Part shown: in pieces, positions 1 through 64,000 of the stretch | Layout of the letters: each line of letters begins with the position of its first letter | Numbering within the stretch: the first letter of the stretch is position 1 | From: Actinomycetes bacterium | Lineage (GTDB): Bacteria; Actinomycetota; JAHEXW01 | DNA length: 64,000 nucleotides | Assembly: GCA_023251915.1 (NCBI GenBank) | Contig: JAHEXW010000002.1 | Coordinates: 46,529 to 110,528, forward strand | Reading direction: 5' to 3' | Program-made: the position numbers and the translations under genes | Notes under the pieces: generated by a model | What the model saw: only the letters and a program-made list of their open reading frames with translations | What the model was told of the DNA's origin: nothing | Database searches by the model: none

Positions 1-79
1 GCTCCAGTTCCGCGACCAGTTCGGCCGCCTGCGCTTTGGCCCTCGTTATGACAATGGTCTTACCTGATAGACTCTTCAT
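1..79 (-). CDS. hemD: Uroporphyrinogen-III synthase HemD, N-terminal fragment; gene continues beyond the window start
   Basis: The reverse complement of 1-79 reads MKSLSGKTIVITRAKAQAAELVAELE. The ATG overlaps the hemC stop (ATGA). It sits downstream of hemA and hemC. It is absent from the ORF track because its stop lies outside the window. Confidence 0.6.
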   Translation of the reverse strand, partial: MKSLSGKTIVITRAKAQAAELVAELE

Positions 80-1005
80 TCACACTCTTGTCTTATCTCG
101 TCCAATATGTCTCGAGCCCCGGCATCCAATAGCCGTCCGGCCATTTCCAGAGCCAGACGCTGCGCGTCCGCCGCCGGTCCTTCGATCTCGTCGCGCAGTA
201 CGCGCGTACCGTCCACACTGGCGACCACCGCGTCCATATGCAGATTAGCTCCGTCCAAAACGGCATAAGCCCCCATCGGCACCTGGCAACCGCCGCCTAT
301 CGCGTCCGAGAATATCCGTTCCGCACGCACGCACGTCGATGTTTCCGCATCGTCCAGAAACGCGACCATCTCGCGCGCCGCGGCGTTATCTTGCCTTGTC
401 TCGATGACGATCAGGCCTTGGCCAACCGCCGTTACAACGATTGCCGGTTTAATCCGCTCGGTTATCCTATCGCCCCACCCCAAACGAATCAAGCCGGCGC
501 CGGACAAAAGTATGGCGTCGAGGTTCTCTTCGTCTAGTTTCCTGAGCCGCGTATCGACGTTACCGCGCAAATCAACGAATTTTAGATCAGGCCGGTAGGC
601 GGCCAATTGGGCTCGCCGGCGAAGGCTGCTGGTACCAACGACCGCGCCGGTCGGCAGATCGTCAAGAAGTTCGCCTCGCCGCGAAATCAAAGCATCAGAC
701 GGGTCATCCCGCTTCAGGTACGCGGCCAGGATGAGTTCGGCCGGAATCTCCGTCGGCATGTCTTTGGCCGAATGAACGGCGATATCAACGTCCCCGCTTA
801 AGAGGGCAACCTCGATCTCCTTAACAAACAGACCCTTGTCGCCGATCTTGGCTAAAGGGGCGTCCAGAATCTTGTCGCCGGTCGTTTTGATCTTGACAAG
901 CTCGACTGCCAGGTCGGGATATTCCTCCCGCAGGCGCGCGGCCACAAACTCAGACTGCCATAAAGCCAGCTGACTGCCCCGCGTCCCGATACGGATATTC
1001 TTCAT
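76..1005 (-). CDS. hemC: Porphobilinogen deaminase (hydroxymethylbilane synthase)
   Basis: 309 aa. Begins MKNIRIGTRGSQLALWQ, a typical HemC N-terminus. Full-length. Confidence 0.92.
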   Translation of the reverse strand: MKNIRIGTRGSQLALWQSEFVAARLREEYPDLAVELVKIKTTGDKILDAPLAKIGDKGLFVKEIEVALLSGDVDIAVHSAKDMPTEIPAELILAAYLKRDDPSDALISRRGELLDDLPTGAVVGTSSLRRRAQLAAYRPDLKFVDLRGNVDTRLRKLDEENLDAILLSGAGLIRLGWGDRITERIKPAIVVTAVGQGLIVIETRQDNAAAREMVAFLDDAETSTCVRAERIFSDAIGGGCQVPMGAYAVLDGANLHMDAVVASVDGTRVLRDEIEGPAADAQRLALEMAGRLLDAGARDILDEIRQECE

Positions 1006-2330
1006 TTATCTTCCCTTCGTGTCTTGGCGGCTGATTCCCGCTTGTCCGCAGCCTTTTCAGACTTCTCGGCGGGCAAGTCGAACAGATAGCGCACCGTTTC
1101 TAGATGTCGGTAACGTTCCTTTTCGTGCTCGTGTTCCTTAAGCCGCGTTATCGGTTCGTGCAGAATCTTGCTCAATACCACTTTGGCTAGCGCGTTGATT
1201 TCGTTCTTCTCTTTATCCGACAGGTTATCAAGTTTATGCAGAGTCTTCTCGACCTCGGCCGTGCGGATTTCCTCCGCCCGTTTCTTCAGAGCCGCGATCG
1301 TCGGAACTATGTCTAGTGATCCTAACCAGGCTGTAAAAGCGTCGACCTCTTCCTCGATTATGCTTTCGACCTTTTCGGCCTCGCGTTCCCGGTCGGCCAG
1401 ATTGGAGGCGATAACAGACTGCAGGTCATCGATGTTGTAAAGGAATACGCCGTTCAGGGAGTCAACATCCGGCGCGATGTCCCGCGGCACGGCAATGTCG
1501 ACCAAAAAGATAGGCCGATGCTTCCTGCCGCGCATCACGTCCGCCATCATGTCTCGGGTAAGAACAAACCCCGAGGCTCCGGTTGATGAGACGACGATAT
1601 CGGCGGTCCTCATCTCAGCGGGAAAGTCTTCGAAACGGGCCGGCCGGCCGCCGAATTTTCGGGCGAATTCCTCCGCCCGTTCGTATGTCCGGTTGGCGAC
1701 GACAATCGCCGTCACACCCTTGTCCTTCAGCGCTTGCGCGGTCAGCTCACTCATCTCACCCGCGCCGATTATTAACACGGTCCGGCCGCTCAGGTCCTCA
1801 AAAACGTTCATGGCCAGTTCGACCGCGACGGAACTAATGCTCAGCGCGCTCTCGCCGATGGCGGTTTCGCTTCTGGCCCGCTTGCCGACCCGGATGGCGT
1901 TAGCGAACAACTTGTTAAAGATAACGCCGGTCGACTCGGCCTCCAGCGCAACCGAATAACACTCCTTGATCTGGCCTTGAATCTGCGCCTCGCCCAAGAC
2001 CATCGAATCGAGACTGGACACGACCCGGAACAGGTGATGCACGGCGCTATCGAGAGTACTGCTGTAGAGGTGTTTTTCCAGGTCCTCGCGTTTGAAACCG
2101 CTGAACTCGGCGAGATAGGCGGTGAGGTCGTTCTTGCCCCGATCGGGGTCATCGACAACCGCGTACAGCTCCGTCCGGTTGCAGGTCGAGAGAATGGCGG
2201 CCTCGGCCACGCTCGGAGACATCAGTAGGCTATCGAGGTGACTCGCCTGGTCGGCGGCGGGAAACGAGATTTTCTCCCGCACCTCGATCGGCGCCGTCTT
2301 ATGACTTAATCCCAAAACTATTATGTGCAT
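1002..2330 (-). CDS. hemA: Glutamyl-tRNA reductase
   Basis: 442 aa. Begins MHIIVLGLSHKTAPIEVREK and contains the NAD-binding GAGEMSE motif. Overlaps hemC by 4 nt. Confidence 0.92.
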   Translation of the reverse strand: MHIIVLGLSHKTAPIEVREKISFPAADQASHLDSLLMSPSVAEAAILSTCNRTELYAVVDDPDRGKNDLTAYLAEFSGFKREDLEKHLYSSTLDSAVHHLFRVVSSLDSMVLGEAQIQGQIKECYSVALEAESTGVIFNKLFANAIRVGKRARSETAIGESALSISSVAVELAMNVFEDLSGRTVLIIGAGEMSELTAQALKDKGVTAIVVANRTYERAEEFARKFGGRPARFEDFPAEMRTADIVVSSTGASGFVLTRDMMADVMRGRKHRPIFLVDIAVPRDIAPDVDSLNGVFLYNIDDLQSVIASNLADREREAEKVESIIEEEVDAFTAWLGSLDIVPTIAALKKRAEEIRTAEVEKTLHKLDNLSDKEKNEINALAKVVLSKILHEPITRLKEHEHEKERYRHLETVRYLFDLPAEKSEKAADKRESAAKTRREDK

Positions 2331-3188
2331 CTAAAATCCACTTCCGTAGTTGTGGATACTTGGCAGAATGTAGTTGACGAAATAGGTAAAGAGAGCGGCT
2401 AAAAAACCGACGATGATGGCCGCGCTGGCTCGCCGGCCGCGCCAACCCAAAAACAAACGACCCGCAATGTATCCGCCGAAGACGGCCCAGGTGACGACGG
2501 CCGACAGGATCTTTGGGTCAGAGTACCAAGCCTGCCAGGCGGGCAGCATCTGGGCCCGCAAGGCTCCGGTGATGATGACGAGGGTCAAAAAGAGAAACGA
2601 GACGGAGGTCGCTTTGTAGGCCAGGCTGTCCAGTGTTTCGAGGGGCGGGAACTTGCGAAACACGCGCCCCAGCCGTTTCTTCTTCTTAAGCCGGTTTTCC
2701 TCGACTATCTGCAGAACCGCGGCCGCCAGCGCGACGGTCAACGCGCCATAGGCCAGCAGTGCCAACAGAACATGCACGACGACCCAGACGCTCTTGAGGG
2801 CCGGCGTGATTGTGTATTCCAGTCCGTAACCGGCCCAGGCCCAGAACTGCAAGACCAAAACGGCCGGCATGACCAGCATACCGGCTGCCTTAATGCGCGG
2901 CATCCGGCCGGCGTACAGCGATTCACTGATCAGATAGGCGCCTAGTAAACAAAGTGCGTACACGGCGCGGGTTCCGAATTGAATACCGAACTCGGTCAGG
3001 CCAAAGTACAGCCATTTGACGACGAGAGACGCCGATAACAACGCGAAAGCGGCAACACCAAGGTCGCTGGACAGAGACTCAAGGCGATCGCTTTCGCCCT
3101 CAGCGAAGAAATTGCGGACATAGAATATTGCGCTGGCCGCGGCGGCGATCAATGCCAACCAAAAGAAGACGGTTACGAGATTATTCAA
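2331..3188 (-). CDS. hemX: HemX-like membrane protein of the cytochrome c assembly (CcsA/ResC) family
   Basis: 285 aa, polytopic. Carries a degenerate WWD-type motif, AWQAWYSDPKILSAVVTW. It sits immediately upstream of hemA, as hemX does in Bacillus. Appears to use a TTG start. Confidence 0.6.
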   Translation of the reverse strand: MNNLVTVFFWLALIAAAASAIFYVRNFFAEGESDRLESLSSDLGVAAFALLSASLVVKWLYFGLTEFGIQFGTRAVYALCLLGAYLISESLYAGRMPRIKAAGMLVMPAVLVLQFWAWAGYGLEYTITPALKSVWVVVHVLLALLAYGALTVALAAAVLQIVEENRLKKKKRLGRVFRKFPPLETLDSLAYKATSVSFLFLTLVIITGALRAQMLPAWQAWYSDPKILSAVVTWAVFGGYIAGRLFLGWRGRRASAAIIVGFLAALFTYFVNYILPSIHNYGSGF

Positions 3189-3209
3189 AGGATGTCCTTT
3201 GCGATTTGC

Positions 3210-3368
3210 TTAGGCAGATGGTGTTTTGCGAACAGTATCGCTCAGATGCGTTATTTCCTGTTTCAACTTGGCTATTTTAACAGCCAGGTAACCTACATAT
3301 CCGGTTAGAAGCAACCAGGCGACCACATAAGCGCCCAGAACGTACGGGGCCATTTTGATATCAGGCAT
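3210..3368 (-). CDS. ccmD: Candidate heme exporter protein D (CcmD-like small membrane protein). Not in the ORF track because it is only 52 aa
   Basis: My own translation: MPDIKMAPYVLGAYVVAWLLLTGYVGYLAVKIAKLKQEITHLSDTVRKTPSA. One transmembrane helix. Starts 2 nt after the ccmC stop. The position matches ccmD in ccmABCD operons. Confidence 0.5.
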   Translation of the reverse strand: MPDIKMAPYVLGAYVVAWLLLTGYVGYLAVKIAKLKQEITHLSDTVRKTPSA

Positions 3369-3369
3369 A

Positions 3370-4065
3370 TTATTTCCCTCCGTTTTCGATGGCGTCTTTG
3401 ACGTCGCGCAAGCCGTCTTGCATGTTTTCGATATCGATCTTTACCAACAGGAGCGCGACATATAGCAACGTAAAGCCAAGCATCGACAGCAGCAGCCAGA
3501 TGTACATGCTGGGTTCAAGGCCCGAATCTTTTGCCCCGATCACGACCGGGTGCAGGACGTTCTTGATTAAGCGCGTGGACAAGAACGAGACGGGCACGTC
3601 TAGGGCGGCGATAATGCCAAAGACCGCGGCAAACGTTGCTTGCCGGCTGCGCTCGGTCACCATGGAGCGCAAGAAGAAATACGCCCCGAAAAGCAGCAAT
3701 AGGATGAGGTAGGTCGTCAGTCGCGGGTCCCAGGTCCACCAGACGCCCCAGGCGAGATAATCCCAGGTCATTCCGAATACCATCAAAACGACACCGAACA
3801 CCAGCCCCAGCTCAGCCGAGCAATACGCCGCTACGTCATACTTCAGTTCCTTCTTGATGAGATACATAACGCTAAAGACCAGCGTCGCCAGGAACGCGAT
3901 GAAACTCAAGATGGCCACAGGCAGATGCCAATAGAATATCTTCTGTGAGAAACCGGTCTGGGCCGCCGGCAGCACCGGCTCGACCACGAAGATGCCATAG
4001 AGTGAGATAACCAACAGGACGCCAGCCAGAATTGAAAGCCCTATCGTAATGTTTTTCCGGTTCAT
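3370..4065 (-). CDS. ccmC: Heme exporter protein CcmC
   Basis: Canonical WWD motif WGVWWTWDPRLT, with flanking His residues in YWHLP and VLHP. The start was moved to the internal ATG at 4065 (MNRKNITIGL), which has a GGAG Shine-Dalgarno. The longer track ORF would overlap the ccmB 3' end. Confidence 0.85.
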   Translation of the reverse strand: MNRKNITIGLSILAGVLLVISLYGIFVVEPVLPAAQTGFSQKIFYWHLPVAILSFIAFLATLVFSVMYLIKKELKYDVAAYCSAELGLVFGVVLMVFGMTWDYLAWGVWWTWDPRLTTYLILLLLFGAYFFLRSMVTERSRQATFAAVFGIIAALDVPVSFLSTRLIKNVLHPVVIGAKDSGLEPSMYIWLLLSMLGFTLLYVALLLVKIDIENMQDGLRDVKDAIENGGK

Positions 4066-4105
4066 TGTACTCCTTGTACTCTTCGTACTCCTTGGACTCC
4101 TGAAA

Positions 4106-4789
4106 CTACTCACCAATCACGAAATCATAAAGTGCGTATCCGGCCAGGAGGAATATTATATCAAAAGCGATGATCAAATATAGCCAAGAGCTCATGTCAA
4201 CGGCCGCCGTACCCCCCATGATGAGGGCGTTTGTATAGGAAACCACCTGCATCATGAACGGTGTCATAACCGGCAGATATAGGATCGGCAGCAGTAGATC
4301 ACGCGCCCGGGTATTGGCCGATATTGTTGCCAACAGCGTACCAACGCCACAAATCCCCAAATCGCCGAGCAGTAAGACCATCGCCAGCTTGAGGGCAGCT
4401 GCGCCCGTTAATCCGCCCAGAAAAAAGAGCGCGAAGATCGGCACGACGATTACTTGTAGAACGATAAGGAAAATCAGATTGCCCGCTAGTTTCGCCAGAA
4501 AGATGACCGGGCGATCGACCGGCGTCAGCAACAAGCCGTCCAAGCACTGCTCATCCTTCTCATGAACAAAGCTGCGGTTAAGGCCGAGCAGGGACGTGAA
4601 CAGCACGGCGACCCACAACATTCCCGCGGCAACCGGTGTCAGGTCCTTAAGGTTCGGCGAGAACGCGAAATGGAAGATGACCAGCGCCATGATGCTGAAC
4701 AGGAAGGTCGACGTAAAGACATCCTTGCTGCGGATCTCCAGCAGAAGATCCTTGCGCAGAATGGCCCAGAACTGCTTAGTCGCACTCAT
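4106..4789 (-). CDS. ccmB: Heme exporter protein CcmB (ABC permease)
   Basis: Starts MSATKQFWAILRKDLLLEIR. Six-transmembrane-helix CcmB-like hydrophobic profile. Its start overlaps the ccmA stop by 14 nt. The track ORF runs further upstream inside ccmA. Confidence 0.85.
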   Translation of the reverse strand: MSATKQFWAILRKDLLLEIRSKDVFTSTFLFSIMALVIFHFAFSPNLKDLTPVAAGMLWVAVLFTSLLGLNRSFVHEKDEQCLDGLLLTPVDRPVIFLAKLAGNLIFLIVLQVIVVPIFALFFLGGLTGAAALKLAMVLLLGDLGICGVGTLLATISANTRARDLLLPILYLPVMTPFMMQVVSYTNALIMGGTAAVDMSSWLYLIIAFDIIFLLAGYALYDFVIGE

Positions 4790-5507
4790 TGCTGTCTCCC
4801 GTGACGCAGACGCGCCGGTAGGTAGCCTTGAGTTCGGCGGGGTCTGGCCGGTCGGCGGAATCGTAAACGATCTGGCCGTTCTTGAGGATGATTGCCTTGG
4901 TTCCCAGCTCCAGACTGCGTTCAAGGTTATGCGTGACCATGACAAAAGTATGGTCGGCCCGCAGCTCCTCAATGATGCCGTCCAGAATATCCACGGCGTG
5001 CGGATCGAGCCCGGTTTGTGGTTCATCCAAAAAAAGCAGTTCGGGGCGATGCAGCAGCGCGCGCGCTATGGCCAAGCGTTGAAACATACCGCGGGAGAAA
5101 TCGCGCACGGTGTCGTAACGCCGGTGGGTAAGCTCGACCCGTTCGAGCAGTTCCGTAATGCGGTCGTCCAAGTCTTCCACGCCGTACATCTCGCCATAGA
5201 AGCGGAGGTTCTCATAGGTCGTCAGGTCACGATAGAGAAGATGGCTGTGGGAAATGAAACCGATACGACGGCGAATCTCAGTCGGGTCGCTCTTTAGGGA
5301 ATAGCCGAGGACAGACGCGTCGCCGGCAGTTGGCGCCAGCAGTGTTGCCAGCACGCGCAGCAGGGTCGTCTTCCCCGCGCCGTTAGGGCCAAGCAGGAGC
5401 AGAAACTCGCCGCGATCCAGCGTCAGATCGATACCCGCCAAAATCGCCCGCCGGCCGAAATTCTTGGTTAAGCTTCGGACCTCTAGCGCCGGGCCAGCCG
5501 TGTTCAT
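4776..5507 (-). CDS. ccmA: Heme exporter ATP-binding protein CcmA
   Basis: Walker A GPNGAGKTTLLR, ABC signature SRGMFQRLAIARAL, Walker B LLFLDEP. Confidence 0.9.
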   Translation of the reverse strand: MNTAGPALEVRSLTKNFGRRAILAGIDLTLDRGEFLLLLGPNGAGKTTLLRVLATLLAPTAGDASVLGYSLKSDPTEIRRRIGFISHSHLLYRDLTTYENLRFYGEMYGVEDLDDRITELLERVELTHRRYDTVRDFSRGMFQRLAIARALLHRPELLFLDEPQTGLDPHAVDILDGIIEELRADHTFVMVTHNLERSLELGTKAIILKNGQIVYDSADRPDPAELKATYRRVCVTGDSNECD

Positions 5508-7495
5508 TTTGCCGGGGCGCCCGGCCGTTTCGGCACCACGGCGATGATGACGCCTAGGATTAGCAGTATACTGCCGGCCCAGACAAAAGAGATCAAGGGG
5601 TTGATCTTGACCTCAAAAATCAGCTGATTGGAGTTGTTGATTCCCTGGAACACCATGAAGATATCGCGGAACGGTTGAATAATCACGTCGGCGTTCATGC
5701 CGGGTTGCTCTCGCACCGTATAGTAGATGTAGGCTGGTTCGGCGTTTCTTAGCGCGTGGCCGTTCTCGTCGACAACCTTAAAGACTGTGGTGTTGATCTC
5801 TTTTCCCGTTCCCTTGGTTTGTTCATAACCCTGATAGGTGAATTTCATTTTACCGGCGCTGAAGCTGGCGCCCTTTTTGTCCGCCAGAGTCTTGGACAGT
5901 GACACCGTGTACATCGAGCTGCCGATCAGGCCGATGACGACGATCGCCAAACCGAGGTGGGTAATAAACCCTCCGGCTTGCCCGGGTGTCTTCATGAAGA
6001 AACCGCCAACCGCCGCTGCGAGGCCTTCCCCGCTCTGCATCCTCTGCCTGATCTTGCTGCCGTATATCTGGCAAGCAGCAGCGATGGCAAAGGTCGCGAC
6101 GACAAAACCGACGTACCCGAGCCAACCGTTGGCCGGCAAGACCTGCGTCGGATTGACCGATTTAACCATCGCCTCCAGGCTCTTCCAATAGAAGTACCAC
6201 GGCACAGCGCTAACCAAAGCGATTACTCCCGGAACAAGCGCCCGCCGGCCGAATTTCATCAGGTTCGTCTCGCCAAAGCTGAGTAAAGGACAGACAGAGA
6301 TCAAGAACAAAAGAACGATACCGAGAGGTTGCGCGATCGCCGAATAAACGCCCGCTCCGACCGTCTGTTTGGTGATTTGCGGCAAGAACGCGCCAACTAG
6401 AATGATCAGCGAGCAGAATATGAGCAAGATGTTGTTGATGTGATAGACGGCGTCACGCGACAGATACGACTGGAAAATGTGCTTGCTCTCAAAGGCCTGC
6501 CACCGGTTGAAAAGCAGATAGCCGGTAACGCCCAGGACGGTGACGATGACGGCCGCATAGTAGACGAGAATGGCCGTTGTGCCTTCAAAGCTGTGTACCG
6601 ATTGAACGATGCCCCCGCGAGTCATGAACGCCGCCATTATGACCATGAAGAAGGCGAAAACGCTCATCGACACCGCCCAGCGTTTGAAACTCTGACGTTG
6701 GCGGTAGATGTGGAACGAATGCAGGAGCGCTGTGGCGCCTAGCCATGGTAACAAGCTGGCGTTCTCAACCGGATCCCAACCCCAGTAGCCGCCCCAGCCC
6801 AGAACGACATAGGCCCAGGCCGCGCCGAGAAATATGCCGAGCGACAAGAACAGCCAGCCGACGAGCGTCCACCGTTGGCTGCGCTCAACCCAAGCTGGCG
6901 AGGCGTCGCCGGTAAGCAGCGCCGCGAGCGCATAGGCAAACGGCACCGTCATCAGCGCGTAGCCCATGAACAACGTGGGAGGATGGAGGACCATCGCCCA
7001 GTGCAGCAGCAGCGGATTGATTCCCAAACCGACCGTGACGGCCGCGATCTTAAAGGGGTTGCCCAAGACCAGCATGAAGGCCAGCATGAATGCCTGGACG
7101 GCGCTCATGACCATCAGGGCGTTGCTCGTGAGAACGTCATAGACATGGGAGCGCAGGTAGGCGATCAGCGCCGCCGCGCCTGATACGAACCACAACCACA
7201 AGAGGAACGAACCCTCCTGGCCGGCCCAGAACGCGCTGATGCGATAGAACAGGCTCATGTCCGCGCTGGAGTTGGCGGCGACGTAATCAAACGAATAGAC
7301 CTTGGCGATGAAACCGTAGAGCAGGATCAGGCAGGCCAGGGTGACAAACCCGAATATGGCATAAACCATTTGGTACGGGAGCTTCATTTGATGCTCGGGC
7401 GAACCCGTCCTACCGGAGCGTACGTAGAGAAGAGTGACTGCCGACACAGCTGCTATGGCGGCTAAAACCAGGGCGATATACCCAAGGTACGTCAT
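5504..7495 (-). CDS. ccmF: Cytochrome c-type biogenesis protein CcmF (heme lyase component)
   Basis: 663 aa, polytopic. WWD motif WGGYWGWDPVENASL. Confidence 0.9.
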   Translation of the reverse strand: MTYLGYIALVLAAIAAVSAVTLLYVRSGRTGSPEHQMKLPYQMVYAIFGFVTLACLILLYGFIAKVYSFDYVAANSSADMSLFYRISAFWAGQEGSFLLWLWFVSGAAALIAYLRSHVYDVLTSNALMVMSAVQAFMLAFMLVLGNPFKIAAVTVGLGINPLLLHWAMVLHPPTLFMGYALMTVPFAYALAALLTGDASPAWVERSQRWTLVGWLFLSLGIFLGAAWAYVVLGWGGYWGWDPVENASLLPWLGATALLHSFHIYRQRQSFKRWAVSMSVFAFFMVIMAAFMTRGGIVQSVHSFEGTTAILVYYAAVIVTVLGVTGYLLFNRWQAFESKHIFQSYLSRDAVYHINNILLIFCSLIILVGAFLPQITKQTVGAGVYSAIAQPLGIVLLFLISVCPLLSFGETNLMKFGRRALVPGVIALVSAVPWYFYWKSLEAMVKSVNPTQVLPANGWLGYVGFVVATFAIAAACQIYGSKIRQRMQSGEGLAAAVGGFFMKTPGQAGGFITHLGLAIVVIGLIGSSMYTVSLSKTLADKKGASFSAGKMKFTYQGYEQTKGTGKEINTTVFKVVDENGHALRNAEPAYIYYTVREQPGMNADVIIQPFRDIFMVFQGINNSNQLIFEVKINPLISFVWAGSILLILGVIIAVVPKRPGAPAK

Positions 7496-7510
7496 TGAAG
7501 CTCCTTTGCT

Positions 7511-7915
7511 CTATTTGGTTACGATTGGCTGATTCTCGTATTTTGACGGACATTTGGTCACCAAGGATTCGGCTTCGACCAGACCCTTTTTCTTGTAGGT
7601 GCCCTCGGCAATGACCTGGATATTGTCCGCGAAAGTCGCTGGCAAAGCGCCGTTATAGGTCACTGTGATCTGGTTCTTGGAATCGGTTATCTTGAAAGTG
7701 GCCTTGGTTCCGCTCTTGACTATCGTCTTCGGTATGACCTTCCCGCCGACCCGAACCGACTTGCCGATCAGCGTCGAATCGTTGTTGATCTCTGTCACCG
7801 TCTTAAAATACGACAGGTTATTGCCGCCGCGTGTGGCCGAGTACAACAGGATGGCCAGCAAACCAAGGATAATAACGGTCACAACGACCAGGCGGTTTTT
7901 GCTTCGTTTCTCCAA
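7511..7915 (-). CDS. ccmE: Cytochrome c maturation heme chaperone CcmE, Cys variant (CxxxY in place of HxxxY)
   Basis: N-terminal transmembrane anchor and CcmE OB-fold. The C-terminal motif is VTKCPSKYEN where canonical CcmE has LAKHDENY. The start is probably a TTG at 7915 with an AAGAGG Shine-Dalgarno. The track uses a GTG at 7924. Confidence 0.8.
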   Translation of the reverse strand: MEKRSKNRLVVVTVIILGLLAILLYSATRGGNNLSYFKTVTEINNDSTLIGKSVRVGGKVIPKTIVKSGTKATFKITDSKNQITVTYNGALPATFADNIQVIAEGTYKKKGLVEAESLVTKCPSKYENQPIVTK

Positions 7916-8038
7916 ACTAATCACCTCTTGAATGGGACAAAAAGAAATGCCGACCTTAAAGCGTGTGATGAGCGGCAGGCATCTCTATAAATGTAACAAG
8001 TTTTAGGCTAAAAGACAACGTCCAAGCTGGGGAGCAGG

Positions 8039-8632
8039 CTATTTCTTCCCTTTATTGTAATGACATATCTCGCACTTGACTGGTGCCTTCCTGGCCTTAT
8101 GGCAGGAGATACAGTCCTTCATCTGAACTGTGTTCTTGGCCTTCGGGGTCTGGTCGTGAACCAAGTTTTTGTGACAATCGACGCACTTGTACGGGTTGCC
8201 TTTCATCTTGTGATGCCCGGAAGGCAGCTTGAGGTCGTTTTGCATTGTGATCTTACGATGCTCGGCGTGGCACACAATGCAGTTGGCGTTGGGTACGGAA
8301 GGTCCGGCCTCTGCCGCGTCGGGACGGAAAACGATCGCGACAACGATCTGGCGAAACAGGGCGCCTTTGGCGACGCCCCAGCCGATAATCCCCGAACCGC
8401 TATGACAAGACAAACAGCCTGCCTTCGCGTGCGTCGATTTTGTCCAGGTGGCGTAATACGGCTTCATTACGTGGCAAGTGCCGCAGAAGCTATCGCGAGA
8501 CGTGTAGACGGAAGGTATTCCGATGATCAGGATCAACAGAAGCGCCAAACCAAACAGCGGCGTCCAGCCTTTTAGGCCGCGGCGCGGCGCGCGGCGAGAT
8601 GGCCGGCCTAGCCGGTTGGAGTCAGCCGTCAC
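8039..8632 (-). CDS. Membrane-anchored hexaheme c-type cytochrome (NapC/NirT/NrfH-like)
   Basis: 197 aa with an N-terminal transmembrane helix. Six CxxCH motifs: CGTCH, CLSCH, CIVCH, CVDCH, CISCH, CEICH. Its start overlaps the stop of the upstream CcmC-like gene. Confidence 0.8.
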   Translation of the reverse strand: MTADSNRLGRPSRRAPRRGLKGWTPLFGLALLLILIIGIPSVYTSRDSFCGTCHVMKPYYATWTKSTHAKAGCLSCHSGSGIIGWGVAKGALFRQIVVAIVFRPDAAEAGPSVPNANCIVCHAEHRKITMQNDLKLPSGHHKMKGNPYKCVDCHKNLVHDQTPKAKNTVQMKDCISCHKARKAPVKCEICHYNKGKK

Positions 8633-9306
8633 TTTGGTTCCCCTTTGCTCGTAAGGCGGCGGACCAAAAGGACGGAAATGATCGCCGCGGCTGCCAAGGA
8701 AATGAATATACCTAAAGTATCATACTTAATCAGGGAGCTAGATGAATTACTAATTGGATTCGTGGTCGGATGCATTACGGCGGGGACGCGAGCCACCAGT
8801 ATCCAGACAACCACGCCCATGACAACGTTAAGAAAGCTGATGATCTTCGGCTGTTCGAAAACCGTCTCCAAGAGTGCGATGGCCACCAGCGTTACCAAGA
8901 TGGAGGCGGCCAAAAGGAACCGCGGTTCAGTCCAGATGATTCCGCCCCAGGCTAGCTTCATGGCCAGGACGCTGGAGGTTATATAGACAAACCAAAAGAT
9001 GAGCGTGACCGCTTTGGCCGGCTGAGACCATTCAAAGAAGACCCGGCGACCCGTCGCCAGATGAAGCAAACCCAATAAGCCGACAACGGAAACTAGTGCC
9101 ATGCTGACGAAGACCAGGGCGGCGTGGAAGTAGATCAATTTGGCGGCATCACCCAATTGCCGCTCGGCAGGCGCCAGCCAGGCCAGCAGAACAGCACAGG
9201 CGACACACACACAAAGCCCGATTCCCAAGACAAGCGTGGCACCTCGGCGGTTAGCGACTGCGGTGTTAGTCACCGTGCCCCTGTCCCGCGACCATTTCCA
9301 GCGCAT
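8629..9306 (-). CDS. Divergent CcmC/heme-handling (WWD family) paralog
   Basis: Six predicted transmembrane helices. KLIYFHAALV aligns with YWHLPVAIL of the ccmC at 3370. WGGIIWTEPRF aligns with WGVWWTWDPRL. A conserved His in VMHPTT aligns with VLHPVV. The start is uncertain because it overlaps the mogA 3' end. Confidence 0.55.
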   Translation of the reverse strand: MRWKWSRDRGTVTNTAVANRRGATLVLGIGLCVCVACAVLLAWLAPAERQLGDAAKLIYFHAALVFVSMALVSVVGLLGLLHLATGRRVFFEWSQPAKAVTLIFWFVYITSSVLAMKLAWGGIIWTEPRFLLAASILVTLVAIALLETVFEQPKIISFLNVVMGVVVWILVARVPAVMHPTTNPISNSSSSLIKYDTLGIFISLAAAAIISVLLVRRLTSKGEPK

Positions 9307-9745
9307 GCGGCAAGACCGGCAACAAAACAGCCATCTGTTCGCGCACTGCTTTTAGGCTCCCGGGAAGGTTTATGATCAGGGTTTTGTCACGCTGGCCCGC
9401 GACGGCTCGGGACAACATCGCCTGGGGCGTTATCTCCAGGCTTTTTTGGCGCAACGCCTCGGTGATTCCGGGCGCGGGCCGGTTGATAACTTCGGCCGTC
9501 GCTTCCGGCGTTACATCGCGCAGCGACAAGCCTGTGCCTCCTGTTGTCAGAACCAAATCAACCAGTTTTATGTCAGCGTAAATAATAAGCTTAGCCCGGA
9601 TGGCCTCGTAGTCATCCGCCACGATGTCGGCGGCGACTATGTCGGCGCCCATATCCAGCATTGCTTGTTTAAGGAAGGCGCCACTGGTGTCTTCCCGCTG
9701 ACCAATGCTGCCCTTGTCGCTGACAGTAAGAATTGCCGCTTTCAC
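9266..9745 (-). CDS. mogA: Molybdenum cofactor biosynthesis protein MogA/MoaB
   Basis: Begins VKAAILTVSDKGS and contains LVLTTGGTG. The GTG start was chosen at 9745. Confidence 0.8.
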   Translation of the reverse strand: MKAAILTVSDKGSIGQREDTSGAFLKQAMLDMGADIVAADIVADDYEAIRAKLIIYADIKLVDLVLTTGGTGLSLRDVTPEATAEVINRPAPGITEALRQKSLEITPQAMLSRAVAGQRDKTLIINLPGSLKAVREQMAVLLPVLPHALEMVAGQGHGD

Positions 9746-10182
9746 GCCAGCACCTCTATCTTGTCCCCCGGTTTGATATCGCCGGGCGTCAGCACGATTG
9801 TGAATATTCCTTCCCGCGGCATCACGCAATCACCGACCTGCTTACGGATTTCACACGACAGATGGCACTCCTTGCCGATCTGGGTGACTTCCAGCTCAAC
9901 CGTGTCCCCCACCCGCAGCTTGGTGCCGACTGGAAGCTTGGCAACCTCGATGCCGATGGTCGTGATATTCTCCGCGAAATCGCCCGGCTGGAGTTGGATA
10001 TTCGTTAGGCCGGCCTGCATTTTGTCGACGCTTTCCTGCGCCAGCAAGCTGACCTGGCGATGCCAATCGGCGGCGTGCGCATCGCCCGCAATGCCGTGAT
10101 CGACGACCATCGTTATTGTTGGCACAGAGTGTTTCTTGATGCCTCTCTTCTCACTTATGTTTACAGCTACTACCTCTGCCAT
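9742..10182 (-). CDS. MOSC domain protein (YiiM-like)
   Basis: Starts MAEVVAVNISEKRGIKK. MOSC beta-barrel with a conserved Cys in GKECHLSCE. Confidence 0.7.
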   Translation of the reverse strand: MAEVVAVNISEKRGIKKHSVPTITMVVDHGIAGDAHAADWHRQVSLLAQESVDKMQAGLTNIQLQPGDFAENITTIGIEVAKLPVGTKLRVGDTVELEVTQIGKECHLSCEIRKQVGDCVMPREGIFTIVLTPGDIKPGDKIEVLA

Positions 10183-10646
10183 ATGCCGCTCTTGCCTCCT
10201 GATTTCTTGATAAGGCGAATCTTTTCGATTTCGATGCCCTTTTCTACCGCCTTGCACATATCGTAGACCGTCAGGGCGGCTACCGTGGCGGCCGTTAAGG
10301 CCTCCATTTCCACCCCGGTGCGCGCGGTAGTAATGGCTGTAGCGGTAACCGTAACGGTTGACGCAGTTTCGTCAACAGAGAACGAGATGTCTACAGCGTC
10401 CAAAGGCAGCGGGTGGCAGAGAGGAATCAGTCGCGGTGTTTGTTTGGCGGCCATGATGCCGGCGATACGCGCCGCGCCAAAAACATCGCCTTTCTTTAAT
10501 TGACCTTCGACGGCCAGCTTGAGCGTCGCGGCGGACATCTTGACCAGCGCTTCGGCCGTAGCCTCCCGGCGCGTCTCAGTCTTGCCGCCTACGTCGACCA
10601 TATGGGCCGCACCTGTTTCGTCTAAGTGACTAAGTTTATCCGCCAT
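10170..10646 (-). CDS. moaC: Cyclic pyranopterin monophosphate synthase MoaC
   Basis: Begins MADKLSHLDETGAAHMVDVGGK and ends KKSGGKSGIWQR, which is MoaC-like. Confidence 0.9.
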   Translation of the reverse strand: MADKLSHLDETGAAHMVDVGGKTETRREATAEALVKMSAATLKLAVEGQLKKGDVFGAARIAGIMAAKQTPRLIPLCHPLPLDAVDISFSVDETASTVTVTATAITTARTGVEMEALTAATVAALTVYDMCKAVEKGIEIEKIRLIKKSGGKSGIWQR

Positions 10647-10647
10647 C

Positions 10648-11619
10648 CTAGCCTCCGATTTGTCCCATGGTGCGCCCGTTAGCGGCGCGGCCGTCGAGCG
10701 AGTATTTTTCCGGCTTGCTGGCCACGGCCAGCTCAATCAGCTCCGCCGTCTTAATTCTATCAAAGACGGGACGCAGCGCCGGTTTGACGTCAATTTCTGC
10801 GTCACAAAAAAGACAGACCCTTAGCTTGCCGTCCGCGGTCAACCGCAGCCGGCTGCATTCGGGGCAAAAGTGTTCCGTCATCGCGGATATCTGGCCGAAC
10901 GCGCCCAATGAATCGGCAAACCGCCAGTATTTGCGGCTGGGACCGGAACCGGCGGGCGCCGGAGCGGCCTCGAGCTCGCCGAAGGTGCCGAGACGCTCCA
11001 ATATCTCAGCGCCGGCAACAAAGAACTCGTTTTTCAAGCCGTTACTGACTGGCATGTATTCGATGAACCGGATATACACCGGCAGCTCGCGGGCCAGCGC
11101 GACAAACGGCGCGAAGTCATCATTTACGCCGCGCATCACGACAACGTTCAGCTTGACCGGCTTCATCCCTACGTCGATGGCCTGGTGAATCCCGGTAATC
11201 GCGCGAGCCGCTTCGTCCCGGCGGGTAATTTGTTTAAAGGCGCTCTGGTTCAGGGTATCAATGCCGATGTTGACCCGCCGTACGCCGGCCCTATACAGCG
11301 GCTCCGCAAATTCTTCCAGCAAGACCGCGTTGGTCGTCAGCGAAACATCCTCCAGGCCCGGGATAGCGGCCAGTCTCTCAACAAAGCCGACAAAGTCACG
11401 CCTGACCAACGGCTCGCCCCCCGTGAGGCGGATGCTCTTTATTCCGAGCTCGACAGCAGTCCGGCTGAAATCCAGCATTTCCTCGTACGAAAGAACGTCT
11501 GCGTGGTTTAAAAGGTCGACACCCTCTTCGGGTGTACAGTAGACGCACCGCAAGTTACAGCGGTCTGTGACAGAAATACGCAGGTAATCGATTGTGCGCC
11601 CGTATGAATCTATTAGCAC
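10648..11619 (-). CDS. moaA: GTP 3',8-cyclase MoaA (radical SAM)
   Basis: Radical-SAM motif CNLRCVYC, a TGGEP motif and C-terminal cluster cysteines. GTG start with an AAAGGA Shine-Dalgarno. Confidence 0.92.
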   Translation of the reverse strand: MLIDSYGRTIDYLRISVTDRCNLRCVYCTPEEGVDLLNHADVLSYEEMLDFSRTAVELGIKSIRLTGGEPLVRRDFVGFVERLAAIPGLEDVSLTTNAVLLEEFAEPLYRAGVRRVNIGIDTLNQSAFKQITRRDEAARAITGIHQAIDVGMKPVKLNVVVMRGVNDDFAPFVALARELPVYIRFIEYMPVSNGLKNEFFVAGAEILERLGTFGELEAAPAPAGSGPSRKYWRFADSLGAFGQISAMTEHFCPECSRLRLTADGKLRVCLFCDAEIDVKPALRPVFDRIKTAELIELAVASKPEKYSLDGRAANGRTMGQIGG

Positions 11620-11733
11620 GTGTTGTCCTTTCTGACAAGGTAATTGGGATTATCGAGATTATTGAGAATGGATTTAGTCTTGTGTTTTATTATCTCTATG
11701 CTCACTATAATCCCTATGCTCTCTGCTGTACCG

Positions 11734-13047
11734 CTAGTGATCCTCTGGAAGCGTGATCAGGTGAACCGTTACCGACGAGCCGGCCGGCATGGACTCTGCA
11801 TCGGCCGGAATAAAAGCCAAACCGTCCGCCAGGACCATCGACCGCAAGATGCCCGACCCTTGCGGACCGGTGCTGTCGACCAGGTATTCGGCCCCTTTTT
11901 TATCCACGTGAACACGGATTATATGTACGCGACCGGGGCGTTTTCTAACGCTCGAGACTAGCGTACCGGTAACCGCCGGGCGAAATAGCAAGCGCTGGCC
12001 CATCAGGCGGCGCAGCATCGGGCGCACATATTCCTCGAAGCTCACCATCGCCGCCACCGGGTTTCCCGGCAAGCCAAAGATGTGCCTGTTCTTGAAGTTC
12101 CAATAGCCGAGCGGCTTGCCCGGCTTCTGCGCCACTCCCCAAAACACCTTGGCGGCGCCTATGTCAGCCAAAACGTCTTTAACATAATCATACTCTCCAA
12201 CCGAGACACCGCCGGTTGTCAACAGCACATCGCACTCTGCCAGCGCCTTTTGAAACAACTCCCGAGCGGCCGCGGGCGTGTCCGCGGCGATGCCATAGCG
12301 CACCGGTATCGCGCCGGCTTGTTTGATCTGGGCGGCCAGGGAATAAGCGTTGCTGTTGCGAATCTTGCCGGGCTCCAGCGGTTGATCGATTTCCAGCAAC
12401 TCGTCGCCGGTCGTGATAACGGCGACGCGCGGCCGGTGATAAACCGGGACTTTGGGAAAACCCAAACTAGCGAGCAAGCCGATGTCGGCCGGTCCCAGAG
12501 TCTGGCCCGCGGCCAGTACTATTTCTCCCGGCTTGACGTCTTCCCCGGCCAACCGGACGTTTCTGCCGGCTGGAATAGAGCGCAACACCAGGACCGGCGA
12601 TAGTTTGTCTGACGCGGCCGGCGCGCGCTCGAATGCAGCGCGCTCTCGCCCGGCTTCTGTCATAGTATCTTCTACTCGGATAACGGCGTCGGCTCCAGCC
12701 GGCACCGGGGCGCCGGTCATGATGCGAACCGCTTGGCCTGTCTTAACCGGAACATTGGCAACATCACCGGCTTTGACGTCCGCGACAACCGACAGATTCA
12801 CCGGTGATTCCGGCGTCGCGTCGGCGATATCGGCCGCCCTGACGGCGTAACCATCCATGGCTGAGTTGTTAAATGAAGGAATGGCGTCACGGCTCACGAT
12901 ATCGGCCGCCAAAACCAAACCGAGCGCGTCATCCAGGGCCGTCTCGCACGCCGGCAACGCTTCGGTGCTTGCCATTATTAGGTTATGCGCTTCCTCTATC
13001 GAAATCATTAATTCCCCGTTTGCTCTTGGTGCTGTGGTTCCCACCAA
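11734..13047 (-). CDS. moeA: Molybdopterin molybdenum/tungsten-transferase MoeA
   Basis: 437 aa with MoeA N, MoCF-binding and C-terminal domains. Contains GGVSVGEYD. Confidence 0.9.
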   Translation of the reverse strand: MVGTTAPRANGELMISIEEAHNLIMASTEALPACETALDDALGLVLAADIVSRDAIPSFNNSAMDGYAVRAADIADATPESPVNLSVVADVKAGDVANVPVKTGQAVRIMTGAPVPAGADAVIRVEDTMTEAGRERAAFERAPAASDKLSPVLVLRSIPAGRNVRLAGEDVKPGEIVLAAGQTLGPADIGLLASLGFPKVPVYHRPRVAVITTGDELLEIDQPLEPGKIRNSNAYSLAAQIKQAGAIPVRYGIAADTPAAARELFQKALAECDVLLTTGGVSVGEYDYVKDVLADIGAAKVFWGVAQKPGKPLGYWNFKNRHIFGLPGNPVAAMVSFEEYVRPMLRRLMGQRLLFRPAVTGTLVSSVRKRPGRVHIIRVHVDKKGAEYLVDSTGPQGSGILRSMVLADGLAFIPADAESMPAGSSVTVHLITLPEDH

Positions 13048-13066
13048 AACACCAGTCTCTAACTGC

Positions 13067-14161
13067 CTATTGTATAACGTGCACGGCGGTCGCCTTGAAA
13101 CCGGCGGTGACCGGGGTGCCGGGAGCTAAGGCGAGCTCGCCTAGCGACCGCCGCGTAATCAGCGCCGTCAGCGGGAAGCCACAATCGACGGCGATCCGGG
13201 CTGTCGGGCCCAATACGGTTACGTCCGTAACGCGGCCCGTCAAATGGTTGCGCCGGCTGCCGGTCGCGCCGGGCTCTGCCGGATCGACAGAGACTTCCTC
13301 AGGACGAATGCACGCGGTTACTGTGGCGCCAACGGCCGCGTCGGTCACCGCCTCGATTGACGTTTCCGGTGCCGCTCCGATAATCCGTAACTGCGCCAGC
13401 CCGCCCTCCGTGTCGACAACGGCAGCCGGCAGAATATTCTCCGTACCTACGAACGCAGCGACCGACGCCGTGGCCGGCCGGTAAAATACGTCTTCCGCCG
13501 AGCCGCTCTGAACGATTTTGCCCGTGTCGATGACGGCCAGCCGGTCGGCGACGGCGTAGGCCTCTTCCCGGCTGTGAGTCACGTATAAACAGGTCAGCCC
13601 CAGCTCTTTGACTATCTTAGTGACTTCCTTCATTAGATTGTCTTTAGTACCCGGATCCAAGGAGGCCATCGGCTCGTCCAAAAGCAGCAGCTCCGGGTCG
13701 AACACAACCGCGCGTGCCAGGGAGACGCGATGCGCTTCCCCGCCGGACAACGAGGCTGCGTTCGCGGTCGCTAGATTCCCTATGCCGAACATGTCCAACA
13801 TCGCGGTGACTTTCCTGTTAACATCGGCGGCCGGGATTCGCCGTAGTTTTAAACCGTAGGCGACGTTGTCCTGCACAGTACCCCTGAACAACAAGGGTGA
13901 TTGAAAAGCCATGGAAATGCGGCGTCGGACATCGGAGCCCGGTCTGCCGTTGCCGACCGCGGCGCCCCGCCAAAATATGCTGCCCTTGTCAGGCTTTAAG
14001 GCAAAACCTAAAACGCTCAGGAGAGTACTCTTACCGGCGCCAGTCTGACCGACGAGCGCGAGCGTTTCTCCTTCCCGAACGTCAAAGGATGGGATATTTA
14101 GAATGATCCGCCCGGCCCGCTCAACTAGAATATCGTTAATGGTAACGAGTGCCGAGTCCAT
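13067..14161 (-). CDS. tupC: Tungstate/molybdate ABC transporter ATP-binding protein with a C-terminal TOBE domain
   Basis: Walker A GQTGAGKSTL, signature LSGGEAHRVSLARA and a C-terminal Mop/TOBE-like region. Confidence 0.8.
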   Translation of the reverse strand: MDSALVTINDILVERAGRIILNIPSFDVREGETLALVGQTGAGKSTLLSVLGFALKPDKGSIFWRGAAVGNGRPGSDVRRRISMAFQSPLLFRGTVQDNVAYGLKLRRIPAADVNRKVTAMLDMFGIGNLATANAASLSGGEAHRVSLARAVVFDPELLLLDEPMASLDPGTKDNLMKEVTKIVKELGLTCLYVTHSREEAYAVADRLAVIDTGKIVQSGSAEDVFYRPATASVAAFVGTENILPAAVVDTEGGLAQLRIIGAAPETSIEAVTDAAVGATVTACIRPEEVSVDPAEPGATGSRRNHLTGRVTDVTVLGPTARIAVDCGFPLTALITRRSLGELALAPGTPVTAGFKATAVHVIQ

Positions 14162-14854
14162 TTAAACCTTCTTCTGCTGCGTTACGGTAATAATCCAGTT
14201 GACCAGGAAAGCCAAAGCCAACAGGATGATGCTCAAGGCGATAGCGATGGCCGTGTGGCCTTGTCTCGTCTCCTGGACGATCGCCGTCGTTAGCACCTGT
14301 GTCTGCCCCTTGATGTTGCCTCCGACCATGAGAACCGCGCCGACCTCGCTTATGATGGCGCCGAATCCAGCCGCGACCGCCGCCAGTAGACCCAGGCGGG
14401 CCTCCTTGACGACTTTGAAGAACAATTGCAATCGTGTCGCACCTAACGAGACTATCTGAGCGATCAGTTTCGGATCGAGCGCTTGGACGGCCGCCAAGGT
14501 TACGCCGATCACCATGGGAGTAGCGATAATCACCTCGGCGATAATCATCGCGCGAGTCGAATAGAGGAGATCGAGACCGCCGAACGGCCCGTAGCGCGAC
14601 AACATCAAGAAGACGAACAACCCGACGACAACGGGCGGCAAGGCCATACCGGTGTTTGTCAGGACAACCAGGAATTTCCGGCCTCTAAATTCGGTCAGGC
14701 CAAGCCATGCCCCCAACGGCAGACCCAGCACCATGGCGATCAGTGTCGCCGTCCCGGTAACCTTCAATGACGTCAGGAGGATAACTATAAGGTCGGTGTT
14801 AAAACCGACGATCATTTTGACGGCTTGGACTATGCCGTCCCAAATCACAGACAT
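14162..14854 (-). CDS. tupB: Tungstate/molybdate ABC transporter permease
   Basis: 230 aa, six transmembrane helices, with a binding-protein-dependent permease EAA-like loop. Confidence 0.8.
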   Translation of the reverse strand: MSVIWDGIVQAVKMIVGFNTDLIVILLTSLKVTGTATLIAMVLGLPLGAWLGLTEFRGRKFLVVLTNTGMALPPVVVGLFVFLMLSRYGPFGGLDLLYSTRAMIIAEVIIATPMVIGVTLAAVQALDPKLIAQIVSLGATRLQLFFKVVKEARLGLLAAVAAGFGAIISEVGAVLMVGGNIKGQTQVLTTAIVQETRQGHTAIAIALSIILLALAFLVNWIITVTQQKKV

Positions 14855-14890
14855 AGTTCGCGACTCCCTCTTGTTCGCCCGAATCTTTGA

Positions 14891-15073
14891 CTAGAAGCAC
14901 CCCAACGAACAACCCATGACCTTTATTTCCAGCTCGTTGCAGGCCTTGCCGACAACCGTGTAGGGCAGGCCCAATCTTTCGGCGATCTCGCGCGCTTCGG
15001 GACAAGTGATCTTGCCCCCGGTTGCTGCAGCCTTTACCGCTTCCGCCAGTTCCGTTTTCTTCGCAGCGTCCAT
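14891..15073 (-). CDS. Small conserved-looking protein of unknown function; first ORF behind the riboswitch candidate
   Basis: 60 aa: MDAAKKTELAEAVKAAATGGKITCPEAREIAERLGLPYTVVGKACNELEIKVMGCSLGCF. Strong AAGGAG Shine-Dalgarno. Has a possible helix-turn-helix-like stretch and a C-terminal GCxxGC. I do not recognise the family. Confidence 0.4.
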   Translation of the reverse strand: MDAAKKTELAEAVKAAATGGKITCPEAREIAERLGLPYTVVGKACNELEIKVMGCSLGCF

Positions 15074-15096
15074 GGCTTCTCCTTGCTAATCGTCCT

Positions 15097-15262
15097 GACA
15101 AAAATAAACGCGCTTCCCCGCATAGTGGAAAGCGCATTCAGAGAACACACTTCTCTCCTTTCCAAGCGCGGGAGGCACAGAAATCGCTCGCTGTACCCTT
15201 TCCCGACTCAATCAGCCGGGATGCCCTCGCCGTCCGCGTGGGTGCGGCGAGGGTCGGAGAGT
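15097..15262 (-). ncRNA. Candidate riboswitch (probably Moco/Tuco class) with an intrinsic terminator, copy A
   Basis: Shares conserved blocks with copy B, in minus-strand reading order: CTCCGACC, CGAGCGATT, GCCTCCCG, TTGGAAAGGAG. Then a GC hairpin (15108-15134) and a U-tract (15098-15107). It sits upstream of the small ORF, tupB, tupC and moeA. Confidence 0.5.
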
Positions 15263-15436
15263 TTGTATGATTTGTTGCAATCTATGCTTTGAGAATACCA
15301 GGGTCGGCCCGGCTAAGTCAAGAGCCAAACACCGGCGTATGGCGGCCCACCAGCATTTAGTATTACAATGGTCGCGTCACCAGTCGACTTCATTACTCCA
15401 TTTAAGTGAAGTAATGAAGTATCAAGAAAGGGAACA

Positions 15437-16240
15437 GTGTTGCAGAACCCGGTCATCGAGGTCAACGGCTTAACGAAACGATACGGTGATTTCAGCGCGG
15501 TGGATGGCATCGACTTCACGGTCGGCTCCGGCGAATTCTTCGGTTTCGTCGGCCCCAATGGCGCCGGCAAGACGACGACCATCAGTATGCTCTGTACGCT
15601 GGCAAAACCGACGGCCGGCACCGCGACAATCGCCGGCTTTGACGTTGCCGCCCAATCCGACCAGGTCCGCCGGCAGATCGGCGTCGTCTTCCAGGAAGCG
15701 ACCCTAGATAACCGTTTGACCGCTCGCGAGAATCTTGCGTTCCATGCGGCCGTCTATCATGTGCCTAGGGCGGAACGCGACGCGCGGCTGGCGGATGTGC
15801 TCGACCTGGTGGAACTGACCCGATTCGCCGACGATATCGTGGACAACTTCTCCGGCGGCATGCGGCGCCGGCTGGAGGTCGCTCGCGGTTTGCTTCATTC
15901 CCCGAAGGTCTTGTTCCTGGACGAACCGACCTTAGGCTTAGACCCGCAAACCCGCAATCGCATCTGGGAATATCTGCGGCGGCTGGCCGATCGCGATGAC
16001 ATGACCGTCTTCATGACGACCCACTACATGGATGAGGCGGAGAATTGCGACCGCGTCGCCGTCATCGACCGAGGCGCGCTTGTCGCCGTCGATACACCCG
16101 CCGCACTTAAACGCCAGACGGGCGAGACGACCCTGGACGGCGTCTTCCTAAAACTTACCGGCCAGGCTATCCGAGACGAAGACGTCCTGACCAATAAGCA
16201 TATGAGCCGGATCGCGGCCAAGGCGAAGGGAGGCCGCTAA
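15437..16240 (+). CDS. ABC transporter ATP-binding protein (ABC-2/DrrA type)
   Basis: Walker A GPNGAGKTTT, signature FSGGMRRRLEVARGL, Walker B VLFLDEPT. Confidence 0.85.
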   Translation: MLQNPVIEVNGLTKRYGDFSAVDGIDFTVGSGEFFGFVGPNGAGKTTTISMLCTLAKPTAGTATIAGFDVAAQSDQVRRQIGVVFQEATLDNRLTARENLAFHAAVYHVPRAERDARLADVLDLVELTRFADDIVDNFSGGMRRRLEVARGLLHSPKVLFLDEPTLGLDPQTRNRIWEYLRRLADRDDMTVFMTTHYMDEAENCDRVAVIDRGALVAVDTPAALKRQTGETTLDGVFLKLTGQAIRDEDVLTNKHMSRIAAKAKGGR

Positions 16241-16987
16241 ATGGATCTCGATGCGATCTATATGATTTGGCGGCGCGACTTGGTGGTTAACTGGCGCGAC
16301 AAAGGCCAGCTGATTGGCAGCCTGGTTCGATCCATACTGTGGCTGGTCGTTTTGGGACTCGGACTGCGGGCGGCCTTTCGCAGCGTCGGCGGCGTCACCT
16401 TCAGCCAGTACATCTTTGCCGGCATCATCGGTATGACTCTGTTATTCGCCGGCGTCCAATCGGCGATATCAATTGTCTGGGAACGTGAATTCGGGTTCTT
16501 GCGCGAGTTATTGGTCGCCCCGATTCCTCGCGGCGCAATCACGACGGCTAAGATGCTCAGCGGCGCTACCTGGGCATTATTGCAGGGCGTAATTGTCCTG
16601 GCGCTGGCGCCGATAGTCGGAGTGTCGCTCACGCCGCTGATTGTTGCCGAAGCTATCGGCGTTATGGCGATCATGGCCATCATGATGACCAGCATCGGAA
16701 TCGTCATCGCCTCGCGCATTAAGAGTTTTCAGGGGTTCGGAGTTATCGTCAACGTCGTCTTAATGCCAATGTTCTTCCTTAGTACCGCCATCTTCCCGAT
16801 GCCGTGGCTGCCGGAATGGCTGCGGACGATAATGATGTTCAACCCGTTGACCTACGCCGTGGACGCCCTGCGCACCGTGACCATCGGGCTGTACGACTTC
16901 CCGTTCTGGTTCGATCTGGGACTTACGGTCGGACTGGCAATTTTGTTCGGAGTCCTGGCGAGAGTGTTATTTGTCAAAGAGATATAG
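16241..16987 (+). CDS. ABC-2 family transporter permease
   Basis: 248 aa, six transmembrane helices. Its ATG directly follows the ATPase stop. Confidence 0.8.
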   Translation: MDLDAIYMIWRRDLVVNWRDKGQLIGSLVRSILWLVVLGLGLRAAFRSVGGVTFSQYIFAGIIGMTLLFAGVQSAISIVWEREFGFLRELLVAPIPRGAITTAKMLSGATWALLQGVIVLALAPIVGVSLTPLIVAEAIGVMAIMAIMMTSIGIVIASRIKSFQGFGVIVNVVLMPMFFLSTAIFPMPWLPEWLRTIMMFNPLTYAVDALRTVTIGLYDFPFWFDLGLTVGLAILFGVLARVLFVKEI

Positions 16988-17034
16988 GCCGCGACCAGGC
17001 GACTCAGTCGTGTCGCGCTAAACAAAGAGGAATA

Positions 17035-17793
17035 ATGACAGGCCAAGGAATATTCAGTGTGTCAGGCAAGAACGCCATCGTAACAGGCGGCGCGCTCGGT
17101 ATAGGTTTCGGTATCGTGAAACGCTTGACCGAAGCGGGCGCCAACGTGCTGATTGCGGACATGAATGAAGACGCGGCTAAGGCGTCCGCCGAAAAACTGG
17201 GCGAAAGAGTAGCCGCGATGAAAGCTGACGTCTCGCAAGACGCGGAAGGCATTGTCGCCCGCTGCGTCGAGATATTCGGATCCCTCGACATATTCGTAAA
17301 CAACGCCGGCATCTACCCGATGTCTCTCATGGCGGAAACGTCGACTGATCTATTCGACAAGGTCTACCAGGTTAACTTAAAGGGCACAGCGTTTTGCGCC
17401 AAAGCCGCCGCGCAACAAATGATCAACCAAGGGTCAGGCGGTAAAATCATTAACGTCGCATCAATCGACAGCTTCCATCCGTCAATGGTCGGCCTGGCTG
17501 CCTACGACGCGTCCAAGGGAGGCGTCTTGATGCTGACCAAAAGCCTCGCTCTCGAATACGCGGCCCACAATGTCCTGGTTAACGGCATCGCACCCGGCGG
17601 TATTCTTACCGAAGGAGCCGGAGCGGGCAAGATGGACGAGGCGATGATCAGTGGCTTCGCGTCGCGCATTCCGCTTCAACGAATGGGCACCCCGGACGAC
17701 GTCGCGAAGGTAGCGCTGTTTCTAGCCTCGGACGCGGCTGATTATATGACAGGCTCGATCATCGTCGTAGACGGCGGCGTCCTGCTGGCCTAA
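17035..17793 (+). CDS. SDR family oxidoreductase
   Basis: Starts MTGQGIFSVSGKNAIVTGGALGIGFG (Rossmann TGxxxGIG). Has a YxxxK catalytic pair (YDASK) and an AAAGAGG Shine-Dalgarno. The track ORF extends upstream. Confidence 0.85.
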   Translation: MTGQGIFSVSGKNAIVTGGALGIGFGIVKRLTEAGANVLIADMNEDAAKASAEKLGERVAAMKADVSQDAEGIVARCVEIFGSLDIFVNNAGIYPMSLMAETSTDLFDKVYQVNLKGTAFCAKAAAQQMINQGSGGKIINVASIDSFHPSMVGLAAYDASKGGVLMLTKSLALEYAAHNVLVNGIAPGGILTEGAGAGKMDEAMISGFASRIPLQRMGTPDDVAKVALFLASDAADYMTGSIIVVDGGVLLA

Positions 17794-17808
17794 CGTCAAC
17801 AAGCTGCT

Positions 17809-18699
17809 TTAAGGGTTCCCTGTTGCCGCGCTGGGCGTGAACAAAGCCTGGCCGTATTTGGCCTTCCCGAACTTGCCGATGAGCTTTTGAACCTCGGGTG
17901 ATGTGATCCAGTCGACGAACTTCTTGGCGTCGACCTCGTTCACCTTGGCAAACTTCGCGTTGTTGACGATGATCACGCCATACGGATTGAAGAGGTCTTT
18001 CTGGTCCTCGACCAGTATCACCAGGCTGATGGATTTCTGAAGAGACAGAAACGTTCCGCGGTCGATCAGGATATAGGCCTGCTTTTCGTTGGCGATCTTC
18101 GCCGCCTCTCCCATGCCCTGCCCGACGTTAACGTACCAATCACCGGCGGGCGTAAGGGCAGCCTTTGTCCAGATCGACAACTCTTTAGTATAGGTGCCGG
18201 AGTTGTCGCCGCGGGTCACGAACGGCGCTTGCGCGGCCGCAATAGCCGCGAACGCTTTGGCGGGACTAGCGCCCTTGATACCGGCTGGATCGCTCGCCGG
18301 GCCGATAATCACGAAGTCGTTATACATTACGTCCTTGCGCAGAGAACCGAAGCCGTCTGCCATGAATTTGTCTTCTTTTGCCCGGGCGTGCACTAATAGA
18401 ACATCAGCTTCACCGCGCTGACCCATCGCAATCGCCTCGCCGGTTCCCACAGCGATTGGCTTTGTCTTGACGTTATATTTCTTGTCAAACATCGGCAGCA
18501 GATAATCAAGCAGGCCGGTATCGGCTGTGCTGGTGGTCGTCGCCAGAATCATGTTTGTCGCCGGCGGGAGCGGCTTGGCCGCCTGTTTCGTTTCCGTCTT
18601 TGTCGCACAGCCGAACGCTCCGATTGCCAGAAATAGTCCCAGAACAACCGCGGCCAGTGTTCGCAACATCGTCTTTTTCGTGCTTCTCAGCCCTTTCAT
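17809..18699 (-). CDS. tupA: Tungstate ABC transporter substrate-binding lipoprotein TupA
   Basis: Signal peptide with a lipobox-like GAFGC. Diagnostic TupA TTTS motif in ILATTTSTADTGLLDYL. Confidence 0.85.
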   Translation of the reverse strand: MKGLRSTKKTMLRTLAAVVLGLFLAIGAFGCATKTETKQAAKPLPPATNMILATTTSTADTGLLDYLLPMFDKKYNVKTKPIAVGTGEAIAMGQRGEADVLLVHARAKEDKFMADGFGSLRKDVMYNDFVIIGPASDPAGIKGASPAKAFAAIAAAQAPFVTRGDNSGTYTKELSIWTKAALTPAGDWYVNVGQGMGEAAKIANEKQAYILIDRGTFLSLQKSISLVILVEDQKDLFNPYGVIIVNNAKFAKVNEVDAKKFVDWITSPEVQKLIGKFGKAKYGQALFTPSAATGNP

Positions 18700-18727
18700 T
18701 TTGCCCCCTTGTTAAACAACCACCGGA

Positions 18728-18898
18728 TAATAAAAAACGCGCTGCCCAAGGAAAAGGATAGCGCGCGTCAATAGACTATTCGTCGCTCCTTTCCAAATTC
18801 GGGAGGCGGGTCGATTGCTCGGCCCACCCTGACTCCCGGCCAAAACCCGGCCGGTCGATCGCCCCGGACATCCCAGAGGGACGGACGGGGTCGGAGTA
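18728..18898 (-). ncRNA. Candidate riboswitch (probably Moco/Tuco class) with an intrinsic terminator, copy B
   Basis: Same conserved blocks as copy A, in minus-strand reading order: CTCCGACC, CGAGCAATC, GCCTCCCG, TTGGAAAGGAG. Then a GCGCGCT/AGCGCG hairpin (18737-18768) and a U-tract. It sits immediately upstream of tupA. Confidence 0.5.
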
Positions 18899-19010
18899 AT
18901 ATTCGATTGTGACTAGAGGTTATCAGGCTTGTAACATATGTGTCAAGGAAATTGGGTAAGCAATTATCGCAAGATAGCTATGGTCTTGCATTTATCCGAG
19001 ACAGACCGGT

Positions 19011-19586
19011 CTATTTGAACCACTCTGTCACGTCTTGCCAGTTCTTTCTGGGTCGGGGAGAAGGAGATTCGTGCGGATAGCCAACGGCGACCGCAGCAAT
19101 CAACTGCTCTTTCTTGCCGACGGCTTGGCCGATCTTCCGCGCCGCTAGAAAAACATAGCCGAGCCACACAGTTCCCAGCCCCAGTTCTTGGGCGGCCAGC
19201 AACATCGTTTGAATCGAACCGCCGATCGACTGTACGTCGAGGACATTGACGATCGTGGATAATGGCCTTATCAGACCACGTTTACGGCTGGCTCCGTTAA
19301 AAACCAGAATGAGCACCGGCGCGCTTTGCATGAGGTTGGTCGTGGCCGCCGCGCCGCTGATGAGAGTCTTGAACCGCTTTAGGCGGACCACTCGCTTGAC
19401 GAGTATGGCGACGACTTCGTCTTTCTTGGCGCCTTCTAAAACGACGAAGCGCCAGGGTTGCCGGTTGGTAGAGGATGGCGCCTTGGTCGCCGCCTCCAAC
19501 ATTTTTTCGATTAGTTCAGCCGGAACTTTGGCGTCGGTGAATTTCCTGATGCTTCTGCGGCTGTAGATAGCGTCTAGAGTATCCAT
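19011..19586 (-). CDS. Nitroreductase family protein (FMN-dependent)
   Basis: Begins MDTLDAIYSRRSIRKFTD and contains APSSTNRQPWRFVV, a nitroreductase signature. Confidence 0.85.
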   Translation of the reverse strand: MDTLDAIYSRRSIRKFTDAKVPAELIEKMLEAATKAPSSTNRQPWRFVVLEGAKKDEVVAILVKRVVRLKRFKTLISGAAATTNLMQSAPVLILVFNGASRKRGLIRPLSTIVNVLDVQSIGGSIQTMLLAAQELGLGTVWLGYVFLAARKIGQAVGKKEQLIAAVAVGYPHESPSPRPRKNWQDVTEWFK

Positions 19587-19603
19587 CGCCGGCGCCTCTA
19601 GGG

Positions 19604-19813
19604 CTAGCTTCTGTTCTTGGGATTAAAAAGCGGGAAGTTACTCGCCTCGAAGGTTTGATAGTCGGGACATTTCCGGCAGTGCGGCCGCAAGCAGAACCCG
19701 TTGATCTGGTCCTTTTCAAGAGTGTCTGCCGCGCCCGGCAATTCGCAATGGTAGTGACCGCTCTCCGTCTTGGCGACGAACGGACAGTTCAATTCCCCCG
19801 GTCGTTCACACAT
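19604..19813 (-). CDS. Small Cys/His-rich protein (putative metal-binding)
   Basis: 69 aa with seven Cys and four His: MCERPGELNCPFVAKTESGHYHCELPGAADTLEKDQINGFCLRPHCRKCPDYQ. Tightly packed between the AAA-like gene and the nitroreductase. Confidence 0.5.
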   Translation of the reverse strand: MCERPGELNCPFVAKTESGHYHCELPGAADTLEKDQINGFCLRPHCRKCPDYQTFEASNFPLFNPKNRS

Positions 19814-19822
19814 AATGCGCTC

Positions 19823-20740
19823 CTAAAACGTATAGTAATGCGAACAGTCCAGCTCGCGCAGTTCCTTATATTTCTCGGTCATGTCCGGTGTCAGCCACGG
19901 CTCAATCTCGCCGACAGCCTGCAGGAAATGCGGCATCTCGATCTTGGCCGAGCCGGCCTTGACGGCGTTGAGCGCCGCACGCTTGCATAGATTCTCCAGG
20001 TCCCAACCGACAAAACCCTCAGTTTTCTCGGCGAGCTGCGCGTAGTCTATCTCGCCGCCCAGATTCGGCTCCAAGCGCTTGATGTAGATGCGCAGTATGC
20101 CCTCACGATCGGCCGCTGTAGGCGGATGAACAAAAATTTTTCTGTTGAACCGGCTCTTTTCCTTAACCAGAGCCTGGTCGACCACGTCGATCCGATAACA
20201 CGAGCCGGCTAGCGCTACACCGGTAGCGACTGTGTTTACGTCGCCGCCTCCTTGCAGCTTATCGATTTCTTCTAGAAACACGGTCGTCAAATCCTTGTCA
20301 GCAAAAGTCGGCGGGATGCCGCGGCGGTTGCCCGGCGCCCAATCGTAGTCGGCTCCGGCCCGCGGCGCTAGCCACTCTACGTCGCTAATGAACAAAACAC
20401 AGGGGGCCTTCTCTTGCGCCTCGGCAAACGCTTTGCGCAGTTCCTCGGGTTTACCCAACATCTCTTGGCCGGAAACGTAGATATAATGCGCCCCGGCGTC
20501 CTTAGCGGACGCTTCGGCCAGCATCTTGATACCGGTGCCGAGCGGACCCCACATCAGAACGCCCATTGGCGGCTCGATATTCATTTCCTTAATCATGTCC
20601 GGATTCTTCAGGGGCAGTGAGATCATTTCCTGCAATATCTCTTTGATGTCGTCAAAGCCGCCGACGTCGTCCCAATTAACCCGGGGTGGACGGCTCAGAT
20701 AGTAAACGCCGCCTTCGCCGTGATGGTGGTCATGATGCAC
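19823..20740 (-). CDS. AAA+ family protein with degenerate Walker A and Walker B motifs (probable pseudo-ATPase)
   Basis: AAA core similar to FtsH/CDC48, including an arginine-finger region KSRFNRK. The P-loop reads GPLGTGIKM where GPPGTGKT is expected. Walker B reads LFISDVEW where hhhhDE is expected. N-terminal His-rich tag MHHDHHHGEGG. Confidence 0.65.
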   Translation of the reverse strand: MHHDHHHGEGGVYYLSRPPRVNWDDVGGFDDIKEILQEMISLPLKNPDMIKEMNIEPPMGVLMWGPLGTGIKMLAEASAKDAGAHYIYVSGQEMLGKPEELRKAFAEAQEKAPCVLFISDVEWLAPRAGADYDWAPGNRRGIPPTFADKDLTTVFLEEIDKLQGGGDVNTVATGVALAGSCYRIDVVDQALVKEKSRFNRKIFVHPPTAADREGILRIYIKRLEPNLGGEIDYAQLAEKTEGFVGWDLENLCKRAALNAVKAGSAKIEMPHFLQAVGEIEPWLTPDMTEKYKELRELDCSHYYTF

Positions 20741-20751
20741 TTTTTGTCCTC

Positions 20752-21546
20752 CTATACCGGGATTGACGGCTCGAATACGATCCGGTCAAAACCTTGCTTC
20801 GTGAGTTCTTCGTCCGACTGAATGTCTTGGTTTTCATAAAACTGGGCGTTTCCGGCCACCCAAACCGGCCGGTTAAAGATATCGGCCGTCTCTTCTATCA
20901 TACCCTGCCGGCAGACCCGTCCGCATTCACCCGCGATGTTTAGCCACCGCCCATCCTGGAAAGCGAACGGACAATATCGGGTGGTGGTGACGTAACCATA
21001 AGGCGCGTACAAAGATGCCGTCAGACCGGAGTCAGTAAAATCGGATGTCATTCCTTGGGGCAGATTGTCCAATTCGACGCGGCCAACACCCTTGTCTTTC
21101 AGGTACTTCCGCAGAATCGGGGAGTCAAAGATCGACGCACGCCAGTCTTCAGCCAAAGCGGGCCCGGCGTCGGCCTTTCGCGACGAGATACCGAAGCCGC
21201 GTTTCTGACCTGACAGGAGCCGGCCCAGAACGGGTGTGAGATCAGGTCGCTCTTGCCGCAGCTGAAGCATCGTCCCATAGTCGTTACAGACAACCTCGAT
21301 CGACCGATCGGCAGGCAGCGATAGAAATACGTCGCGTAACAATGTTAGGCCACGGTCGGTGACATACGGTGTTACTAAGGTGAAGCCGAGACCGGAATCA
21401 GCCGCAGTCAGGCTGGCGGCGGCGGTCTCCTCAACCCCGGGAATCTTGATCTCGCAAAATTCCGCGCCGAAATACAGCCTGTCGAAACCGGCCGGATCGA
21501 ACTTATCGGGAATGTCGGTCAGGTAGACAGCGCGCTCCACGGTCAT
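20752..21546 (-). CDS. Peptidase U32 family protein, short form (UbiV/TrhP2-like)
   Basis: U32-fold matches: FDRLYFGAEFCEIK resembles the UbiV YLGEAVCS region, DYGTMLQLRQERPDL is typical, and there are C-terminal Cys residues (RYCPFAF, GECGRVC). The gene boundary overlaps the upstream U32 gene. Confidence 0.6.
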   Translation of the reverse strand: MTVERAVYLTDIPDKFDPAGFDRLYFGAEFCEIKIPGVEETAAASLTAADSGLGFTLVTPYVTDRGLTLLRDVFLSLPADRSIEVVCNDYGTMLQLRQERPDLTPVLGRLLSGQKRGFGISSRKADAGPALAEDWRASIFDSPILRKYLKDKGVGRVELDNLPQGMTSDFTDSGLTASLYAPYGYVTTTRYCPFAFQDGRWLNIAGECGRVCRQGMIEETADIFNRPVWVAGNAQFYENQDIQSDEELTKQGFDRIVFEPSIPV

Positions 21547-22484
21547 CAGTCCTCTGCCGGAAAATAGCAGGAATATGGGTCGCAGCCGGAGTCGAACATG
21601 TCGACATGGACGTGCCGCGCCATCTCAGCCATCGCGCCTGGTCCGGCTCCCGTCAGCGACACGTCTCGCAATGCCGCGATGGCCCGGACCGCCTGCAGCT
21701 TTTCTTCCGTGCGACGGCCCCGACCCGCGATCTTCACGGCTGCCAGCCCGGCTTTTTCCAGCTCATAATAGCCGCATAAGCCGCAGGCATTGCCCCGGGG
21801 CGTGCCGGACCAAGTTGCCTGAACCGCCGCCGCCGGAGTCGCTGCGGCTGCGGGCACCAGATCGCAAGGATAGCCGCAGGGCCAAATATGTTCGGGGCTG
21901 TCGTCATGGAAGAAGGAACACAAGCCTTCCACGTTCGGACATTTGCCGTACATTAGAAAGGCCTCAAAATCCATTTCGGGTTCCGCGGCGATTATCCGCG
22001 CCGCCTCCGCGGTCGTCAGAGAACGGTCGAGCACCACGCGGGCCGCGCCCAAATCCCCATAGAAACGAGCGGCGGCCGAGTTCATTACGCCAGCCAAGAT
22101 GCTTATGTGGAGCTCTATGGGAAAACGCCGCCGTTTAATCTCCAGGATAAGACCGGGGTCGGCAACAATGAGCGCATCTATCTTAAGATTCACGGCCCTC
22201 TCCACTTCACTCAGCACCAGGGGAAGTTGCGCGGCGGAATAGAAGTTGTTATTAAGGGTCAAAAAGAACGGGCGGGACAGAGCGTGGGCGGCTGCAACTC
22301 CGGCGGTCAGTTCAGCGGCCGTGGAGAATTGCGCGTCCGCGAAGGTGCGTTTGTTAAGGGAGCCGACGTCGGCATAGGCGATGTTCCATTCAGCCGGCAC
22401 AAAGCCGCCGTAGAACTCGTCGGCCCCTGCTTCGGCCAAGATGCCAATCTCCTCAACATGATCAACCGGCGCTAGAATCCTCAT
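21546..22484 (-). CDS. Peptidase U32 family protein (UbiU/TrhP/RlhA-like, putative 4Fe-4S prephenate-dependent hydroxylase component)
   Basis: RILAPVDHVEEIGILAEAGADEFYGG, FFLTLNNNF and DALIVADPG resemble the U32 consensus (ELLAPAGNLE, ADAVYLG, VTLNTL, DAIIVSD). Has a Cys cluster GKCPNVEGLCSFFH...CGYPC and a KIAGRGRR motif that resembles UbiU KIEGRQRS. Confidence 0.65.
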   Translation of the reverse strand: MRILAPVDHVEEIGILAEAGADEFYGGFVPAEWNIAYADVGSLNKRTFADAQFSTAAELTAGVAAAHALSRPFFLTLNNNFYSAAQLPLVLSEVERAVNLKIDALIVADPGLILEIKRRRFPIELHISILAGVMNSAAARFYGDLGAARVVLDRSLTTAEAARIIAAEPEMDFEAFLMYGKCPNVEGLCSFFHDDSPEHIWPCGYPCDLVPAAAATPAAAVQATWSGTPRGNACGLCGYYELEKAGLAAVKIAGRGRRTEEKLQAVRAIAALRDVSLTGAGPGAMAEMARHVHVDMFDSGCDPYSCYFPAED

Positions 22485-22514
22485 AAAATCATCCTATCAC
22501 AGGGAAGACGCAGT

Positions 22515-25500
22515 CTATCGTACCGTTACCACGGTCGGTTGCGACCAGCCGGATACCGTGCCGTTGGCAACAACGGTCTCGACCTTAGTCTCATAGTTTC
22601 CAGCTAACGACCACGTGTGCGTCTCTATAGCCGGCCACATATTAAAAATCTCGGCGGTTGTGTAGAATCTTGTCGTCGTTGTCGACCCGTCTCCCCAAGC
22701 GAAAACGAATCTGATCGGCTCGAAGATAAGCCTGTTGGCAAGAACCGCGGTGTACGTGGCACGCGTGTTGCACACGACGGCCGCCGGGCCTGTCGGCGTC
22801 AAAGGAACAGGCAGCGGCGTCTGGTTGATAGTAATCCTCAGCGGTAATGACGTTTCCGATTTCGCTCCCCGCGCGTCTGTCGCCTTTACCAAAACGGTAT
22901 AGACGCCTACCTCGTTCCAAATGTGAGTGATTTCGCCGGCCATTCCCGACGGGCTCGTACCTGTCGAGCCGGACGTTCCGTCGCCCCAATCAAATGTGTA
23001 GCCTACTCCATCACCGTCGAGGTCGGTAGCTAAGGCGGACACCGAAACCGGCCGCTTGGCGAAACCGGTCGGACCGCCTACTATATTCGGGATCCCGGGT
23101 GCGTGATTAATGCCGACGGTCAGCGCCTCCGACCACCCGGTCCAGCCATCGGTGCTAGCGTCTCCGACTCTGACTTTGACCGCGAATTCGCCGCCTGTCG
23201 GCCAGTGATGGGAGAGACTAGCCGTCGCGCCAGACGACACGCCAGCGGTTTCGCTCGTTGTTCCGTCACCCCAGTCAAAAACATAGGTTAACGAATCGCC
23301 GTTGGCGTCTTGCGCCACGGTCGTGTAGGTAAGCTCGTCGCCGGGATTAGCGGAGACGGGCCCGTCCGGTCGCGCGGGAACGCCCGGCAGTTCATTTCTG
23401 ACCGCCACGCGCTTGGGCTGAGACCAGACGGATACGGCACCCAGATCGTTGGCGGCGCGAACCCTGACGTCATACTCTTCCGTCGCTGCAGCTGTTATTC
23501 GTTGCCAAATATGCGGAACTGATACCAGTGTTCCGGAAGATACTGCGGCAGTGGTCTCGGTCGTTCCGTCACCCCAGTCAAACGTATAGCATACGTTACG
23601 GCCGGCCGGGTCACGCGACGCCGCTGCGTACCCAACCGACTGACCAAACAGGACCGACGCCGATCCGGATGGCGCCTGCGGCACGTCCGGGGCACCGCAA
23701 ATCTGAATCACTGTATCCTCCATCGCCCAACCCGAGGACAAGCCCCACACGTCAGTCGACCTGATCTTTATGGTAAACAATCCGGCGGACGCCCAGGCGT
23801 GGGACATTGAAACTTCGGTCCTTGACTCGACAGATTCGCTCGTACTGGTCGTACCGTCGCCCCAATCGAACGTAAAAGCCAACCGGTCATCATCCGGGTC
23901 ATAGCCAGCCGTGTTGAACGAGTAGCTTTGGCCGGTAATTCCCAAGCTCGGCCCGCCGGCACTGGCGGGCGGCATAGGCGCCTGGTTAATAAAAACGCTG
24001 GCCGGCGGAGACCAACCGGATGTTACGCCCAGTTCATCCACCGCTCTAACCTTGACCTGGTATGTGCCCCCTAGGTTCCAGGTATGACTGAGGGTTGCTC
24101 CGACACCGCCGGATGCCAGCAAGGCTGATTCATCGGTTCCGCCATCGCCCCAATCGAAAACATACTTTACTCTGTGGTTGTCCGGGTCGGTCGTAACGGC
24201 CGAAAAACTCCCGCTGGCGCCTAACTCCACAGCCAGGGGACCCTGCGGTTTGGCCGGCGTTAGCGGCGTTGAGTCATGAGCCGTAATATTCAGGGAAGAG
24301 CACCAACCGGATGCCGCGCCGGTCGAATCAATGGCCTTTACCTTAACCAGATAGGCTCCGCCGGCCGGCCACACATGCGTCGCGGTACCGTAGATGTTTG
24401 AGCTATATTCCCAGTAGGCATAGTACCTAGTCGTGGTCGTCGTACCGTCGCCCCAATCGAACAGGTATTGAATGTCCTGGTGTTCCGGATCACTCGACCG
24501 GGCGCGATAGGAATATTCCAACCCGACGGTTGCGGCTGATGTACCGGACAGGTTCGACGGTGTCCCGGGCGCCCGGGTCAGAATGGTGACAGACAGTGTC
24601 GATGACCAGACGGACGCCGTGTTATAGATATCGGTTGCTTTGACCTTAACCGCGTAGACCCCGCTGGCCGGCCAGCTGTGGGAGGCGGAGGCGGCCGCAC
24701 CCGAAGCCAGAGCGTTAGTGTCCGTAGTCGTTCCGTCGCCCCAGTCGAACGTGTATATCAGCTGGTCAACGTTGCCATCTGTGGTGCTGCTGGTATACGT
24801 TGCCGGAGTTGCCGTGTACATCGACGCCGTGCCGCTAGGAGTTGCCGGTTTAACGGGTGCGACATTGTCGGCTGGAAAAACGTACACCGTCGCGGTCGAA
24901 ATAGTCGATCGCGCTCCAAACTGATCCATCGCCCGCAACCGTACCGTATATGTGCCCTTGGTTGTCCAGGTGTGCGTTGCGGCGGCGGTACTGCCCGACC
25001 CAAGCCAACCGGTCTTGCTTGTCGTTCCGTCGCCCCAGTCGAACGTATACTGGATTTGATCGCCCTCGGGGTCGGATGACGAAGTGTTAAAGGAACCGGT
25101 CAGGTTCTGACCCACCCGTATGTCACCCTGCAGCGCGGCCGGCGCCGTCGGTCCGTGGTCAATGATATGGATCTCGTTGACGTTTGACCACGCAGAAACC
25201 CGGCCGTCTTGGGTTATGGCCTTGGCTTTAACCTGGAACAGGCCCGGCGCGGTCCAGGTGTGCGCCAGCGTGACCGTTCCGCCCGAATACGTCTGGAAGG
25301 ATGTGTCGGTTGTACCGTCTCCCCAATCGAAGACATATGTCATCGGCCGGCCGGCGCCATCGGTGGTAGCTGTGCTGAAATTAACGGAAACGCCCTTGAA
25401 ATAGGTTGTAATCCAGTATTGGTCCAGTTCGGGAATACCCGGCGCGGGCGGAGCCTCCAGCCTGACGGTGACCCAAGTGGCCGCGGACCAGGCCGATACG

Positions 25501-28427
25501 AGTCCCGTGGCATCGGTTGCCTTGACCCGGACAGGATAGACACCGGGAGCTGTCCAAGCATGGGCCTGGGACATCGAAAATCCCGGATATTCTGCCCAGC
25601 TGGTCGTTGACGTACCATCGCCCCAGTCAAATACATATGTAACCCGATTCTGATCAGGGTCGTCACTTGTAGTTGTGTAGCCGACTAGTTCGCCCGTATA
25701 GGCATTGACGTAACCAGTCACAACAGGCACAGTTGGCGGATGATTGGCGGCAGCCACTGTTACGCTGGTCGGCGGACCCCAATCAGACGTCTGACCGTAT
25801 GAATCAGTCGCCTTGACCTTGATACTATAAGAACCCGTCGCCGTCCAGATATGCGAGGTGAAGGGGCAATAGTTGTAAGGGTAGTCACCAATCGACGTTG
25901 TCGTGCCGTCACCCCAGTCTATCGTGTACGAAATCTCGTCCTGGTCTGCATCGCCGCAGTTGCTAAGCGTAAAACGCGCTTCCACATCCGGCGCCGCGGT
26001 CGAACTGCCTTGCATGGCCGGTGCGTTGGGCAAGTTGTTCGCACCCGTTATTATCATCGACAGCGGATCAGACCAAGCCGAACTCTCGCCGTCAGCCGCC
26101 ACCGTCTTAACCCGAAGAGCGTACGTTCCCGCGGCGGCCCAGGTGTGCGACGTGCCCAGCGCCGACCCCATCCACCAGTCGACATTGTAAAAGGTAGTCG
26201 AGGTCTGCGGTGTACCGTCGCCCCAATCAAACACTAGTTTAAGATCCCTATAGAATAAGTCTTGCGCCCATGCAAAATAGTTCCTAGTAGTGTTGGGCGG
26301 CAAATGGGTTTTTCCGAACGGTGTACCGGGCGTGGTTATAGGCGCTCCGACGTCAATCTCGACCGGACTTGACCAAGACGACGTCTCGCCGTCCGCGTTT
26401 ACCGTACGCGCCTTTATGAAATAGGCGCCCGCGGCGGTCCAGGTATGGTCGGCCTGAACGAAATCGACGCTCATCATGTATTCGGAAAACGCATAGAGAC
26501 GCGTCGTTGTCGTCGTTCCGTCGCCCCAATCGATGACAACCCGGCACGGTTCCAGATTGTAATCCATCACCTGGAGACCATAATTGCAATATTGGTTGAC
26601 GCGCAGCCAGACACTGCCGGTTGTGAACATCGGCGGTTCCGGGGTCCGCGGAACAGTCACGTGAGCGACGGCAACGACATCGTGACCATCGAGATCGGTA
26701 ACCGTTAGTCTGAGTTCGTATATCCCGCCGGACAGGCCGGTCGCGTCCCATGATCCAAGGCTTCCATTGGAAACGGGTGTCGCCGAACTGGTGACCGTAT
26801 GCCAGGCGGCCGGGGTTGTTCCGGCGCCCCACTCCAGCTTGAAGGAGGCGAACCGAGGGCCGGTCGCCGTACCGGTAATCGCCACGACGTCTTTTGCGAC
26901 GCCGCTGTCCACGGGCGAAGAAATAGCGGCTTTTGTCTGGCCGGCCTGCAACGCGGCTGCGGCGTTGATTCGGCCGTAGCCATAATATTGGTCCCAACCG
27001 GGGGCTCCCTTGTCATCTGCGGTTTGTTCAATCATGTATTGCAGGTCGGCGGGGCTCGCGTCCGGATAGCGGCTTTTCAACAGCGCCGCGACGCCGGATA
27101 CGCTGGGGCAGGCCATTGAGGTGCCGGACAACGTTCCATAGCCGTGGTTATCTCCTAAGGAAGAAGTCTCAAATGTCGGCAACGTCGAATAGATGCGGGA
27201 GCCGGGGGCTGCGACATCAACGAACGGCCCGAAATTAGAGTAGCTGGCCCTGGTGTCGTTGTGGTCGGTCGCGGCGACAGTCAACACATTCTCCAAATCT
27301 GCCGGGTAGAAAAGACCCTCGCTATTTTCGTTACCGGCCGCGCCCACTACCAGACAGCCCGCGCCCGTCGCATCGTTTACGGCGTCCTGCAGCGCTTGGC
27401 TGTAACCGCCGCCGCCCCAGCTGTTGTTGATGATGTCAGCGCCATGTGCTTGCGCATAACGAATCGCTTTGACCGCGTCGGACGTCAGCCCGCTGCCATT
27501 CCACTCTAGGAACTTAAGCGGCATGATCTTGACGTTCCAGTTCACGCCGGTGATGCCAAACCCGTTATTACCGCAAGCGCCGATGATGCCGGACACGTGG
27601 GTGCCGTGCCCGTGGTCGTCCAGGGGGTCCGCGCAAACTGTCTTGTACAGTACGGGGTCCGCCCAGCCGTAGGCGAAACACCAACCTCTAACGTCATCGA
27701 TATAACCGTCGTGGTCATCATCAAGATTATTCGTCGCCATATCACGACCCTGCGCGTCGATTCCCATTTCGCCGGCGTTGGTCCAAACGTTACCGGCTAG
27801 ATCGGTATGGGTGTAGTCAATGCCGGTGTCGATTACGGCAACTATGACGTCCGTGCTGCCGGTCGTAGTATCCCAAGCCGTCGTGGCCTTAATATCGGCG
27901 CCGCTCGTCCCGCCCGTCTGACCGGTATTCTTTAAGTTCCAGAGCTTGCTGAAATCGGTGTCGCTGGGTATCGTTTCGCAAGTATGGACGACGTAGTCCG
28001 GCTCGGCATAAGCGACTGTCGGGGATTGTTTTAACGTCGCATCGGCCTGCTTAACGCTGGTTCCCTTTTTCAAGTGAACAATAGCTACGTCGCTGTCGCC
28101 GATTGTTTCTTCGATTTTGCCGATCGGTGCTACAGCGGCGGCGATTTCAGCCTCGCTGGCGGACGACTTAAAACTAACAATGATTTGGTCAGATTTGTAC
28201 TCTACGTCTGTGTCCTTGATAACCGCGTTTCCGCTTAGAGAAATTCTGGCTGCAGACGGGGTTGCCCGAGAGTCAAGCACTGGCTTTTGTGGCAAGTCGG
28301 GAGAGGCGGATTGCCGATTGCGCAATTCCGTGAGGCGAGTCGGCGCGGCCTGAGGTTTGCCGGACAGCACAATAAGGATGGCTAAAACAGAAGCGACTGC
28401 TCCAAAAAATACTATCGTCCGCCGCAC
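22515..28427 (-). CDS. Secreted S8 subtilisin-like serine peptidase carrying 14 tandem PKD-like domains (1970 aa)
   Basis: Signal peptide, a probable I9 inhibitor propeptide, and the catalytic triad DTGID (D200), HGTHVSG (H275), GTSMACP (S436). Then 14 repeats of about 93 aa, each built around [YF]xFDWGDGT. Confidence 0.85.
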   Translation of the reverse strand: MRRTIVFFGAVASVLAILIVLSGKPQAAPTRLTELRNRQSASPDLPQKPVLDSRATPSAARISLSGNAVIKDTDVEYKSDQIIVSFKSSASEAEIAAAVAPIGKIEETIGDSDVAIVHLKKGTSVKQADATLKQSPTVAYAEPDYVVHTCETIPSDTDFSKLWNLKNTGQTGGTSGADIKATTAWDTTTGSTDVIVAVIDTGIDYTHTDLAGNVWTNAGEMGIDAQGRDMATNNLDDDHDGYIDDVRGWCFAYGWADPVLYKTVCADPLDDHGHGTHVSGIIGACGNNGFGITGVNWNVKIMPLKFLEWNGSGLTSDAVKAIRYAQAHGADIINNSWGGGGYSQALQDAVNDATGAGCLVVGAAGNENSEGLFYPADLENVLTVAATDHNDTRASYSNFGPFVDVAAPGSRIYSTLPTFETSSLGDNHGYGTLSGTSMACPSVSGVAALLKSRYPDASPADLQYMIEQTADDKGAPGWDQYYGYGRINAAAALQAGQTKAAISSPVDSGVAKDVVAITGTATGPRFASFKLEWGAGTTPAAWHTVTSSATPVSNGSLGSWDATGLSGGIYELRLTVTDLDGHDVVAVAHVTVPRTPEPPMFTTGSVWLRVNQYCNYGLQVMDYNLEPCRVVIDWGDGTTTTTRLYAFSEYMMSVDFVQADHTWTAAGAYFIKARTVNADGETSSWSSPVEIDVGAPITTPGTPFGKTHLPPNTTRNYFAWAQDLFYRDLKLVFDWGDGTPQTSTTFYNVDWWMGSALGTSHTWAAAGTYALRVKTVAADGESSAWSDPLSMIITGANNLPNAPAMQGSSTAAPDVEARFTLSNCGDADQDEISYTIDWGDGTTTSIGDYPYNYCPFTSHIWTATGSYSIKVKATDSYGQTSDWGPPTSVTVAAANHPPTVPVVTGYVNAYTGELVGYTTTSDDPDQNRVTYVFDWGDGTSTTSWAEYPGFSMSQAHAWTAPGVYPVRVKATDATGLVSAWSAATWVTVRLEAPPAPGIPELDQYWITTYFKGVSVNFSTATTDGAGRPMTYVFDWGDGTTDTSFQTYSGGTVTLAHTWTAPGLFQVKAKAITQDGRVSAWSNVNEIHIIDHGPTAPAALQGDIRVGQNLTGSFNTSSSDPEGDQIQYTFDWGDGTTSKTGWLGSGSTAAATHTWTTKGTYTVRLRAMDQFGARSTISTATVYVFPADNVAPVKPATPSGTASMYTATPATYTSSTTDGNVDQLIYTFDWGDGTTTDTNALASGAAASASHSWPASGVYAVKVKATDIYNTASVWSSTLSVTILTRAPGTPSNLSGTSAATVGLEYSYRARSSDPEHQDIQYLFDWGDGTTTTTRYYAYWEYSSNIYGTATHVWPAGGAYLVKVKAIDSTGAASGWCSSLNITAHDSTPLTPAKPQGPLAVELGASGSFSAVTTDPDNHRVKYVFDWGDGGTDESALLASGGVGATLSHTWNLGGTYQVKVRAVDELGVTSGWSPPASVFINQAPMPPASAGGPSLGITGQSYSFNTAGYDPDDDRLAFTFDWGDGTTSTSESVESRTEVSMSHAWASAGLFTIKIRSTDVWGLSSGWAMEDTVIQICGAPDVPQAPSGSASVLFGQSVGYAAASRDPAGRNVCYTFDWGDGTTETTAAVSSGTLVSVPHIWQRITAAATEEYDVRVRAANDLGAVSVWSQPKRVAVRNELPGVPARPDGPVSANPGDELTYTTVAQDANGDSLTYVFDWGDGTTSETAGVSSGATASLSHHWPTGGEFAVKVRVGDASTDGWTGWSEALTVGINHAPGIPNIVGGPTGFAKRPVSVSALATDLDGDGVGYTFDWGDGTSGSTGTSPSGMAGEITHIWNEVGVYTVLVKATDARGAKSETSLPLRITINQTPLPVPLTPTGPAAVVCNTRATYTAVLANRLIFEPIRFVFAWGDGSTTTTRFYTTAEIFNMWPAIETHTWSLAGNYETKVETVVANGTVSGWSQPTVVTVR
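22518..26630 (-). repeat. Coding tandem repeat array (about 280 nt period) encoding the PKD domains of the S8 peptidase
   Basis: Fourteen recurrences of the FDWGDGTT-encoding unit at roughly 93-codon spacing. The DNA copies are divergent. Confidence 0.6.
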
Positions 28428-28910
28428 GCTTGTCTCCTCATGGGTTTGATATGTTTCGAGACATGGCTGAAAATAAAAAAGCGGCGCCGCGTCTCATGCA
28501 AGACATGAGTTTCGGGGCCGGTCTCATAGATGTAAGGTAAGGTCTTAAGAATTCTCTGGTGTTCGAGTCTTCCAACAGGTTCCTTCGCTTGTCCTCGAGT
28601 GTCAATCCTTCTATATGCGCGTCGGACGACCACTCAACAAGAAACGAAGCTACGACTGTGGAAGTATGGTTAGAATAGCACCTGGCCAGCTGGTTGTCAA
28701 TTGCTCCACCGGACCGCAGACACTGGCAAATGACTTAAACGACCGACACTGGCCTGACGCCGTAGCGTACACCAGTCGACTCCTTAGACGACGAGGTTGT
28801 TGGGGGTGGTGCGACTGGGGGGACCCCCGGAGCGGGCGCAGGCCGCCAATCGGCGAGCACGAAATGGGGGAAGTCTGTCGCGACAGGACCCGCAATAAAC
28901 GAGGAGTCAC

Positions 28911-28996
<86 letters not shown>

Positions 28997-29134
28997 TGAT
29001 TAGTTCACAGTTGCTTGTTCGTTGTTCATAGGTAAACCCAAAACCTACATCGATTATTCTAACCCAACAGACAGCTGACCCGACCATGAACTATTACTTC
29101 GGCCTACCAACGACGAACCATGAGCTACAAACCA

Positions 29135-30100
29135 TCAACTACCAGCAATCACGCCGTGCTCGGCGGCCAACGACAGCAGGACGCCGTCCAGGATGTCACT
29201 TTCGCTGACCGTCAGACGGTCGGCATGCGCCGCTTCCAAGACGGCCGCAGTTATCACGGTCCCGGCAATTATGACGTCCGCGCGTTTCGGCTCCAGGCCC
29301 GGTAAAGAAGAGCGTTCCGCTAGAGGCATAGACAGCAATAGTTCGAGAACACGATTTACTGCTGCCCCGGTAAGAGTTGAAAGATGAATGGCTTCCGGCG
29401 CGTACGTATCGAGTTGCATGTCAACCGCCTGAATCGTGGTGACAGTACCCGCTACGCCGATGACGACCAATCCTTCCAGCTGGGGTTTTACCTCACGCAA
29501 ACCCGTTGCCACTTGCTGCGCGACATGCCGGCCAATGGCTGTCATCTCTTTAGGCGTCGGCGGGTCATGTCTGACAAACTGTTCCGTAAGCCGGACGCTG
29601 CCGATGTTCAGGCTCCGGGCGGCAATCATGCGCCGGCCGGAACCGGTAATCAGTTCCGTAGAACCGCCGCCGACATCGAATACCAAAACTGGCGTGTCGG
29701 GATTGCTGAACGGATAATCAGCCGTCGCGCCCAGCCAGGCCAGTTCAGCTTCCGTTAGACCGTCGATTATTTCCAGTTCAACATCCAATATCTGACGAGC
29801 CGCATCAGCAAACTCCCGGCTGTCGGCGGCGTCACGGGCGGCGCTGGTAGCAATGACTCGCGTAGCTTCAACGCCTAGTCGCCCCGTTTCGTCTGCGTAG
29901 GCTCCAAGCGTCTCCAGAGTCCGGACAACCGCTTCCGGGCGAAAAGACCCCGATTCTCCGACTCCCTGACCCAAACGTGTGATAGATGTTCGCCGCGCGA
30001 TATCGTGTCGGCGCCCAGCGGCGTCAAAATCAGCGACGAGCAGACGAACTGTATTAGTGCCAATGTCGATCGCGGCCAACCTCAGTCTGCTCACCTCCAA
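29135..30100 (-). CDS. ppx: Exopolyphosphatase / guanosine pentaphosphate phosphohydrolase (Ppx/GppA family)
   Basis: Begins LAAIDIGTNTVRLLV and contains VFDVGGGSTE, the actin-like ATPase fold of Ppx/GppA. TTG start. Confidence 0.85.
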   Translation of the reverse strand: MEVSRLRLAAIDIGTNTVRLLVADFDAAGRRHDIARRTSITRLGQGVGESGSFRPEAVVRTLETLGAYADETGRLGVEATRVIATSAARDAADSREFADAARQILDVELEIIDGLTEAELAWLGATADYPFSNPDTPVLVFDVGGGSTELITGSGRRMIAARSLNIGSVRLTEQFVRHDPPTPKEMTAIGRHVAQQVATGLREVKPQLEGLVVIGVAGTVTTIQAVDMQLDTYAPEAIHLSTLTGAAVNRVLELLLSMPLAERSSLPGLEPKRADVIIAGTVITAAVLEAAHADRLTVSESDILDGVLLSLAAEHGVIAGS

Positions 30101-30106
30101 TAATCT

Positions 30107-30132
30107 CTATTGTCCAATTAATTGGACAATAG
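30107..30132. promoter_or_regulatory. Perfect 26-bp palindrome CTATTGTCCAATTAATTGGACAATAG (putative operator), 7 nt upstream of the ppx start
   Basis: Read directly. The sequence equals its own reverse complement. It shares a 20-bp core, TTGTCCAATTAATTGGACAA, with the second palindrome. Confidence 0.6.
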
Positions 30133-30181
30133 ACAAACGGCACAATCACTAGTGCTCTTGGGCTTCTCAAATATGACTTGT

Positions 30182-30209
30182 CCAGTTGTCCAATTAATTG
30201 GACAACTGG
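30182..30209. promoter_or_regulatory. Perfect 28-bp palindrome CCAGTTGTCCAATTAATTGGACAACTGG (putative operator), second copy 76 bp from the first
   Basis: Read directly. Perfect inverted repeat. It overlaps the last codons and the stop of the ftsB-like ORF. Confidence 0.6.
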
Positions 30210-30613
30210 GCGAACAGTGATTTTATATACTCCACGACTTGTTCATACCAGGGCTGCTGTTTCGGCTTGGCAGTCGATTTCTTGGCGGTTTTCGCCGACG
30301 GTGCGGCAGCTTTGGGGGCCTCTTGCTTGGGCGGAACAATCATATACGGTTCCTCGCCGGGCTTGATAAGCCCGAGGCGCAAGCGAGCTTGCTCTTCGAT
30401 ATAGGCGTCTGTATTCAGGCGATCTGTTTCTTCCCGGAGCGTTTTGTTTTCGTCCTTAACGGAATCGAGAGTTCGTTGCAAGTCCGCGATGCGCGCCCGC
30501 TGTTGCAGAACCTGCCGAGCCGGAGCGATGGTCAGAAAGAGCAGGCCTGCCGCTAGTATCAGCAATACCGCACCCTTCCAAGTTAAACGTCCCCGCTGCG
30601 CCTTCGCTGCCAT
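30194..30613 (-). CDS. ftsB: Septum formation initiator FtsB/DivIC family protein
   Basis: N-terminal transmembrane helix, a coiled-coil (LQQRARIADLQRTLDSVKDENKTLREETDRL) and a C-terminal Pro/Ala/Lys-rich tail. Located after mazG, as divIC is in Bacillus. Confidence 0.7.
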   Translation of the reverse strand: MAAKAQRGRLTWKGAVLLILAAGLLFLTIAPARQVLQQRARIADLQRTLDSVKDENKTLREETDRLNTDAYIEEQARLRLGLIKPGEEPYMIVPPKQEAPKAAAPSAKTAKKSTAKPKQQPWYEQVVEYIKSLFAQLSN

Positions 30614-30628
30614 CGTTGTAGTCCGCTC

Positions 30629-32721
<2,093 letters not shown>

Positions 32722-32766
32722 ACGAAAAGGGGCGAACCATCTTTTGAATGGCTCGCCCCTCTATAT
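32722..32766 (-). terminator. Rho-independent terminator after the prsA-like gene
   Basis: Minus-strand RNA: GAGGGGCGAGCCAUUCAAAAGAUGGUUCGCCCCUUUUCGUUUG. Confidence 0.6.
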
Positions 32767-32803
32767 TACTTGATGCGCGTCGTGGTTTGGCGCGCGTTAT
32801 GCC

Positions 32804-33745
32804 TTAGATATACTTAACTATCTTCGCTTTCTTCTTCACGCCGTCCAGCCAGGTCTTGATCTTGGCGCTTTCCTTCTGGCTCTTCAGCATCTGCTCGATG
32901 GAAGCCTTTGATTCGTCGAAAGTCTTTTGCTTCTCGGGAGTCTTGTCGAAGACCTTGATCACATGATAACCAAACTGGGTCTTGACCGGCGCCTGAGTAT
33001 ATTGGCCGACCGCTAAAGCGAAGGCGGCCGTTTCGAACTCGGCTGCCATGACGCCCTTCTGGACGTAGCCCAGATCGCCGCCGCTGGCTTTGGTCGACGG
33101 ATCAGTCGACTCGGCCTTGGCTAACTCGGCGAAGTCAGCGCCGTTGTTCAGTTTGGTGATGGCCTCTTGAGCCTTCTGTAAACCGGCGGCGTCGCCCGGA
33201 TACAAGATATGAGAGACTTTGATCTTTTCCGGGTCTTTAAACTGGGCGGTATTCTTGTCGTAGTAGTCTTTGATCTCTTTGGCCGTAACCGCTATCGTTC
33301 CCACGACCTTCTTGTTGACGGCGTCCGTGATCATACGATTTTTCGTGAAATCACGCAGATCCTGCATGGTCATGCCGGCGTCTTTCAAGGCTTTGTCGAA
33401 GTCTTTTTGCGACGGGAAACGCTTGACTGTCGCGGTGACTTCCTTTTCCACCTGGGCATCGGTGACCTTGATGTTAAGCTTGGCGCCTTCCTGATTATAA
33501 ATCTCCTCGTCAATCAACAAGTCGAGGATCTGTTTCTGAATTTGGGCTTTTTGTTTCTTGAACGCCGCTTCCTGTTCAGCCGTCTTATGCTGTTTGGTGA
33601 TCCGATCCATCTGCTTGTCGACCGCAGATTGGTAGATAGGCGTACCGTTCACCGTCGCGGCTTTCTTTGCGAACAGGTTACAGCCGACGGTCGCGAACGC
33701 GAATAAACCGAGTATCGCGAGGGCGGCTACTTTCTTAAGACTCAT
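32804..33745 (-). CDS. prsA: Parvulin-type peptidyl-prolyl isomerase lipoprotein (PrsA/SurA-like foldase)
   Basis: Lipoprotein signal (ATVGC). Parvulin domain with SHILYPGD and FGYHVIKV. Confidence 0.8.
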   Translation of the reverse strand: MSLKKVAALAILGLFAFATVGCNLFAKKAATVNGTPIYQSAVDKQMDRITKQHKTAEQEAAFKKQKAQIQKQILDLLIDEEIYNQEGAKLNIKVTDAQVEKEVTATVKRFPSQKDFDKALKDAGMTMQDLRDFTKNRMITDAVNKKVVGTIAVTAKEIKDYYDKNTAQFKDPEKIKVSHILYPGDAAGLQKAQEAITKLNNGADFAELAKAESTDPSTKASGGDLGYVQKGVMAAEFETAAFALAVGQYTQAPVKTQFGYHVIKVFDKTPEKQKTFDESKASIEQMLKSQKESAKIKTWLDGVKKKAKIVKYI

Positions 33746-36700
33746 CTGACTCCTCCTTTGGGGACTTTTGCAAATCGTTCGTAATTATAACATACAGCAC
33801 TTCGTGCAACAAAGAGACTATCTCGCCCGTGGCCGGCATATGGACAAATAAAGCCCGTTCAGCCGCCTTATAGCGAAGACGGCGACCGAATCTGACGAGA
33901 GCTGCGCCGACCCCCGCTGAATCGCTCACTGGCGCGAGACGCACGCGATTTGGTTCGGCCGTGATCCTGTTTAAGCCGATCCCGGCGGCCAGCACTTTCA
34001 GCCTCGCGACAGCCAGCAGAGATTCGACTTCAGCCGGCGGCGGACCGAACCGGTCGTTGAATTCCGCCCCCACGCGAGTCGCTTCCGCGTCGCTGGTAAC
34101 CAAAGCGACCTTGCGGTACATATCGATCCGCAAACCTTCATCGGCCACATATTCGGTCGGAATGAAGGCCGCAACGGGCAAGTTTATCCGCACGTCGGAC
34201 CGTTTGACTGACGGTTCGCCCTTGAGGTCCGCGACAGCCTCGGCCAACAAACTGGCATAAAGTTCGAACCCGACCTCGTTGATAAAGCCGTGCTGTTCAC
34301 CGCCCAGCAGATTTCCGGCGCCGCGAATCTCCAAGTCGCGCAGAGCGATCCGGAAACCGCTCCCCAGCTCCGTGAACTCGGCGATTGTTTTCAAGCGTCT
34401 GATCTGAGTGGGCGTTAAGGAGCCGCCCGGCGGATAGAGAAATAGGGCATAGGCCCGGCGATCCGAACGTCCCACCCGGCCGCGCAGCTGATAGAGCTGC
34501 GATAAGCCAAGGCGATCCGCGCGATCAACAATCAAGGTATTGACGTTGGGCATATCCAAGCCGGATTCAATGATGGTCGTCGATACCAGCACGTTAAAGC
34601 GCCGTTCGGCGAAATCATCCATCACCTTTTCCAAGCCGCGTTCCGACATTTGGCCGTGCGAGACACCAACGGTTACCCCCGGCGCCAACCGCCTGATGCG
34701 TTCGGCGATGAAATCGATCGAGTCGACCCTGTTATGCACGAAAAAGACCTGACCGCCCCGATTTACCTCGCGTTCAATAGCCCGGGCGATAAGTGCGTCA
34801 TCATATTCTTTGACAGCCGTAACCACGGGAAACCTGTCTTCGGGCGCCGTCTCGATCACGCTCATGTCGCGAGCCCCGGTCAAAGCGAGATTCAACGTTC
34901 GCGGAATCGGCGTTGCGCTAAGGGTTAAGACGTCGACATTCAAGCGCAACGTCTTGAGAAACTCCTTGTGCCTTACCCCGAAGCGTTGTTCCTCGTCAAT
35001 AACGAAAAGGCCGAGATCAATGAAGGCGACGTCTTTTTGCAACAACCGGTGCGTGCCGATCACCACGTCTACCGCGCCGGCCGCAACGGCGTGTAGGACC
35101 GCGGCTTGCGCCGCTCCGCTGTGCAGCCGGGACAATACCTCGACTCGAACCGGGAATTCCTTGAACCTCTCGCGGAACGTCGCGGCATGCTGCTCGGCCA
35201 GCAAAGTCGTCGGAACAAGCACCGCCGCCTGCCGGCCGTCCATGACGGCTTTAAAGACGGCTCGGACCGCGACTTCCGTTTTTCCGTACCCCACGTCACC
35301 GCAGATCAGGCGATCCATCGGTTGCAACGACTCCATATCGTGTTTGACATCGGCAATTGCCGTGGCCTGGTCAGGCGTCTCGATAAACGGGAAGGAGTTT
35401 TCCAGCTCTCTCTGCCAGGGCGTATCAGGCGGAAAGGCATGGCCAATGGCATCGCGACGGGCTTGATATAGACGCACCAGCTCGGCCGCCAGTTTGGCCG
35501 CCGACGCCTTGACTTTCCGTTTGGCGTTTTGCCACCGCTTCGCGCCCAACCGGTCAATCTTGGGACTGACCCCTTCGCCGCCAATGTAGCGTTGAATCAA
35601 TCCGATTTGATCGGAAGGAATGAACAGCTTGTCACCGCCGGCGTATTCGATAACCAGGAAGTCCCGCCTGATGCCGTCGACATCCTTTTGAACCAAACCG
35701 CCGTAGCGCCCGATCCCATGATATATGTGGACAACCAGGTCCCCGACCCGCAGGTCCATCATGTCGAAGAAAGAACGGGTGCGGGACTGACGCGTTTGGC
35801 GGAGCTCCCGCTTCAAGCCGAACATGTCCGCCTCGGCAATCACGGCCAGGCCTAGGTCTGGAAGGACGAAACCCGCCCGGACAAACCCCTCGACTACCTC
35901 GATCGATGGACCGGCCGTCCCCCATTCTCGCAGCAGTTCGCTCAAGCGTTCCCGCCGGCCGCGTCCTTCGGCGGCGATCAGGATCGTTGTGCCGGCCCCC
36001 GCCAGTTCGCTGAGATAGTTCTTGATGAGATCAAAATCGACTCGTCCGTCAGTCCCGCTAAAAACAGGGTGCGCCGTGACTCGCCAAGGGCTTTCCTGTG
36101 GGTCCAGGCTGGAGACGGCCAGTGCCCCTGCAGCAAAGAAGCTATCGGGCCAGGCGGCCGGCTCGTCAGCCACAACAACCGCTCGACCGCGGGCATAGTC
36201 GAATATGTCGATATCGGCGGCAGCCGGACGCGCGGCCTCGATGACGGGATAGAGAAAGATCGACGTTATGTTTCCAGTCGAGAGCTGATCCACTAAGCTG
36301 AAAGTACGCAGCTCCTCAACGGTGTCGGCATCGAAGACGGCGCGTGCAGGTTCCGGCACGCCGGGTCCGAAGACGTCGACGATGCCGCCCCGAACGCTGA
36401 ATTCACCTCTGTCCTCCACTTCATAGACACGGCGATAGCCGAACTCAACCAGCGTTTCAATTAGCGCGTCGAACCCGATGTCCTGATTCAGAGAGAGCCT
36501 GAGCAATCGCCCGCCCGCTGTTTCTAGGGGCGGCAGTTGTTCTAATGTAGCGGCGGCATGCGTGACGATAATAGCCGGTTCGCCTGCGGCGAGGGCGGCC
36601 AGGGCTTTGGCGCGTCGGCCGGCGGCCTCCGGGTCAATGGCGGCCTCGGCTGAGGTGGAATCGGGACGGGACGGTAGCAGGAGCGGCGCCTCCAAGGAGA

Positions 36701-36926
36701 AGGCTTCTATGTCCCGCGCCACATCGGCTGCGTCTTCCGGGCCCGGAGCGATGATTAAGAGTGGCCGCGGGGCGGCCGCGGCGAGAGCTGCGTAAAAACA
36801 TGGTTTTAACTGACCGGGAACGGCGATTGCCCGGCTCGCGTCGCCGCTAAAGAGATGGTCGGCCGGAAAAGTCGCCTGCCAGGCGGGAGTTGCCGCCAGC
36901 GCGGCCGGCAGATCCGTCAGGTTCAT
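33735..36926 (-). CDS. mfd: Transcription-repair coupling factor Mfd
   Basis: 1063 aa. UvrB-homology N-terminus, CarD/RNAP-interaction domain (FLVIEYAGGDKLFIP), DEAD/DEAH helicase motifs (GDVGYGKTEVAVRA, DEEQRFG) and a TRCF C-terminal domain. Confidence 0.93.
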   Translation of the reverse strand: MNLTDLPAALAATPAWQATFPADHLFSGDASRAIAVPGQLKPCFYAALAAAAPRPLLIIAPGPEDAADVARDIEAFSLEAPLLLPSRPDSTSAEAAIDPEAAGRRAKALAALAAGEPAIIVTHAAATLEQLPPLETAGGRLLRLSLNQDIGFDALIETLVEFGYRRVYEVEDRGEFSVRGGIVDVFGPGVPEPARAVFDADTVEELRTFSLVDQLSTGNITSIFLYPVIEAARPAAADIDIFDYARGRAVVVADEPAAWPDSFFAAGALAVSSLDPQESPWRVTAHPVFSGTDGRVDFDLIKNYLSELAGAGTTILIAAEGRGRRERLSELLREWGTAGPSIEVVEGFVRAGFVLPDLGLAVIAEADMFGLKRELRQTRQSRTRSFFDMMDLRVGDLVVHIYHGIGRYGGLVQKDVDGIRRDFLVIEYAGGDKLFIPSDQIGLIQRYIGGEGVSPKIDRLGAKRWQNAKRKVKASAAKLAAELVRLYQARRDAIGHAFPPDTPWQRELENSFPFIETPDQATAIADVKHDMESLQPMDRLICGDVGYGKTEVAVRAVFKAVMDGRQAAVLVPTTLLAEQHAATFRERFKEFPVRVEVLSRLHSGAAQAAVLHAVAAGAVDVVIGTHRLLQKDVAFIDLGLFVIDEEQRFGVRHKEFLKTLRLNVDVLTLSATPIPRTLNLALTGARDMSVIETAPEDRFPVVTAVKEYDDALIARAIEREVNRGGQVFFVHNRVDSIDFIAERIRRLAPGVTVGVSHGQMSERGLEKVMDDFAERRFNVLVSTTIIESGLDMPNVNTLIVDRADRLGLSQLYQLRGRVGRSDRRAYALFLYPPGGSLTPTQIRRLKTIAEFTELGSGFRIALRDLEIRGAGNLLGGEQHGFINEVGFELYASLLAEAVADLKGEPSVKRSDVRINLPVAAFIPTEYVADEGLRIDMYRKVALVTSDAEATRVGAEFNDRFGPPPAEVESLLAVARLKVLAAGIGLNRITAEPNRVRLAPVSDSAGVGAALVRFGRRLRYKAAERALFVHMPATGEIVSLLHEVLYVIITNDLQKSPKEESDES

Positions 36927-37465
36927 GAACAGTCGCGGGCGTTATCTACGGTTTTAAGGACGATATCGGCCGCGTCGCTGACGATGAAATCTAGTTCGGC
37001 CCGCTCGCCGGAGTTGAAATTCTGGAGAACGTACTTCGCGGGGTCCATCTGCCCGGGCGGACGGCCGATGCCGATACGTAAACGCTTGAAATCTGGCTGA
37101 CCCAGGCTGTCGATAATTGATTGAACGCCATTGTGGCCGGCGCTGCCGCCTGTATCCTTCAGCCTGATTTCGCCAAACGCCAAGTCGAGATCGTCGTGGA
37201 CCACCAGAATGCGATCTAAGGGAATCTTAAAATACGAGGTAATCATCTTGACGCTGCGGCCGCTCAGATTCATAAACGTCTGAGGTTTGGCCAACAGAAA
37301 CCGGCTGTCCGTATCGACATGATCGGCGACTAGAGCGTCCATTTTGGTAGCCCGGAAATGCACGCCAAGCCGCCGGCCAATCTCATCAACGACCATGAAA
37401 CCCAGATTGTGGCGGTTCCCGGCATAATCATCGCCGGGGTTACCCAGGCCAGCAACTAGAAACAA
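36923..37465 (-). CDS. pth: Peptidyl-tRNA hydrolase
   Basis: Begins MFLVAGLGNPGDDYAGNRHNLGFMVVD, a classic Pth N-terminus. Confidence 0.92.
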   Translation of the reverse strand: MFLVAGLGNPGDDYAGNRHNLGFMVVDEIGRRLGVHFRATKMDALVADHVDTDSRFLLAKPQTFMNLSGRSVKMITSYFKIPLDRILVVHDDLDLAFGEIRLKDTGGSAGHNGVQSIIDSLGQPDFKRLRIGIGRPPGQMDPAKYVLQNFNSGERAELDFIVSDAADIVLKTVDNARDCS

Positions 37466-37467
37466 GA

Positions 37468-38139
37468 TTACTCTCCGGCTTCTTCTTCCTTCTTCTCGCC
37501 AATAACCTCGGGTTCCGCTTCTGCCTCGGCCTCTTCAACCGGCACTTCTTCCTCGACCTTCGCCGGCGGCACGATTGAAACCAGAATCTCGTCCGCGTCG
37601 TCAAGAATCTCGACGCCCTCTGGGGTCACCATGTCACGGACATGGATGCTGTCGCCGATTTCCAGCGCCGCAACGTCGATCTCGAACTGCTCCGGCAAAG
37701 CCGCGGGGAGACACTTGACGCTGATTTCCCGAATGGAATGCTGCATGACGCCACCGACCTTTACGCCCGGCGCTTCTCCGATGACAATCAACGGTATGGT
37801 GGCATGAATCTCTTCCGACATCGATACCTTCACCAGATCAATATGCAGAATCTCACCCGTGATGGGGTTCTTCTGCATGTCCTTGATCATCGCTACCTGG
37901 CTGCCTTTCGGCAGCACCGCGGTTGAATCGGCTGCGGCTTCTAAGATCAGATCAACCATGACATTGGAGCCCGAACCGGTTGTTAATGCTTCCTTGAGTT
38001 CACCCGCGTCCAGGCTTAGCGTTACCGGCTCGATCTTGCGGCCGTAATATGTGCCCGGAATCCGGCCGCTGTCGCGCAAGCCGGTCAGGACGCTATGTTT
38101 ACCTGTTTCTCTTACCTGTGCCGTGATCTTAACTGCCAC
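37468..38139 (-). CDS. rplY: 50S ribosomal protein L25 / general stress protein Ctc
   Basis: L25/Ctc domain with an acidic Glu/Ala-rich C-terminal tail. Located between prs and pth, as in Bacillus. Confidence 0.85.
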   Translation of the reverse strand: MAVKITAQVRETGKHSVLTGLRDSGRIPGTYYGRKIEPVTLSLDAGELKEALTTGSGSNVMVDLILEAAADSTAVLPKGSQVAMIKDMQKNPITGEILHIDLVKVSMSEEIHATIPLIVIGEAPGVKVGGVMQHSIREISVKCLPAALPEQFEIDVAALEIGDSIHVRDMVTPEGVEILDDADEILVSIVPPAKVEEEVPVEEAEAEAEPEVIGEKKEEEAGE

Positions 38140-38228
38140 TTATAACTCCACTCCTCTAATCTAATGATTATGCCAGGGGTTTCCCCATGTCGTCTTTGTA
38201 CTCTTCGTATTCCTTGTAATCCTTGATC

Positions 38229-39188
38229 TTACACGTGTTCCTGCCCGCCAAAAATCTCACTGACGGACTTGTTCTCAAAAACGTTCTTGATTGTCTTGGC
38301 AAATACCGAGCCAACGCTCAGCACCGTCAACTTATCGATATGCTTATCGATTGGAACCGGTATCGTATTGGTGACTATTAATTCCCTGATCGGAGCGAGA
38401 TTAAGGTTCTCGATCGCCGCTCCGGAAAAGACCGGATGCGTGCAGGCAACATAAATGTCTTTGGCGCCCGCTTTCTTAAGCGCTTCGACAGCGCGGCAGA
38501 TACTGCCGCCGGTGTCGATCATGTCGTCGATGATTATCGCGTTGTGACCTTCGACTTCACCGATAACATAGCCTATCTCGGCGACATTATGCGCCGGCCG
38601 CCGCTTGGCCAGAACGGCCATTTCCGCGCCCAGCGTGTCGGCTAGTTTCTTGGTCGTCTTGACCCGGCCAACATCCGGCGACACGACAACCAGGTCCGGA
38701 ATCTCTTTCTTAATAAAATAGTCGGCCAATATCGGCAAAGCCGTCAGATGATCGACCGGCACGTTGAAGTAGCCTTGAATCTGTCCCGCATGCAAATCCA
38801 TGGTCAGAACGCGGTCCGCTCCCGCTGTCACCAGCAAGTCGGCGACCAGTTTGGCCGTGATCGCCTCGCGGGCAAGTGTCTTCCGATCCTGACGCGAATA
38901 GCCGTAATAGGGCACAACCGCCGAGATTGTCTTGGCCGACGCCCGCTTGAGCGCGTCCATCATGATGAGGAGCTCGATTAAGCTGTCGTTAACCGGCTGG
39001 CAAACCGACTGGATTACAAAGACATGCGCGCCGCGAACGCTCTCCAAAAACCGGACATAGATCTCGCTGTCGGAAAAGCGGGATATCTCGACGCGGCCCA
39101 AATCAATGGATAGATGACGCGATATTTCACGGCCTAATTCGGGGTTGGACGTGCCGGAGAAAAGCATCACTCTTGATTCGCCGTTCAC
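38229..39188 (-). CDS. prs: Ribose-phosphate pyrophosphokinase
   Basis: MLFSGTSNPELGREI, a PRPP-binding site DLHAGQIQGYF, and VVSPDVGRV. Confidence 0.92.
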   Translation of the reverse strand: MNGESRVMLFSGTSNPELGREISRHLSIDLGRVEISRFSDSEIYVRFLESVRGAHVFVIQSVCQPVNDSLIELLIMMDALKRASAKTISAVVPYYGYSRQDRKTLAREAITAKLVADLLVTAGADRVLTMDLHAGQIQGYFNVPVDHLTALPILADYFIKKEIPDLVVVSPDVGRVKTTKKLADTLGAEMAVLAKRRPAHNVAEIGYVIGEVEGHNAIIIDDMIDTGGSICRAVEALKKAGAKDIYVACTHPVFSGAAIENLNLAPIRELIVTNTIPVPIDKHIDKLTVLSVGSVFAKTIKNVFENKSVSEIFGGQEHV

Positions 39189-40555
39189 GCGCCGGGTTCC
39201 TCCCTTTTACGCCAGTTCTTGATTACACGCTGATCAGTGCGTTCGACGCCTAAACTATCATCAGGCACGTCTTTCGTAATGGTCGAACCGGCTCCGGTAT
39301 AGGCGCGTTTGCCGACCTTAACCGGCGCCACGAGTATTGTATCACTTCCAATAAAGGCGCCGTTCCCGATGGTCGTCTTATGTTTGGCCGTCCCGTCGAA
39401 ATTGCACGTAATGGTGCCGGCTCCGATGTTAACGTCGGAGCCAATCTCGGCGTCACCAATGTAAGCCAGATGCGGCACCTTGCTCCCCGCGCCGATAGTG
39501 GCCTTCTTTGTCTCGACAAAGCTCCCTATCTTCCCCTTGGTGCCGACCTTCGTACCAGGGCGAACGTTAGCGAACGGGCCGACCGTGACCCCGTCGGCCA
39601 AGCTGGCCTCGCGCACAACGGAAAATGTTATCTCGCAACCATCGCCGACTTCTGACTCTACGACTCGTGTGGACGGGCCGAGCAGGCAGCCCGAGCCAAC
39701 TACTGTGGCTCCGTTAATAAACGTATTTGGGTGAATGACGGTATCAGAACCGATTGTCACTCCGGCGTCGATATACGTTAACGCCGGGTGGATCATGGTC
39801 ACGCCATTGGCCATATGGGCGCGATTGATGCGCTCCTGCATGATCATTTCCGCATCGGCCAGTTGGGCCCGGCTGTTGACGCCCATCGTCTCCAGGCTGT
39901 CCTCAACCTGAAATGGGACGACTTTCTCCCTGTGGTCAAAGAAGATTCCGATGACGTCAGTCAAGTAGTATTCTTTTTGAGAATTGGCAGGCGTAATCTC
40001 CTGCAGAGCCGCCGCCAGCTTGGCTGCGTCGAAACAGTACGTGCCCGTGTTGACCTCGCGGATATGCAGTTCCATTTCCGTCGCGTCGCGGTGTTCAACA
40101 ATCCGCTTGACGCCCCCGTCTCCCCGGATTATCCTCCCGTAGCCGGTGGCGTCATCGACCTTTGCCGTCAGGACCGTTGCGGCCGCCTCGCGCTCTTTAT
40201 GCTTCTTGACTAGGTCCGTCAGCGTATCTCCGGTTACCAAGGGGGTATCGCCGCAAAGAATTACGATGGTGCCGCCAAAGTCCTTTAACAGAGGCAAGGC
40301 GCAGCGAACTGCGTCGCCGGTTCCTAATGCGTCCTCTTGAATCACAGTCTCCGCGGAACGCGGCAGCGCGGCACTGACTTGTTCGGCAGACGCCGGGCTC
40401 ACAACCGCCACAAACTGTTTTGGTTTTAATGTCTCGGCAGCAGAGACGATGTACTCGACCATCGGGCGCCCGCAGACCTGGTGCAGCACTTTTGGCTGTT
40501 CAGATTTCATTCTTGTACCCTGGCCGGCCGCCAACAAAACTATAGCTATGTCCAT
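39185..40555 (-). CDS. glmU: Bifunctional UDP-N-acetylglucosamine pyrophosphorylase / glucosamine-1-phosphate N-acetyltransferase
   Basis: LAAGQGTRMKS nucleotidyltransferase motif and a C-terminal left-handed beta-helix of hexapeptide repeats. Confidence 0.92.
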   Translation of the reverse strand: MDIAIVLLAAGQGTRMKSEQPKVLHQVCGRPMVEYIVSAAETLKPKQFVAVVSPASAEQVSAALPRSAETVIQEDALGTGDAVRCALPLLKDFGGTIVILCGDTPLVTGDTLTDLVKKHKEREAAATVLTAKVDDATGYGRIIRGDGGVKRIVEHRDATEMELHIREVNTGTYCFDAAKLAAALQEITPANSQKEYYLTDVIGIFFDHREKVVPFQVEDSLETMGVNSRAQLADAEMIMQERINRAHMANGVTMIHPALTYIDAGVTIGSDTVIHPNTFINGATVVGSGCLLGPSTRVVESEVGDGCEITFSVVREASLADGVTVGPFANVRPGTKVGTKGKIGSFVETKKATIGAGSKVPHLAYIGDAEIGSDVNIGAGTITCNFDGTAKHKTTIGNGAFIGSDTILVAPVKVGKRAYTGAGSTITKDVPDDSLGVERTDQRVIKNWRKREEPGA

Positions 40556-40618
40556 AAAATAAAAAACCCCCCTTGAGGATGCTTCTATATTCTAAAGGGT
40601 CTGGGGCGGAGGTTCAAT

Positions 40619-43081
40619 CTAGAAGGAGAATCGCTTCGAATCAAACAGGTTCAAACAGGCGTCAACGGCATTCTGGTCATACAACCGGCCGCGGTTGGCC
40701 TTGATTTCGTCGAGCGCCGGGCCTATCCCCAAACCAGGCCGATAGGGGCGATGCGACGACATCGCTTCAACGACGTCGGCAACGGCGATGATGCAGGCAT
40801 TCTGCGAGATGGAACCGGCGTCGTCACCGTTCGGATATCCGGAGCCGTCCAGCCTTTCGTGATGCTGTAGAACGTCGTGGGCGATCGGCACGTCGAAGTC
40901 GATATCCTTGAGGATATTGTAGCCCGTCGTCGCATGGGTCTTGATCATTAAGAACTCCAGGTCGGTAAGCTTGCCGGGTTTGTTGAGGATCTCGGCCGGA
41001 ATATATATCTTACCGATGTCATGCACCGTGGCAGCCATGCGAATCGCATCAACGGTCACTTGGGCTAGGTCCATTTCGCCGGCAATGGCAGCCGCCAGAT
41101 TAGCGACCCGTTTCTGATGCTCCGCCGTATACGGGTCCTTGGTCTCTACTGTCTCGGCCAAAGCGACAATCGTTCCATCAACAACGCGCTGCATCCTAGC
41201 GTAGCTGCGCGCTGCTTCTTCTTGCGCGGTTTGAGTCGCCGTGATGTCGCTGATGTAGCCCTCCAGGGCAACCGGTTTGGTACCGCCGTTCATAACGCCC
41301 CGCCCTTGTTCCCAGACCCACTTTAATGACCCGTCACGGGCGACGATGCGATAATTAATCTGGTAGACCGTGCCTCTGGATAAAGCCGCGGTAACGGTTT
41401 CCCGCACGCGGGTTCTGTCGGCCGGATGAATGACATCGTTAAAAGACACGACCCTGTTGCCAATGAAATCGGCAGCTTCGTATCCAGTTATGTCCAAACA
41501 CCCGTCGCTCATGTACTCCATCGTCCAGTTCTTGTCAAAGGCGCAGCGATAAGCGATTCCGCTCAGGTTGCCGATCAGCGTGGAGAGGCGCCGTTCCGTT
41601 TCGCGGATCAGAGTCTCCGATTTCCGGCTCTCGGTAATGTCCTCAGCCGAACTGACAATCATGGTGATTTGTCCCTGCTCGTCCCTGGCGTAGGTGTTGT
41701 GCCATGCCAGCAACCGTTCCTCGCCGCTCTTTGTCAGAGCCACATTCTCGTAATCCTCTACACCCGCCATTTCTCCGGACACGAGGCGATTAAAAACGTC
41801 TTCCATCTCAGGCCTGATCGACTCCGGTATGAAGTTGGCAAACCAGTTCTTGCCGACTATATCCTTTTCAGCATAGCCGAGAATATCGGCTCCTTTGCGG
41901 TTGATCATCAAGACCGTACCCTCGGGGCTGAAGCCGATTACCAAGACGTTTACCAGGTCCAGATATAGCTGATTTGAGTCGCGCTCGGCGCGCACCTGGT
42001 CTTCCGCGCGCTTGCGGTCCGTGATATCCCGGGCGACACCGATGATCCCATTGATGTCTCCGAACTGGACACTCTTGCCTTTAACGTCGACAGGGAAAAT
42101 CGATCCATCCTTGCGCTTGTGCCAGTTTTCGAAGTTGGCTTGGCCCTTCGTAAAGATCTCGCCCATTTTCTGTTTTGCGTATTCTTCCGTCCCCGGGGCG
42201 GTCAAACCGATTGCGCCAATCTTCATAATCTCGTCGGCCGAGTAGCCCCTCGACTCATAAGCTGCCCGATTCGCAAATCTGATTTTTCCCTCAGTGTCGA
42301 TTACAAATACCGAGTCCGAGACGCTGTCCAAAAGGTCGCCACGTTTCTTGATCTCCAACGCTTCCGTGTTACGCTCTGTAATGTCTCGACAAGCAGCGAT
42401 AATGCAATCTTGTTCATAGTATTTAATGGGCCGGGCTTTGACCTCAACGGGAAATCTTGTGCCGTCCTTGCGCCTGTGTACTGTCTCAAATACCAGGCCT
42501 TTGTTGCTTTGCACTTTTCCTATTCGTTTCTGAATTTGGGGCGCTTGCCCGGGCTCGTCGATATCCTTTACTGTGAGCTTGAGCATCTCCGACTCGTTGT
42601 ACCCGCGGTCCTCGTAGGCGGCGCGGTTCGCATACAGAATCTGCCCTTCGCTGTTGTGCACAAAAATGGAATCCGAGACCTCGTCCAACAGCTCGCCGCG
42701 CAGGCCAAGTTCCAGGCCTTCCCTGATCATCCGGGTTGAATCACGAATTGTGTGAAAGTAGAGACGATTGCCCCTGTCGTCGGTTAGGCCAACGGGGTAG
42801 ATGCTAAGCCGCAGCCAGGAGCCGTCCGGCTCCTTGATGGTTTGATGAACTTCGTTTCCCGTCGCGACCGCTTCGTGTAACGGACAATCGGGGTGGGGCA
42901 ATCCGGCCTTATCGATATGTTCAAAGCAGCTCTTGAGAACGTTGGGGTAATGGCCGGTGTAAATATCTTTTTGCGCGACATCGTTGGCCATCAACATGCG
43001 ATGGTCCTTGTCGACGAGCAGTGCGTAATAAGGCAAGCCGTCAAGCAACTCCTTGACACCCTGCGCCTCAGAGAGTTTCAT
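40619..43081 (-). CDS. Multi-PAS sensor protein with a C-terminal HD-GYP phosphodiesterase domain (820 aa)
   Basis: Cys/His N-terminal domain (HYPNVLKSCFEHIDKAGLPHPDCPLHE). Several PAS/PAC repeats. HD-GYP motifs HDIGKIYIPAEILNKPGKL and HHERLDGSGYPNG. Confidence 0.85.
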   Translation of the reverse strand: MKLSEAQGVKELLDGLPYYALLVDKDHRMLMANDVAQKDIYTGHYPNVLKSCFEHIDKAGLPHPDCPLHEAVATGNEVHQTIKEPDGSWLRLSIYPVGLTDDRGNRLYFHTIRDSTRMIREGLELGLRGELLDEVSDSIFVHNSEGQILYANRAAYEDRGYNESEMLKLTVKDIDEPGQAPQIQKRIGKVQSNKGLVFETVHRRKDGTRFPVEVKARPIKYYEQDCIIAACRDITERNTEALEIKKRGDLLDSVSDSVFVIDTEGKIRFANRAAYESRGYSADEIMKIGAIGLTAPGTEEYAKQKMGEIFTKGQANFENWHKRKDGSIFPVDVKGKSVQFGDINGIIGVARDITDRKRAEDQVRAERDSNQLYLDLVNVLVIGFSPEGTVLMINRKGADILGYAEKDIVGKNWFANFIPESIRPEMEDVFNRLVSGEMAGVEDYENVALTKSGEERLLAWHNTYARDEQGQITMIVSSAEDITESRKSETLIRETERRLSTLIGNLSGIAYRCAFDKNWTMEYMSDGCLDITGYEAADFIGNRVVSFNDVIHPADRTRVRETVTAALSRGTVYQINYRIVARDGSLKWVWEQGRGVMNGGTKPVALEGYISDITATQTAQEEAARSYARMQRVVDGTIVALAETVETKDPYTAEHQKRVANLAAAIAGEMDLAQVTVDAIRMAATVHDIGKIYIPAEILNKPGKLTDLEFLMIKTHATTGYNILKDIDFDVPIAHDVLQHHERLDGSGYPNGDDAGSISQNACIIAVADVVEAMSSHRPYRPGLGIGPALDEIKANRGRLYDQNAVDACLNLFDSKRFSF

Positions 43082-43150
43082 CTATGTTTCTCCTGCCTCG
43101 CGCAAATGTTCACAAAGTTATTATCGGCAGACTGTAACATCAACCTTACG

Positions 43151-44551
43151 CTAACTGTAGTCGAAGACAAACTCTCCCGCTTCAAATAAGGCGAGACAGG
43201 TATCGACGGCAGCCGCGTCATACAAGCGACCTCGGTTTTGCCTTATCTCGTCGAGCGCGACGTCGATGCCCAAACCGGGCCGGTATGGCCTGTGGGCCGT
43301 TATAGCCTCAACGACGTCGGCGACGGCGATTATCTTGGCGCCTAATTCCATATCTTTGCCGACAAGGCCCTGCGGATATCCCGAACCGTCTAGACGCTCA
43401 TGGTGCTGGTGCACGATCGCCGCGATAGGCTGGTCGAACCTGATATCACGCAAGATCTCGAAGCCGGCCTGGCTGTGTGCTTTGATCAGGTCGAACTCGG
43501 TCTCCGTGAGTTTGCCGGGTTTGTTTAGAATCTCCGCCGGCACATATATCTTACCAATGTCGTGGACAGTAGCGGCCATATCGATGGCACGCAGTTGCTC
43601 CTCAGGCAGACCGAGCTTGCCGGCGATCGCGCCGGCCAACGTTGCCACCCGCCGCTGATGGCCGGCCGTATAGGGATCACGACGCTCAACAGTCCGCGCC
43701 AGGGCGCCGATCAAGCCCGAAAACGACTCCTCCAGCCGGCTTAGGCTCTCGCGCAACCCGGCCTCCGCGTTCTTCTTGGCGGTAACATCGACTGCCATCC
43801 CCTCCAGGCCGGTAATCGCGCCGGACGCGTCCCTGGTGCGGTGAAAACTCAAGGAAACCCAGATAGTCTCGCCATCCCGTCGGCGCATGCGCACCTCGTA
43901 AGCGACTAACACATCCTGGCGCTGCAGCAGCTGGGACAATTCCTCCTTCTCCGCCGGATGTATATACATCTCCCCGATGTTGGGAAACGAATCAATAAGC
44001 TCGGCCGGCGTCGCAAAGCCAAGCATTTCTGCAGCCGCCGGATTAACCGTCACGATTTGTCCGGATACTGAGGTTTGAAAAATACCCTCACTTGCGCTGT
44101 TGAAGATTGATTCGTACTTGGCGCCAGAGGTGCGTTCTGCCTCTTGAGCCCGCTTTTCCTCAGTGATATCGCGAACAGTGTGATAGTAGACCCGTTTGCC
44201 CGCGACTGTCTTTAGGCTGGTGGGGTAGATAACGCTTTCCATCCAGGCTTGTGTCTTGGCATTCTGTAATTCTTTAGAGATGGCTCTCCCGCCGGCGACT
44301 ACTTCTTCCAGGGGGCAACCCTCGAACGGATGGTCTAAGCCGTGAACAATTTTCGGGCAATAGCCGCCGATTATTTCCCGTACGTCTCGTCCCAAGACGC
44401 CGGCGGTTGCCTGGTTGGCCAAAGCGATACAGTGATCCTCGTCTACCAAAATAACGTAAAAAGGCATCGCATCGATCAGTTTTTGGATTCCAGCTGCGGC
44501 CTTGTCGTCGTCCAGACGGCACAATTCGTCGGTCTTGCCAATGTCGCTCAT
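43151..44551 (-). CDS. PAS sensor protein with a C-terminal HD-GYP phosphodiesterase domain (466 aa), paralog of the gene at 40619-43081
   Basis: N-terminal domain homologous to its neighbour (GYCPKIVHGLDHPFEGCPLEE). One PAS. HD-GYP motifs HDIGKIYVPAEILNKPGKL and HQHHERLDGSGYPQG. Confidence 0.85.
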   Translation of the reverse strand: MSDIGKTDELCRLDDDKAAAGIQKLIDAMPFYVILVDEDHCIALANQATAGVLGRDVREIIGGYCPKIVHGLDHPFEGCPLEEVVAGGRAISKELQNAKTQAWMESVIYPTSLKTVAGKRVYYHTVRDITEEKRAQEAERTSGAKYESIFNSASEGIFQTSVSGQIVTVNPAAAEMLGFATPAELIDSFPNIGEMYIHPAEKEELSQLLQRQDVLVAYEVRMRRRDGETIWVSLSFHRTRDASGAITGLEGMAVDVTAKKNAEAGLRESLSRLEESFSGLIGALARTVERRDPYTAGHQRRVATLAGAIAGKLGLPEEQLRAIDMAATVHDIGKIYVPAEILNKPGKLTETEFDLIKAHSQAGFEILRDIRFDQPIAAIVHQHHERLDGSGYPQGLVGKDMELGAKIIAVADVVEAITAHRPYRPGLGIDVALDEIRQNRGRLYDAAAVDTCLALFEAGEFVFDYS

Positions 44552-44714
44552 CTAACCTCAACTTTTGCTCGGTTTGTCACACCTTAGGTATCGGCACGAC
44601 GCGACGATGGGCTTAATTGGAGTGGAAAATGCGGCGCCGGTCGCTACCCCAAGCCTGTACTTGCAAGGCCCGGAGCGAACGACCGGCGTTTCATCTATAA
44701 TTAGAATCTTACTG

Positions 44715-44788
44715 TGGGGCGTGGCCAAGTGGTAAGGCTCGGGACTTTGGCTCCCGGATCGAAGGTTCGAATCCTTCCGCCCCAGCCA
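44715..44788 (+). tRNA. tRNA-Gln (anticodon TTG)
   Basis: Manual fold. Acceptor TGGGGCG/CGCCCCA, D-arm GCCAAGTGGTAAGGC, anticodon arm CGGGA-CTTTGGC-TCCCG, T-arm GAAGG-TTCGAAT-CCTTC, discriminator G, CCA. Closely resembles E. coli tRNA-Gln. Confidence 0.85.
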
Positions 44789-44809
44789 GATGATTTGAAC
44801 TCGCGGCGC

Positions 44810-45130
44810 TTAGGGCGCTGATATTGACGTTGTCGCGAGTTCGGTCCCCTCGATAACAATCGGTGTTTCGGAGCCTTCCTCTTTGCGCCGATCAAACTCC
44901 TCCAACACAACACTTTGAATCATCTCGCGCACTTGCGGTTTGATCGGATGGGCAACGTCTCGGAACTCGCCGTTCGGCAGTTTGCGGCTCGGCATAGCGA
45001 CAAACAGCCCCTTTTGTCCTTCGATGATCCTTAGGTCATGGACGACAAATTCGTCATCCAAAGTAATTGAGGCGAAGGCCTTCACCTTCTCTCTCTCAAC
45101 AACCCGCATCGATACCGCTGTGACCATCAT
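44810..45130 (-). CDS. spoVG: Septation protein SpoVG
   Basis: [49 protein letters not shown] is a classic SpoVG sequence. Start trimmed from the track ORF. Confidence 0.88.
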
Positions 45131-45190
45131 CGCTGTTCTCCCCTTCCGAACGCTCACGGTCCGACCATGACGAAAAGCCGGACCCTTCCG

Positions 45191-45973
45191 CTACGCGGCA
45201 GACAATACCCTGGTCACCAAGTCTACGTCTGCCGGCTTGTCAACATCTATTCCCATTTCGGGGTATGTGGAAACAATCGCCTTAGCTCGGGCGTTCACCA
45301 TTTCCGAAGCCCGGTTCTCGATTTCTGTGATGCTAAGTGTGTGTAACAGAAGCTTGGCAATGAATTTTGGCCCGAGGAAACGCATTAACTTGGGCACGCT
45401 TTTGCGCAGCGAGAAGGCTTCGTCTATCAGAGCAAGATTCGCCATGACGGCCACCGGGTTCGCCAGGATAAGATTACCGCCGGTAAAAGTGCCTTCTTTT
45501 AGTTTGCCATACGTCCGCTTTGTCTCTGGGTAGGCGTCTTCCATCGTCTCGCGGGACATGACCGGGTACAGAATGTCCGCCTCGAGGCGTTCCGCCTGGT
45601 CCAAGAAATCGTCGATCGCCGCTGGCGTAATCAAAGGGATGTCACAGGTCATTAGGAGAACTTGGTCGGTTATGCCGATCGGAGTGTTTTGCAGATATCT
45701 GAAAGACGCGACCATGTTGTCGATTGCGTTACCGGCGACCGGCAAGACTGTTTCGACCCGGGTAGTCCATGGCTCCATCGCGGCTTCGGGGGGAGCGACA
45801 ACAATGACCCGCCGCACTCTTTCCACCCCGGCCAGGGCGTCGATGATGTACTCGATCATCTCGCGTCCGTCGAGTTTTAAGAAAGCTTTGCCGCGTTGCT
45901 CCGTCTGGTCACTCTGGTCGGTGGTTTTTAGGTTCCCACCGGCGACTATGACCGCGTCGAATGGTGCCTGCAT
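45191..45973 (-). CDS. Nucleotidyltransferase family protein (MobA-like NTP-transferase domain)
   Basis: AVIVAGGNL...GKAFLKLDGREMIEYIID, a GT-A/NTP-transferase N-terminus. The specific function is unclear. Confidence 0.55.
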   Translation of the reverse strand: MQAPFDAVIVAGGNLKTTDQSDQTEQRGKAFLKLDGREMIEYIIDALAGVERVRRVIVVAPPEAAMEPWTTRVETVLPVAGNAIDNMVASFRYLQNTPIGITDQVLLMTCDIPLITPAAIDDFLDQAERLEADILYPVMSRETMEDAYPETKRTYGKLKEGTFTGGNLILANPVAVMANLALIDEAFSLRKSVPKLMRFLGPKFIAKLLLHTLSITEIENRASEMVNARAKAIVSTYPEMGIDVDKPADVDLVTRVLSAA

Positions 45974-46014
45974 CTATTGTGCTCGCCTCGTCCTTTGTTT
46001 GAGCGGCTGTTTAC

Positions 46015-46893
46015 CTAATCTATCGCTACGACAGGTGCGTTGCAAGGTTTTACGGAGTAGACTGACGCGCCTGTTTGCCGCGCTGCCCGGCCGATGTTGG
46101 CGGCTGCTTCCGCGGATCGCGTCAACGCGAACACCGTCGAACCGCTGCCGCTCATCAAAGCCGCGTCGGCTCCGGCCGCCATCAGGATGTCCTTAATTTC
46201 TTGAATCCTAGGGTGTTTGGCAAATATCGCCGGCTCGAATGAATTGTGCAGAGTCGCGCAGAACGCGGCATAGTCACCCGCCGCCATCGCTCCCAGCATT
46301 TTGGCTAGCGTACCCGGGGGCGCCGATGTTTCCTCGTCGTAGTCGTCAAAATCCTGGTACGCTCGCGCCGTTGATACGTCTACAGCTGGCTTAACGATCA
46401 CAATCTCGCAATCCGGCATTGGCGGCGCCGGCCGCAGAATCTCTCCGGCGCCTTCGGCGTGTTTGGTTCCCTCACTTAAGAAAAACGGCACATCGGCCCC
46501 AACGCCAGCGGCCAGGCCGATCAGAACACTTGTCGTCAGTCCAAGGTCAAACAGCTTGTTTAAACCGATCAGGGTTGCGGCGGCGTCTGCGCTGCCGCCT
46601 CCTAGTCCGGCGGCAACAGGGATTCGTTTATTCACCGTCGCTGAGAAATTCATCTCCCGGCCGGCGGCGTCGCGCAGCGCCTGCCAGGCGCGCAGAATAA
46701 TGTCATCGTGGAAATCACAGGCGGGACAGTTGCGATAGACGACTTCCGGTCCAGAGTTGTTCCTCGTCAGGGTAATTTCGTCGGCCAGCGTAACACACTG
46801 CATAATGGTGACGACATCGTGATAGCCGTCGGGTCGCTTGTTTAGGACTTCCAAGAAGAGATTGATCTTAGCGTGAGCCGTAAGCGTCAGCAT
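46015..46893 (-). CDS. ispE: 4-diphosphocytidyl-2-C-methyl-D-erythritol kinase
   Basis: GHMP kinase motif PVAAGLGGGSADAAA. N-terminus KINLFLEV. Confidence 0.9.
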   Translation of the reverse strand: MLTLTAHAKINLFLEVLNKRPDGYHDVVTIMQCVTLADEITLTRNNSGPEVVYRNCPACDFHDDIILRAWQALRDAAGREMNFSATVNKRIPVAAGLGGGSADAAATLIGLNKLFDLGLTTSVLIGLAAGVGADVPFFLSEGTKHAEGAGEILRPAPPMPDCEIVIVKPAVDVSTARAYQDFDDYDEETSAPPGTLAKMLGAMAAGDYAAFCATLHNSFEPAIFAKHPRIQEIKDILMAAGADAALMSGSGSTVFALTRSAEAAANIGRAARQTGASVYSVKPCNAPVVAID

Positions 46894-46924
46894 ATTACCC
46901 CGAATTATCTAATGAGTGGTTCGC

Positions 46925-47218
46925 TTAGAAGCGGTCGGGTAACCAGGGAAAAAGATCTTCGCCGGTGTCGCAGCAGGTGAGTCTGATGGTCTTGGTAAAG
47001 ACGTCGGCATAGCTATAGGATATTTTGCGCCAGCCTGTCGGTTCCTCTATGTCGACGATGAAGAGGTTCGGATACGTTTCCTCAAGGCGCCCCACGCGCT
47101 CCCAGAGAGCGCCGCGACTCTTGATCGTTGTCAGCTTGACGGTATCGCCGATTTGGGCGCCAATTTCCTGCTTGATTCGGCAAATAGCTTCTTGCTGAGG
47201 AAGGGTCTGGATAACCAT
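46925..47218 (-). CDS. veg: Veg family protein
   Basis: 97 aa. The ISYSYADVFTKTIRLTC motif matches the Bacillus Veg C-terminus. Located between ksgA and ispE. Confidence 0.8.
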   Translation of the reverse strand: MVIQTLPQQEAICRIKQEIGAQIGDTVKLTTIKSRGALWERVGRLEETYPNLFIVDIEEPTGWRKISYSYADVFTKTIRLTCCDTGEDLFPWLPDRF

Positions 47219-47277
47219 TCGTATCCTTTCTATCGGCGTCTAATTCTATGTGAATTCTATCACTGACCGCTGAAAAG

Positions 47278-48054
47278 TCAAGATTCTAGAGACAAAAGAC
47301 CTGCATAAACAAGATATATTTCCGCCGGAGACAGCGTTTCCGCCCGCGCGCGTTCCTCGGTCCCCGCCGCCGCCAGTGCGCCGCGAATCCGTGCGGGTTC
47401 GTAACCGGCGTGCGCCAGGGCGGAAGCCAGCGTCTTTCTTCTGAGGGAGAAAACGGTCTTAACGAACTCCAAGAAGGCGGGCGTCTCAGGACCGAACGCC
47501 GGTACCGGCAGGCGCTCTAAGACAACGAAAGCCGAATCGACATCGGGGGGCGGCAAGAACGACGTGCGCTTGACTTGACCAGCGGTCGCAGCGATTGCGT
47601 AGCAGGCAATCGTCACCGCCAGCACACCATAGTCCTTTGTGCCGGGGACAGCGACCAACCGTGCTGCGACCTCCTTTTGAATCATGACAGTCATGCGTTT
47701 AATATTGGGGGCGTCGGTTAAGACTTTGACTATGAGAGCGGTGCCAATGTTATAAGGAAGGTTGGCGACCAGGCAATTGACGTCCAAATCGCCATAGTCC
47801 ACGCTCATAGCGTCCGCCTCTATGATTTTGACGTTTTCGGCCGGGGCAAGCGTCTCACGAAGAATCAGCGGGAATCTGGAGTCGAATTCAACCGCGATTA
47901 CCTGTCCGGCTTGCGCCGCTAGCGCTTGAGTAAGAGTACCGATGCCTGGCCCTATCTCAACGACGTTGTCTTTCTTAGTGAGAGCTGCCGCAGTCAGCTC
48001 TTTTTCCAGGACATTCCCATCTACCAGAAAGTGTTGCCCCAGCCGCTTTGTCAA
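47278..48054 (-). CDS. rsmA: 16S rRNA (adenine1518/1519-N6)-dimethyltransferase RsmA/KsgA
   Basis: LGQHFLVD start motif, SAM-binding VVEIGPGIGTLT, and the NLPYNI motif. Confidence 0.9.
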   Translation of the reverse strand: MTKRLGQHFLVDGNVLEKELTAAALTKKDNVVEIGPGIGTLTQALAAQAGQVIAVEFDSRFPLILRETLAPAENVKIIEADAMSVDYGDLDVNCLVANLPYNIGTALIVKVLTDAPNIKRMTVMIQKEVAARLVAVPGTKDYGVLAVTIACYAIAATAGQVKRTSFLPPPDVDSAFVVLERLPVPAFGPETPAFLEFVKTVFSLRRKTLASALAHAGYEPARIRGALAAAGTEERARAETLSPAEIYLVYAGLLSLES

Positions 48055-48180
48055 GCGAATACCGTGCTTGTGGAGAATAGCTTTGGTTTCGGAAGGATTT
48101 ACGATTGGAATAGTGGCATCATCCTTGTAGTTGTGGTGCGAAACCGGGGCCAGGCCTCGGGCCTGGCCCGAAACGCTTTG

Positions 48181-49041
48181 TCACCACTCTATAGCGACCT
48201 GAATTACACCGGCGCTGATGTCCGCGATCCGCGCAAATGCGGTCTCCTCTAAGTCTATTACGCGACCGGCGCCCCAAGGGCCGCGGTCAACGATTTCTAC
48301 CCAAACCTGGGCGCCGTTGGCTAGGTTGGTAACCCGCACCATCGTGCCCAAGGGCAGGGTCCGATGTGCCGCGGTATAGCCGCCGGTAAAATTATAGTAG
48401 CTAGCTTCGCCGCTTTCGCTGTGACCGGTCAACGTACCTCCGGCCGGCGGCGCCGGCTGCGCCGGCTCTTGCGGAGTGTTCTTCGCCGCCTCGTCTGCCG
48501 CCTGCGCGCCAGAGAGCGCTTCTTCTTTTTGCTTCAGCTGATTAATGATGTCTTGGCGCGCTCCGCCGACATCGGTCAACTGTGCTTGACGGCCGCTCTT
48601 CTCTTGCTCTAGTTGAGCGACCAATTTGTTAAGGTCGGCTTGGTGAGAGGCTTCTTCCTGCATCAGCCTGATGTCTCCATCGGCCAGACGCGTCAGCAAG
48701 GCTAGCCGTTGGGTCAGATCGTTTAAGTCACGGCTGCCCAAAATGAGTTCAAACATGCTGACGGCGCCGTATTTGTAGATGGCCCGGTAGCGGATATCCA
48801 GAGCTTGCGTTGTTTTGACGTATTCGGCGTTCAAAGCGGCGATTTTCGCTTCAACAGCGGCAATCCTGGCATCTGTATTGTCGACCGCCGCCACGAGATC
48901 CTGATATTGGGCCGTAGCCGCGTCCAGCTGAGCGTTCACGTTGTTCAGCTCGGCCCGGGCTTCCGACTCGGTCACGGCAGAGGCGAACGTCGCGGATAAG
49001 AGAGCCATGGAAATGAGGGCAAATGAGGATATAAACAGCAC
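48181..49041 (-). CDS. YabE-like secreted coiled-coil protein with a C-terminal 3D / RlpA-like double-psi beta-barrel domain
   Basis: Signal peptide, a long coiled-coil, and the C-terminal [44 protein letters not shown] segment (3D domain). Confidence 0.7.
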
Positions 49042-49122
49042 AGATAGAGTTTTTCTTCGGATACCAGATCCCTCCTTGGATGAGGGACTAATTTTACGCT
49101 TTTACGGCGCTAGCCGCAACTT

Positions 49123-50625
49123 TCAGAGGCGCGGGAAGAGGCTTTCTCCCTTTGTGACCTTGGCTTTATCTCTGGTTTGTCCCCACACCGCCGGACCTGT
49201 CGCGGCAATGCCGAGCATCGCTCGCGTCTTGGCGGCGGTCTCCGGCAAGAAGGGATCGATTAGCGCAGAGATATGATGAACGGCTTCGACACAGTTATAT
49301 AAGACAACAGCCAACCGTTTGGTTTCCCCGGCCTTATCCAGGGCCCATGGCGCGGTCGCGTCGACATAACGATTGGCTTCGCTCACCGCTTGCCACACCG
49401 CGGCCAGCGCATCGTTGAAGGCGACACGTTCCAACGCTGTATCCCGCGACCTATAGGCGTTCAGGACGGTATCGCGCAGACTGCGGTCGATCTCTTCGTC
49501 AGCCGCAGCCGCCGCAACGACGCCATTCTGGTACTTCTCGACCATCGCTAAGACCCGGCTGACCAGATTGCCCAGGTCGTTGGCTAGGTCTTTGTTATAG
49601 CGCTCATTTAGACGCGAGACGGAAAAATCGCCGTCCTGGCCGAAGCCGAATTCGCGCAGAATGAAATAACGAATACCGTCGGCAGTATAAGTCATCGCCA
49701 GCGCGGCCGGGTCTATCGCGTTGCCCAAACTTTTGCTCATCTTGTGTCCGTCGACGGTAAAGAAGCCGTGGATAACAAGCCGTTTCGGCAGTGGCAGTTC
49801 CAGCGCCAGAAGCATGGCGGGCCAGATGGTGGCGTGGACGCGCAGGATATCCTTTGCCATTAGCTCGACGTCCGCCGGCCAGAACCGGTTAAACATGGCC
49901 ATATCCGCCGGCCAGCCGACACCGCTCACGTAGTTGAACAGCGCGTCAACCCACACGTAGGCAGTATGCGACGGGTCGAACGGCAACGGTATGCCCCATT
50001 CAACCTTGCTGCGCGACATCGCCAGATCAGTCAGACCCTCAAGCCTTAAAAAACTCGTGATCTCGTTCTTGCGCTCTTCGGGCTCGATGGACAGCTCGCC
50101 CGACTCGATAGCGGCCAGAATCCGGTCGTTGAATTCGCTCAACTTGAAAAAGTAAGTTTCTTCACTGACAATTTCCGGCTCTTTGTTGTGCAGAGGACAC
50201 TTTCCGTCCACCAACTCGTCGCGCGAGTAGTAGCGTTCGCAACCGACGCAATAGAGGCCCGTGTATTCGCCCTTGTAGATATAGCCGCGATCATTGAGTT
50301 CGGTGAGCATCTTGGTGACCGCAGAGACATGGGCCGGATCCGTTGTACGGATAAATTTGTCGTTGGAGATGTTAAGTAGTCGCCAGACGTCCCGGAACCG
50401 ACCGGACACATCGTCACAGAACTCCTGCGGCGACTTGCCGGCTTTGGCCGCGGACTCCGCCACTTTGGCTCCGTGCTCGTCCGTCCCGGTAAGGAAAAAG
50501 ACATCGTCTCCTTGCGCTCGATGAAGGCGCGCCAGCACGTCCGCCGCTATTGTCGTATAGCTATGCCCGATGTGCGGCACGTCGTTAACGTAATAAATGG
50601 GAGTCGTAACGTAGAACTTGGCCAC
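49123..50625 (-). CDS. metG: Methionine--tRNA ligase (class I, short form)
   Basis: HIGHSYT and KMSKS motifs, plus zinc-knuckle cysteines (CVGCERYY...CPLH). Confidence 0.93.
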   Translation of the reverse strand: MAKFYVTTPIYYVNDVPHIGHSYTTIAADVLARLHRAQGDDVFFLTGTDEHGAKVAESAAKAGKSPQEFCDDVSGRFRDVWRLLNISNDKFIRTTDPAHVSAVTKMLTELNDRGYIYKGEYTGLYCVGCERYYSRDELVDGKCPLHNKEPEIVSEETYFFKLSEFNDRILAAIESGELSIEPEERKNEITSFLRLEGLTDLAMSRSKVEWGIPLPFDPSHTAYVWVDALFNYVSGVGWPADMAMFNRFWPADVELMAKDILRVHATIWPAMLLALELPLPKRLVIHGFFTVDGHKMSKSLGNAIDPAALAMTYTADGIRYFILREFGFGQDGDFSVSRLNERYNKDLANDLGNLVSRVLAMVEKYQNGVVAAAAADEEIDRSLRDTVLNAYRSRDTALERVAFNDALAAVWQAVSEANRYVDATAPWALDKAGETKRLAVVLYNCVEAVHHISALIDPFLPETAAKTRAMLGIAATGPAVWGQTRDKAKVTKGESLFPRL

Positions 50626-50747
50626 GGCGCGTCCTTTGCTGAGTTGAGCTGGAAATCTTTACCAGGTGCCTGGTCATCTTGACTTTGATTCGCTATTAAC
50701 CGTATACTCTGCCTAAATAAGTGTCAACCCCGCGAAAGGGTACGCCA

Positions 50748-50993
50748 GTGAAATCGACAGGGATTGTTCGCAAACTTGACGACCTTGGCCGTATCGTTAT
50801 CCCGATGGAGATTCGCCGCGTCTTCGGCATCACTCCCGACGACAACCTGGAGATATTCGTCGAAGAAGACAAGATAATCCTGCAGAAAGTCGAACCCAAA
50901 TGCATCTTCTGTAAAACCGAGGACGACCTCACCGAATACAAAGGCAAGAAGATCTGCCACCCCTGCAAGGACGAGCTCAGCCAAGAAGGTTAG
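50748..50993 (+). CDS. abrB: AbrB/SpoVT-type swapped-hairpin transcriptional regulator with a C-terminal CxxC...CxxC zinc ribbon
   Basis: VKSTGIVRKLDDLGRIVIPMEIRRVFGI is nearly identical to the AbrB N-domain consensus. The C-terminus CIFCKTEDDLTEYKGKKICHPCKDE replaces the usual AbrB multimerisation domain. GTG start with a GAAAGGG Shine-Dalgarno. Divergent from metG. Confidence 0.75.
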   Translation: MKSTGIVRKLDDLGRIVIPMEIRRVFGITPDDNLEIFVEEDKIILQKVEPKCIFCKTEDDLTEYKGKKICHPCKDELSQEG

Positions 50994-51065
50994 CCGTTTC
51001 CGCTTTAGCGCGTTACCGCGGTAAAGCGCTAAAGCGTTCGCTGCCTAAAGCCGGCACCCGGACAC

Positions 51066-51764
51066 CTATCGGTTGGACTTGCGGGTTTTGCCGCCGACGA
51101 CGAGGACGATTTCACCCTTGACGTTCTTGTCGCCAAACTTGGCCAGGATTTCGGCGGCGGTGCCACGGATTGTCTCCTCGAACATCTTGGTCAGCTCCCG
51201 GGCGAGCGCCACGGGACGGTCACCAAGGACTAAGTCGATGTCAGCCAGCGTTTGTTTGACGCGGTGCGGCGATTCGTACATTACCAGCGTGCCGCGCTCG
51301 TCCGCGACGTCCTCCAGCCACTTGCGCCTTCCCACCGTTTTCGGCGGCGGGAAGCCAATAAACAGGAACCGGTCGGTGGGCAACCCGGAGGCGACCAAGG
51401 CGGTAATCGACGCCGTTGGGCCCGGAACTACCTCGACATTCACACCGGCATCCAGACAAGCTTTGATCAAGCGGTAACCGGGATCTGAGATGCCGGGTGT
51501 GCCGGCGTCGGACACCTGGGCGACCGTCCGCCCCGACTCGATCTTACCGATCAATTCGGGAATGCGGCCGCGTTCGTTTTGCTCATACAAGCTTATCAGG
51601 GGGGTTTTTATCTCATAACGGTTGAGTAGTTTGCGCGTCACGCGAGTGTCTTCGGCGGCAATCAAGTCAGCTTCCTGCAGTATACGTACGGCGCGGAAGG
51701 TGATGTCTTCCAGGTTGCCGATTGGTGTCGCGATAACGGCCAGCCGGCCGGGCGCTGTGGTCAT
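51066..51764 (-). CDS. rsmI: 16S rRNA (cytidine1402-2'-O)-methyltransferase RsmI (tetrapyrrole methylase family, YabC-like)
   Basis: LAVIATPIGNLEDITFRAVRILQEADLIAAEDTR is an RsmI N-terminus. Adjacent to abrB, as yabC is in Bacillus. Confidence 0.85.
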   Translation of the reverse strand: MTTAPGRLAVIATPIGNLEDITFRAVRILQEADLIAAEDTRVTRKLLNRYEIKTPLISLYEQNERGRIPELIGKIESGRTVAQVSDAGTPGISDPGYRLIKACLDAGVNVEVVPGPTASITALVASGLPTDRFLFIGFPPPKTVGRRKWLEDVADERGTLVMYESPHRVKQTLADIDLVLGDRPVALARELTKMFEETIRGTAAEILAKFGDKNVKGEIVLVVGGKTRKSNR

Positions 51765-51767
51765 AAG

Positions 51768-52634
51768 TTAGCGGTTCAAGCCGACTTGGACGGCGGCAAT
51801 CTCGTTGTAGAAGGTCGTCACGTCATGGGCCCAAGAAACGTGATTGGGCGGACAGTATATCGGTGCGATCACATTGACGTCGGTGCGGCCTTTGGAAATA
51901 TACTCCTCGTCGAGCATCCGGGTGTAGTTGAAGATGGCGTTTTCCCAGTCGGTGAAGCTTACCTCGCCCCAGCCCCACGCGTTATATGGCAGGAAACAAT
52001 GTTTGCCCCAGGAGCTTTCCTTGCCGGCTATTGCGACAACAAGGAAGGGGTCGACGCCAAAAGTCTTGCCGGCGCTGACAAAGGCGCGTCCATAACCGAC
52101 AAGCGGAGACCCTTGCTCGGTCAGGTAGACATCGATGGCACGGGCCAACGATTGATCGCCGACTAAGAGAATATTGGCTGAAGCCATTGCAAGTGGCGGC
52201 GTTTTGGCTGCTGCTGCGGCCGCGCGGGCCAGAGCCTCGGCCTCGGCGGCTTGCCGGGCCGCCTCTTTGGCCAGAGCCTCGCGCCGTGCCATCTCGGCAC
52301 GTTGCTGCTGGGACAGTTCGCGGATATGACTTATCCACAATTGCTCTTGCTCGGCGATTGCCTCGTCCTCAGCTTGGGCCTGCTGGTCGGAATAGTCTTC
52401 GGTGGCCGCGGTGCCAATGCTTTGATAGGCTAGCTTGGGCGGCGTTGCCGGACCCGGCGCGGTGGCCCGGAACACGATCCCGGTTATCGCCAGCGCGATC
52501 ACTGCTGTCAAAACGCCGGTTCCAGCGATAATGTGCCAGGAACGGATAACGGCCGGCGGCCGATGATGCTTGCCGGTTGCGGCGGTTTTCCCAGGCTTCT
52601 TAAGTTGTCGGCCGGAAAATGTTACGTCTGACAT
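51768..52634 (-). CDS. Membrane-anchored protein with a C-terminal glucosaminidase-like (FlgJ/LytD-type) domain
   Basis: One transmembrane helix, a Gln/Ala/Glu-rich coiled region, and a C-terminal LVVAIAGKESSWGKH...NAWGWGE motif that resembles mannosyl-glycoprotein endo-beta-N-acetylglucosaminidase. Confidence 0.5.
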   Translation of the reverse strand: MSDVTFSGRQLKKPGKTAATGKHHRPPAVIRSWHIIAGTGVLTAVIALAITGIVFRATAPGPATPPKLAYQSIGTAATEDYSDQQAQAEDEAIAEQEQLWISHIRELSQQQRAEMARREALAKEAARQAAEAEALARAAAAAAKTPPLAMASANILLVGDQSLARAIDVYLTEQGSPLVGYGRAFVSAGKTFGVDPFLVVAIAGKESSWGKHCFLPYNAWGWGEVSFTDWENAIFNYTRMLDEEYISKGRTDVNVIAPIYCPPNHVSWAHDVTTFYNEIAAVQVGLNR

Positions 52635-52697
52635 CTTGTGACCTCTACATATCCCCTTAGTTGCGGGGGCTCTATCGTTATCGGCTTACGCAAGTGC

Positions 52698-53807
52698 TCA
52701 CTTTAATCCCCCGGCGTCGTCCAACCGCACCAGCTCGTAGTCTCGTCCGCCTAAACCTATTTCTTCTCCGTAAGCCAGCTGCACTTCCCAATCGACGTGT
52801 TTGTGCACGCCGCGGAAGACATCACGACCGGCTGCCTGGTTGACCAGGTCGACACAGGCCTGATCCAAAGCGACAGGGTCGGTTGAGGCCGCAATGCCGA
52901 TGTCGGGGAGCAATGCCTCGGCGGAGTAACCCCAGCAGTCGCAATCGGGGGTGATGTTCATGATAAAGCTGATAAATCCGACCTTCCCGGACTTGTCTTT
53001 AATCGCGCCCAACGCGTATTCGGCAATCTTCTCCTGCAGCGCGCCCGAGTCGCGTCCCCAGTCAATCGCGATCGCTTGTTCCGGGCAGGTGACGATGCAC
53101 TCGCCGCAGCCCTGGCATTTCTTCAGGTCTATTTCGGCCCGCTCTCCGACAACCTTAATCGCGTGGGTGGCGCACCAGCGACTGCATTTACCGCAAGCGA
53201 CGCACTTAGCCACGTCGACGCGCGGTTTAACGTCCGCGTGCATCTGCTGCTTGCCGCTGCGGCAGCCCAACCCCATGCCGATATTCTTGATGGCGCCGCC
53301 GAAGCCGGTCATTTCGTGTCCCTTGAAATGCGTCAAGGCAATCATCGCGTCAGCGTGAACGGCCGCACTGGCTACCCGCACCTTCTTGAAATGCTTCTGA
53401 GCGATGTCGATTTCCTCAAAATCCTTACCGGTCAAACCGTCGGCGATAATCACTGGGGCTTCGACGGTGGCGTAGGAGAATCCGTTCTGAACAGCGGTGG
53501 CCATGTGGCTGACGGCGTTACTCCGGCCGCCTACATATAAGGTATTTGCATCTGTCAGAAACGGACGGCCTCCCGCCGCCTTCACTTTCTCGACGACGCG
53601 GCGCGCGTAGATGGGAGGAATGAACGCGGTGTTGCCGCGCTCACCGAAATGAATCTTCAGAGCCACCAAATCGCGTTCCTTAATCAAACCGGCCAAGTTC
53701 GCCTGTTGAAACAATGTTTCCGTTTTATGCAGCAACCCGGCTCCCGGCGCCGCGTGCGTTGTTGTGAAATAAACTTTCGCACCCATAACGACCTCCGTCA
53801 TCGACAT
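52698..53807 (-). CDS. DUF362 domain protein fused to a 2x[4Fe-4S] ferredoxin domain
   Basis: Two CxxCxxCxxxCP motifs (CVACGKCSRWCATHA, CQGCGECIVTCPEQA) embedded in a DUF362-like scaffold. Confidence 0.65.
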   Translation of the reverse strand: MSMTEVVMGAKVYFTTTHAAPGAGLLHKTETLFQQANLAGLIKERDLVALKIHFGERGNTAFIPPIYARRVVEKVKAAGGRPFLTDANTLYVGGRSNAVSHMATAVQNGFSYATVEAPVIIADGLTGKDFEEIDIAQKHFKKVRVASAAVHADAMIALTHFKGHEMTGFGGAIKNIGMGLGCRSGKQQMHADVKPRVDVAKCVACGKCSRWCATHAIKVVGERAEIDLKKCQGCGECIVTCPEQAIAIDWGRDSGALQEKIAEYALGAIKDKSGKVGFISFIMNITPDCDCWGYSAEALLPDIGIAASTDPVALDQACVDLVNQAAGRDVFRGVHKHVDWEVQLAYGEEIGLGGRDYELVRLDDAGGLK

Positions 53808-53928
53808 CTGTCTTACTCCGGCCTACCGGCCGGGTAACGAATAGCATAAATCAACGACAAAAATAAAACCACAGGTGGCGACCACTTCCGTGCTTTCCAG
53901 TGCGGAAGTGCTTCTGGCGAGGGTTTTC

Positions 53929-54870
53929 TTACTTAAGGCAGAGTGACGCGGCGCCGAGCAGGCCGGCGTCGCCGCCCAAAGCCGCGGCCACGATTGACGC
54001 GTCCCGGTTGGGGGCAAGCGCCGTGTCTCGCACGACGCGGCGAGCCGTTTCCAGGATTATTTTGTCGCCGGTCATGACGCCGCCGCCCAAGATGATGACG
54101 GCTGGGTTAAGTAGGTTGGCGATGTTGGCCGCTCCGACGCCGATGATTTCGGCCACTGCCTCAAGAATACCTTGCGCCAATGGGTCGCCGGCCGCCGCTG
54201 CCCTGCCGACCGTCTCGGCCGTGATGGCGGCGATATCTTCGCCGGCAATTTCCAGTATGGCGGTGTCTGTGGTTTTTTTGACGGCGGCGCGCGCTCGCGC
54301 CGCAATCGCGGGTCCGGCTGCCATAGCCTCCAGACAGCCGTGCCGCCCGCACGCGCATAACGGTCCAGCGGGGTCGATCACCATATGTCCTATTTCGCCT
54401 GCTCCGCCGGCGGTACCGCGATACGGCCGTCCGTCAACTACTATTCCTCCCCCGATACCAGTCCCGATCGCGAGCATCACGACGTCGCCGGCACCGCGGC
54501 CGGCGCCGAATCTTGCCTCTCCCAGAGCCGCCGCCAAGGCGTCATTCTCGATGATGACAGGCCGGCCAAAGGCGGCGCTCAAACGATCTCGCAGAGGCGT
54601 ATCGGCAAACGGGAGGTTGGGGGACGTGACGACGGTTCCGGATATTGAATCGACTGTCCCCGCGACAGCGACCGCGATGCCATCCAGCGCCGCTAGGCCC
54701 GGACAGTCTTCCGTCGCTATGGCGGTTATTAAACGGATAACACTATCAATCAATGCGTCGGCCGAAGATTGCAGCGTGGATTGGCTTACACGGGAGAGAA
54801 TACGACCGGTTTCATCAATAAGGGCCGCGCGCGTATTCGTGCCGCCCAGGTCACAGGCGGCGAATATCAT
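53929..54870 (-). CDS. glcK: ROK family glucokinase
   Basis: N-terminal DLGGTNTRAAL, an LGIGTGIGGGIV-type region, and the zinc motif CACGRHGCLEA. Confidence 0.85.
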   Translation of the reverse strand: MIFAACDLGGTNTRAALIDETGRILSRVSQSTLQSSADALIDSVIRLITAIATEDCPGLAALDGIAVAVAGTVDSISGTVVTSPNLPFADTPLRDRLSAAFGRPVIIENDALAAALGEARFGAGRGAGDVVMLAIGTGIGGGIVVDGRPYRGTAGGAGEIGHMVIDPAGPLCACGRHGCLEAMAAGPAIAARARAAVKKTTDTAILEIAGEDIAAITAETVGRAAAAGDPLAQGILEAVAEIIGVGAANIANLLNPAVIILGGGVMTGDKIILETARRVVRDTALAPNRDASIVAAALGGDAGLLGAASLCLK

Positions 54871-55706
54871 GGTCTGTCGTAAACGATAACCTTGTTGCGG
54901 CCGGTCTCTTTGGCTTCATTGAGCGCCTTGTCGGCGCAGTCGATGAGCTCAAGTTCATTATCGCAGGCGTTGGGGAACACCGCGACTCCGACACTCACCG
55001 TCATCTTCACCACCGGCTCGTCTTTGTCGCCCTCAAACCCGGTAGTCTCAACGGCCGCTCGAACCCTTTCCGCAACAGTTGTGGCTTCGTCCTCGGTATT
55101 CGGGAGAATAACCGCAAATTCCTCGCCCCCATAACGGGACACGATATCGACGTCGCGGACGTGCTCTTCCATGATTCCAGCCAGTCTCTTCAGTAGGAGA
55201 TTGCCGGATGCGTGCCCGAAGCGGTCATTGAAGCCCTTAAAACCGTCGACGTCGACCATCATGAGAGCCAACCGGCTGCCGAAGCGATCGGCTCGCTTGC
55301 GCTCTTCCTCCAAACGCTCGGCAAAGTAGCCGTAGTTGTGCAATCCCGTGAGGCGATCCAACATCGTTCCGTCGCTCAATTCGGCCACGCGTTTTTTTTG
55401 GGTTCGAAACATCCAACCGAAGAGGATGCCGGTCGCAATCATAGTACCGCTGGCGACGCTGAATTCAATCGAGGCGGCGCCGCGTGTCTCACCGGTGGCG
55501 CTCAAGAGATACAAAGACGCCAAGAGGGACAGGCTGGCCAGAACGCCGATACCGCCACCGCCAACCTCGCCATAGAATAAGGATGCCAAAAAGAGGGGGA
55601 CAAAATACAGCGGCCAGAACAGGTTCGGTCCGCGGGAGAAGACAATCACCAGTGTGATTACGGCGAATATGAGGGAAATGATAATGAGATTCTTATACCG
55701 TTCCAT
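54867..55706 (-). CDS. Membrane-anchored GGDEF domain diguanylate cyclase
   Basis: Three to four N-terminal transmembrane helices, then a GGDEF domain with RYGGEEF and an RxxD I-site-like motif. Confidence 0.85.
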   Translation of the reverse strand: MERYKNLIIISLIFAVITLVIVFSRGPNLFWPLYFVPLFLASLFYGEVGGGGIGVLASLSLLASLYLLSATGETRGAASIEFSVASGTMIATGILFGWMFRTQKKRVAELSDGTMLDRLTGLHNYGYFAERLEEERKRADRFGSRLALMMVDVDGFKGFNDRFGHASGNLLLKRLAGIMEEHVRDVDIVSRYGGEEFAVILPNTEDEATTVAERVRAAVETTGFEGDKDEPVVKMTVSVGVAVFPNACDNELELIDCADKALNEAKETGRNKVIVYDRP

Positions 55707-55766
55707 AGCAGCTCATATCCCCCTTTGTAAGTTGCAGATGTTGCTGTGAGCAACTGAAGTCTATCA

Positions 55767-57920
55767 TTAACCGCGACGGTCTTTCAAGGCGTCAAGGAGC
55801 TCGGTAAGAGCCTCGTGAGCAGCTTCGGCTTGCACTTCTCCAACAGGCCGGCGGCCGTATAAGACCGACTCGAACAGCTCCGTCAACATCAGGATCTGCG
55901 GCCCCCCGGCGCGCGCCGTTTGCGCCGCGGCGAACTCGGACGGCGTTTCCGGAAGACGCCGCGGCCGCCCAGCCGCAGCTAAAACGGCCAGCATTTGTTG
56001 GTAGGCGGCGGCAACCGCGTCCTGCTCTTCTGTTGGTGTCTTTTCCGATACGCGCGCCGACCGCCGGGCTCGCACCAGCACCGCACCGCCAAGCGCAGCT
56101 AGCAAGAATAACAATGCGGCCATTGAGTAAACGTTAAAGAACGTCTGCCGGAAAATGGTTAGCCATGATCTGACGAAGCGCAGCTGGGGTCCGAAGTTCG
56201 CTTTCATATAGTCGGACAGTCGCTGCATGATAAAGGAATCAGATCCAAATGCCGCCGGTTCAGGCAAGGCGAATCCCGGAGTCGGATCAAAGGCGATCCA
56301 ACCATAATTGGGGAAGTAAGCCTCTGCCCAAGAGTGAGCGTGCTCCGCGCGCACCTCCCAGTAGCCGGTTAAAGGGTTATAGTCGCCAGGCGCGTAGCCG
56401 GTAACCAAACGGGTCGGAATCCCGTTTAAGCGGGCCAGGACAACAAAGGCGCTGGCAAACTGGTCGCAACTGCCCCGCCGGCTGCCAAACAGAAAGAAAT
56501 CGATGGCGTCCTGGTCTTCGCGCTGAAACGGGGCATCCAAACTGTACCCGCATCGTTGGCGCAGGGCGGCCTGGATGGCGGACAGTTTGTCAAAGGGTTT
56601 GTCACGGCCGGCGGTAATATCAGTGGCAAATCTCGCGTCGCGGGCCGGCAGCGGCGGTAACTTCAGGTAAGCGGAAATGTCTTTGTTTTTGTAAATACCC
56701 GGGACTTTCGCCAAGCGAACGGGATCGGGCTGGTCATAATGGGAGACCGTGCTGTACACCACACCGCTGTCGAGAGAAAATGAGCTGGTCAAAGCGGAGT
56801 CTTTGTCCTGCCAGACGGCAGCGGCCGGGAAGTATAACAAACTCGCCTGATAGGGGGCGAACACGATATTCGGTTGATCCGCCACTATATAATAAGAGGC
56901 AATCGTCTCGCGCGCGCCCACCGCACCCTCTATATCCAACTGGGGCAGTACTAAGGGAGGACGATCCGTCCGCGCGGTCTTCTTCGCCTTGCCGCCGCTC
57001 TGGCGCCAGCCTTTGCCTGTATATGTGTCGAAAACTTGGGCGCGATGATACACGGGATTCGTAGCCTTGACCCTCATCATCAGGGCCCGCGACAACCGGC
57101 CGCGCACTCGCAGATCCAATGCCTCGTTGAAACCGGGGTATGCCTGGCCGGAAAACGTCGCCCGGCTCATCGGCAGGCGCTCGTTTAAATTAACCTGACC
57201 GCCGCTCAGTAAACCGCCCCGGAAGGCCGCCTGCAGTGCTCGTTCCGCACTGAAGGGCAAGCTTTGCACGCGCATGCCAGGCAAACGCGGCGTCACAAGA
57301 TAAACACCCGCTGACAGAACAATCAATATCGACGAGAGGACGACAAACCCGGCGGCGGCCCGGCCCACCGGCACCTGACGCCGCAAGGACAGCGGCTGTA
57401 TCCCCAGCTCCGAGATATGGGTCAAGAATAAAGCCGCCAGCGCAAACATCATAAACAGGGCCAGGTAGATGATGAACGAAACATCCAGTGCTAAAGTCCC
57501 GGCCATGCTGATCAACACCAATGCGGCCGCCAGCGAAAAATACAGGTCGCGTCTCGCCGGGACGTCAAAACTGTGTAAGACCTGAATCCAGAGAAACAGT
57601 TCGGCCAGCGGGACCCTGGTGTCGTAGGGCTCGGCAACCATGACGTAGAAGAAGTAGAACGTGACGAACAGGAGCGCAAACGAAAGGATTATCTTCAGCC
57701 CGACGTTAGTGCTCTTACGCCTGTACCAGCTTAAGACAAAACCCGCGACGATGCCGACCGGAGCAATAACATTGGTGACGGCACCAAAATAGCCTTGGCT
57801 GATTACGGCCACCGTGCCGGTTAGAACGGCCGCCAGCACGGCGGCTCGAGCCGCGACACTGTTTTCGGCCGGCAGCTTCTTGTTTATCGCGCGGTAACGC
57901 GCCAGGGCTCGCTCAAACAT
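55767..57920 (-). CDS. Transglutaminase-like domain membrane protein (DUF3488-TGase)
   Basis: Several N-terminal transmembrane helices. Transglutaminase core with the catalytic Cys in GSCDQFASAFVVLARLNGIPTRLVTGY. Third gene of the MoxR triad. Confidence 0.8.
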   Translation of the reverse strand: MFERALARYRAINKKLPAENSVAARAAVLAAVLTGTVAVISQGYFGAVTNVIAPVGIVAGFVLSWYRRKSTNVGLKIILSFALLFVTFYFFYVMVAEPYDTRVPLAELFLWIQVLHSFDVPARRDLYFSLAAALVLISMAGTLALDVSFIIYLALFMMFALAALFLTHISELGIQPLSLRRQVPVGRAAAGFVVLSSILIVLSAGVYLVTPRLPGMRVQSLPFSAERALQAAFRGGLLSGGQVNLNERLPMSRATFSGQAYPGFNEALDLRVRGRLSRALMMRVKATNPVYHRAQVFDTYTGKGWRQSGGKAKKTARTDRPPLVLPQLDIEGAVGARETIASYYIVADQPNIVFAPYQASLLYFPAAAVWQDKDSALTSSFSLDSGVVYSTVSHYDQPDPVRLAKVPGIYKNKDISAYLKLPPLPARDARFATDITAGRDKPFDKLSAIQAALRQRCGYSLDAPFQREDQDAIDFFLFGSRRGSCDQFASAFVVLARLNGIPTRLVTGYAPGDYNPLTGYWEVRAEHAHSWAEAYFPNYGWIAFDPTPGFALPEPAAFGSDSFIMQRLSDYMKANFGPQLRFVRSWLTIFRQTFFNVYSMAALLFLLAALGGAVLVRARRSARVSEKTPTEEQDAVAAAYQQMLAVLAAAGRPRRLPETPSEFAAAQTARAGGPQILMLTELFESVLYGRRPVGEVQAEAAHEALTELLDALKDRRG

Positions 57921-59104
57921 GCGGTAATCGATTCATCCTTTCCATAGACATAAACCGTGGCTCTTGATTGGGCAAGTTCGGCCGCCGCTTGTCCTTTATC
58001 CAAACTCGATTCCTTGCCGCCGGCATAGGTGGCGCGATCGATCAGGACGGTCAGCAAGCGGACTCGCCGTGCCTCCACCGCCGCGGCGACCCCCGCCCAG
58101 TCGGCACTAACATCCGCCGTGACCATAATGACGGTCGACCGCGCGCTGACCAGGACGGCCGCCTCTTCGGCCAGCCGTTCCGGAGTCCCCGTTATTGCGG
58201 GCTGTAAGGCCGCCAGCCACTCTAAAGATTGCGCGAGATTGGGCCGGTCCAGCGACAGCAGCCCCGCGGTCTCATCCCAGCCGATGAGACGCAAGGGGTG
58301 TCCGGACGTGAGGCAATAGTTGGCGATTGTCGCGGCCAGGCGCGCCGCTGCATCTAGAGTCGTGTTGCCTGGCTCGCCGGCAACCCCCGCGCCGACAACA
58401 ACTACGGTAACGGGCGAGGCGATCTCCTCCTCGAATTCCTTTACCACCAGCTCGCCTCGGCGCGCTGAACTGCGCCAATGAACGACTCTCAGACTATCGC
58501 CGCGGCGATAGTCGCGAATACCTAGGTAGTCGTAACCCGCCCCGGCGCCGCGCCGTTCATGGAGAGTTTCGGCGGGACTTGACATCGCTTCCAATATCGG
58601 CAGGGTCGGGATGTCCTCGAATAACGGGAAAACGGTCAAACCCGCCGCAGCGCTGAACGCGCGGCGAGCGGTCCATATTCCGAATGGCGCGGCGCAGGAA
58701 ACAACCAATGGAGCCTCAGCAAATACGCCGCGCGGCAGTGTTGTTTCGTAGCGTTTTGAGACGGCGCGGCGTCCGGGCAACCAAGCTAGCGCCGGCTCGA
58801 TGTCCGGCGCCAGGTCATCGTGGATTGAGAGCAAGGCGCGCGCCCAGCGTCCGCCGTTATGAACAACGGCCTCCAATGTCAAAGGGACGTGCTCGAACGC
58901 TTCCGCCGGCGCGTGGCGCGCGGCGCTTAAGCCGTACACCGACCACGAGGCGACGGCATATGAGATTACAACCACAGCTAGCAGCGCTGAGCTGACAAGG
59001 TAGAGCAGGGCCGCCTGGACGTTTGTGGCAATCAAGAACATGGCCAAGGCCAGTGCCAGGAGCGTAACGACCTTACGGTTTATGAGGCGGGATAGCCGCG
59101 CCAT
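57884..59104 (-). CDS. DUF58 domain protein (vWA-like, MoxR-associated)
   Basis: N-terminal transmembrane helices and a DUF58-type region containing DYRRGDSLRVVHWRSSARRGELVVKEFE. Confidence 0.75.
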   Translation of the reverse strand: MARLSRLINRKVVTLLALALAMFLIATNVQAALLYLVSSALLAVVVISYAVASWSVYGLSAARHAPAEAFEHVPLTLEAVVHNGGRWARALLSIHDDLAPDIEPALAWLPGRRAVSKRYETTLPRGVFAEAPLVVSCAAPFGIWTARRAFSAAAGLTVFPLFEDIPTLPILEAMSSPAETLHERRGAGAGYDYLGIRDYRRGDSLRVVHWRSSARRGELVVKEFEEEIASPVTVVVVGAGVAGEPGNTTLDAAARLAATIANYCLTSGHPLRLIGWDETAGLLSLDRPNLAQSLEWLAALQPAITGTPERLAEEAAVLVSARSTVIMVTADVSADWAGVAAAVEARRVRLLTVLIDRATYAGGKESSLDKGQAAAELAQSRATVYVYGKDESITACLSEPWRVTAR

Positions 59105-59111
59105 GATGTCT

Positions 59112-60098
59112 CTAGCTGACCGGCACAGGAATGGCGTCGAGGATGGCTTGAATGACGGCGCGCGCCGGCGCCTCGCCGGTTCTCAGTTTCGGCTTGACGT
59201 AGACCCGGTGCGACAACACGGCGGCGGCGACAGCCTTAATGTCGTCCGGCAACACATAGTCACGCCCCCGGACGGCCGCTAGGCCTTGTGCCGTATGGGT
59301 AAGCGCCAAAGTTCCGCGCGGGCTGGCGCCGAGGACCAGATCGGCCGATTGCCGGGTCGCTTCCACGATTCTGAGCGCATAATCCAGGATCGGCTCGCTC
59401 AACGTGACACCGCGAACCGCGTTTTGCGCTTTCAACACGTCGTCGGTGTGCATGACCGGTTTTAGGGCATCGACCGGATGTCTCATCTGTTGACTGAGAA
59501 TGATGTCACGTTCGTCGTCTCGGCCGGGATAGCCCAGCCCGATGCTCATCAAGAACCTGTCCAATTGACCCTCCGGCAGCGGATAGGTGCCGTGATAATC
59601 AACCGGGTTCTGCGTGGCAATGACGAAAAACGGCTCCGGCAGCGGCCGCGTGACGCCGTCGATTGTCACTTGTCGCTCGTCCATGGCTTCCAAAAGGGCA
59701 GATTGCGTGCGCGGAGTGGTTCGGTTGATTTCGTCCGCGAGAACGATATTGGCGAAAACCGGACCCGGCTGCCATTCGAAATCACCCGTCTTCTGATTGA
59801 ACAGGCTGGTTCCCGTTATATCCGACGGCAAGAGATCGGGGGTGAATTGAATTCGCTTAAAAATGCCGTCGACAGAACGAGCAATTGATTTGGCGAGCAT
59901 CGTCTTGCCGACTCCCGGCACGTCCTCGATCAACAGATGCCCCTGGCAAAGGAGAGCTGTAACCGCTAATTCTACGGCGCTCCGCTTGCCTCTTATGACT
60001 GTTTCGATGTTGGCAATCAGCCGGACGGCGGCTTCTGAAATCTGTTCGCGTTTCATATCAGCACCCCTTTTGATTAGGCGTAATATTCTAGACGGCAT
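59112..60098 (-). CDS. MoxR-like AAA+ ATPase
   Basis: Walker A GVGKT region and Walker B-type LLADEINR. Gene order MoxR, DUF58, TGase. Confidence 0.85.
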   Translation of the reverse strand: MPSRILRLIKRGADMKREQISEAAVRLIANIETVIRGKRSAVELAVTALLCQGHLLIEDVPGVGKTMLAKSIARSVDGIFKRIQFTPDLLPSDITGTSLFNQKTGDFEWQPGPVFANIVLADEINRTTPRTQSALLEAMDERQVTIDGVTRPLPEPFFVIATQNPVDYHGTYPLPEGQLDRFLMSIGLGYPGRDDERDIILSQQMRHPVDALKPVMHTDDVLKAQNAVRGVTLSEPILDYALRIVEATRQSADLVLGASPRGTLALTHTAQGLAAVRGRDYVLPDDIKAVAAAVLSHRVYVKPKLRTGEAPARAVIQAILDAIPVPVS

Positions 60099-60184
60099 TC
60101 TCTATTATACATCTGGATTCCTGTGTTATACTTGAAATACTGTTGCCTAGTAACAAGCGCTACAAGCGCCTATCGGAGGTCGCA

Positions 60185-62158
60185 ATGGAAGATAACACCA
60201 AGAAAGCGCCCCGTAAAAAAACCATTGATCCAGCCGCCGAACAGCTGCTCAAGAAAGCTGAAAAGGATGGCGTATCAACGGCTTTTTCGCGGGTCGACGA
60301 GATGAAGGCGTGCTCGATCGGTCTATCGGGCATCTGCTGTAAGAACTGTTGGATGGGTCCATGCAGGTTGATCAAGGAAGACAGCCGCGGAATCTGCGGC
60401 GCCACCCCGGCAACCGTCGCTGCGCGCAATATGGCGCGGGCCGTCGCGGGAGGCTCGGCTGCCCACTCGGACCACGGCCGCGACGTTGCTCTGATGCTCC
60501 GCGGCATTGCCGACGGCAGCATCTCCGGCTTTCAAATCGCGGACGAAACCAAACTTAACAACGTTGCTGCCGACCTCGGCATTGAGACCGAGGGACGCGC
60601 GATCAACGATATCGCTCTAGACGTGGCCAATGAAGCAGTCGCTAACTTCGGCCGCCAGGAAGGCGAGCTGTCGCTCCTAAACAGGGCGCCGGCTAAACGG
60701 CAAGAGATTTGGAAGAAGCTCGATATTGCGCCTCGCGGGGTCGACCGGGAGATCGTCGAGATGATGCACCGAACCACTATGGGCGTCGATACCGACCCGG
60801 AACACGTTCTGATGCAGTCGCTCAAAGCCGCTCTCGGCGACGGTTGGGGCGGCAGCATGCTGGCGACCGATCTTCAGGACATTATTTTCGGAACGCCGTG
60901 GGCGCGCCGCGGTCAGGTTAACCTGGGCGTTCTAAAAGAAGACGAAGTTAATATCGTCATGCACGGCCACGAAGCCCTACTGTCGGAAATGATCGTCGCC
61001 GCCAGCCGCGACCCGGAGATCATCAAGTACGCCGAGTCTAAGGGCGCCAAGGGTATCAACCTATCGGGCATCTGTTGCTCGTCCAACGAAACCCTGGCCC
61101 GTCAAGGAGTACCGCCGGCGGGTAATTTCCTTCATCAAGAGCTAGCCATCGTTACCGGAGTAGTTGACGCGATGGTCGTCGACGTCCAGTGTATCTTCCA
61201 GGCACTGGCGGATGTCGCTTCCAGTTATCACACCAAGCTCGTCGCAACCAGCCATAAAGCCAAAATACCGGGAGCCGAATACATCCCGCTGGACGAAAAG
61301 AACCCGATTGAAACGGCCAAACAGATCGTCCGGCTGGCCATCGATAATTTCCCGAACCGCAAAGACTATGAGATTCCGCCGCACGTCAGTGAGCTGATCG
61401 CCGGGTTCAGTCATGAATACATCCGGTATATGTTGGGCGGCGAATTCCGCAACACCCTGCGTCCCTTAAACGACGCGATCATGGAAGGCCGCATCATGGG
61501 CCTGGCCGGCGTCGTCGGCTGCAACAATCCCCGCGCAACGCAGGACGCGGCGCATACTTATATTGTGCGAGAGCTGATCAAGAACGACGTCTTGGTCGTC
61601 CAGACGGGTTGCGGCGCCATTGCCAGCGCCAAGTACGGCCTGCTGTTGCCGGAGGCCATGGCGGAAGCCGGTCCCGGATTGCAAGAGATCGGCGAGACCG
61701 TCGGCATTCCCCCCGTTCTGCACATGGGCTCCTGCGTCGATAATTCAAGGATTCTGACGATTCTCTCCGACGTGGTTGCCGAAGGCGGTCTCGGCGACGA
61801 TATCAGCGATCTGCCGGCCGTCGGCATCGCGCCCGAGTGGATGAGCGAGAAGGCGTTGGCAATCGGTGAATACTTCGTGGCCAGCGGCGCCTATGTCATT
61901 TTCGGAGTTTTGAATCCGATTAGCGGCAGCCCCGTTGTTGAGGATATAATGAAGAATAAGTGGCAGGAGCAACTGCAGGGACGTCTCGAGTTCGAGGCCG
62001 ATCCTGCCGAGATAGTTAAGAAGACGTTGGCGCACATCAAGGAACGGCGCGCCGCGCTCGGACTGACCGAATACAAACCGGGAAAATACGTGAGAATCGG
62101 AGCGCCGACTGCGTTCGACGCGAATTCCAAGTCGCTGCAGACGCCACACGGCGCTTAA
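60185..62158 (+). CDS. cooS: Anaerobic carbon monoxide dehydrogenase catalytic subunit (Ni-CODH, CooS/AcsA family)
   Basis: N-terminal cluster-binding Cys pattern CSIGLSGICCKNCWMGPC...GICGA. Size about 657 aa. Similar to the hybrid-cluster-protein fold. Start set at MEDNTKK with a GGAGG Shine-Dalgarno. Confidence 0.88.
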   Translation: MEDNTKKAPRKKTIDPAAEQLLKKAEKDGVSTAFSRVDEMKACSIGLSGICCKNCWMGPCRLIKEDSRGICGATPATVAARNMARAVAGGSAAHSDHGRDVALMLRGIADGSISGFQIADETKLNNVAADLGIETEGRAINDIALDVANEAVANFGRQEGELSLLNRAPAKRQEIWKKLDIAPRGVDREIVEMMHRTTMGVDTDPEHVLMQSLKAALGDGWGGSMLATDLQDIIFGTPWARRGQVNLGVLKEDEVNIVMHGHEALLSEMIVAASRDPEIIKYAESKGAKGINLSGICCSSNETLARQGVPPAGNFLHQELAIVTGVVDAMVVDVQCIFQALADVASSYHTKLVATSHKAKIPGAEYIPLDEKNPIETAKQIVRLAIDNFPNRKDYEIPPHVSELIAGFSHEYIRYMLGGEFRNTLRPLNDAIMEGRIMGLAGVVGCNNPRATQDAAHTYIVRELIKNDVLVVQTGCGAIASAKYGLLLPEAMAEAGPGLQEIGETVGIPPVLHMGSCVDNSRILTILSDVVAEGGLGDDISDLPAVGIAPEWMSEKALAIGEYFVASGAYVIFGVLNPISGSPVVEDIMKNKWQEQLQGRLEFEADPAEIVKKTLAHIKERRAALGLTEYKPGKYVRIGAPTAFDANSKSLQTPHGA

Positions 62159-62190
62159 TAATAAACCATCATGAAAGGAGGAAGAAACAG

Positions 62191-62391
62191 ATGCCGCCAA
62201 AAGTAGATCAGGGAAAATGCACCGGCTGCGGAACGTGTTATGACGTCTGCCCGGCCGATCCTGTCGTCTTCAACGAACCGGATACCGACGACGATAACTG
62301 GAAAAGCACCGTCATCAATCCGGACGCTTGCCAGGAATGTTACGCCTGTGTCGAGAACTGTCCGGAAGAAGCCATTACCTTTGAGGACTGA
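62191..62391 (+). CDS. 2x[4Fe-4S] ferredoxin
   Basis: CTGCGTCYDVCP and CQECYACVENCP motifs. Confidence 0.85.
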   Translation: MPPKVDQGKCTGCGTCYDVCPADPVVFNEPDTDDDNWKSTVINPDACQECYACVENCPEEAITFED

Positions 62392-62394
62392 TTT

Positions 62395-62592
62395 ATGACA
62401 ATTACTAAAGACCTGACCATCAGCCAGGTATTAGAAATGAAACCCGAGGCCGCACAGGTGCTCACCAAGAACGGCATGCACTGTCTGGGCTGTTTCATCG
62501 CCAGCGGCGAAACGGTTGAGCAAGCCGCCGAGGCACACGGGATTAACATCGATACCCTGATGGAAGAGCTGAACGCCGTAGCTTCAGCATAA
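62395..62592 (+). CDS. DUF1858 domain protein (hybrid-cluster-protein-associated redox disulfide family)
   Basis: MTITKDLTISQVLEMKPEAAQVLTKNGMHCLGCFIASGETVEQAAEAHGI matches the DUF1858 architecture, including the CxxC pair. Confidence 0.7.
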   Translation: MTITKDLTISQVLEMKPEAAQVLTKNGMHCLGCFIASGETVEQAAEAHGINIDTLMEELNAVASA

Positions 62593-62611
62593 AAACAAAT
62601 AGAATCAAGAA

Positions 62612-62665
62612 CGACTTTAAGCCGCTGCGCTCCGAGCATAGGACTTCGCCTGGAGCGGGCGGCTT
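62612..62665 (+). terminator. Rho-independent terminator after the cooS-fdx-DUF1858 unit
   Basis: GCCGCUGCGCUCC, a loop, GGAGCGGGCGGC, then UUUUUGC. Confidence 0.55.
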
Positions 62666-62727
62666 TTTGCTAGAATAGTAGCGGTGCCGCAAGTCCGGCA
62701 CGCGTCTTTTCACACCTAGGGGGCGAT

Positions 62728-64000
62728 ATGAACCGCAGAGCCAGACTATTCTTATCCATCGCGACTACGACAATCGTCATGCTCTGCTCAACCGCCCCAG
62801 CGTCGGGCGCCACCGCGTCACCGTCGGCTTGGCAACTGGATTCCTACTGCCGCGGCTGCCACACCACCTTGCATAATCAATGGAAAACATCAATGCACGC
62901 GCAGGCCTTCGAGGATGAGATCTACCAAAAGACGCTGAACCTAGCGGTTACCGATCTGGGCGGTCCCGGCAACGCGGACGCTAAAGCTCTACAGGTCTTC
63001 TGTCTTAGCTGCCATGTGCCGATCGGTAAATTGGCCAACGACTTGCCGCCGACGACTGCCTCGTCCGCGACCGCGATCAGCTGCGATTTTTGCCATACGG
63101 TCAGCGGAACGACAGGGATCGGCAACGCCTCCTTCATCAATACCCCTGGCGATGTCAAGCGCGGCCCGTATTTCGACGCCATCTCTCCGGCCCATGATAC
63201 GACCTTGTCAACGCTACACACCCAAGCTGAGTTCTGCGGCATGTGCCATGACGTCTATCATCCGACGAACGGCATACCGCTGGAACAGACGTATACAGAG
63301 TGGAAGAACGGTCCTTATGCGGCCAAGAACGTTCAGTGCCAGCACTGCATGATGGGCGAGATGAGAGACACCCAAGCCGCCGATTCCGGACCCAAGCGAA
63401 AAGTCGTGTTCGCGCACTTCTTCGCCGGCGGCAACTTCATCAAGGGCAACAAAGACGAGGCGCTGAAGAGGTTAAAGAGCGCCGCTACCGTGAAGTTAGT
63501 CACGGATAAGGGCAATGCCAAGCCGGGTGACGCGGTCCGGATAGATGTCACCGTTACCAACTCCGGCGCTGGCCATAAGATCCCCACAGGATTGACCGAA
63601 ACCCGCGACATGCGGCTGGTCATAATGGCCATCAGCGCGACGGGTGAGCAAACAAAGGTGTTCGAAGAGAAATTCGGAACCGTTATGGAAGACGCGGCGG
63701 GCAAGCATGACGGCACCGTTCCGGTCTGGCGCGCGGTCAAGATATTCTCCGACAACAGACTCGCACCCAAGGAAACACGTGTGTATAACGAGACATTCAC
63801 GATTCCCAAGGGAGCTAAAGCCTCCTACCGCTTTGCCGCCGCCTTGAAATATAGTCCGGCCAACCAGGAGTCGACCGATGCTATTAGCATGAAAAGGTTG
63901 CCATATACCGTAATGGCTTCGGCCGCCCAAACGATTGTCTTGCCGGGCAAGCTGCCCGTGGCGCCGGTAAAATCAACTCGATCCGTTCCGTGGTTCGTCT
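62728..64000 (+). CDS. Secreted multiheme c-type cytochrome, 5' portion; the ORF continues past the window end
   Basis: My own translation, not in the track because it has no in-window stop: MNRRARLFLSIATTTIVMLCSTAPASGATA (signal), then CRGCH, CLSCH, CDFCH, CGMCH and a CQHCM variant. More than 420 codons are open to position 64000. Confidence 0.8.
   Translation, partial: MNRRARLFLSIATTTIVMLCSTAPASGATASPSAWQLDSYCRGCHTTLHNQWKTSMHAQAFEDEIYQKTLNLAVTDLGGPGNADAKALQVFCLSCHVPIGKLANDLPPTTASSATAISCDFCHTVSGTTGIGNASFINTPGDVKRGPYFDAISPAHDTTLSTLHTQAEFCGMCHDVYHPTNGIPLEQTYTEWKNGPYAAKNVQCQHCMMGEMRDTQAADSGPKRKVVFAHFFAGGNFIKGNKDEALKRLKSAATVKLVTDKGNAKPGDAVRIDVTVTNSGAGHKIPTGLTETRDMRLVIMAISATGEQTKVFEEKFGTVMEDAAGKHDGTVPVWRAVKIFSDNRLAPKETRVYNETFTIPKGAKASYRFAAALKYSPANQESTDAISMKRLPYTVMASAAQTIVLPGKLPVAPVKSTRSVPWFV

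Follow-up and report, generated by a model that had tools for sequence, protein, structure and literature searches.

CcmC of System I, with structures known from E. coli (7F02, 8CE1), belongs to a haem-handling superfamily for which P-His1, WWD and P-His2 are the defining elements, the first WWD tryptophan being needed in CcmF (PMC10746174). The way in which haem passes through the membrane and reaches extracytoplasmic acceptors is still debated, and CcmCD, rather than the CcmAB ATPase, has been argued to be the actual haem channel (PMC12077264). Extra haem-handling genes can adjoin those of multihaem cytochromes, as with NrfE of NrfEFG, for CxxCK sites, and CcmF2 beside MHC-B of ANME (PMC9012536), both being CcmF-type lyases for non-canonical sites or giant cytochromes. 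A streamlined System I, found in Desulfovibrio and archaea, has a CcmE(Cys) with a CxxxY motif and the gene order ccmEFABC(D), with ccmH and ccmG absent from the cluster (PMC9084895). Among membrane-anchored cytochromes, NrfH of Desulfovibrio vulgaris (2J7A, chain C) combines an N-terminal membrane helix with four haem sites, the first of which is CxxCHxM. Haem-handling membrane proteins also occur outside any lyase, in the context of haem biosynthesis, as do the HemX/CcsA-like proteins encoded by hemA; Bacillus HemX is CcsA-like and is reported to control the level of HemA.

The window considered here, a stretch of 64,000 nucleotides from an actinomycetotal lineage known only from metagenome-assembled genomes, resembles the CcmE(Cys) system in gene order, in the motif of CcmE and in the lack of ccmH and ccmG from the cluster, but it also encodes a CcmC-like protein, X, of a kind undescribed there. 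X is followed by a hexahaem cytochrome, Cyt6, and the pair is located between moaB and ccmE, in agreement with the first-pass annotation, which had set it between the molybdenum cofactor (Moco) genes and the ccm operon. A Moco riboswitch, with a terminator-like stem at 15140-15105, heads the minus-strand string modBC-moeA-moaA-moaC-MOSC-moaB-X-Cyt6-ccm, which ends with a HemX-like gene and then hemA/hemC (Table 1). Downstream of Cyt6 the canonical Ccm set is complete, consisting of ccmEFABC and a ccmD-like ORF; ORFs of 49-59 amino acids occupy the ccmD position in the loci L001, L094, L095 and L096 as well. The window CcmC scores 111.7 bits on TIGR01191 and 82.7 bits on PF01578, and the CcsA/HemX-like gene brings the haem-handling-superfamily genes of the string to four.

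Table 1. Features of the gene string around X and Cyt6
Feature	Position	Strand	Remarks
Moco riboswitch	15140..15271	-	RF01055, 53.5 bits, E 5e-10
MoaB/Mog-type Moco biosynthesis protein	9266..9829	-	translationally coupled to X
X, divergent CcmC-like six-helix membrane protein	8629..9306	-	longest ORF 225 aa
Cyt6, membrane-anchored hexahaem cytochrome c, 197 aa	8039..8632	-	GTG start
CcmE, Cys variant: TKCPSKY = CxxxY in place of HxxxY	7511..7924	-	
CcmF, WWD domain + CcmF_C	5504..7495	-	
CcmA, ABC ATPase	4776..5507	-	
CcmB	4106..4789	-	start MSATKQ (4789) inferred from orthologues; listed ORF to 5026
Canonical CcmC, WGVWWTWDPR	3370..4065	-	PF01578 E 4e-23
CcmD-like single-helix ORF, 52 aa	3210..3368	-	PF04995 E 0.0036, below cut-off
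CcsA/HemX-like protein	2331..3188	-	PF01578; between ccmD and hemA

The longest reading frame of X, as first annotated, is present on the minus strand, and the likely true start is the GTG at 9273, giving 214 amino acids; orthologues begin at the equivalent position. With this start, the moaB stop and the X start overlap by 8 nt (GTGACTAA). At the other end, the TGA of X and the GTG of Cyt6 share the 4-nt overlap GTGA at 8629-8632, which bears out the coupling of stop and start originally described, and a Shine-Dalgarno-like AAAGGGG lies upstream of it. No convincing terminator was found among moaB, X and Cyt6.

X is a true, very divergent homologue of CcmC. The alignment to the local ccmC proposed by the first-pass annotation is weak at the pairwise level (22% identity, BLASTP E 0.12) and real at the level of profiles. 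The window protein has no match in Pfam (including PF01578) or NCBIfam (including TIGR01191), while a PDB sequence-profile search with the close X-family alignment returned nothing even at E 10; only 2 of 41 family members match PF01578, with a best E of 1e-6. With these direct scans blank, the homology is visible only by profile-profile, family HMM and fold comparison. Profile-profile alignment (hhalign) of the X family with CcmC gives a probability of 95.1% and E 3.4e-8, rising to 98.1% and E 7e-14 with a broader X alignment, while reversed-sequence controls of the same composition remain below 1% (E 0.1-0.2). Genuine CcmCs are matched by the X-family HMM at E 1e-11 to 1e-14, and the three motif matches first pointed out by eye (YxH, WG..W.EPR and HP) fall in register in the profile and fold alignments. 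An AF2 model of X (pLDDT 91.9) has the topology of CcmC, with six helices and both termini cytoplasmic, and its only significant PDB matches in Foldseek are the CcmC chains 7f02_C and 8ce1_C (E ~4e-5, TM 0.65-0.68; against 7f02_C TM 0.68, rmsd 4.8 A, 219 columns). All remaining PDB chains have E > 0.2, including b561/Dcytb at 0.25. Profile, HMM and fold thus all point to CcmC and not to an unrelated membrane family aligned by coincidence.

In a neighbour-joining tree, without bootstrap, the 51 X sequences group together in a single clade, joined by a long branch to 24 CcmCs. Within the haem-handling superfamily X is closest to CcmC, the X branch itself being old and unannotated. The first-pass description of X as an extra, divergent CcmC homologue stands, but its clade is separate and monophyletic, and X is no recent copy of the adjacent ccmC, a recent duplication being rejected on the long branch and separate clade. 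X further differs from CcmC in being some 20-30 amino acids shorter and in falling below the PF01578 and TIGR01191 thresholds. X differs from the HemX-like protein too, the latter being a clear PF01578/CcsB match (E 8e-29) of eight-helix CcsA architecture, whereas X is CcmC-like and undetected by PF01578.

The residues of X that align to the defining elements of the family (PMC10746174) are unequally preserved. As in CcmC, two histidines face outwards: H61 and H179 of X, in register with H47 and H172 of the window CcmC, are invariant in 51/51 diverse family members. P128 is likewise invariant, W120, E127, R129 and P180 are at least 96% conserved, and W125 is kept in 36 of the 51; the conserved residues of the window protein are H61, W120, W125, E127-P128-R129 and H179-P180. 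X and CcmC share a K-x-x-Y-x-H motif and the W-G...(D/E)-P-R frame of the WWD loop, kept in X as W120-G121-x-x-x-W125-x-E127-P128-R129. The WWD motif is degenerate, as had been noted, in that the CcmC-invariant W101, W109, W110 and W112 are replaced, with aliphatic residues taking the place of the WWD tryptophans; three to four tryptophans of the loop are gone, including the first of the WWD. P49, R165, Q41 and F44, also invariant in CcmC, are absent too, so that haem positioning in X could be changed or lost. On the other hand, the mean column identity of the 41-sequence X alignment (A3) is 28%, and strict invariance of the histidines and EPR at this level argues that the ligand site is still under selection.

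The X family is widespread, old and unannotated. It comprises about 420 clusters at 50% identity, is monophyletic and has no Pfam or NCBIfam model, and no description of it was found in the literature on CcmC-like proteins, HHP paralogues or Aquicultor/Geothermincolia cytochromes. Members occur in Actinomycetota, Chloroflexota, Balneolales-type genomes and others; a search of genome contigs with the close-family alignment found two genomes. Like ccmC, X is encoded in or beside the ccm operon in Actinomycetota (the window, L001-4, L010, L094 and L096), where that operon has its own ccmC, so that X, unlike CcmC, coexists with a canonical CcmC in one operon and is mostly encoded away from ccmAB, ccmD and ccmE. 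Six loci (L006, L007, L008, L011, L012 and L097) have neither a ccm nor a cytochrome gene nearby. Balneolales-type genomes have the order pyrH-X-frr, a lone X also occurs in Ardenticatenaceae and others, and the neighbours outside Actinomycetota (pyrH-frr, KAS III, cstA-smc) offer nothing hinting at a haem role. X is absent from L095, which has a related ccm operon; a six-frame HMM search there returns true CcmC only, ruling out a copy overlooked through frameshifts. X is thus not essential to a CcmE(Cys)-type Ccm system.

In Cyt6 the N-terminal transmembrane helix is followed by a quinol-dehydrogenase module of NrfH type with four haems, and a C-terminal extension carries two more. The closest relative of Cyt6 is D. 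vulgaris NrfH, to which residues 27-161 align at E 1e-8 (2j7a_C), with the haem sites in the same order and haem 1 as CxxCHxM, upholding the NapC/NrfH-like assignment of the first-pass annotation; CGTCHVM is invariant in four orthologues. Cyt6 differs from NrfH in its two extra C-terminal haems and in the absence of nrfA-like or other reductase genes beside it, and its TIGR03153 score of 65.7 bits is below the NrfH equivalog cut-off of 134.2. The six canonical CxxCH motifs first counted are exactly those present, with no CxxCK or CXnCH, and since all six are canonical no special lyase is called for. A partner reductase had also been reported missing from the window, correctly: the large ORFs considered and rejected encode an S8 protease, Mfd, PAS-HD regulators, transglutaminase and MetRS, and the only other multihaem ORF (62674-end) follows a CODH/prismane gene 54 kb away.

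X and Cyt6 are adjacent in every close-clade member examined (the window, L001-3, L004 and L010), and their genes overlap in three of the four lineages of the window clade, L001 having a 77-nt gap instead. Beyond this clade the two part. In L094 and Ca. Aquicultor L096, which represent two further lineages of Actinomycetota, X is found at the Moco/ccm junction without the cytochrome. Conversely, 80 metagenome loci with Cyt6 relatives, most of which are N-terminal modules in proteins with 11 or 18 haems, were surveyed, of which L014 is cut upstream and one was left out, and X is present in 0 of the 78 informative ones. With each found without the other elsewhere, the pair is best read as the outcome of a lineage-specific event that inserted a cytochrome gene between X and ccmE. 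A clade-specific functional link between X and Cyt6 may nonetheless exist.

Taken together, X is probably a stand-alone haem-presenting or haem-translocating protein of CcmC type, whose coupling to Cyt6 would be a matter of co-expression. On this reading haem b would be bound between H61 and H179 on the outer side of the membrane, and X, as a CcmC-type haem-binding or haem-trafficking protein, would act independently of CcmAB and of any private cytochrome. CcmCD can bring haem to the WWD site by itself, with no need of CcmAB (PMC12077264), which makes a stand-alone CcmC-like protein mechanistically plausible. Its place where the Moco operon meets a ccmEFABCD operon of CcmE(Cys) type suggests that in Actinomycetota X most likely assists System I haem supply. 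As adjacency to a cytochrome is limited to one lineage, X probably handles haem in general and is no private helper, the tight coupling with Cyt6 suggesting co-expression in an operon for cofactor supply that joins Moco and haem-handling genes with cytochrome, ccm and hem genes. In the window lineage, an NrfH-type hexahaem menaquinol dehydrogenase gene would have been inserted between X and ccmE, and the simplest maturation route for its six CxxCH sites would be the canonical Ccm encoded directly downstream.

A bolder proposal, which we regard as possible and put forward tentatively, is that X represents a fourth, undescribed haem-handling branch, namely a minimal protein taking haem outward without CcmAB, CcmD or CcmE in several phyla, with acceptors beyond System I. 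Candidate acceptors or routes would be b-type haem proteins outside the cytoplasm, efflux of haem or a loading route specific to CcmE(Cys).

It is rather unlikely that X is a sensor, a regulator or a protein of other membrane function with no haem transfer, for example in a role like that of Bacillus HemX. The loss of most WWD tryptophans and of several CcmC-invariant residues, the housekeeping context pyrH-X-frr, unrelated to cytochromes, and the HemX-like gene and hemA/hemC at the end of the string in the window would all suit such a role. Against it, the invariance of the haem-ligand histidines and EPR persists at ~28% identity, and the string already has its HemX-like gene.

The role suggested by the first-pass annotation, a dedicated haem-delivery paralogue maturing the adjacent hexahaem cytochrome, now appears improbable; NrfE (CxxCK) and CcmF2 (ANME MHC-B) would be its analogues. 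Its attraction lies in the GTGA coupling, in the constant adjacency within the close clade and in the existence of cytochrome-specific haem-handling paralogues (PMC9012536). Such known examples, however, are lyases of CcmF or CcsA type and not of CcmC type, whereas the neighbour of X has canonical sites only and a full Ccm set lies downstream. X is also older than the pairing, often lone, even in other phyla, and generally unlinked to a cytochrome, the relatives of Cyt6 manage without it, and the overlap is not conserved, being lost in L001. Of the proposed link between the two genes, the translational coupling holds in the window, while dedication to one cytochrome is not supported.

Slighter still are the prospects of X as a structural or redox partner of Cyt6 in the window clade, that is, a haem-b membrane subunit of a quinol-oxidising complex. 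Overlapping genes imply stoichiometric co-expression, the bis-His site of X is at the outer face near the NrfH-type haems, and there is a weak fold likeness to six-helix b-type cytochromes such as b561/Dcytb. Yet these matches fall short of significance, one haem at the outer face provides no transmembrane electron path, NrfH-type proteins oxidise menaquinol alone (2j7a family) and the X family is mostly found away from cytochromes. A chance likeness of hydrophobic six-helix proteins, which the poor pairwise E and the blank Pfam, NCBIfam and PDB profile scans might have suggested, is refuted by the reversed controls of equal composition, the family HMM and Foldseek, the evidence being specific to CcmC, and its probability is negligible.

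X is thus probably misdescribed as a maturation factor private to one hexahaem cytochrome. If the stand-alone role is true, a minimal CcmC-like protein usually encoded without CcmABDE would bear on the haem-channel debate, and X, with its two histidines and WWD skeleton, would test which parts of CcmC serve haem binding or translocation. Some 420 clusters of "hypothetical" proteins could receive a name, and the family may reveal a route of haem trafficking beyond the three known cytochrome c maturation systems.

X, a divergent CcmC-like membrane protein of six helices encoded next to the membrane-anchored hexahaem cytochrome c Cyt6 (197 aa), is almost certainly homologous to CcmC. Pairwise comparison with the local CcmC gives 22% identity (E 0.12), and the HMM search suggested in the first-pass annotation returned no match when X itself was scanned against Pfam, NCBIfam and PDB sequence models; at the family and profile level the search did recover the relationship. 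Aligned by hhalign, 20 close relatives of X match 24 CcmCs with a probability of 95.1% (E 3.4e-8), with His, WWD (the Trp-rich haem-site motif) and His in register, and a wider alignment of 41 family sequences raises this to 98.1% (E 7e-14), against less than 1% (E 0.1–0.2) for reversed-sequence controls of identical composition. The X-family HMM matches the genuine CcmCs of four other loci at 1e-11 to 1e-14, while PF01578 is reached by 2 of the 41 members (best E 1e-6). AF2 models of X (pLDDT 83, or 91.9 with a deeper alignment) matched CcmC chains alone in the PDB (E ~4e-5; next at E > 0.2), namely 7f02_C (TM 0.68, rmsd 4.8 Å) and 8ce1_C (TM 0.65). Chance similarity to CcmC is hardly credible on these values; X has the fold, topology and ligand histidines of CcmC. 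According to column statistics, P46, G52, K/R56, Y59, H61, W120, G121, E127, P128, R129, H179 and P180 are common to both, and the CcmC-invariant W101, W109, W110, W112, P49, R165, Q41 and F44 are absent from X, bearing out the degenerate WWD motif noted at first reading. The Glu of "EPR" is also found in 15 of 24 related CcmCs and so is not itself a deviation of X.

A word-indexed search with X found only 22 close relatives (57–99% identity), none of them named and every one from an Actinomycetota MAG; an exhaustive profile search yielded 420 cluster representatives (50% identity clusters, E ≤ 1e-3), nearly all of 190–230 aa. H61, P128 and H179 are invariant in 41 representatives with a mean identity of 28%, and W120, E127, R129 and P180 are conserved in at least 90%. 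Source names include Actinomycetota, Coriobacteriia, Ardenticatenaceae, Anaerolineales and Fodinibius/Aliifodinibius, the annotation always being "hypothetical protein", and no curated model or paper describing the family was found. The phylogeny proposed at first reading, a neighbour-joining tree without bootstrap, places the family in a single clade with a star-like interior on a long branch from CcmC; X did not, therefore, arise by recent duplication of the ccmC beside it. It belongs instead to a branch of the haem-handling superfamily (CcmC/CcmF/CcsA) that is old and unannotated, and is new within that superfamily rather than a new kind of system.

In the window, X lies in a single long, densely packed minus-strand gene string, running from a molybdenum/tungsten cofactor (Moco) riboswitch through hemA and hemC.

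Features of the window, in descending order of position
Feature	Position	Strand	Remarks
Multihaem cytochrome ORF	62674-64000	+	at least 4 CxxCH; weak cytochrome c554-like match; runs off window end
CODH/prismane-family gene	60143-62158	+	PF03063, E 6e-165
Secreted subtilase	22515-28427	-	1970 aa; fervidolysin-type prodomain, at least 9 PKD repeats
Second Moco riboswitch	18770-18908	-	ahead of PBP_like_2 gene
PBP_like_2 solute-binding gene	17809-18699
Moco riboswitch	15140-15271	-	RF01055, 53.5 bits; first element of string
60-aa ORF	14891-15073	-	ends ...GCSLGCF; between riboswitch and modB; no Pfam match
modB, modC		-	after 60-aa ORF
moeA	11734-13047	-	after modC
moaA, moaC, MOSC gene		-	between moeA and moaB
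moaB	9266-9829	-	directly before X
X	8629-9306	-	between moaB and Cyt6
Cyt6	8039-8632	-	hexahaem cytochrome; between X and ccmE
ccmE	7511-7924	-	Cys variant, TKCPSKY
ccmF, ccmA, ccmB		-	between ccmE and ccmC, in that order
ccmC	3370-4065	-	after ccmB
ccmD-like ORF	3210-3368	-	52 aa; after ccmC
CcsA/HemX-like gene	2331-3188	-	PF01578 E 8e-29; TIGR03144 E 2e-34 (below cut-off); between ccmD-like ORF and hemA
hemA, hemC		-	after CcsA/HemX-like gene; end of string

An ORF of 60–61 aa is also called in the riboswitch–modB gap of two related loci (L001, L010), and the CcsA/HemX-like gene is kept at the equivalent place in L001, L004, L014, L094, L095 and L096; with CcmF, CcmC and X it brings the genes of the haem-handling superfamily in the string to four. 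The Cys variant of the CcmE haem-binding motif recurs in L001, L004, L010, L014 and L094, as does the ccmEFABC(D) order lacking ccmH and ccmG. Neither ccmH nor ccmG occurs within the ccm cluster, whose streamlined ccmEFABC(D) layout is known from Desulfovibrio and archaea (PMC9084895) and is here housed in Actinomycetota MAGs. The canonical System I set downstream of X is complete, making X an extra gene. Since no evident terminator separates the modBC-moe-moa string behind the first riboswitch from the genes for X, Cyt6 and Ccm that follow, Moco may control the cytochrome c maturation genes of this organism.

The placement of X and Cyt6 between the Moco genes and the ccm operon was described correctly at first reading, as was the 225-aa ORF; orthologue starts, however, match GTG 9273, giving X 214 aa rather than 225 and an 8-nt overlap with moaB, GTGACTAA. 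The reported overlap of the X stop with the cytochrome start is the GTGA at 8629–8632, preceded by AAAGGGG. Judging from these junctions, X is probably co-transcribed with moaB and Cyt6 and translationally coupled to both. The haem sites of Cyt6, exactly six in number, are all CxxCH with no variants, again as first described. The NrfH of Desulfovibrio (2j7a_C) aligns with residues 27–161 at E 1e-8, the match spanning all four of its haems, with CxxCHxM at haem 1; the remaining two haems of Cyt6 lie in a C-terminal extension of only weak c7-like similarity. Cyt6 is a membrane-anchored quinol dehydrogenase module of the NrfH type, albeit below the NrfH equivalog cut-off. As first noted, no reductase gene adjoins it or lies nearby in the window; the distant CODH/prismane gene and multihaem ORF may form an electron-transfer module linked to CO or hydroxylamine. 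In L020 (117–2060), a 207-aa six-haem NrfH-like homologue directly follows a 425-aa octahaem cytochrome gene, illustrating the type of redox partner absent beside Cyt6.

The co-occurrence survey suggested in the first-pass annotation found X and Cyt6 adjacent in the close clade alone (window, L001–L003, L004, L010), where the order moaB-X-Cyt6-ccmE is kept; the genes overlap by 4 nt in the window, L004 and L010, L001 having a 77-nt gap instead. In L094, another actinomycetotal lineage whose CcmC is 54% identical to that of the window, MOSC-moaB-X (X HMM E 9e-57) is followed by an opposite-strand GT87 gene and ccmEFABCD, with no Cyt6 at the locus. In Ca. Aquicultor (L096, GCA_036504445.1) an X-family gene (E 1.7e-51) with the motif WGGNWWIEPR, intermediate towards CcmC, lies directly upstream of ccmE, both Cyt6 and Moco genes being absent from the locus. 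The related ccm operon L095 lacks X, also by six-frame search. Outside Actinomycetota, neither ccm nor cytochrome genes are linked to X (L006, L007, L008, L011, L012, L097/L098): in the Ardenticatenaceae (L006) it comes after a gene for KAS III, in L011 and L097/L098 it stands alone, and in three Balneolales-type genomes (L007, L008, L012) it is flanked by pyrH and frr. In these and in L013 (8001–8627) the gene begins ~5 nt after pyrH, a conserved insertion into an rpsB-tsf-pyrH-frr-uppS-cdsA cluster that is universal apart from this gene. Conversely, scanning metagenomes with the Cyt6 alignment gave 80 loci, and the X HMM found no X in any assessed, its sole match being the true CcmC of L014, a locus cut upstream of its Cyt6. 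Most matches are N-terminal modules of 18-haem (~600 aa) or 11-haem (~470 aa) cytochromes; those of L015–L093, many on environmental contigs, are abundant, all carry a CxxCHxM first site and seem to make up a large family of multihaem proteins fused to a quinol dehydrogenase. With X found without Cyt6 and Cyt6 relatives without X, the pairing is confined to a single lineage, and its best explanation is that a cytochrome gene was inserted between the genes for X and CcmE. The original proposal, in which X is a CcmC reserved for a single cytochrome, is probably wrong.

On balance, we lean towards X being a stand-alone CcmC-type haem-binding and presenting protein. In X, strict conservation falls on just those residues by which the family's haem site is defined (PMC10746174), and there is evidence that CcmC(D) can bring haem to its WWD site independently of CcmAB (PMC12077264); for these reasons X would bind haem b on the outer membrane face, with H61 and H179 as ligands, and may present or translocate it. 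Its conservation at the head of actinomycetotal ccm operons suggests that, in this phylum, it supports haem supply to CcmE(Cys)-type System I; elsewhere it would have to work without neighbouring Ccm genes. A non-transfer role, e.g., sensing or regulation as in Bacillus HemX, is unlikely. Less likely again is a clade-specific role dedicated to Cyt6, which the kept gene order would accommodate; for the six canonical haem sites, maturation by the canonical Ccm proteins is the simplest route. That the two proteins form a structural or redox complex is slightly less probable still. The family of X is widespread and minimal, its CcmC-like members stand alone and keep their haem ligands intact, and it is of interest for haem trafficking.

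Follow-up and report, generated by a model that had tools for sequence, protein, structure and literature searches.

Two RF01055 (Moco RNA motif) leaders ahead of Tup-like transporter and cofactor biosynthesis genes in an Actinomycetes contig

Two leaders on the minus strand of the window (the whole 64,000-nucleotide stretch of contig JAHEXW010000002.1 that was analysed) are ordinary members of RF01055, the known molybdenum/tungsten-cofactor riboswitch family. With a probability of about 0.85, a figure that excludes the identity of the metal, both are cis-acting riboswitches of this family that work as transcription-termination OFF switches. Their sole slightly unusual trait is a "molybdenum-type" shape ahead of "tungsten-type" transporter genes.

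Family membership and structure of the leaders

The first-pass annotation had proposed both leaders as candidates for the Moco class, and the covariance model bears this out: cmscan matches copy 1 (18908..18770, minus strand) to Rfam RF01055 (Moco RNA motif) with 49.1 bits (E 1.1e-8) and copy 2 (15271..15140, minus strand) with 53.5 bits (E 5.4e-10), both above the gathering score of 36 bits and both full-length and untruncated (model positions 1-135 of 135). Both sites had been correctly placed, although the coordinates given there miss the first few bases of the Rfam matches (these reach 18908 and 15271). The shared blocks described there (CTCCGACC, CGAGC(G/A)AT(T/C), GCCTCCCG and TTGGAAAGGAG) were all located in the two leaders on the minus strand, their order being the same in each, and the family-invariant junction nucleotides (CUCCGA, AGGG, GCCUCCC and GGAAAGGAG) are all kept in both, as read from the sequence and the cmscan alignments. 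The pattern TCCGA-N85-115-GGAAAGGAG occurs at exactly 2 sites in the 64 kb window, which are the two leaders, against 0.04 expected from shuffles. A permissive scan (E<=1) of the window returned no RF01055 copy besides these two, so that a single architectural type is present.

The aptamer of copy 1 (18770..18908, minus strand), delimited by cmscan, single-sequence folds and covariation in 8 clade sequences, is composed of P1 (18897-18893 with 18789-18785), P2, which lacks the receptor bulge (18890-18862), P3 (18854-18836), P4 with a GCAA tetraloop (18829-18804) and P5/junction (18803-18793). That of copy 2 (15140..15271, minus strand; cmscan, MFE fold and covariation) contains P1 (15261-15256 with 15158-15153, extended outwards by CAUAC/GUGUG), P2 (15253-15224), P3 (15221-15201), P4 with a GCGA tetraloop (15198-15173) and P5/junction (15172-15162), and its MFE fold is the family structure (z = -2.95). 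Both copies possess P3, with three hairpins lying between CCGA and CCUCC in each.

Orthologous leaders with the same position and fold were found in 6 related uncultured Actinomycetota-like contigs, either before tupA (L001, L091, L092, L093 and L094) or before the small ORF-tupB-tupC genes (L086), and the blocks are conserved upstream of tupA/tupB orthologues, with compensatory base changes. The alignment of the two copies and their homologues that had been proposed earlier (8 clade sequences) supports the stems: P1-P5 were recovered unguided by RNAalifold, compensatory changes on both sides were observed in 18/33 pairs, all 6 pairs of P3 covary, and paired cells reach 92.7% versus 36-52% with the partners slid, the observed values being attained in 0/500 shuffles, figures to be read bearing in mind that the structure was predicted from the very alignment tested. 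P3 is also found in every clade orthologue (L001, L086, L091-L094). The clade aptamers are atypical in lacking the P2 receptor and in carrying GCAA, GUAA or GCGA as the P4 tetraloop.

Among the closest known systems is the P3-type Moco riboswitch of the Escherichia coli moaA leader (Regulski et al. 2008, PMC2408646), which has the same P1-P2-P3-P4-P5 arrangement and invariant nucleotides (CUCCGA, AGGG, GCCUCCC and GGAAAGGAG), is likewise located upstream of moa/moe genes and follows OFF-switch logic. The window copies differ from it in having a P2 without tetraloop receptor; the published correlation between a non-GAAA tetraloop and an absent P2 receptor (PMC2408646) holds in them.

The two transcription units

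The leaders head separate transcription units, 3.5 kb apart and with three opposite-strand genes between them, and both are 5' leaders on the same strand as genes for Mo/W transport or cofactor biosynthesis. Copy 1 precedes a gene for a stand-alone TupA-like tungstate/molybdate-binding lipoprotein of 296 aa (17809..18699, minus strand; Pfam PBP_like_2, 4.9e-45), with its lipobox Cys at position 31 and the TTTS motif, which the first reading had pointed out, at residues 54-57 (T54-T55-T56-S57). The ligand residues of this protein (TTTS, H104, R163, T169 and D213) do not vary among 28 homologues and line up with the TupA structures from Geobacter (PDB 3lr1) and D. alaskensis (PDB 5my5), the latter protein using a TTTS motif, His59, Arg118, Thr124 and Asp170 as ligand residues (PMC5517513).

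The second operon begins with a 60-aa ORF (14891..15073, minus strand), followed by a TupB-like permease (14162-14854, minus strand; Pfam BPD_transp_1) and a TupC-like ABC ATPase with a C-terminal TOBE domain (13067-14161, minus strand; Pfam ABC_tran and TOBE). The proteins are named Tup-like because their NCBIfam scores are below the equivalog cut-offs (220 bits against 400 for TupA and 172 bits against 320 for TupB); the ATPase is nearest to WtpC (273 bits, under the cut-off of 440). The 60-aa ORF gave no Pfam or NCBIfam match. Its homologues are conserved and adjoin tup/moe/mob genes, and a profile search retrieved 1145 representatives, some of them fused to MobB; it belongs to a widespread, unannotated small Cys-containing domain that ends in CxLGCF and is linked to Mo/W cofactor genes.

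Further downstream lie the cofactor biosynthesis genes (9266..13047, minus strand; Pfam and NCBIfam), namely moeA (13047-11734), moaA (11619-10648), whose product clears its equivalog cut-off (344 versus 284 bits), and ORFs for moaC (10736-10170), a MOSC-domain protein (10257-9742) and a moaB/mog-like protein (9829-9266). Judging from strand and spacing only, these genes may be co-transcribed with tupBC. Gene content agrees with the earlier statement that both leaders stand ahead of tungstate/molybdate uptake and Moco genes, and Mo/W oxyanion uptake together with molybdopterin/Moco synthesis is the classic regulon of the RF01055 family. Across the annotated portions of the window, no gene for a Mo- or W-dependent enzyme turned up that would indicate which metal the organism uses. 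It is very improbable that the leaders are instead protein-dependent attenuators, or plain 5' UTR structure that merely resembles a riboswitch family, since both match a curated model of sequence and structure over its full length and above threshold, retain every family-invariant junction nucleotide, show strong covariation and stand in a gene context typical of the family.

Terminators and the proposed switch

Each leader is preceded by a promoter-like site. For leader 1 it was read from the sequence (18917..18946, minus strand) as TTGACA (18946-18941), an 18-nt spacer and TG-n-TAACCT (18925-18917), which would place the transcript start at about 18911-18909; the element, TGATAACCT, is identical in the orthologue L001, and a strict consensus promoter scan does not list it. 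For leader 2 a consensus scan gave TTGACT (15321-15316), an 18-nt spacer and TG-g-TATTCT (15300-15292; whole site 15292..15321, minus strand), and TTGACT...TGGTATTCT is shared with the orthologue L086.

The GC hairpin plus U-tract that had been reported at the end of each copy was recovered as a terminator-like hairpin beside the aptamer in both leaders. In leader 1 (18732..18766, minus strand) folding yields GCGCGCU-A-UCC, the loop UUUUCCUU and GGG-C-AGCGCGU, then U6; the stem (18766-18737) has about -13 to -16 kcal/mol and is followed by TTTTTT. In leader 2 (15096..15140, minus strand) a terminator scan identified a 14-bp stem (15140-15105, -19.7 kcal/mol) and then UUUAUUUUU, with the U-tract TTTATTTTTG. 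A terminator hairpin and U-tract lie 14-25 nt past GGAAAGGAG in 8/8 clade leaders. The E. coli Moco riboswitch acts by sequestration of the RBS, whereas the window leaders carry an intrinsic terminator, a device also used by some members of the tungsten-cofactor variant (focA and fetABC1 in Eubacterium limosum, PMC11725836).

The antiterminator pairings have no more than moderate support. In copy 1, complementarity between the aptamer 3' strand GGAAAGGAGCG (18794-18784) and the terminator 5' arm with its loop (CGCU-AU-CCUUUUCC) gives a candidate duplex of -14.7 kcal/mol that 37/500 shuffles equal, and in copy 2 the linker AAGUGUGUUC (15152-15143), whose GUGUG doubles as the outer part of P1 and whose sequence is identical in L086, can pair with the terminator 5' arm GAAUGCGCUU (-14.3 kcal/mol, equalled by 9/500 shuffles). 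In transcripts cut before the terminator 3' arm, the antiterminator is the MFE structure for copy 1, L091 and L094; shuffle support is weak for L091 (102/500) and L086 (133/500). Thermodynamic folds of the full leader always prefer the terminator, even with the P1 5' strand blocked, so the antiterminator would be kinetic at best.

The proposed mechanism is as follows. Each leader RNA would be transcribed from its own promoter and fold into a multi-stem aptamer (P1, P2, P3, P4 and a short P5). When abundant, the metal-pterin cofactor would bind the aptamer and lock P1, including the outer P1 extension in copy 2, and with the GGAAAGGAG 3' strand and the linker held in the aptamer the GC hairpin/U-tract could form, so that the polymerase would terminate ahead of the coding sequence. 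Under cofactor shortage, the freed 3' strand or linker would pair with the terminator 5' arm, allowing read-through. The direction of the switch is probably OFF; the E. coli member of the family was shown genetically to be an OFF switch, and in vitro binding of Moco has been demonstrated for no family member (PMC2408646). The two switches would thereby place under one and the same feedback signal a transporter split over two transcription units, tupA alone in the first and small ORF-tupB-tupC followed by moeA-moaA-moaC-MOSC-moaB in the second. More than one RF01055 RNA per functional system is also known from the triple arrangement in S. wolfei (PMC2408646) and from tandem Moco and Wco RNAs (PMC9481103), but the window copies head two separate units rather than one transcript, suggesting that their role is coordination of a split transporter and not the sharpening of a single dose-response.

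The metal of the cofactor

Tungsten-type RNAs were defined by the absence of the P3 stem (PMC2408646), a criterion still in use (PMC11725836), and the signature published for Moco-type RNAs is that P3 is present (PMC2408646, PMC11725836). Because both aptamers carry a P3 hairpin, and one that covaries, they are of the Moco type by this signature despite the Tup-type genes, and the molybdenum cofactor is the likeliest ligand, at around even odds. The suggestion in the first-pass annotation that it could be the tungsten cofactor variant finds no support in the only published criterion, P3 being present in both copies and in all clade orthologues. The L092 unit also favours Moco, as the RNA-tupA unit also takes in, further along, a TOBE gene and one of the sulfite-oxidase family (PF00174), a family of Mo enzymes. 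Against this assignment, the regulated transporter is Tup-type with all tungstate-binding residues conserved. Copy 2 controls moeA and moaA-C, yet both copies control Tup-type transporter genes, and the only genes with which P3-containing RNAs have been reported are those for Moco/MPT synthesis or Moco enzymes (PMC2408646), whereas the first genes regulated in the window encode a Tup-type transporter.

Specificity for the tungsten cofactor (Tuco/Wco), in which case P3 would not discriminate between Mo and W in this clade, is unlikely, even though several observations point that way. TupA-like and TupB-like genes lie directly downstream of the leaders, the residues TTTS, H104, R163, T169 and D213 are conserved, and the affinity of characterised TupA proteins is about 1000-fold higher for tungstate than for molybdate (PMC5517513). 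RF01055 RNAs ahead of tupA homologues are mostly of the putative W type (in other lineages, 19/22 tupA-linked RNAs lack P3), the P3 rule is a correlation that was never biochemically tested (PMC2408646), and the clade aptamers are already atypical in their P2 and P4. The P3-lacking Tuco/Wco variant (Regulski 2008; tupABC, WOR1 and fet leaders of E. limosum, PMC11725836) shares with the window leaders the family, the conserved core and the association with tupABC, but it is defined by the lack of the very stem that covaries in both copies and in the six orthologues. For molybdate, too, TupA has a Kd in the nanomolar range (PMC5517513), which means that Mo can be supplied by a Tup system, and the sulfite-oxidase-family gene of L092 likewise speaks against a tungsten ligand.

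Less likely still, the aptamers could be blind to the metal and sense either metal-loaded pterin or a shared precursor such as molybdopterin, providing general feedback on cofactor supply. One transporter and one moa/moe set would then serve both cofactors; the window has a single RF01055 architecture, and the radii of Mo and W are nearly identical (PMC2408646). Tungstate, however, elicits no response from the E. coli member (PMC2408646), which shows that at least one RNA with P3 does tell the metals apart.

For annotation, a single cofactor-sensing signal common to both units (tupA; small ORF-tupBC and moeA/moa) is of importance, as it would explain how a split transporter is coordinated. A whole clade with "Moco-type" P3 RNAs on "tungsten-type" Tup genes runs counter to the P3 rule and offers a natural setting for asking whether metal specificity really lies in P3, which has gone without a biochemical test since 2008. 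It is less likely than not that the P3-containing, receptor-less RF01055 variant of this uncultured Actinomycetota-like clade is a W-cofactor or metal-blind sensor; if it were, the presence or absence of P3 would be no Mo/W discriminator, and the rule by which "Tuco riboswitches" are called would need revision.

Two RF01055 leaders on a split transporter

Scanning of the whole window with Rfam 15 at curated thresholds returned, besides two tRNAs, two RF01055 matches, that family being the molybdenum/tungsten riboswitch aptamer (the Moco RNA motif). Copy 1 (18908..18770, minus strand; 49.1 bits, E 1.1e-8) and copy 2 (15271..15140, minus strand; 53.5 bits, E 5.4e-10) both cover the full model above the gathering score of 36, so the RF01055 search proposed in the first-pass annotation, which had described these leaders as candidate Moco/tungsten-cofactor riboswitches, was positive, and both are clear members of the family. 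This family has been known since 2007-2008 and is present in Rfam, and both leaders would be findable by any Rfam-based annotation. A permissive Rfam scan (E<=1) detected no additional or weaker RF01055 copy in the window, the sole extra match being a chance-level sRNA. The ordered blocks CTCCGACC, CGAGC(G/A)AT(T/C), GCCTCCCG and TTGGAAAGGAG are found in both leaders on the minus strand, and a degenerate pattern derived from the outer blocks has two matches in the 64 kb, the two leaders only, against 0.04 expected.

Copy 1 precedes the gene for a stand-alone TupA-like lipoprotein (Pfam PBP_like_2), which scores 220 bits with the NCBIfam TupA model (under the equivalog cut-off of 400) and whose nearest solved structures are TupA of Geobacter and of Desulfovibrio alaskensis. 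The TTTS motif, His59, Arg118, Thr124 and Asp170, which have been implicated in tungstate binding by D. alaskensis TupA (PMC5517513), are all kept in this protein. Copy 2 is followed by the 60-aa ORF, a TupB-like permease, an ABC ATPase with a TOBE domain, MoeA, MoaA, MoaC, a MOSC-domain protein and a MoaB/Mog-like protein. Because three opposite-strand genes (ABC ATPase, ABC-2 permease and short-chain dehydrogenase) stand between them, the transporter is split over two transcription units, with one riboswitch each.

This opposite-strand trio (15437-17793, plus strand) has no evident Mo/W link. In L086, a related contig with copy-2 layout, the ABC/ABC-2 pair again runs divergently from the riboswitch orthologue, and the neighbourhood is thus conserved. 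The divergent intergenic region that separates the leader 2 promoter from the ABC ATPase gene on the opposite strand (15437-16240) contains a near-perfect inverted repeat of 17+17 nt with no spacer (ACTTCATTACTCCATTT / AAGTGAAGTAATGAAGT; 15387-15420), a possible operator or 5' UTR hairpin of the ABC-2 transporter unit. Immediately 3' of the moa genes and in the same direction (8039-9306, minus strand), there are an ORF of 225 aa that matches no family (8629-9306) and a gene for a multihaem cytochrome c of NapC/NirT-like type (8039-8632), beyond which lie cytochrome c maturation genes (2331-7495); a very long ORF (1970 aa) occupies 22515-28427 (minus strand).

The 60-aa ORF, the first gene under copy 2 (14891-15073, minus strand), has no Pfam or NCBIfam match, and its domain is called 'hypothetical protein' in the sources. 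Homologues are encoded in the loci L086 (4001-4183), L087 (3701-3952 and 4001-4174) and L090 (2253-2468), and the few close ones all adjoin tup, moe or mob genes. When 1.84 billion representatives were searched with a profile, 1145 proteins were retrieved at E<=1e-3; the domain is present in two copies in many proteins, fused C-terminally to a MobB-like P-loop protein in some and as a HemD fusion in one, with T23, C24, R28, E32, Y38, G42 and a C-terminal CxLGCF as invariants. Its AF2 model is a small three-helix unit (pLDDT 78.6) for which Foldseek identified no significant structural match in PDB, only three-helix, homeodomain-like matches with E>1. The product of this ORF may be a so far unrecognised accessory protein of the Mo/W cofactor or a metal-binding protein.

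Leader anatomy and covariation

Leader 1 has a putative promoter, read from the sequence as TTGACA-N18-TGaTAACCT (18946-18917, minus strand, as are all leader features), followed by the aptamer, a terminator predicted by folding (18766-18737, then U6), an RBS and the ATG at 18699 of the 296-aa binding protein. The same order is found in leader 2, with a promoter-like TTGACT-N18-TGgTATTCT (15321-15292), the aptamer, a 14-bp terminator (15140-15105, then UUUAUUUUU), AAGGAG and the ATG at 15073. A 112-aa ORF overlapping this terminator (14799-15137), without family match, was treated as spurious. In copy 2 the aptamer stems lie at 15261-15256/15158-15153 (P1), 15253-15224 (P2), 15221-15201 (P3) and 15198-15173 (P4), and in copy 1 at 18897-18893/18789-18785, 18890-18862, 18854-18836 and 18829-18804, respectively. 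The single-sequence MFE of leader 2 is the family structure plus the terminator (z = -2.95). The folding energy of leader 1 alone does not differ from that of shuffles (z = -0.54), and the evidence for its structure is therefore the covariance model together with the comparison of homologues.

The nearest genome, a MAG of an uncultured "Actinobacteria bacterium", encodes a TupA 87% identical and has an RF01055 match (56.1 bits) positioned as in the window. The same RNA precedes stand-alone tupA in four further contigs (L091-L094; TupA 69-82% identical), and L086 reproduces the copy 2 layout: divergent ABC/ABC-2 genes, promoter, RF01055 (58.5 bits), 60-aa ORF, tupB and tupC. A pattern match in L081 had neither an Rfam match nor the family fold and was dismissed as chance. 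Addition of the distant P3-containing RNAs of L021 and L043 to the MAFFT alignment misaligned P2 and P3, and covariation was therefore counted on the eight clade sequences only. Unguided RNAalifold on these recovered P1, P2, P3, P4 and P5, in agreement with the independent Rfam model. Compensatory changes occur in 18/33 pairs, including pairs changing on both sides in P3 (6/6), standard pairs fill 92.7% of cells (36-52% with slid partners), and none of 500 shuffles reached the observed covariation; these statistics are somewhat flattered by the structure having come from the alignment used for counting. Each window copy is nearer to its own orthologue in other contigs than to its partner in the window, and the two are therefore old paralogues rather than a recent duplication.

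A candidate termination switch

A hairpin with a U-tract lies 14-25 nt 3' of the invariant GGAAAGGAG in 8/8 leaders. In copy 1, the aptamer 3' strand GGAAAGGAGCG is complementary to the terminator 5' arm and loop, CGCU-AU-CCUUUUCC, the predicted antiterminator duplex having -14.7 kcal/mol (37/500 shuffles as good); in copy 1, L091 and L094, a transcript ending before the terminator 3' arm has this pairing as its MFE. In copy 2, the linker AAGUGUGUUC, identical in L086, can pair with GAAUGCGCUU, the 5' arm of the terminator (-14.3 kcal/mol; 9/500 shuffles as good), and its GUGUG also makes an outer P1 extension with CAUAC. The simplest and standard reading would be an OFF switch: ligand binding would lock P1, so that the competitor strand would be withheld, the terminator would form and expression would cease. 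This agrees with the E. coli member of the family, for which OFF behaviour has been genetically shown (PMC2408646). An antiterminator as ground state was rejected, because the terminator was still the MFE when the P1 5' strand was blocked. Since the full leader always reaches its thermodynamic optimum with the terminator formed, and since shuffles lend the antiterminator weak support in two orthologues (as good in 102/500 and in 133/500), we only infer the antiterminators, from shortened-transcript snapshots and duplex calculations.

Ligand and gene context

Regulski et al. split the family by P3, P3-containing RNAs going with Moco genes (stated as exclusively MPT/Moco-gene associated) and P3-lacking RNAs with tungsten (Tuco) genes (PMC2408646), and a 2024 study still calls Tuco riboswitches by P3 absence, including that of Eubacterium limosum tupABC (PMC11725836). 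P3 is present in both window copies and in 6/6 clade orthologues. Among 69 metagenomic tupA-homologue loci including the leader, RF01055 was found upstream in 21 (22 RNAs); P3 is lacking in 19/22, with the class of L074 and L079 assigned by eye, and present in three (L006b, L021 and L043). The window clade is, therefore, a coherent minority carrying "Moco-type" aptamers on "tungsten-type" transporter genes. Its aptamers are also atypical in having no P2 tetraloop receptor and a P4 loop of GCAA, GUAA or GCGA, not GAAA, a combination in line with the correlation between tetraloop and receptor that was described in 2008 (PMC2408646).

Moco is the ligand with a probability of about 0.5. In its favour, TupA proteins bind molybdate too, with nanomolar Kd (PMC5517513), and in L092 the RNA-tupA unit extends through a TOBE gene to a gene of the sulfite-oxidase family (PF00174). 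The tungsten cofactor (Wco) is a less probable ligand, favoured by the intact tungstate-binding site of TupA, by the association of tupA mostly with the P3-lacking type and by the P3 rule being a correlation only. Aptamers that do not discriminate between the metals seem unlikelier still. The annotated parts of the window hold no Mo or W enzyme gene deciding the metal, the search having turned up cytochrome c maturation, haem synthesis, CO dehydrogenase/prismane and housekeeping genes.

Other tupA loci show further arrangements. In L006, two tandem RF01055 RNAs, P3-lacking (1348-1471) then P3-containing (1512-1665), both on the plus strand, precede genes for a 372-aa membrane protein and a TupA homologue. 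Provided that the P3 rule is valid, the pair would combine two different inputs, Wco and Moco; the Moco and Wco tandems listed in the available part of a tandem-riboswitch review (PMC9481103) are all homotypic. An N-terminal fusion extends some TupA homologues, among them the 457-aa protein of L021 (1257-2630, plus strand), whose gene is preceded by a P3-containing RF01055 RNA; two homologues, P0103 and P0107, have a precomputed PF00174 (Oxidored_molyb) match, a domain that in L092 is a separate gene, after tupA and the TOBE gene.

Expression platforms of the terminator type, and systems with more than one copy, have been described before (PMC2408646, PMC9481103, PMC11725836). What is new here is only the instance itself, the split transporter with one switch per unit and a clade-wide exception to the correlation between P3 and gene context.

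Follow-up and report, generated by a model that had tools for sequence, protein, structure and literature searches.

The window, a stretch of 64,000 nucleotides from an uncultured, anaerobic Actinomycetes bacterium (GCA_023251915.1, JAHEXW010000002.1:46529-110528), contains five tightly packed genes, A to E, followed by a riboswitch. All five minus-strand reading frames named in the preliminary description are present, with the following positions, counted from the first letter of the window:

21546-22484, minus strand: A, U32-family protein, predicted catalytic Fe-S subunit (UbiU-like), 312 aa
20752-21546, minus strand: B, cryptic U32-like partner (UbiV-like), 264 aa
19823-20740, minus strand: C, catalytically degenerate AAA+ protein of VAT/Cdc48-D2 type, 305 aa, GTG start
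19604-19813, minus strand: D, Cys-rich mini-protein, 69 aa
19011-19586, minus strand: E, nitroreductase-family flavoprotein, 191 aa
18770-18908: Moco riboswitch, opening a separate unit ~100 nt past E

The start and stop codons of A and B overlap by 1 nt and these two genes are translationally coupled. Gaps of 11, 9 and 17 nt separate B from C, C from D and D from E, and where the gap is 9–11 nt the stop codons overlap the ribosome-binding sites. A Shine-Dalgarno-like motif is found at each of the five starts, for example TAGGAGGACAAAAAGTG ahead of C. We found no convincing internal terminator, as the number of terminator-like sites (7) compares with 4.8 +/- 2.7 by chance. Upstream of A lies an S8/PKD protease gene, and since its end is only 30 nt from A, the transcription unit may extend further in that direction. 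Among the PADLOC models of anti-phage defence nothing matched A, B, D or E, and C showed only a weak, generic AAA similarity to IetA (E=5e-11, partial).

The probable U32 pair A-B

Protein A clearly matches the U32 family in Pfam (PF01136, 84.7 bits against a gathering cutoff of 22.4, E=8e-24). Its top NCBIfam matches are UbiU (NF047963, 82 bits, cutoff 440) and TrhP (NF011996, 77.4 bits, cutoff 534), scores so far under the cutoffs that A belongs to neither equivalog, and therefore the substrate, and even the type of reaction, cannot be transferred from these proteins. The AF2 model is a TIM barrel (pLDDT 87.7) with a low-confidence cysteine loop (residues 181–230), and the U32 region is followed by neither DUF3656 nor any other C-terminal domain. 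C182, C189, C203, C234, C237, C301 and C306 are invariant in 72/72 family members, among which C207, at the CX3C position, is not conserved. The motif thus reads C182-X6-C189-X13-C203...C234, the fourth cysteine being UbiU-like in position; the published motifs are CX6CX16CX38C for UbiU and CX6CX15CX3/4C for U32 proteins in general (Pelosi 2019, PMC6747719). Judged by profile match and motif, A is a true member of the U32 family, and C237, C301 and C306, which lie beyond the described UbiU cysteines, suggest a second metal site.

Protein B is annotated as a hypothetical protein everywhere. It has no match in Pfam at E<=0.1, none in NCBIfam and none among PDB sequences, and BLASTP detects no similarity between B and A. 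When the B family is aligned with the U32 family of A by hhalign, the comparison being with B's own neighbour family, the probability is 93.6–94.3% (E=1e-7 to 2e-7, 108–157 columns) and C192, C208 and C212 of B fall on C182, C203 and C207 of A. With a single UbiU sequence as the partner hhalign gives E=0.007, and with UbiV it finds nothing significant. The model of B is a confident TIM barrel, with Mk0906 (PDB 5d88), the one solved structure found for a U32 protein, as its best Foldseek match. The cysteines form a CXnCX15CX3C motif (C31...C192-X15-C208-X3-C212), invariant or nearly so, and all four are retained even in homologues at 24–28% identity; the UbiV motif is CXnCX12CX3C, also with the first cysteine far upstream (PMC6747719). 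On the strength of profile comparison, predicted fold and invariant motif, B is probably a highly diverged, cryptic remote homologue of U32 proteins, UbiV-like in character. Of the two U32 paralogs originally proposed, A is borne out through PF01136, while B formally fails to match in Pfam and shows a relationship to U32 only in profile–profile comparison. The suggested likeness of the pair to UbiU/UbiV stands, with A as the U32 member and B as the UbiV-like one with four invariant cysteines.

How widely is this pair distributed? At least 514 species-level genomes contain relatives of B. A and B lie side by side and in the same direction at 69 of 81 species-level loci, spread over many phyla of bacteria and archaea (49 in the order A-B, 20 in the order B-A). 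The pair is hosted by anaerobic Actinomycetota, DPANN, Asgard, Bathyarchaeia, Omnitrophota and similar groups, the sources being MAGs, SAGs or metagenome contigs throughout, and some of the genomes carry multiple tandem A-B copies. About 75 of 81 distinct genome loci have A-B without C, D or E, and the widely conserved unit is A-B alone. Its neighbours differ widely among phyla (B12 radical SAM enzymes, DegT, GlcD/GlcF-like proteins, ETF, a tetrapyrrole-type methylase), and they point to no single substrate. The methylase, found beside the closest non-actinobacterial A-B pairs, is CobM/CbiF-like with a score far below the family cutoff.

The degenerate AAA+ protein and the genes that follow it

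Protein C matches AAA (PF00004, E=9e-15) and AAA_lid_3 (PF17862, E=2.3e-14) in Pfam, and among PDB sequences it is closest to Thermoplasma VAT (E=2e-78 over the entire chain, 4.5e-43 for the D2 domain alone). As first described, it is an AAA+ protein with degenerate catalytic motifs, and the degeneration extends to four elements. In Walker A, GKT has become GIK (GPLGTGIKM in the window, GPLGxGITM in other clades), so that the lysine is not shifted, as had been thought, but replaced by a nearly invariant isoleucine (at least 90% of aligned members), a lysine at the threonine position being found only in the actinobacterial clade. Walker B reads FISDxE, with DE changed to SD, the sensor-1 asparagine is replaced by tyrosine (GATNR to GSCYR), and pore loop 1 (K-WVGE-S) is deleted relative to VAT D2. 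With the Walker A lysine, Walker B acidic pair, sensor-1 asparagine and pore loop 1 all lost, C would have no ATP-driven unfoldase function; by its sequence, it is a pseudo-ATPase derived from Cdc48/VAT D2. The altered protein is itself highly conserved, at 57–60% identity across phyla and 71% mean column identity in the family alignment, and S119, D120, Y182 and R183 are invariant. It has a His-rich N-terminus, an invariant C-terminal motif DC[PS]H[HY]Y.F and a new invariant insert, PGNxRGIPPTFADK.

The linkage of C to the U32 pair is found in two lineages. The order A-B-C-D is kept in 7/7 actinobacterial relatives examined, whose B proteins are 42–89% identical to that of the window, and nine metagenome loci of a second lineage have A-B-C with FmdE in place of D (A-B-C-FmdE-permease). 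One Nitrospirota genome has both A-B and C, unlinked. Among the 35 C-family loci with enough upstream sequence, A-B is next to C in only 5. In other settings the genes after C are nearly always those for FmdE and a permease; the permease is most similar to SO_0444-type Cu/Zn efflux and SaoE transporters, at a score far under the family cutoffs. Next come CarboxypepD_reg/DUF4198 and periplasmic proteins of NosD/PQQ type, often with HSP20 near. Since most C loci have this FmdE/permease/NosD-PQQ setting rather than A-B, C may serve a separate process and neighbour A-B only sometimes. In the actinobacterial clade A-B-C-D always adjoins an ABC-2 exporter and a Moco-riboswitch-controlled block for Mo/W uptake and Moco biosynthesis, even where B is only 42% identical. 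The upstream neighbours vary there (YHS, alpha/beta hydrolase or S8 protease) while A-B-C-D stays contiguous: a 52-aa gene for a YHS metal-binding domain precedes A in L002, L090 and L092, and the S8-like gene is found in the window and, in a shorter form, in the closest relative only.

In every actinobacterial relative examined, the gene for D comes after that for C. It has six invariant cysteines (C2, C10, C23, C41, C46 and C49) and three histidines, instead of the seven and four counted originally, and an invariant tail, NFPLFNPKNR. It matches nothing in Pfam or NCBIfam, and a search of 1.84 billion representatives returned only one other 50%-identity cluster, two further matches being spurious eukaryotic Ig proteins. 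By position D might be taken as the equivalent of the FmdE of other lineages, but the two are not homologous. Protein E is a nitroreductase, as proposed (PF00881, 111.5 bits, E=6e-32), with no specific NCBIfam equivalog. No such gene comes after D in L005, where B is 89% identical, or in L002, L006, L090 and L092; the L091 contig stops ~400 bases past D, too soon for a verdict. Across 80 genome loci there is one E-like match only, 5 kb off and on the opposite strand. E is co-oriented with A-D and probably co-transcribed with them, but it does not belong to the conserved unit. The five-gene operon of the preliminary description thus holds as a set of tight, co-oriented genes and not as a conserved entity: the survey of neighbourhoods found A-B conserved, C-D in one actinobacterial clade and E in no relative examined, so that what is conserved is narrower at the ends and broader at the core.

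Possible function and its alternatives

With gene order, homology, motif conservation, fold predictions and neighbourhood statistics as the observed basis, we propose that A-B is an Fe-S, O2-independent hydroxylase of the UbiU/UbiV kind, that C and D are non-enzymatic accessories and that E is a local addition, a model built by analogy which could equally well prove right or wrong. U32 Fe-S enzymes hydroxylate their substrates without O2 and in a prephenate-dependent manner (PMC6747719, PMC10990095, PMC11574389), a reaction that has been assayed by 18O-prephenate labelling (PMC10990095). By analogy with UbiU-UbiV, A and B would most likely form a heterodimer with one [4Fe-4S] cluster per subunit and carry out, in strict anaerobes, an oxidation that is independent of O2 and most probably a hydroxylation; prephenate is a possible oxygen donor, by analogy only. 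C would most likely be a rigid scaffold or an adaptor, with metal binding possible at the His-rich N-terminus and the C-terminal Cys/His motif. For D, a role as electron carrier or cluster donor, in the form of a small Fe-S or Zn protein, is plausible. E, apparently a recent lineage-specific insertion, may be expressed together with the others and could act as a source or a sink of electrons.

The metal-related surroundings allow a different view, a rival to be taken seriously although we regard it as rather unlikely: the unit, or at least C-D, would be a system for metal or metallocofactor trafficking and maturation instead of a metabolic hydroxylase, C being a non-ATPase metallochaperone or scaffold that employs its N-terminal histidines and C-terminal Cys/His motif, D or FmdE its Cys-rich metal partner, and A-B modifying or assembling a cofactor (tetrapyrrole-, pterin-type or metallophore). 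The constant exporter and Mo/W/Moco block, the YHS gene ahead of A, the Cu/Zn-efflux- or SaoE-like permease that accompanies C and FmdE elsewhere, the CobM/CbiF-like methylase and the three extra invariant cysteines of A all point this way. However, the Mo/W genes belong to separate riboswitch-controlled units, with the oppositely oriented exporter between them and A-B-C-D, and the adjacency may be synteny inherited in one lineage; FmdE owes its name to nothing more than operon context, the permease and the methylase score far under the family cutoffs, and in most phyla A-B has no such neighbours. The genes could also be a mosaic of A-B, C-D and E modules, transcribed together as a convenience but connected neither physically nor by pathway, as would fit the many loci with A-B or C on its own, the restriction of E to the window contig and the near absence of relatives of D beyond the clade. 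We doubt this, as A-B-C recurs in two lineages with different fourth genes (D or FmdE) and with B only 24–28% identical between them, the four genes stay contiguous in Actinomycetota while the genes upstream change, and the 9–11 nt gaps with stops overlapping ribosome-binding sites suggest coupled expression.

Much less probable than either, and in our opinion hardly credible, is an ATP-dependent protease in which a U32 collagenase-type peptidase is paired with an AAA+ unfoldase, perhaps together with the S8 protease. U32 was historically annotated as a peptidase/collagenase family, C resembles Cdc48/VAT D2 and PAN, which feed proteases, and the S8 gene ends 30 nt upstream of A, but C is without the Walker A Lys, Walker B DE, sensor-1 Asn and aromatic pore loop that unfolding requires, A and B keep invariant cysteine motifs of Fe-S type, and the S8-like gene is almost restricted to the window.

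There is finally a joint reading, which we put forward tentatively and would not expect to hold in full. A-B would represent a large unrecognised class of heterodimeric U32 Fe-S enzymes, present in anaerobic Bacteria and Archaea alike, which in one sub-clade would form a complex with a catalytically inactive AAA+ ring of Cdc48/VAT type and with either a Cys-rich mini-protein or FmdE, for O2-independent oxygenation of a metallocofactor-type substrate (tetrapyrrole or pterin/metal ligand). The sub-clade meant here covers Actinomycetota, Nitrospirota and a Desulfobacterota-like lineage. The second subunit, B, is invisible to current domain libraries. If true, this reading would widen the scope of U32 reactions and provide the first bacterial classic-clade pseudo-AAA+ protein serving as an enzyme scaffold.

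Comparison with known systems

The preliminary description knew of no U32 system with this gene composition, and the searchable literature likewise describes none. For A-B as a hydroxylase the reference is UbiU-UbiV (E. coli YhbU/YhbV), the O2-independent ubiquinone hydroxylase. Both systems consist of two adjacent co-directional genes for proteins of ~260–330 aa, one partner with CX6C...C...C and the other with a far-upstream first cysteine followed by C-Xn-C-X3-C; both partners are predicted TIM barrels, and UbiU is the top NCBIfam match of A. However, UbiV matches PF01136 and B does not, and UbiT/SCP2 belongs to the Ubi system, while none of the neighbouring genes called on the window contig or in its relatives has an SCP2 domain. 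UbiU-UbiV is found in ubiquinone-making Proteobacteria, in contrast to the anaerobic Actinomycetota, DPANN, Asgard, Omnitrophota and other hosts of A-B, and it has no counterpart of the pseudo-AAA+ protein C or of the six-Cys D, nor does the described UbiU have the three extra invariant cysteines of A.

The RNA hydroxylases TrhP, YrrN-YrrO and RlhA (ho5U34, ho5C2501) share with A a U32 domain with conserved cysteines. They perform O2-independent, prephenate-linked hydroxylation, and YrrN and YrrO are encoded by adjacent U32 genes (PMC6599085, PMC5727448). That A-B occurs in tandem copies and among genes of biosynthetic appearance (radical SAM, DegT, methylase) speaks against one housekeeping RNA as its sole target. 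As for C, it differs from VAT/Cdc48/p97 in having a single AAA domain and no N-domain, but shares with their D2 and with PAN the AAA and lid_3 matches, one retained arginine of the second region of homology and the conserved lid.

Layout of the five-gene locus and its surroundings

The five genes, which we call A to E, occupy exactly the interval of the window for which the preliminary description had announced them (19011-22484), all on the minus strand:

21546-22484, minus strand: A, predicted U32 protein, 312 aa
20752-21546, minus strand: B, candidate UbiV-like partner of A, 264 aa
19823-20740, minus strand: C, degenerate AAA+ protein, 305 aa
19604-19813, minus strand: D, Cys-rich mini-protein, 69 aa
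19011-19586, minus strand: E, nitroreductase, 191 aa
18770-18908, minus strand: Moco riboswitch (RF01055, 49 bits)
15140-15271, minus strand: second Moco riboswitch (RF01055, 53.5 bits)
14891-15073, minus strand: 60-aa ORF ending in GCSLGCF
22515-28427, minus strand: S8 protease gene, 1970 aa, secreted-type, with Fervidolysin-like propeptide and S8 domain
28914-28996, minus strand: tRNA gene (Rfam), between the S8 protease gene and a Ppx/enolase housekeeping block
44715-44785, plus strand: tRNA gene (Rfam)

The stop of A and the start of B overlap by one base, and the remaining gaps (B/C, C/D and D/E) are 11, 9 and 17 nt. An AGGAG-like ribosome-binding site stands before every start, in two cases overlapping the preceding stop codon, while terminator-like and promoter-like matches within the block show no excess over shuffle expectation. 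An independent assembly of the contig gives identical five gene calls.

Downstream of E, the riboswitch at 18770-18908 marks the start of a separate Mo/W-transport unit and precedes a PBP_like_2 binding-protein gene (17809-18699). The second one precedes the 60-aa ORF, directly behind it, followed by ModB/ModC-like, MoeA, MoaA, MoaC and MogA-like genes. Their own Moco riboswitches and orientation rule out the Mo/W genes as part of the A-E operon. The 60-aa ORF has no Pfam or NCBIfam match and is kept at the same position, before ModB, in four relative loci (L002, L006, L090 and L092); it may encode a small Mo/W-related protein under riboswitch control. Upstream, 30 nt separate the end of the S8 protease gene from A. 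Its product contains more than 12 PKD-like modules, each with an FDWGDGT motif, and no tandem repeat was detected in the gene at the DNA level. An S8-like gene was seen at this position only in the window and in L005, the closest relative, where it is shorter (731 aa).

The A-B pair and its distribution

A matches PF01136 (E=8e-24) and is, judged by sequence, a genuine U32 protein. Its NCBIfam scores lie far under the equivalog cutoffs for UbiU (82 bits, cutoff 440) and TrhP (77 bits, cutoff 534), which rules out either assignment. Among 72 members of the A family C182, C189, C203, C234, C237, C301 and C306 are invariant and C207 is not conserved. The first four fit the UbiU-type spacing CX6CX16CX38C (Pelosi et al., PMC6747719); C237, C301 and C306 are extra, and alongside them H193 is nearly invariant. 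Going by conservation only, these three cysteines and the histidine may form a putative second metal centre, none being described for UbiU. The AF2 model of A (pLDDT 87.7) is a TIM barrel with the Cys loop at low confidence, as would be expected for an apo Fe-S site.

The preliminary description had taken both A and B for U32 paralogs. This holds for A by PF01136, whereas B is negative by Pfam and BLASTP, and its probable kinship showed only when family was compared with family. B has no match in Pfam, NCBIfam or PDB sequences (profile scans; phmmer against PDB), BLASTP finds no similarity between A and B, and with hhalign the B profile reaches E=0.007 against a single UbiU sequence and no significance against a single UbiV sequence. 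Profile-profile alignment of the B and A families, on the other hand, gives a probability of 94% (E=1e-7 to 2e-7, up to 157 columns) and superposes C192/C208/C212 of B on C182/C203/C207 of A. C31, C192, C208 and C212 are invariant or near-invariant in the B family, all four being kept in homologues just 24-28% identical, and their pattern, CXnCX15CX3C, is like the CXnCX12CX3C of UbiV in that the first cysteine sits far upstream of the other three. The AF2 model of B (pLDDT 90.6) is also a TIM barrel, with the U32 structure 5d88 as its best Foldseek PDB match. Since the Cys motif, the profile-profile alignment and the model with its structural match all point the same way, several lines support B as a probable cryptic, UbiV-like U32 paralogue. 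It falls outside the current PF01136 definition, and the B family would merit its own profile.

In a scan using one genome per species, B relatives were found in at least 514 genomes, all MAGs or SAGs, from bacteria (Actinomycetota, Omnitrophota, Thermodesulfobacteriota, Nitrospirota, Chloroflexota, Planctomycetota, Acidobacteriota, Bacillota and Elusimicrobia) and archaea (DPANN, Bathyarchaeia, Hadarchaeota and Helarchaeota). Neighbourhoods were sampled from the top 80 matches of each scan, with ORFs delimited from stop to stop and screened by phmmer rather than curated as genes. In this sample, whose frequencies are not genome-wide rates, an A-type U32 gene is adjacent to and co-directional with B in 69 of 81 distinct loci (order A-B in 49, B-A in 20) and lies 0.7-5.6 kb away in 6 more; just 3 of the 81 have no A-type gene despite full flanks.

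Several A-B pairs occur in some genomes (L063, L049, L050 and L047 from Omnitrophota and Myxococcales; L018, L035 and L067 from one Undinarchaeota genome), with three in the single locus L063, two of them in tandem. These often have radical SAM enzymes of the B12-binding and Tes/GDGT-MAS-like kinds (Zn_ribbon_HMPTM), DegT aminotransferases, or GlcD/GlcF-like flavoproteins and ETF at their flanks, and such settings suggest diversified small-molecule or lipid chemistry. Outside Actinomycetota, the pairs closest to the window's have a CobM/CbiF-like tetrapyrrole-type methyltransferase (TP_methylase, with scores far under equivalog cutoffs) directly upstream (L154 1468-2244; L022 8937-9743; also L148, L144 and L059). 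It also precedes the Nitrospirota B-A pairs, which contain the closest non-actinobacterial A proteins. The methylase may hint at the class of substrate.

Proteins C, D and E

C consists of one AAA domain plus lid, its nearest relatives being the D2 domains of Thermoplasma VAT and p97, and residue-level alignment bears out the earlier view of it as a pseudo-AAA+ protein. Walker A GKT is changed to GIK, or in other clades to GIT, so that Ile stands where the Lys would be; Walker B DE is changed to SD and the sensor-1 Asn to Tyr, and a deletion removes the aromatic pore loop 1 (WVGE). The substitutions in the catalytic motifs are themselves invariant in the family, as is a C-terminal motif, DC[PS]H[HY]Y.F; mean column identity is 71% across Actinomycetota, Nitrospirota and Desulfuromonadales, and the actinobacterial and Desulfuromonadales proteins are 57-60% identical. 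Because catalytic and pore motifs are lost, yet the replacements are invariant and the family is highly conserved, C can be assigned as a pseudo-ATPase under strong constraint rather than as an unfoldase, and is predicted to be incapable of acting as a motor. Such a conserved, catalytically dead Cdc48-like family makes up an unexplained class of proteins by itself, and it is experimentally tractable since it has cultured hosts (Deferrisoma, Geoalkalibacter and Desulfuromonas).

A-B-C-D is intact in 7/7 actinobacterial relatives examined (B 42-89% identical), and among the B-scan loci C and D stand beside A-B in actinobacterial relatives only. In the metagenome scan for the C family, nearly every 293-aa form has an FmdE-domain gene behind it. 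Next come an ArsP_1 permease, most similar to SO_0444 Cu/Zn-efflux and SaoE transporters, then CarboxypepD_reg/DUF4198 and NosD/PQQ-type or FG-GAP proteins, and HSP20 is often close by. This cluster, which has a metal-related flavour, stands in L085 (Deferrisoma camini), in L087 and L088 from Nitrospirota and in the metagenome loci L097-L172; among cultured bacteria it is carried by Desulfuromonadales and Deferrisoma. A-B lies directly upstream of C in nine metagenome loci, giving A-B-C-FmdE-permease with the CobM/CbiF-like methylase before A. The order A-B-C is found in 5 of the 35 C loci with enough upstream sequence, and one Nitrospirota assembly has a B-A pair and C on separate contigs. 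A-B is the universal unit and A-B-C a recurrent sub-clade arrangement.

D, described earlier as having seven Cys and four His in its 69 residues, in fact has six and three. The cysteines form C-X4-C-X2-C plus three more, and in its few relatives all six are invariant together with the C-terminal NFPLFNPKNR. An exhaustive HMMER search (1.84 billion representatives) found one other true cluster, plus two spurious eukaryotic Ig-repeat proteins. D is clade-specific and holds the slot taken by FmdE elsewhere; a truncated FmdE is ruled out, with no BLASTP alignment and an hhalign probability of 0.2%.

By fold E is an ordinary flavoprotein of the nitroreductase type, and no specific NCBIfam equivalog fits it. 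It was not found in the post-D position in other relatives examined, and in L005 (B 89% identical) the Mo/W binding-protein gene comes straight after D, so that E is a local insertion and conservation does not support the proposed integral redox partner. Conservation thus covers not the five-gene unit but A-B widely and A-B-C-D in the actinobacterial clade. In several actinobacterial relatives a gene for a 52-53-aa YHS-domain (metal-binding) protein lies directly before A (L002 8882-9040; L090 5884-6042; L092 5881-6042); the whole 64-kb window contains none.

Proposed function and comparison with known systems

The analysis is computational throughout and draws on uncultured genomes, and the chemistry of A-B is transferred from UbiUV, TrhP and RlhA, whose U32 reactions are O2-independent (PMC6747719, PMC10990095, PMC6599085, PMC5727448, PMC11574389), rather than a result. 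In the best-supported model, A-B would be a UbiU/UbiV-like heterodimer holding one [4Fe-4S] cluster per subunit via the conserved cysteines; the oxidation that it catalyses would need no O2 and would most probably be a hydroxylation. What would be the role of C then? That it is so extremely conserved, is rich in His at the N-terminus and ends in a Cys/His motif suggests a scaffold or an adaptor that binds metal. The C-X4-C-X2-C motif and three further cysteines of D suggest a small Fe-S or Zn protein, as electron carrier or cluster donor, and in the window E may be co-expressed and serve opportunistically as a flavin redox partner.

On the main rival reading, the task of C-D, and maybe of the whole unit, is to handle metals or metallocofactors. 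This reading is favoured by the ABC-2 exporter and riboswitch-controlled Mo/W and Moco block in invariant synteny across the actinobacterial clade, by the YHS gene that several relatives have before A, and by the company of C elsewhere (FmdE, efflux permease, NosD, tetrapyrrole-type methylase); we nevertheless consider it rather unlikely. That the locus is a mosaic of unrelated modules has a similarly small chance in our judgement. AAA+-driven proteolysis with the U32 or S8 protein is highly improbable and is rejected on the motif losses of C, and an anti-phage defence system is ruled out.

In the literature searched we found no description of a U32 pair with such a partner or of this pseudo-AAA+ family, and nothing relevant on a U32 + AAA + FmdE/ArsP system, in agreement with the preliminary statement that no U32 system of this composition was described. 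To our knowledge, U32 Fe-S "oxidases" are the only enzymes that hydroxylate without O2 via an organic oxygen donor (prephenate), and we know of just three reaction types, on ubiquinone, tRNA (ho5U) and rRNA (ho5C). The points of interest are the widespread hidden partner family, the recurrent link to a dead AAA+ protein, and the cultured hosts of the C family. C shares the D2 fold with Cdc48/VAT but fails every catalytic-motif test. The A-B system would be closest in working to UbiU-UbiV, although it lies outside the UbiU, UbiV, TrhP and RlhA equivalogs, with scores far under their cutoffs, and includes neither UbiT nor DUF3656. The UbiV-like partner family stands unannotated in hundreds of uncultured anaerobic lineages, and heterodimeric U32 enzymes may therefore exceed the estimates of domain-based surveys in both spread and substrate variety.
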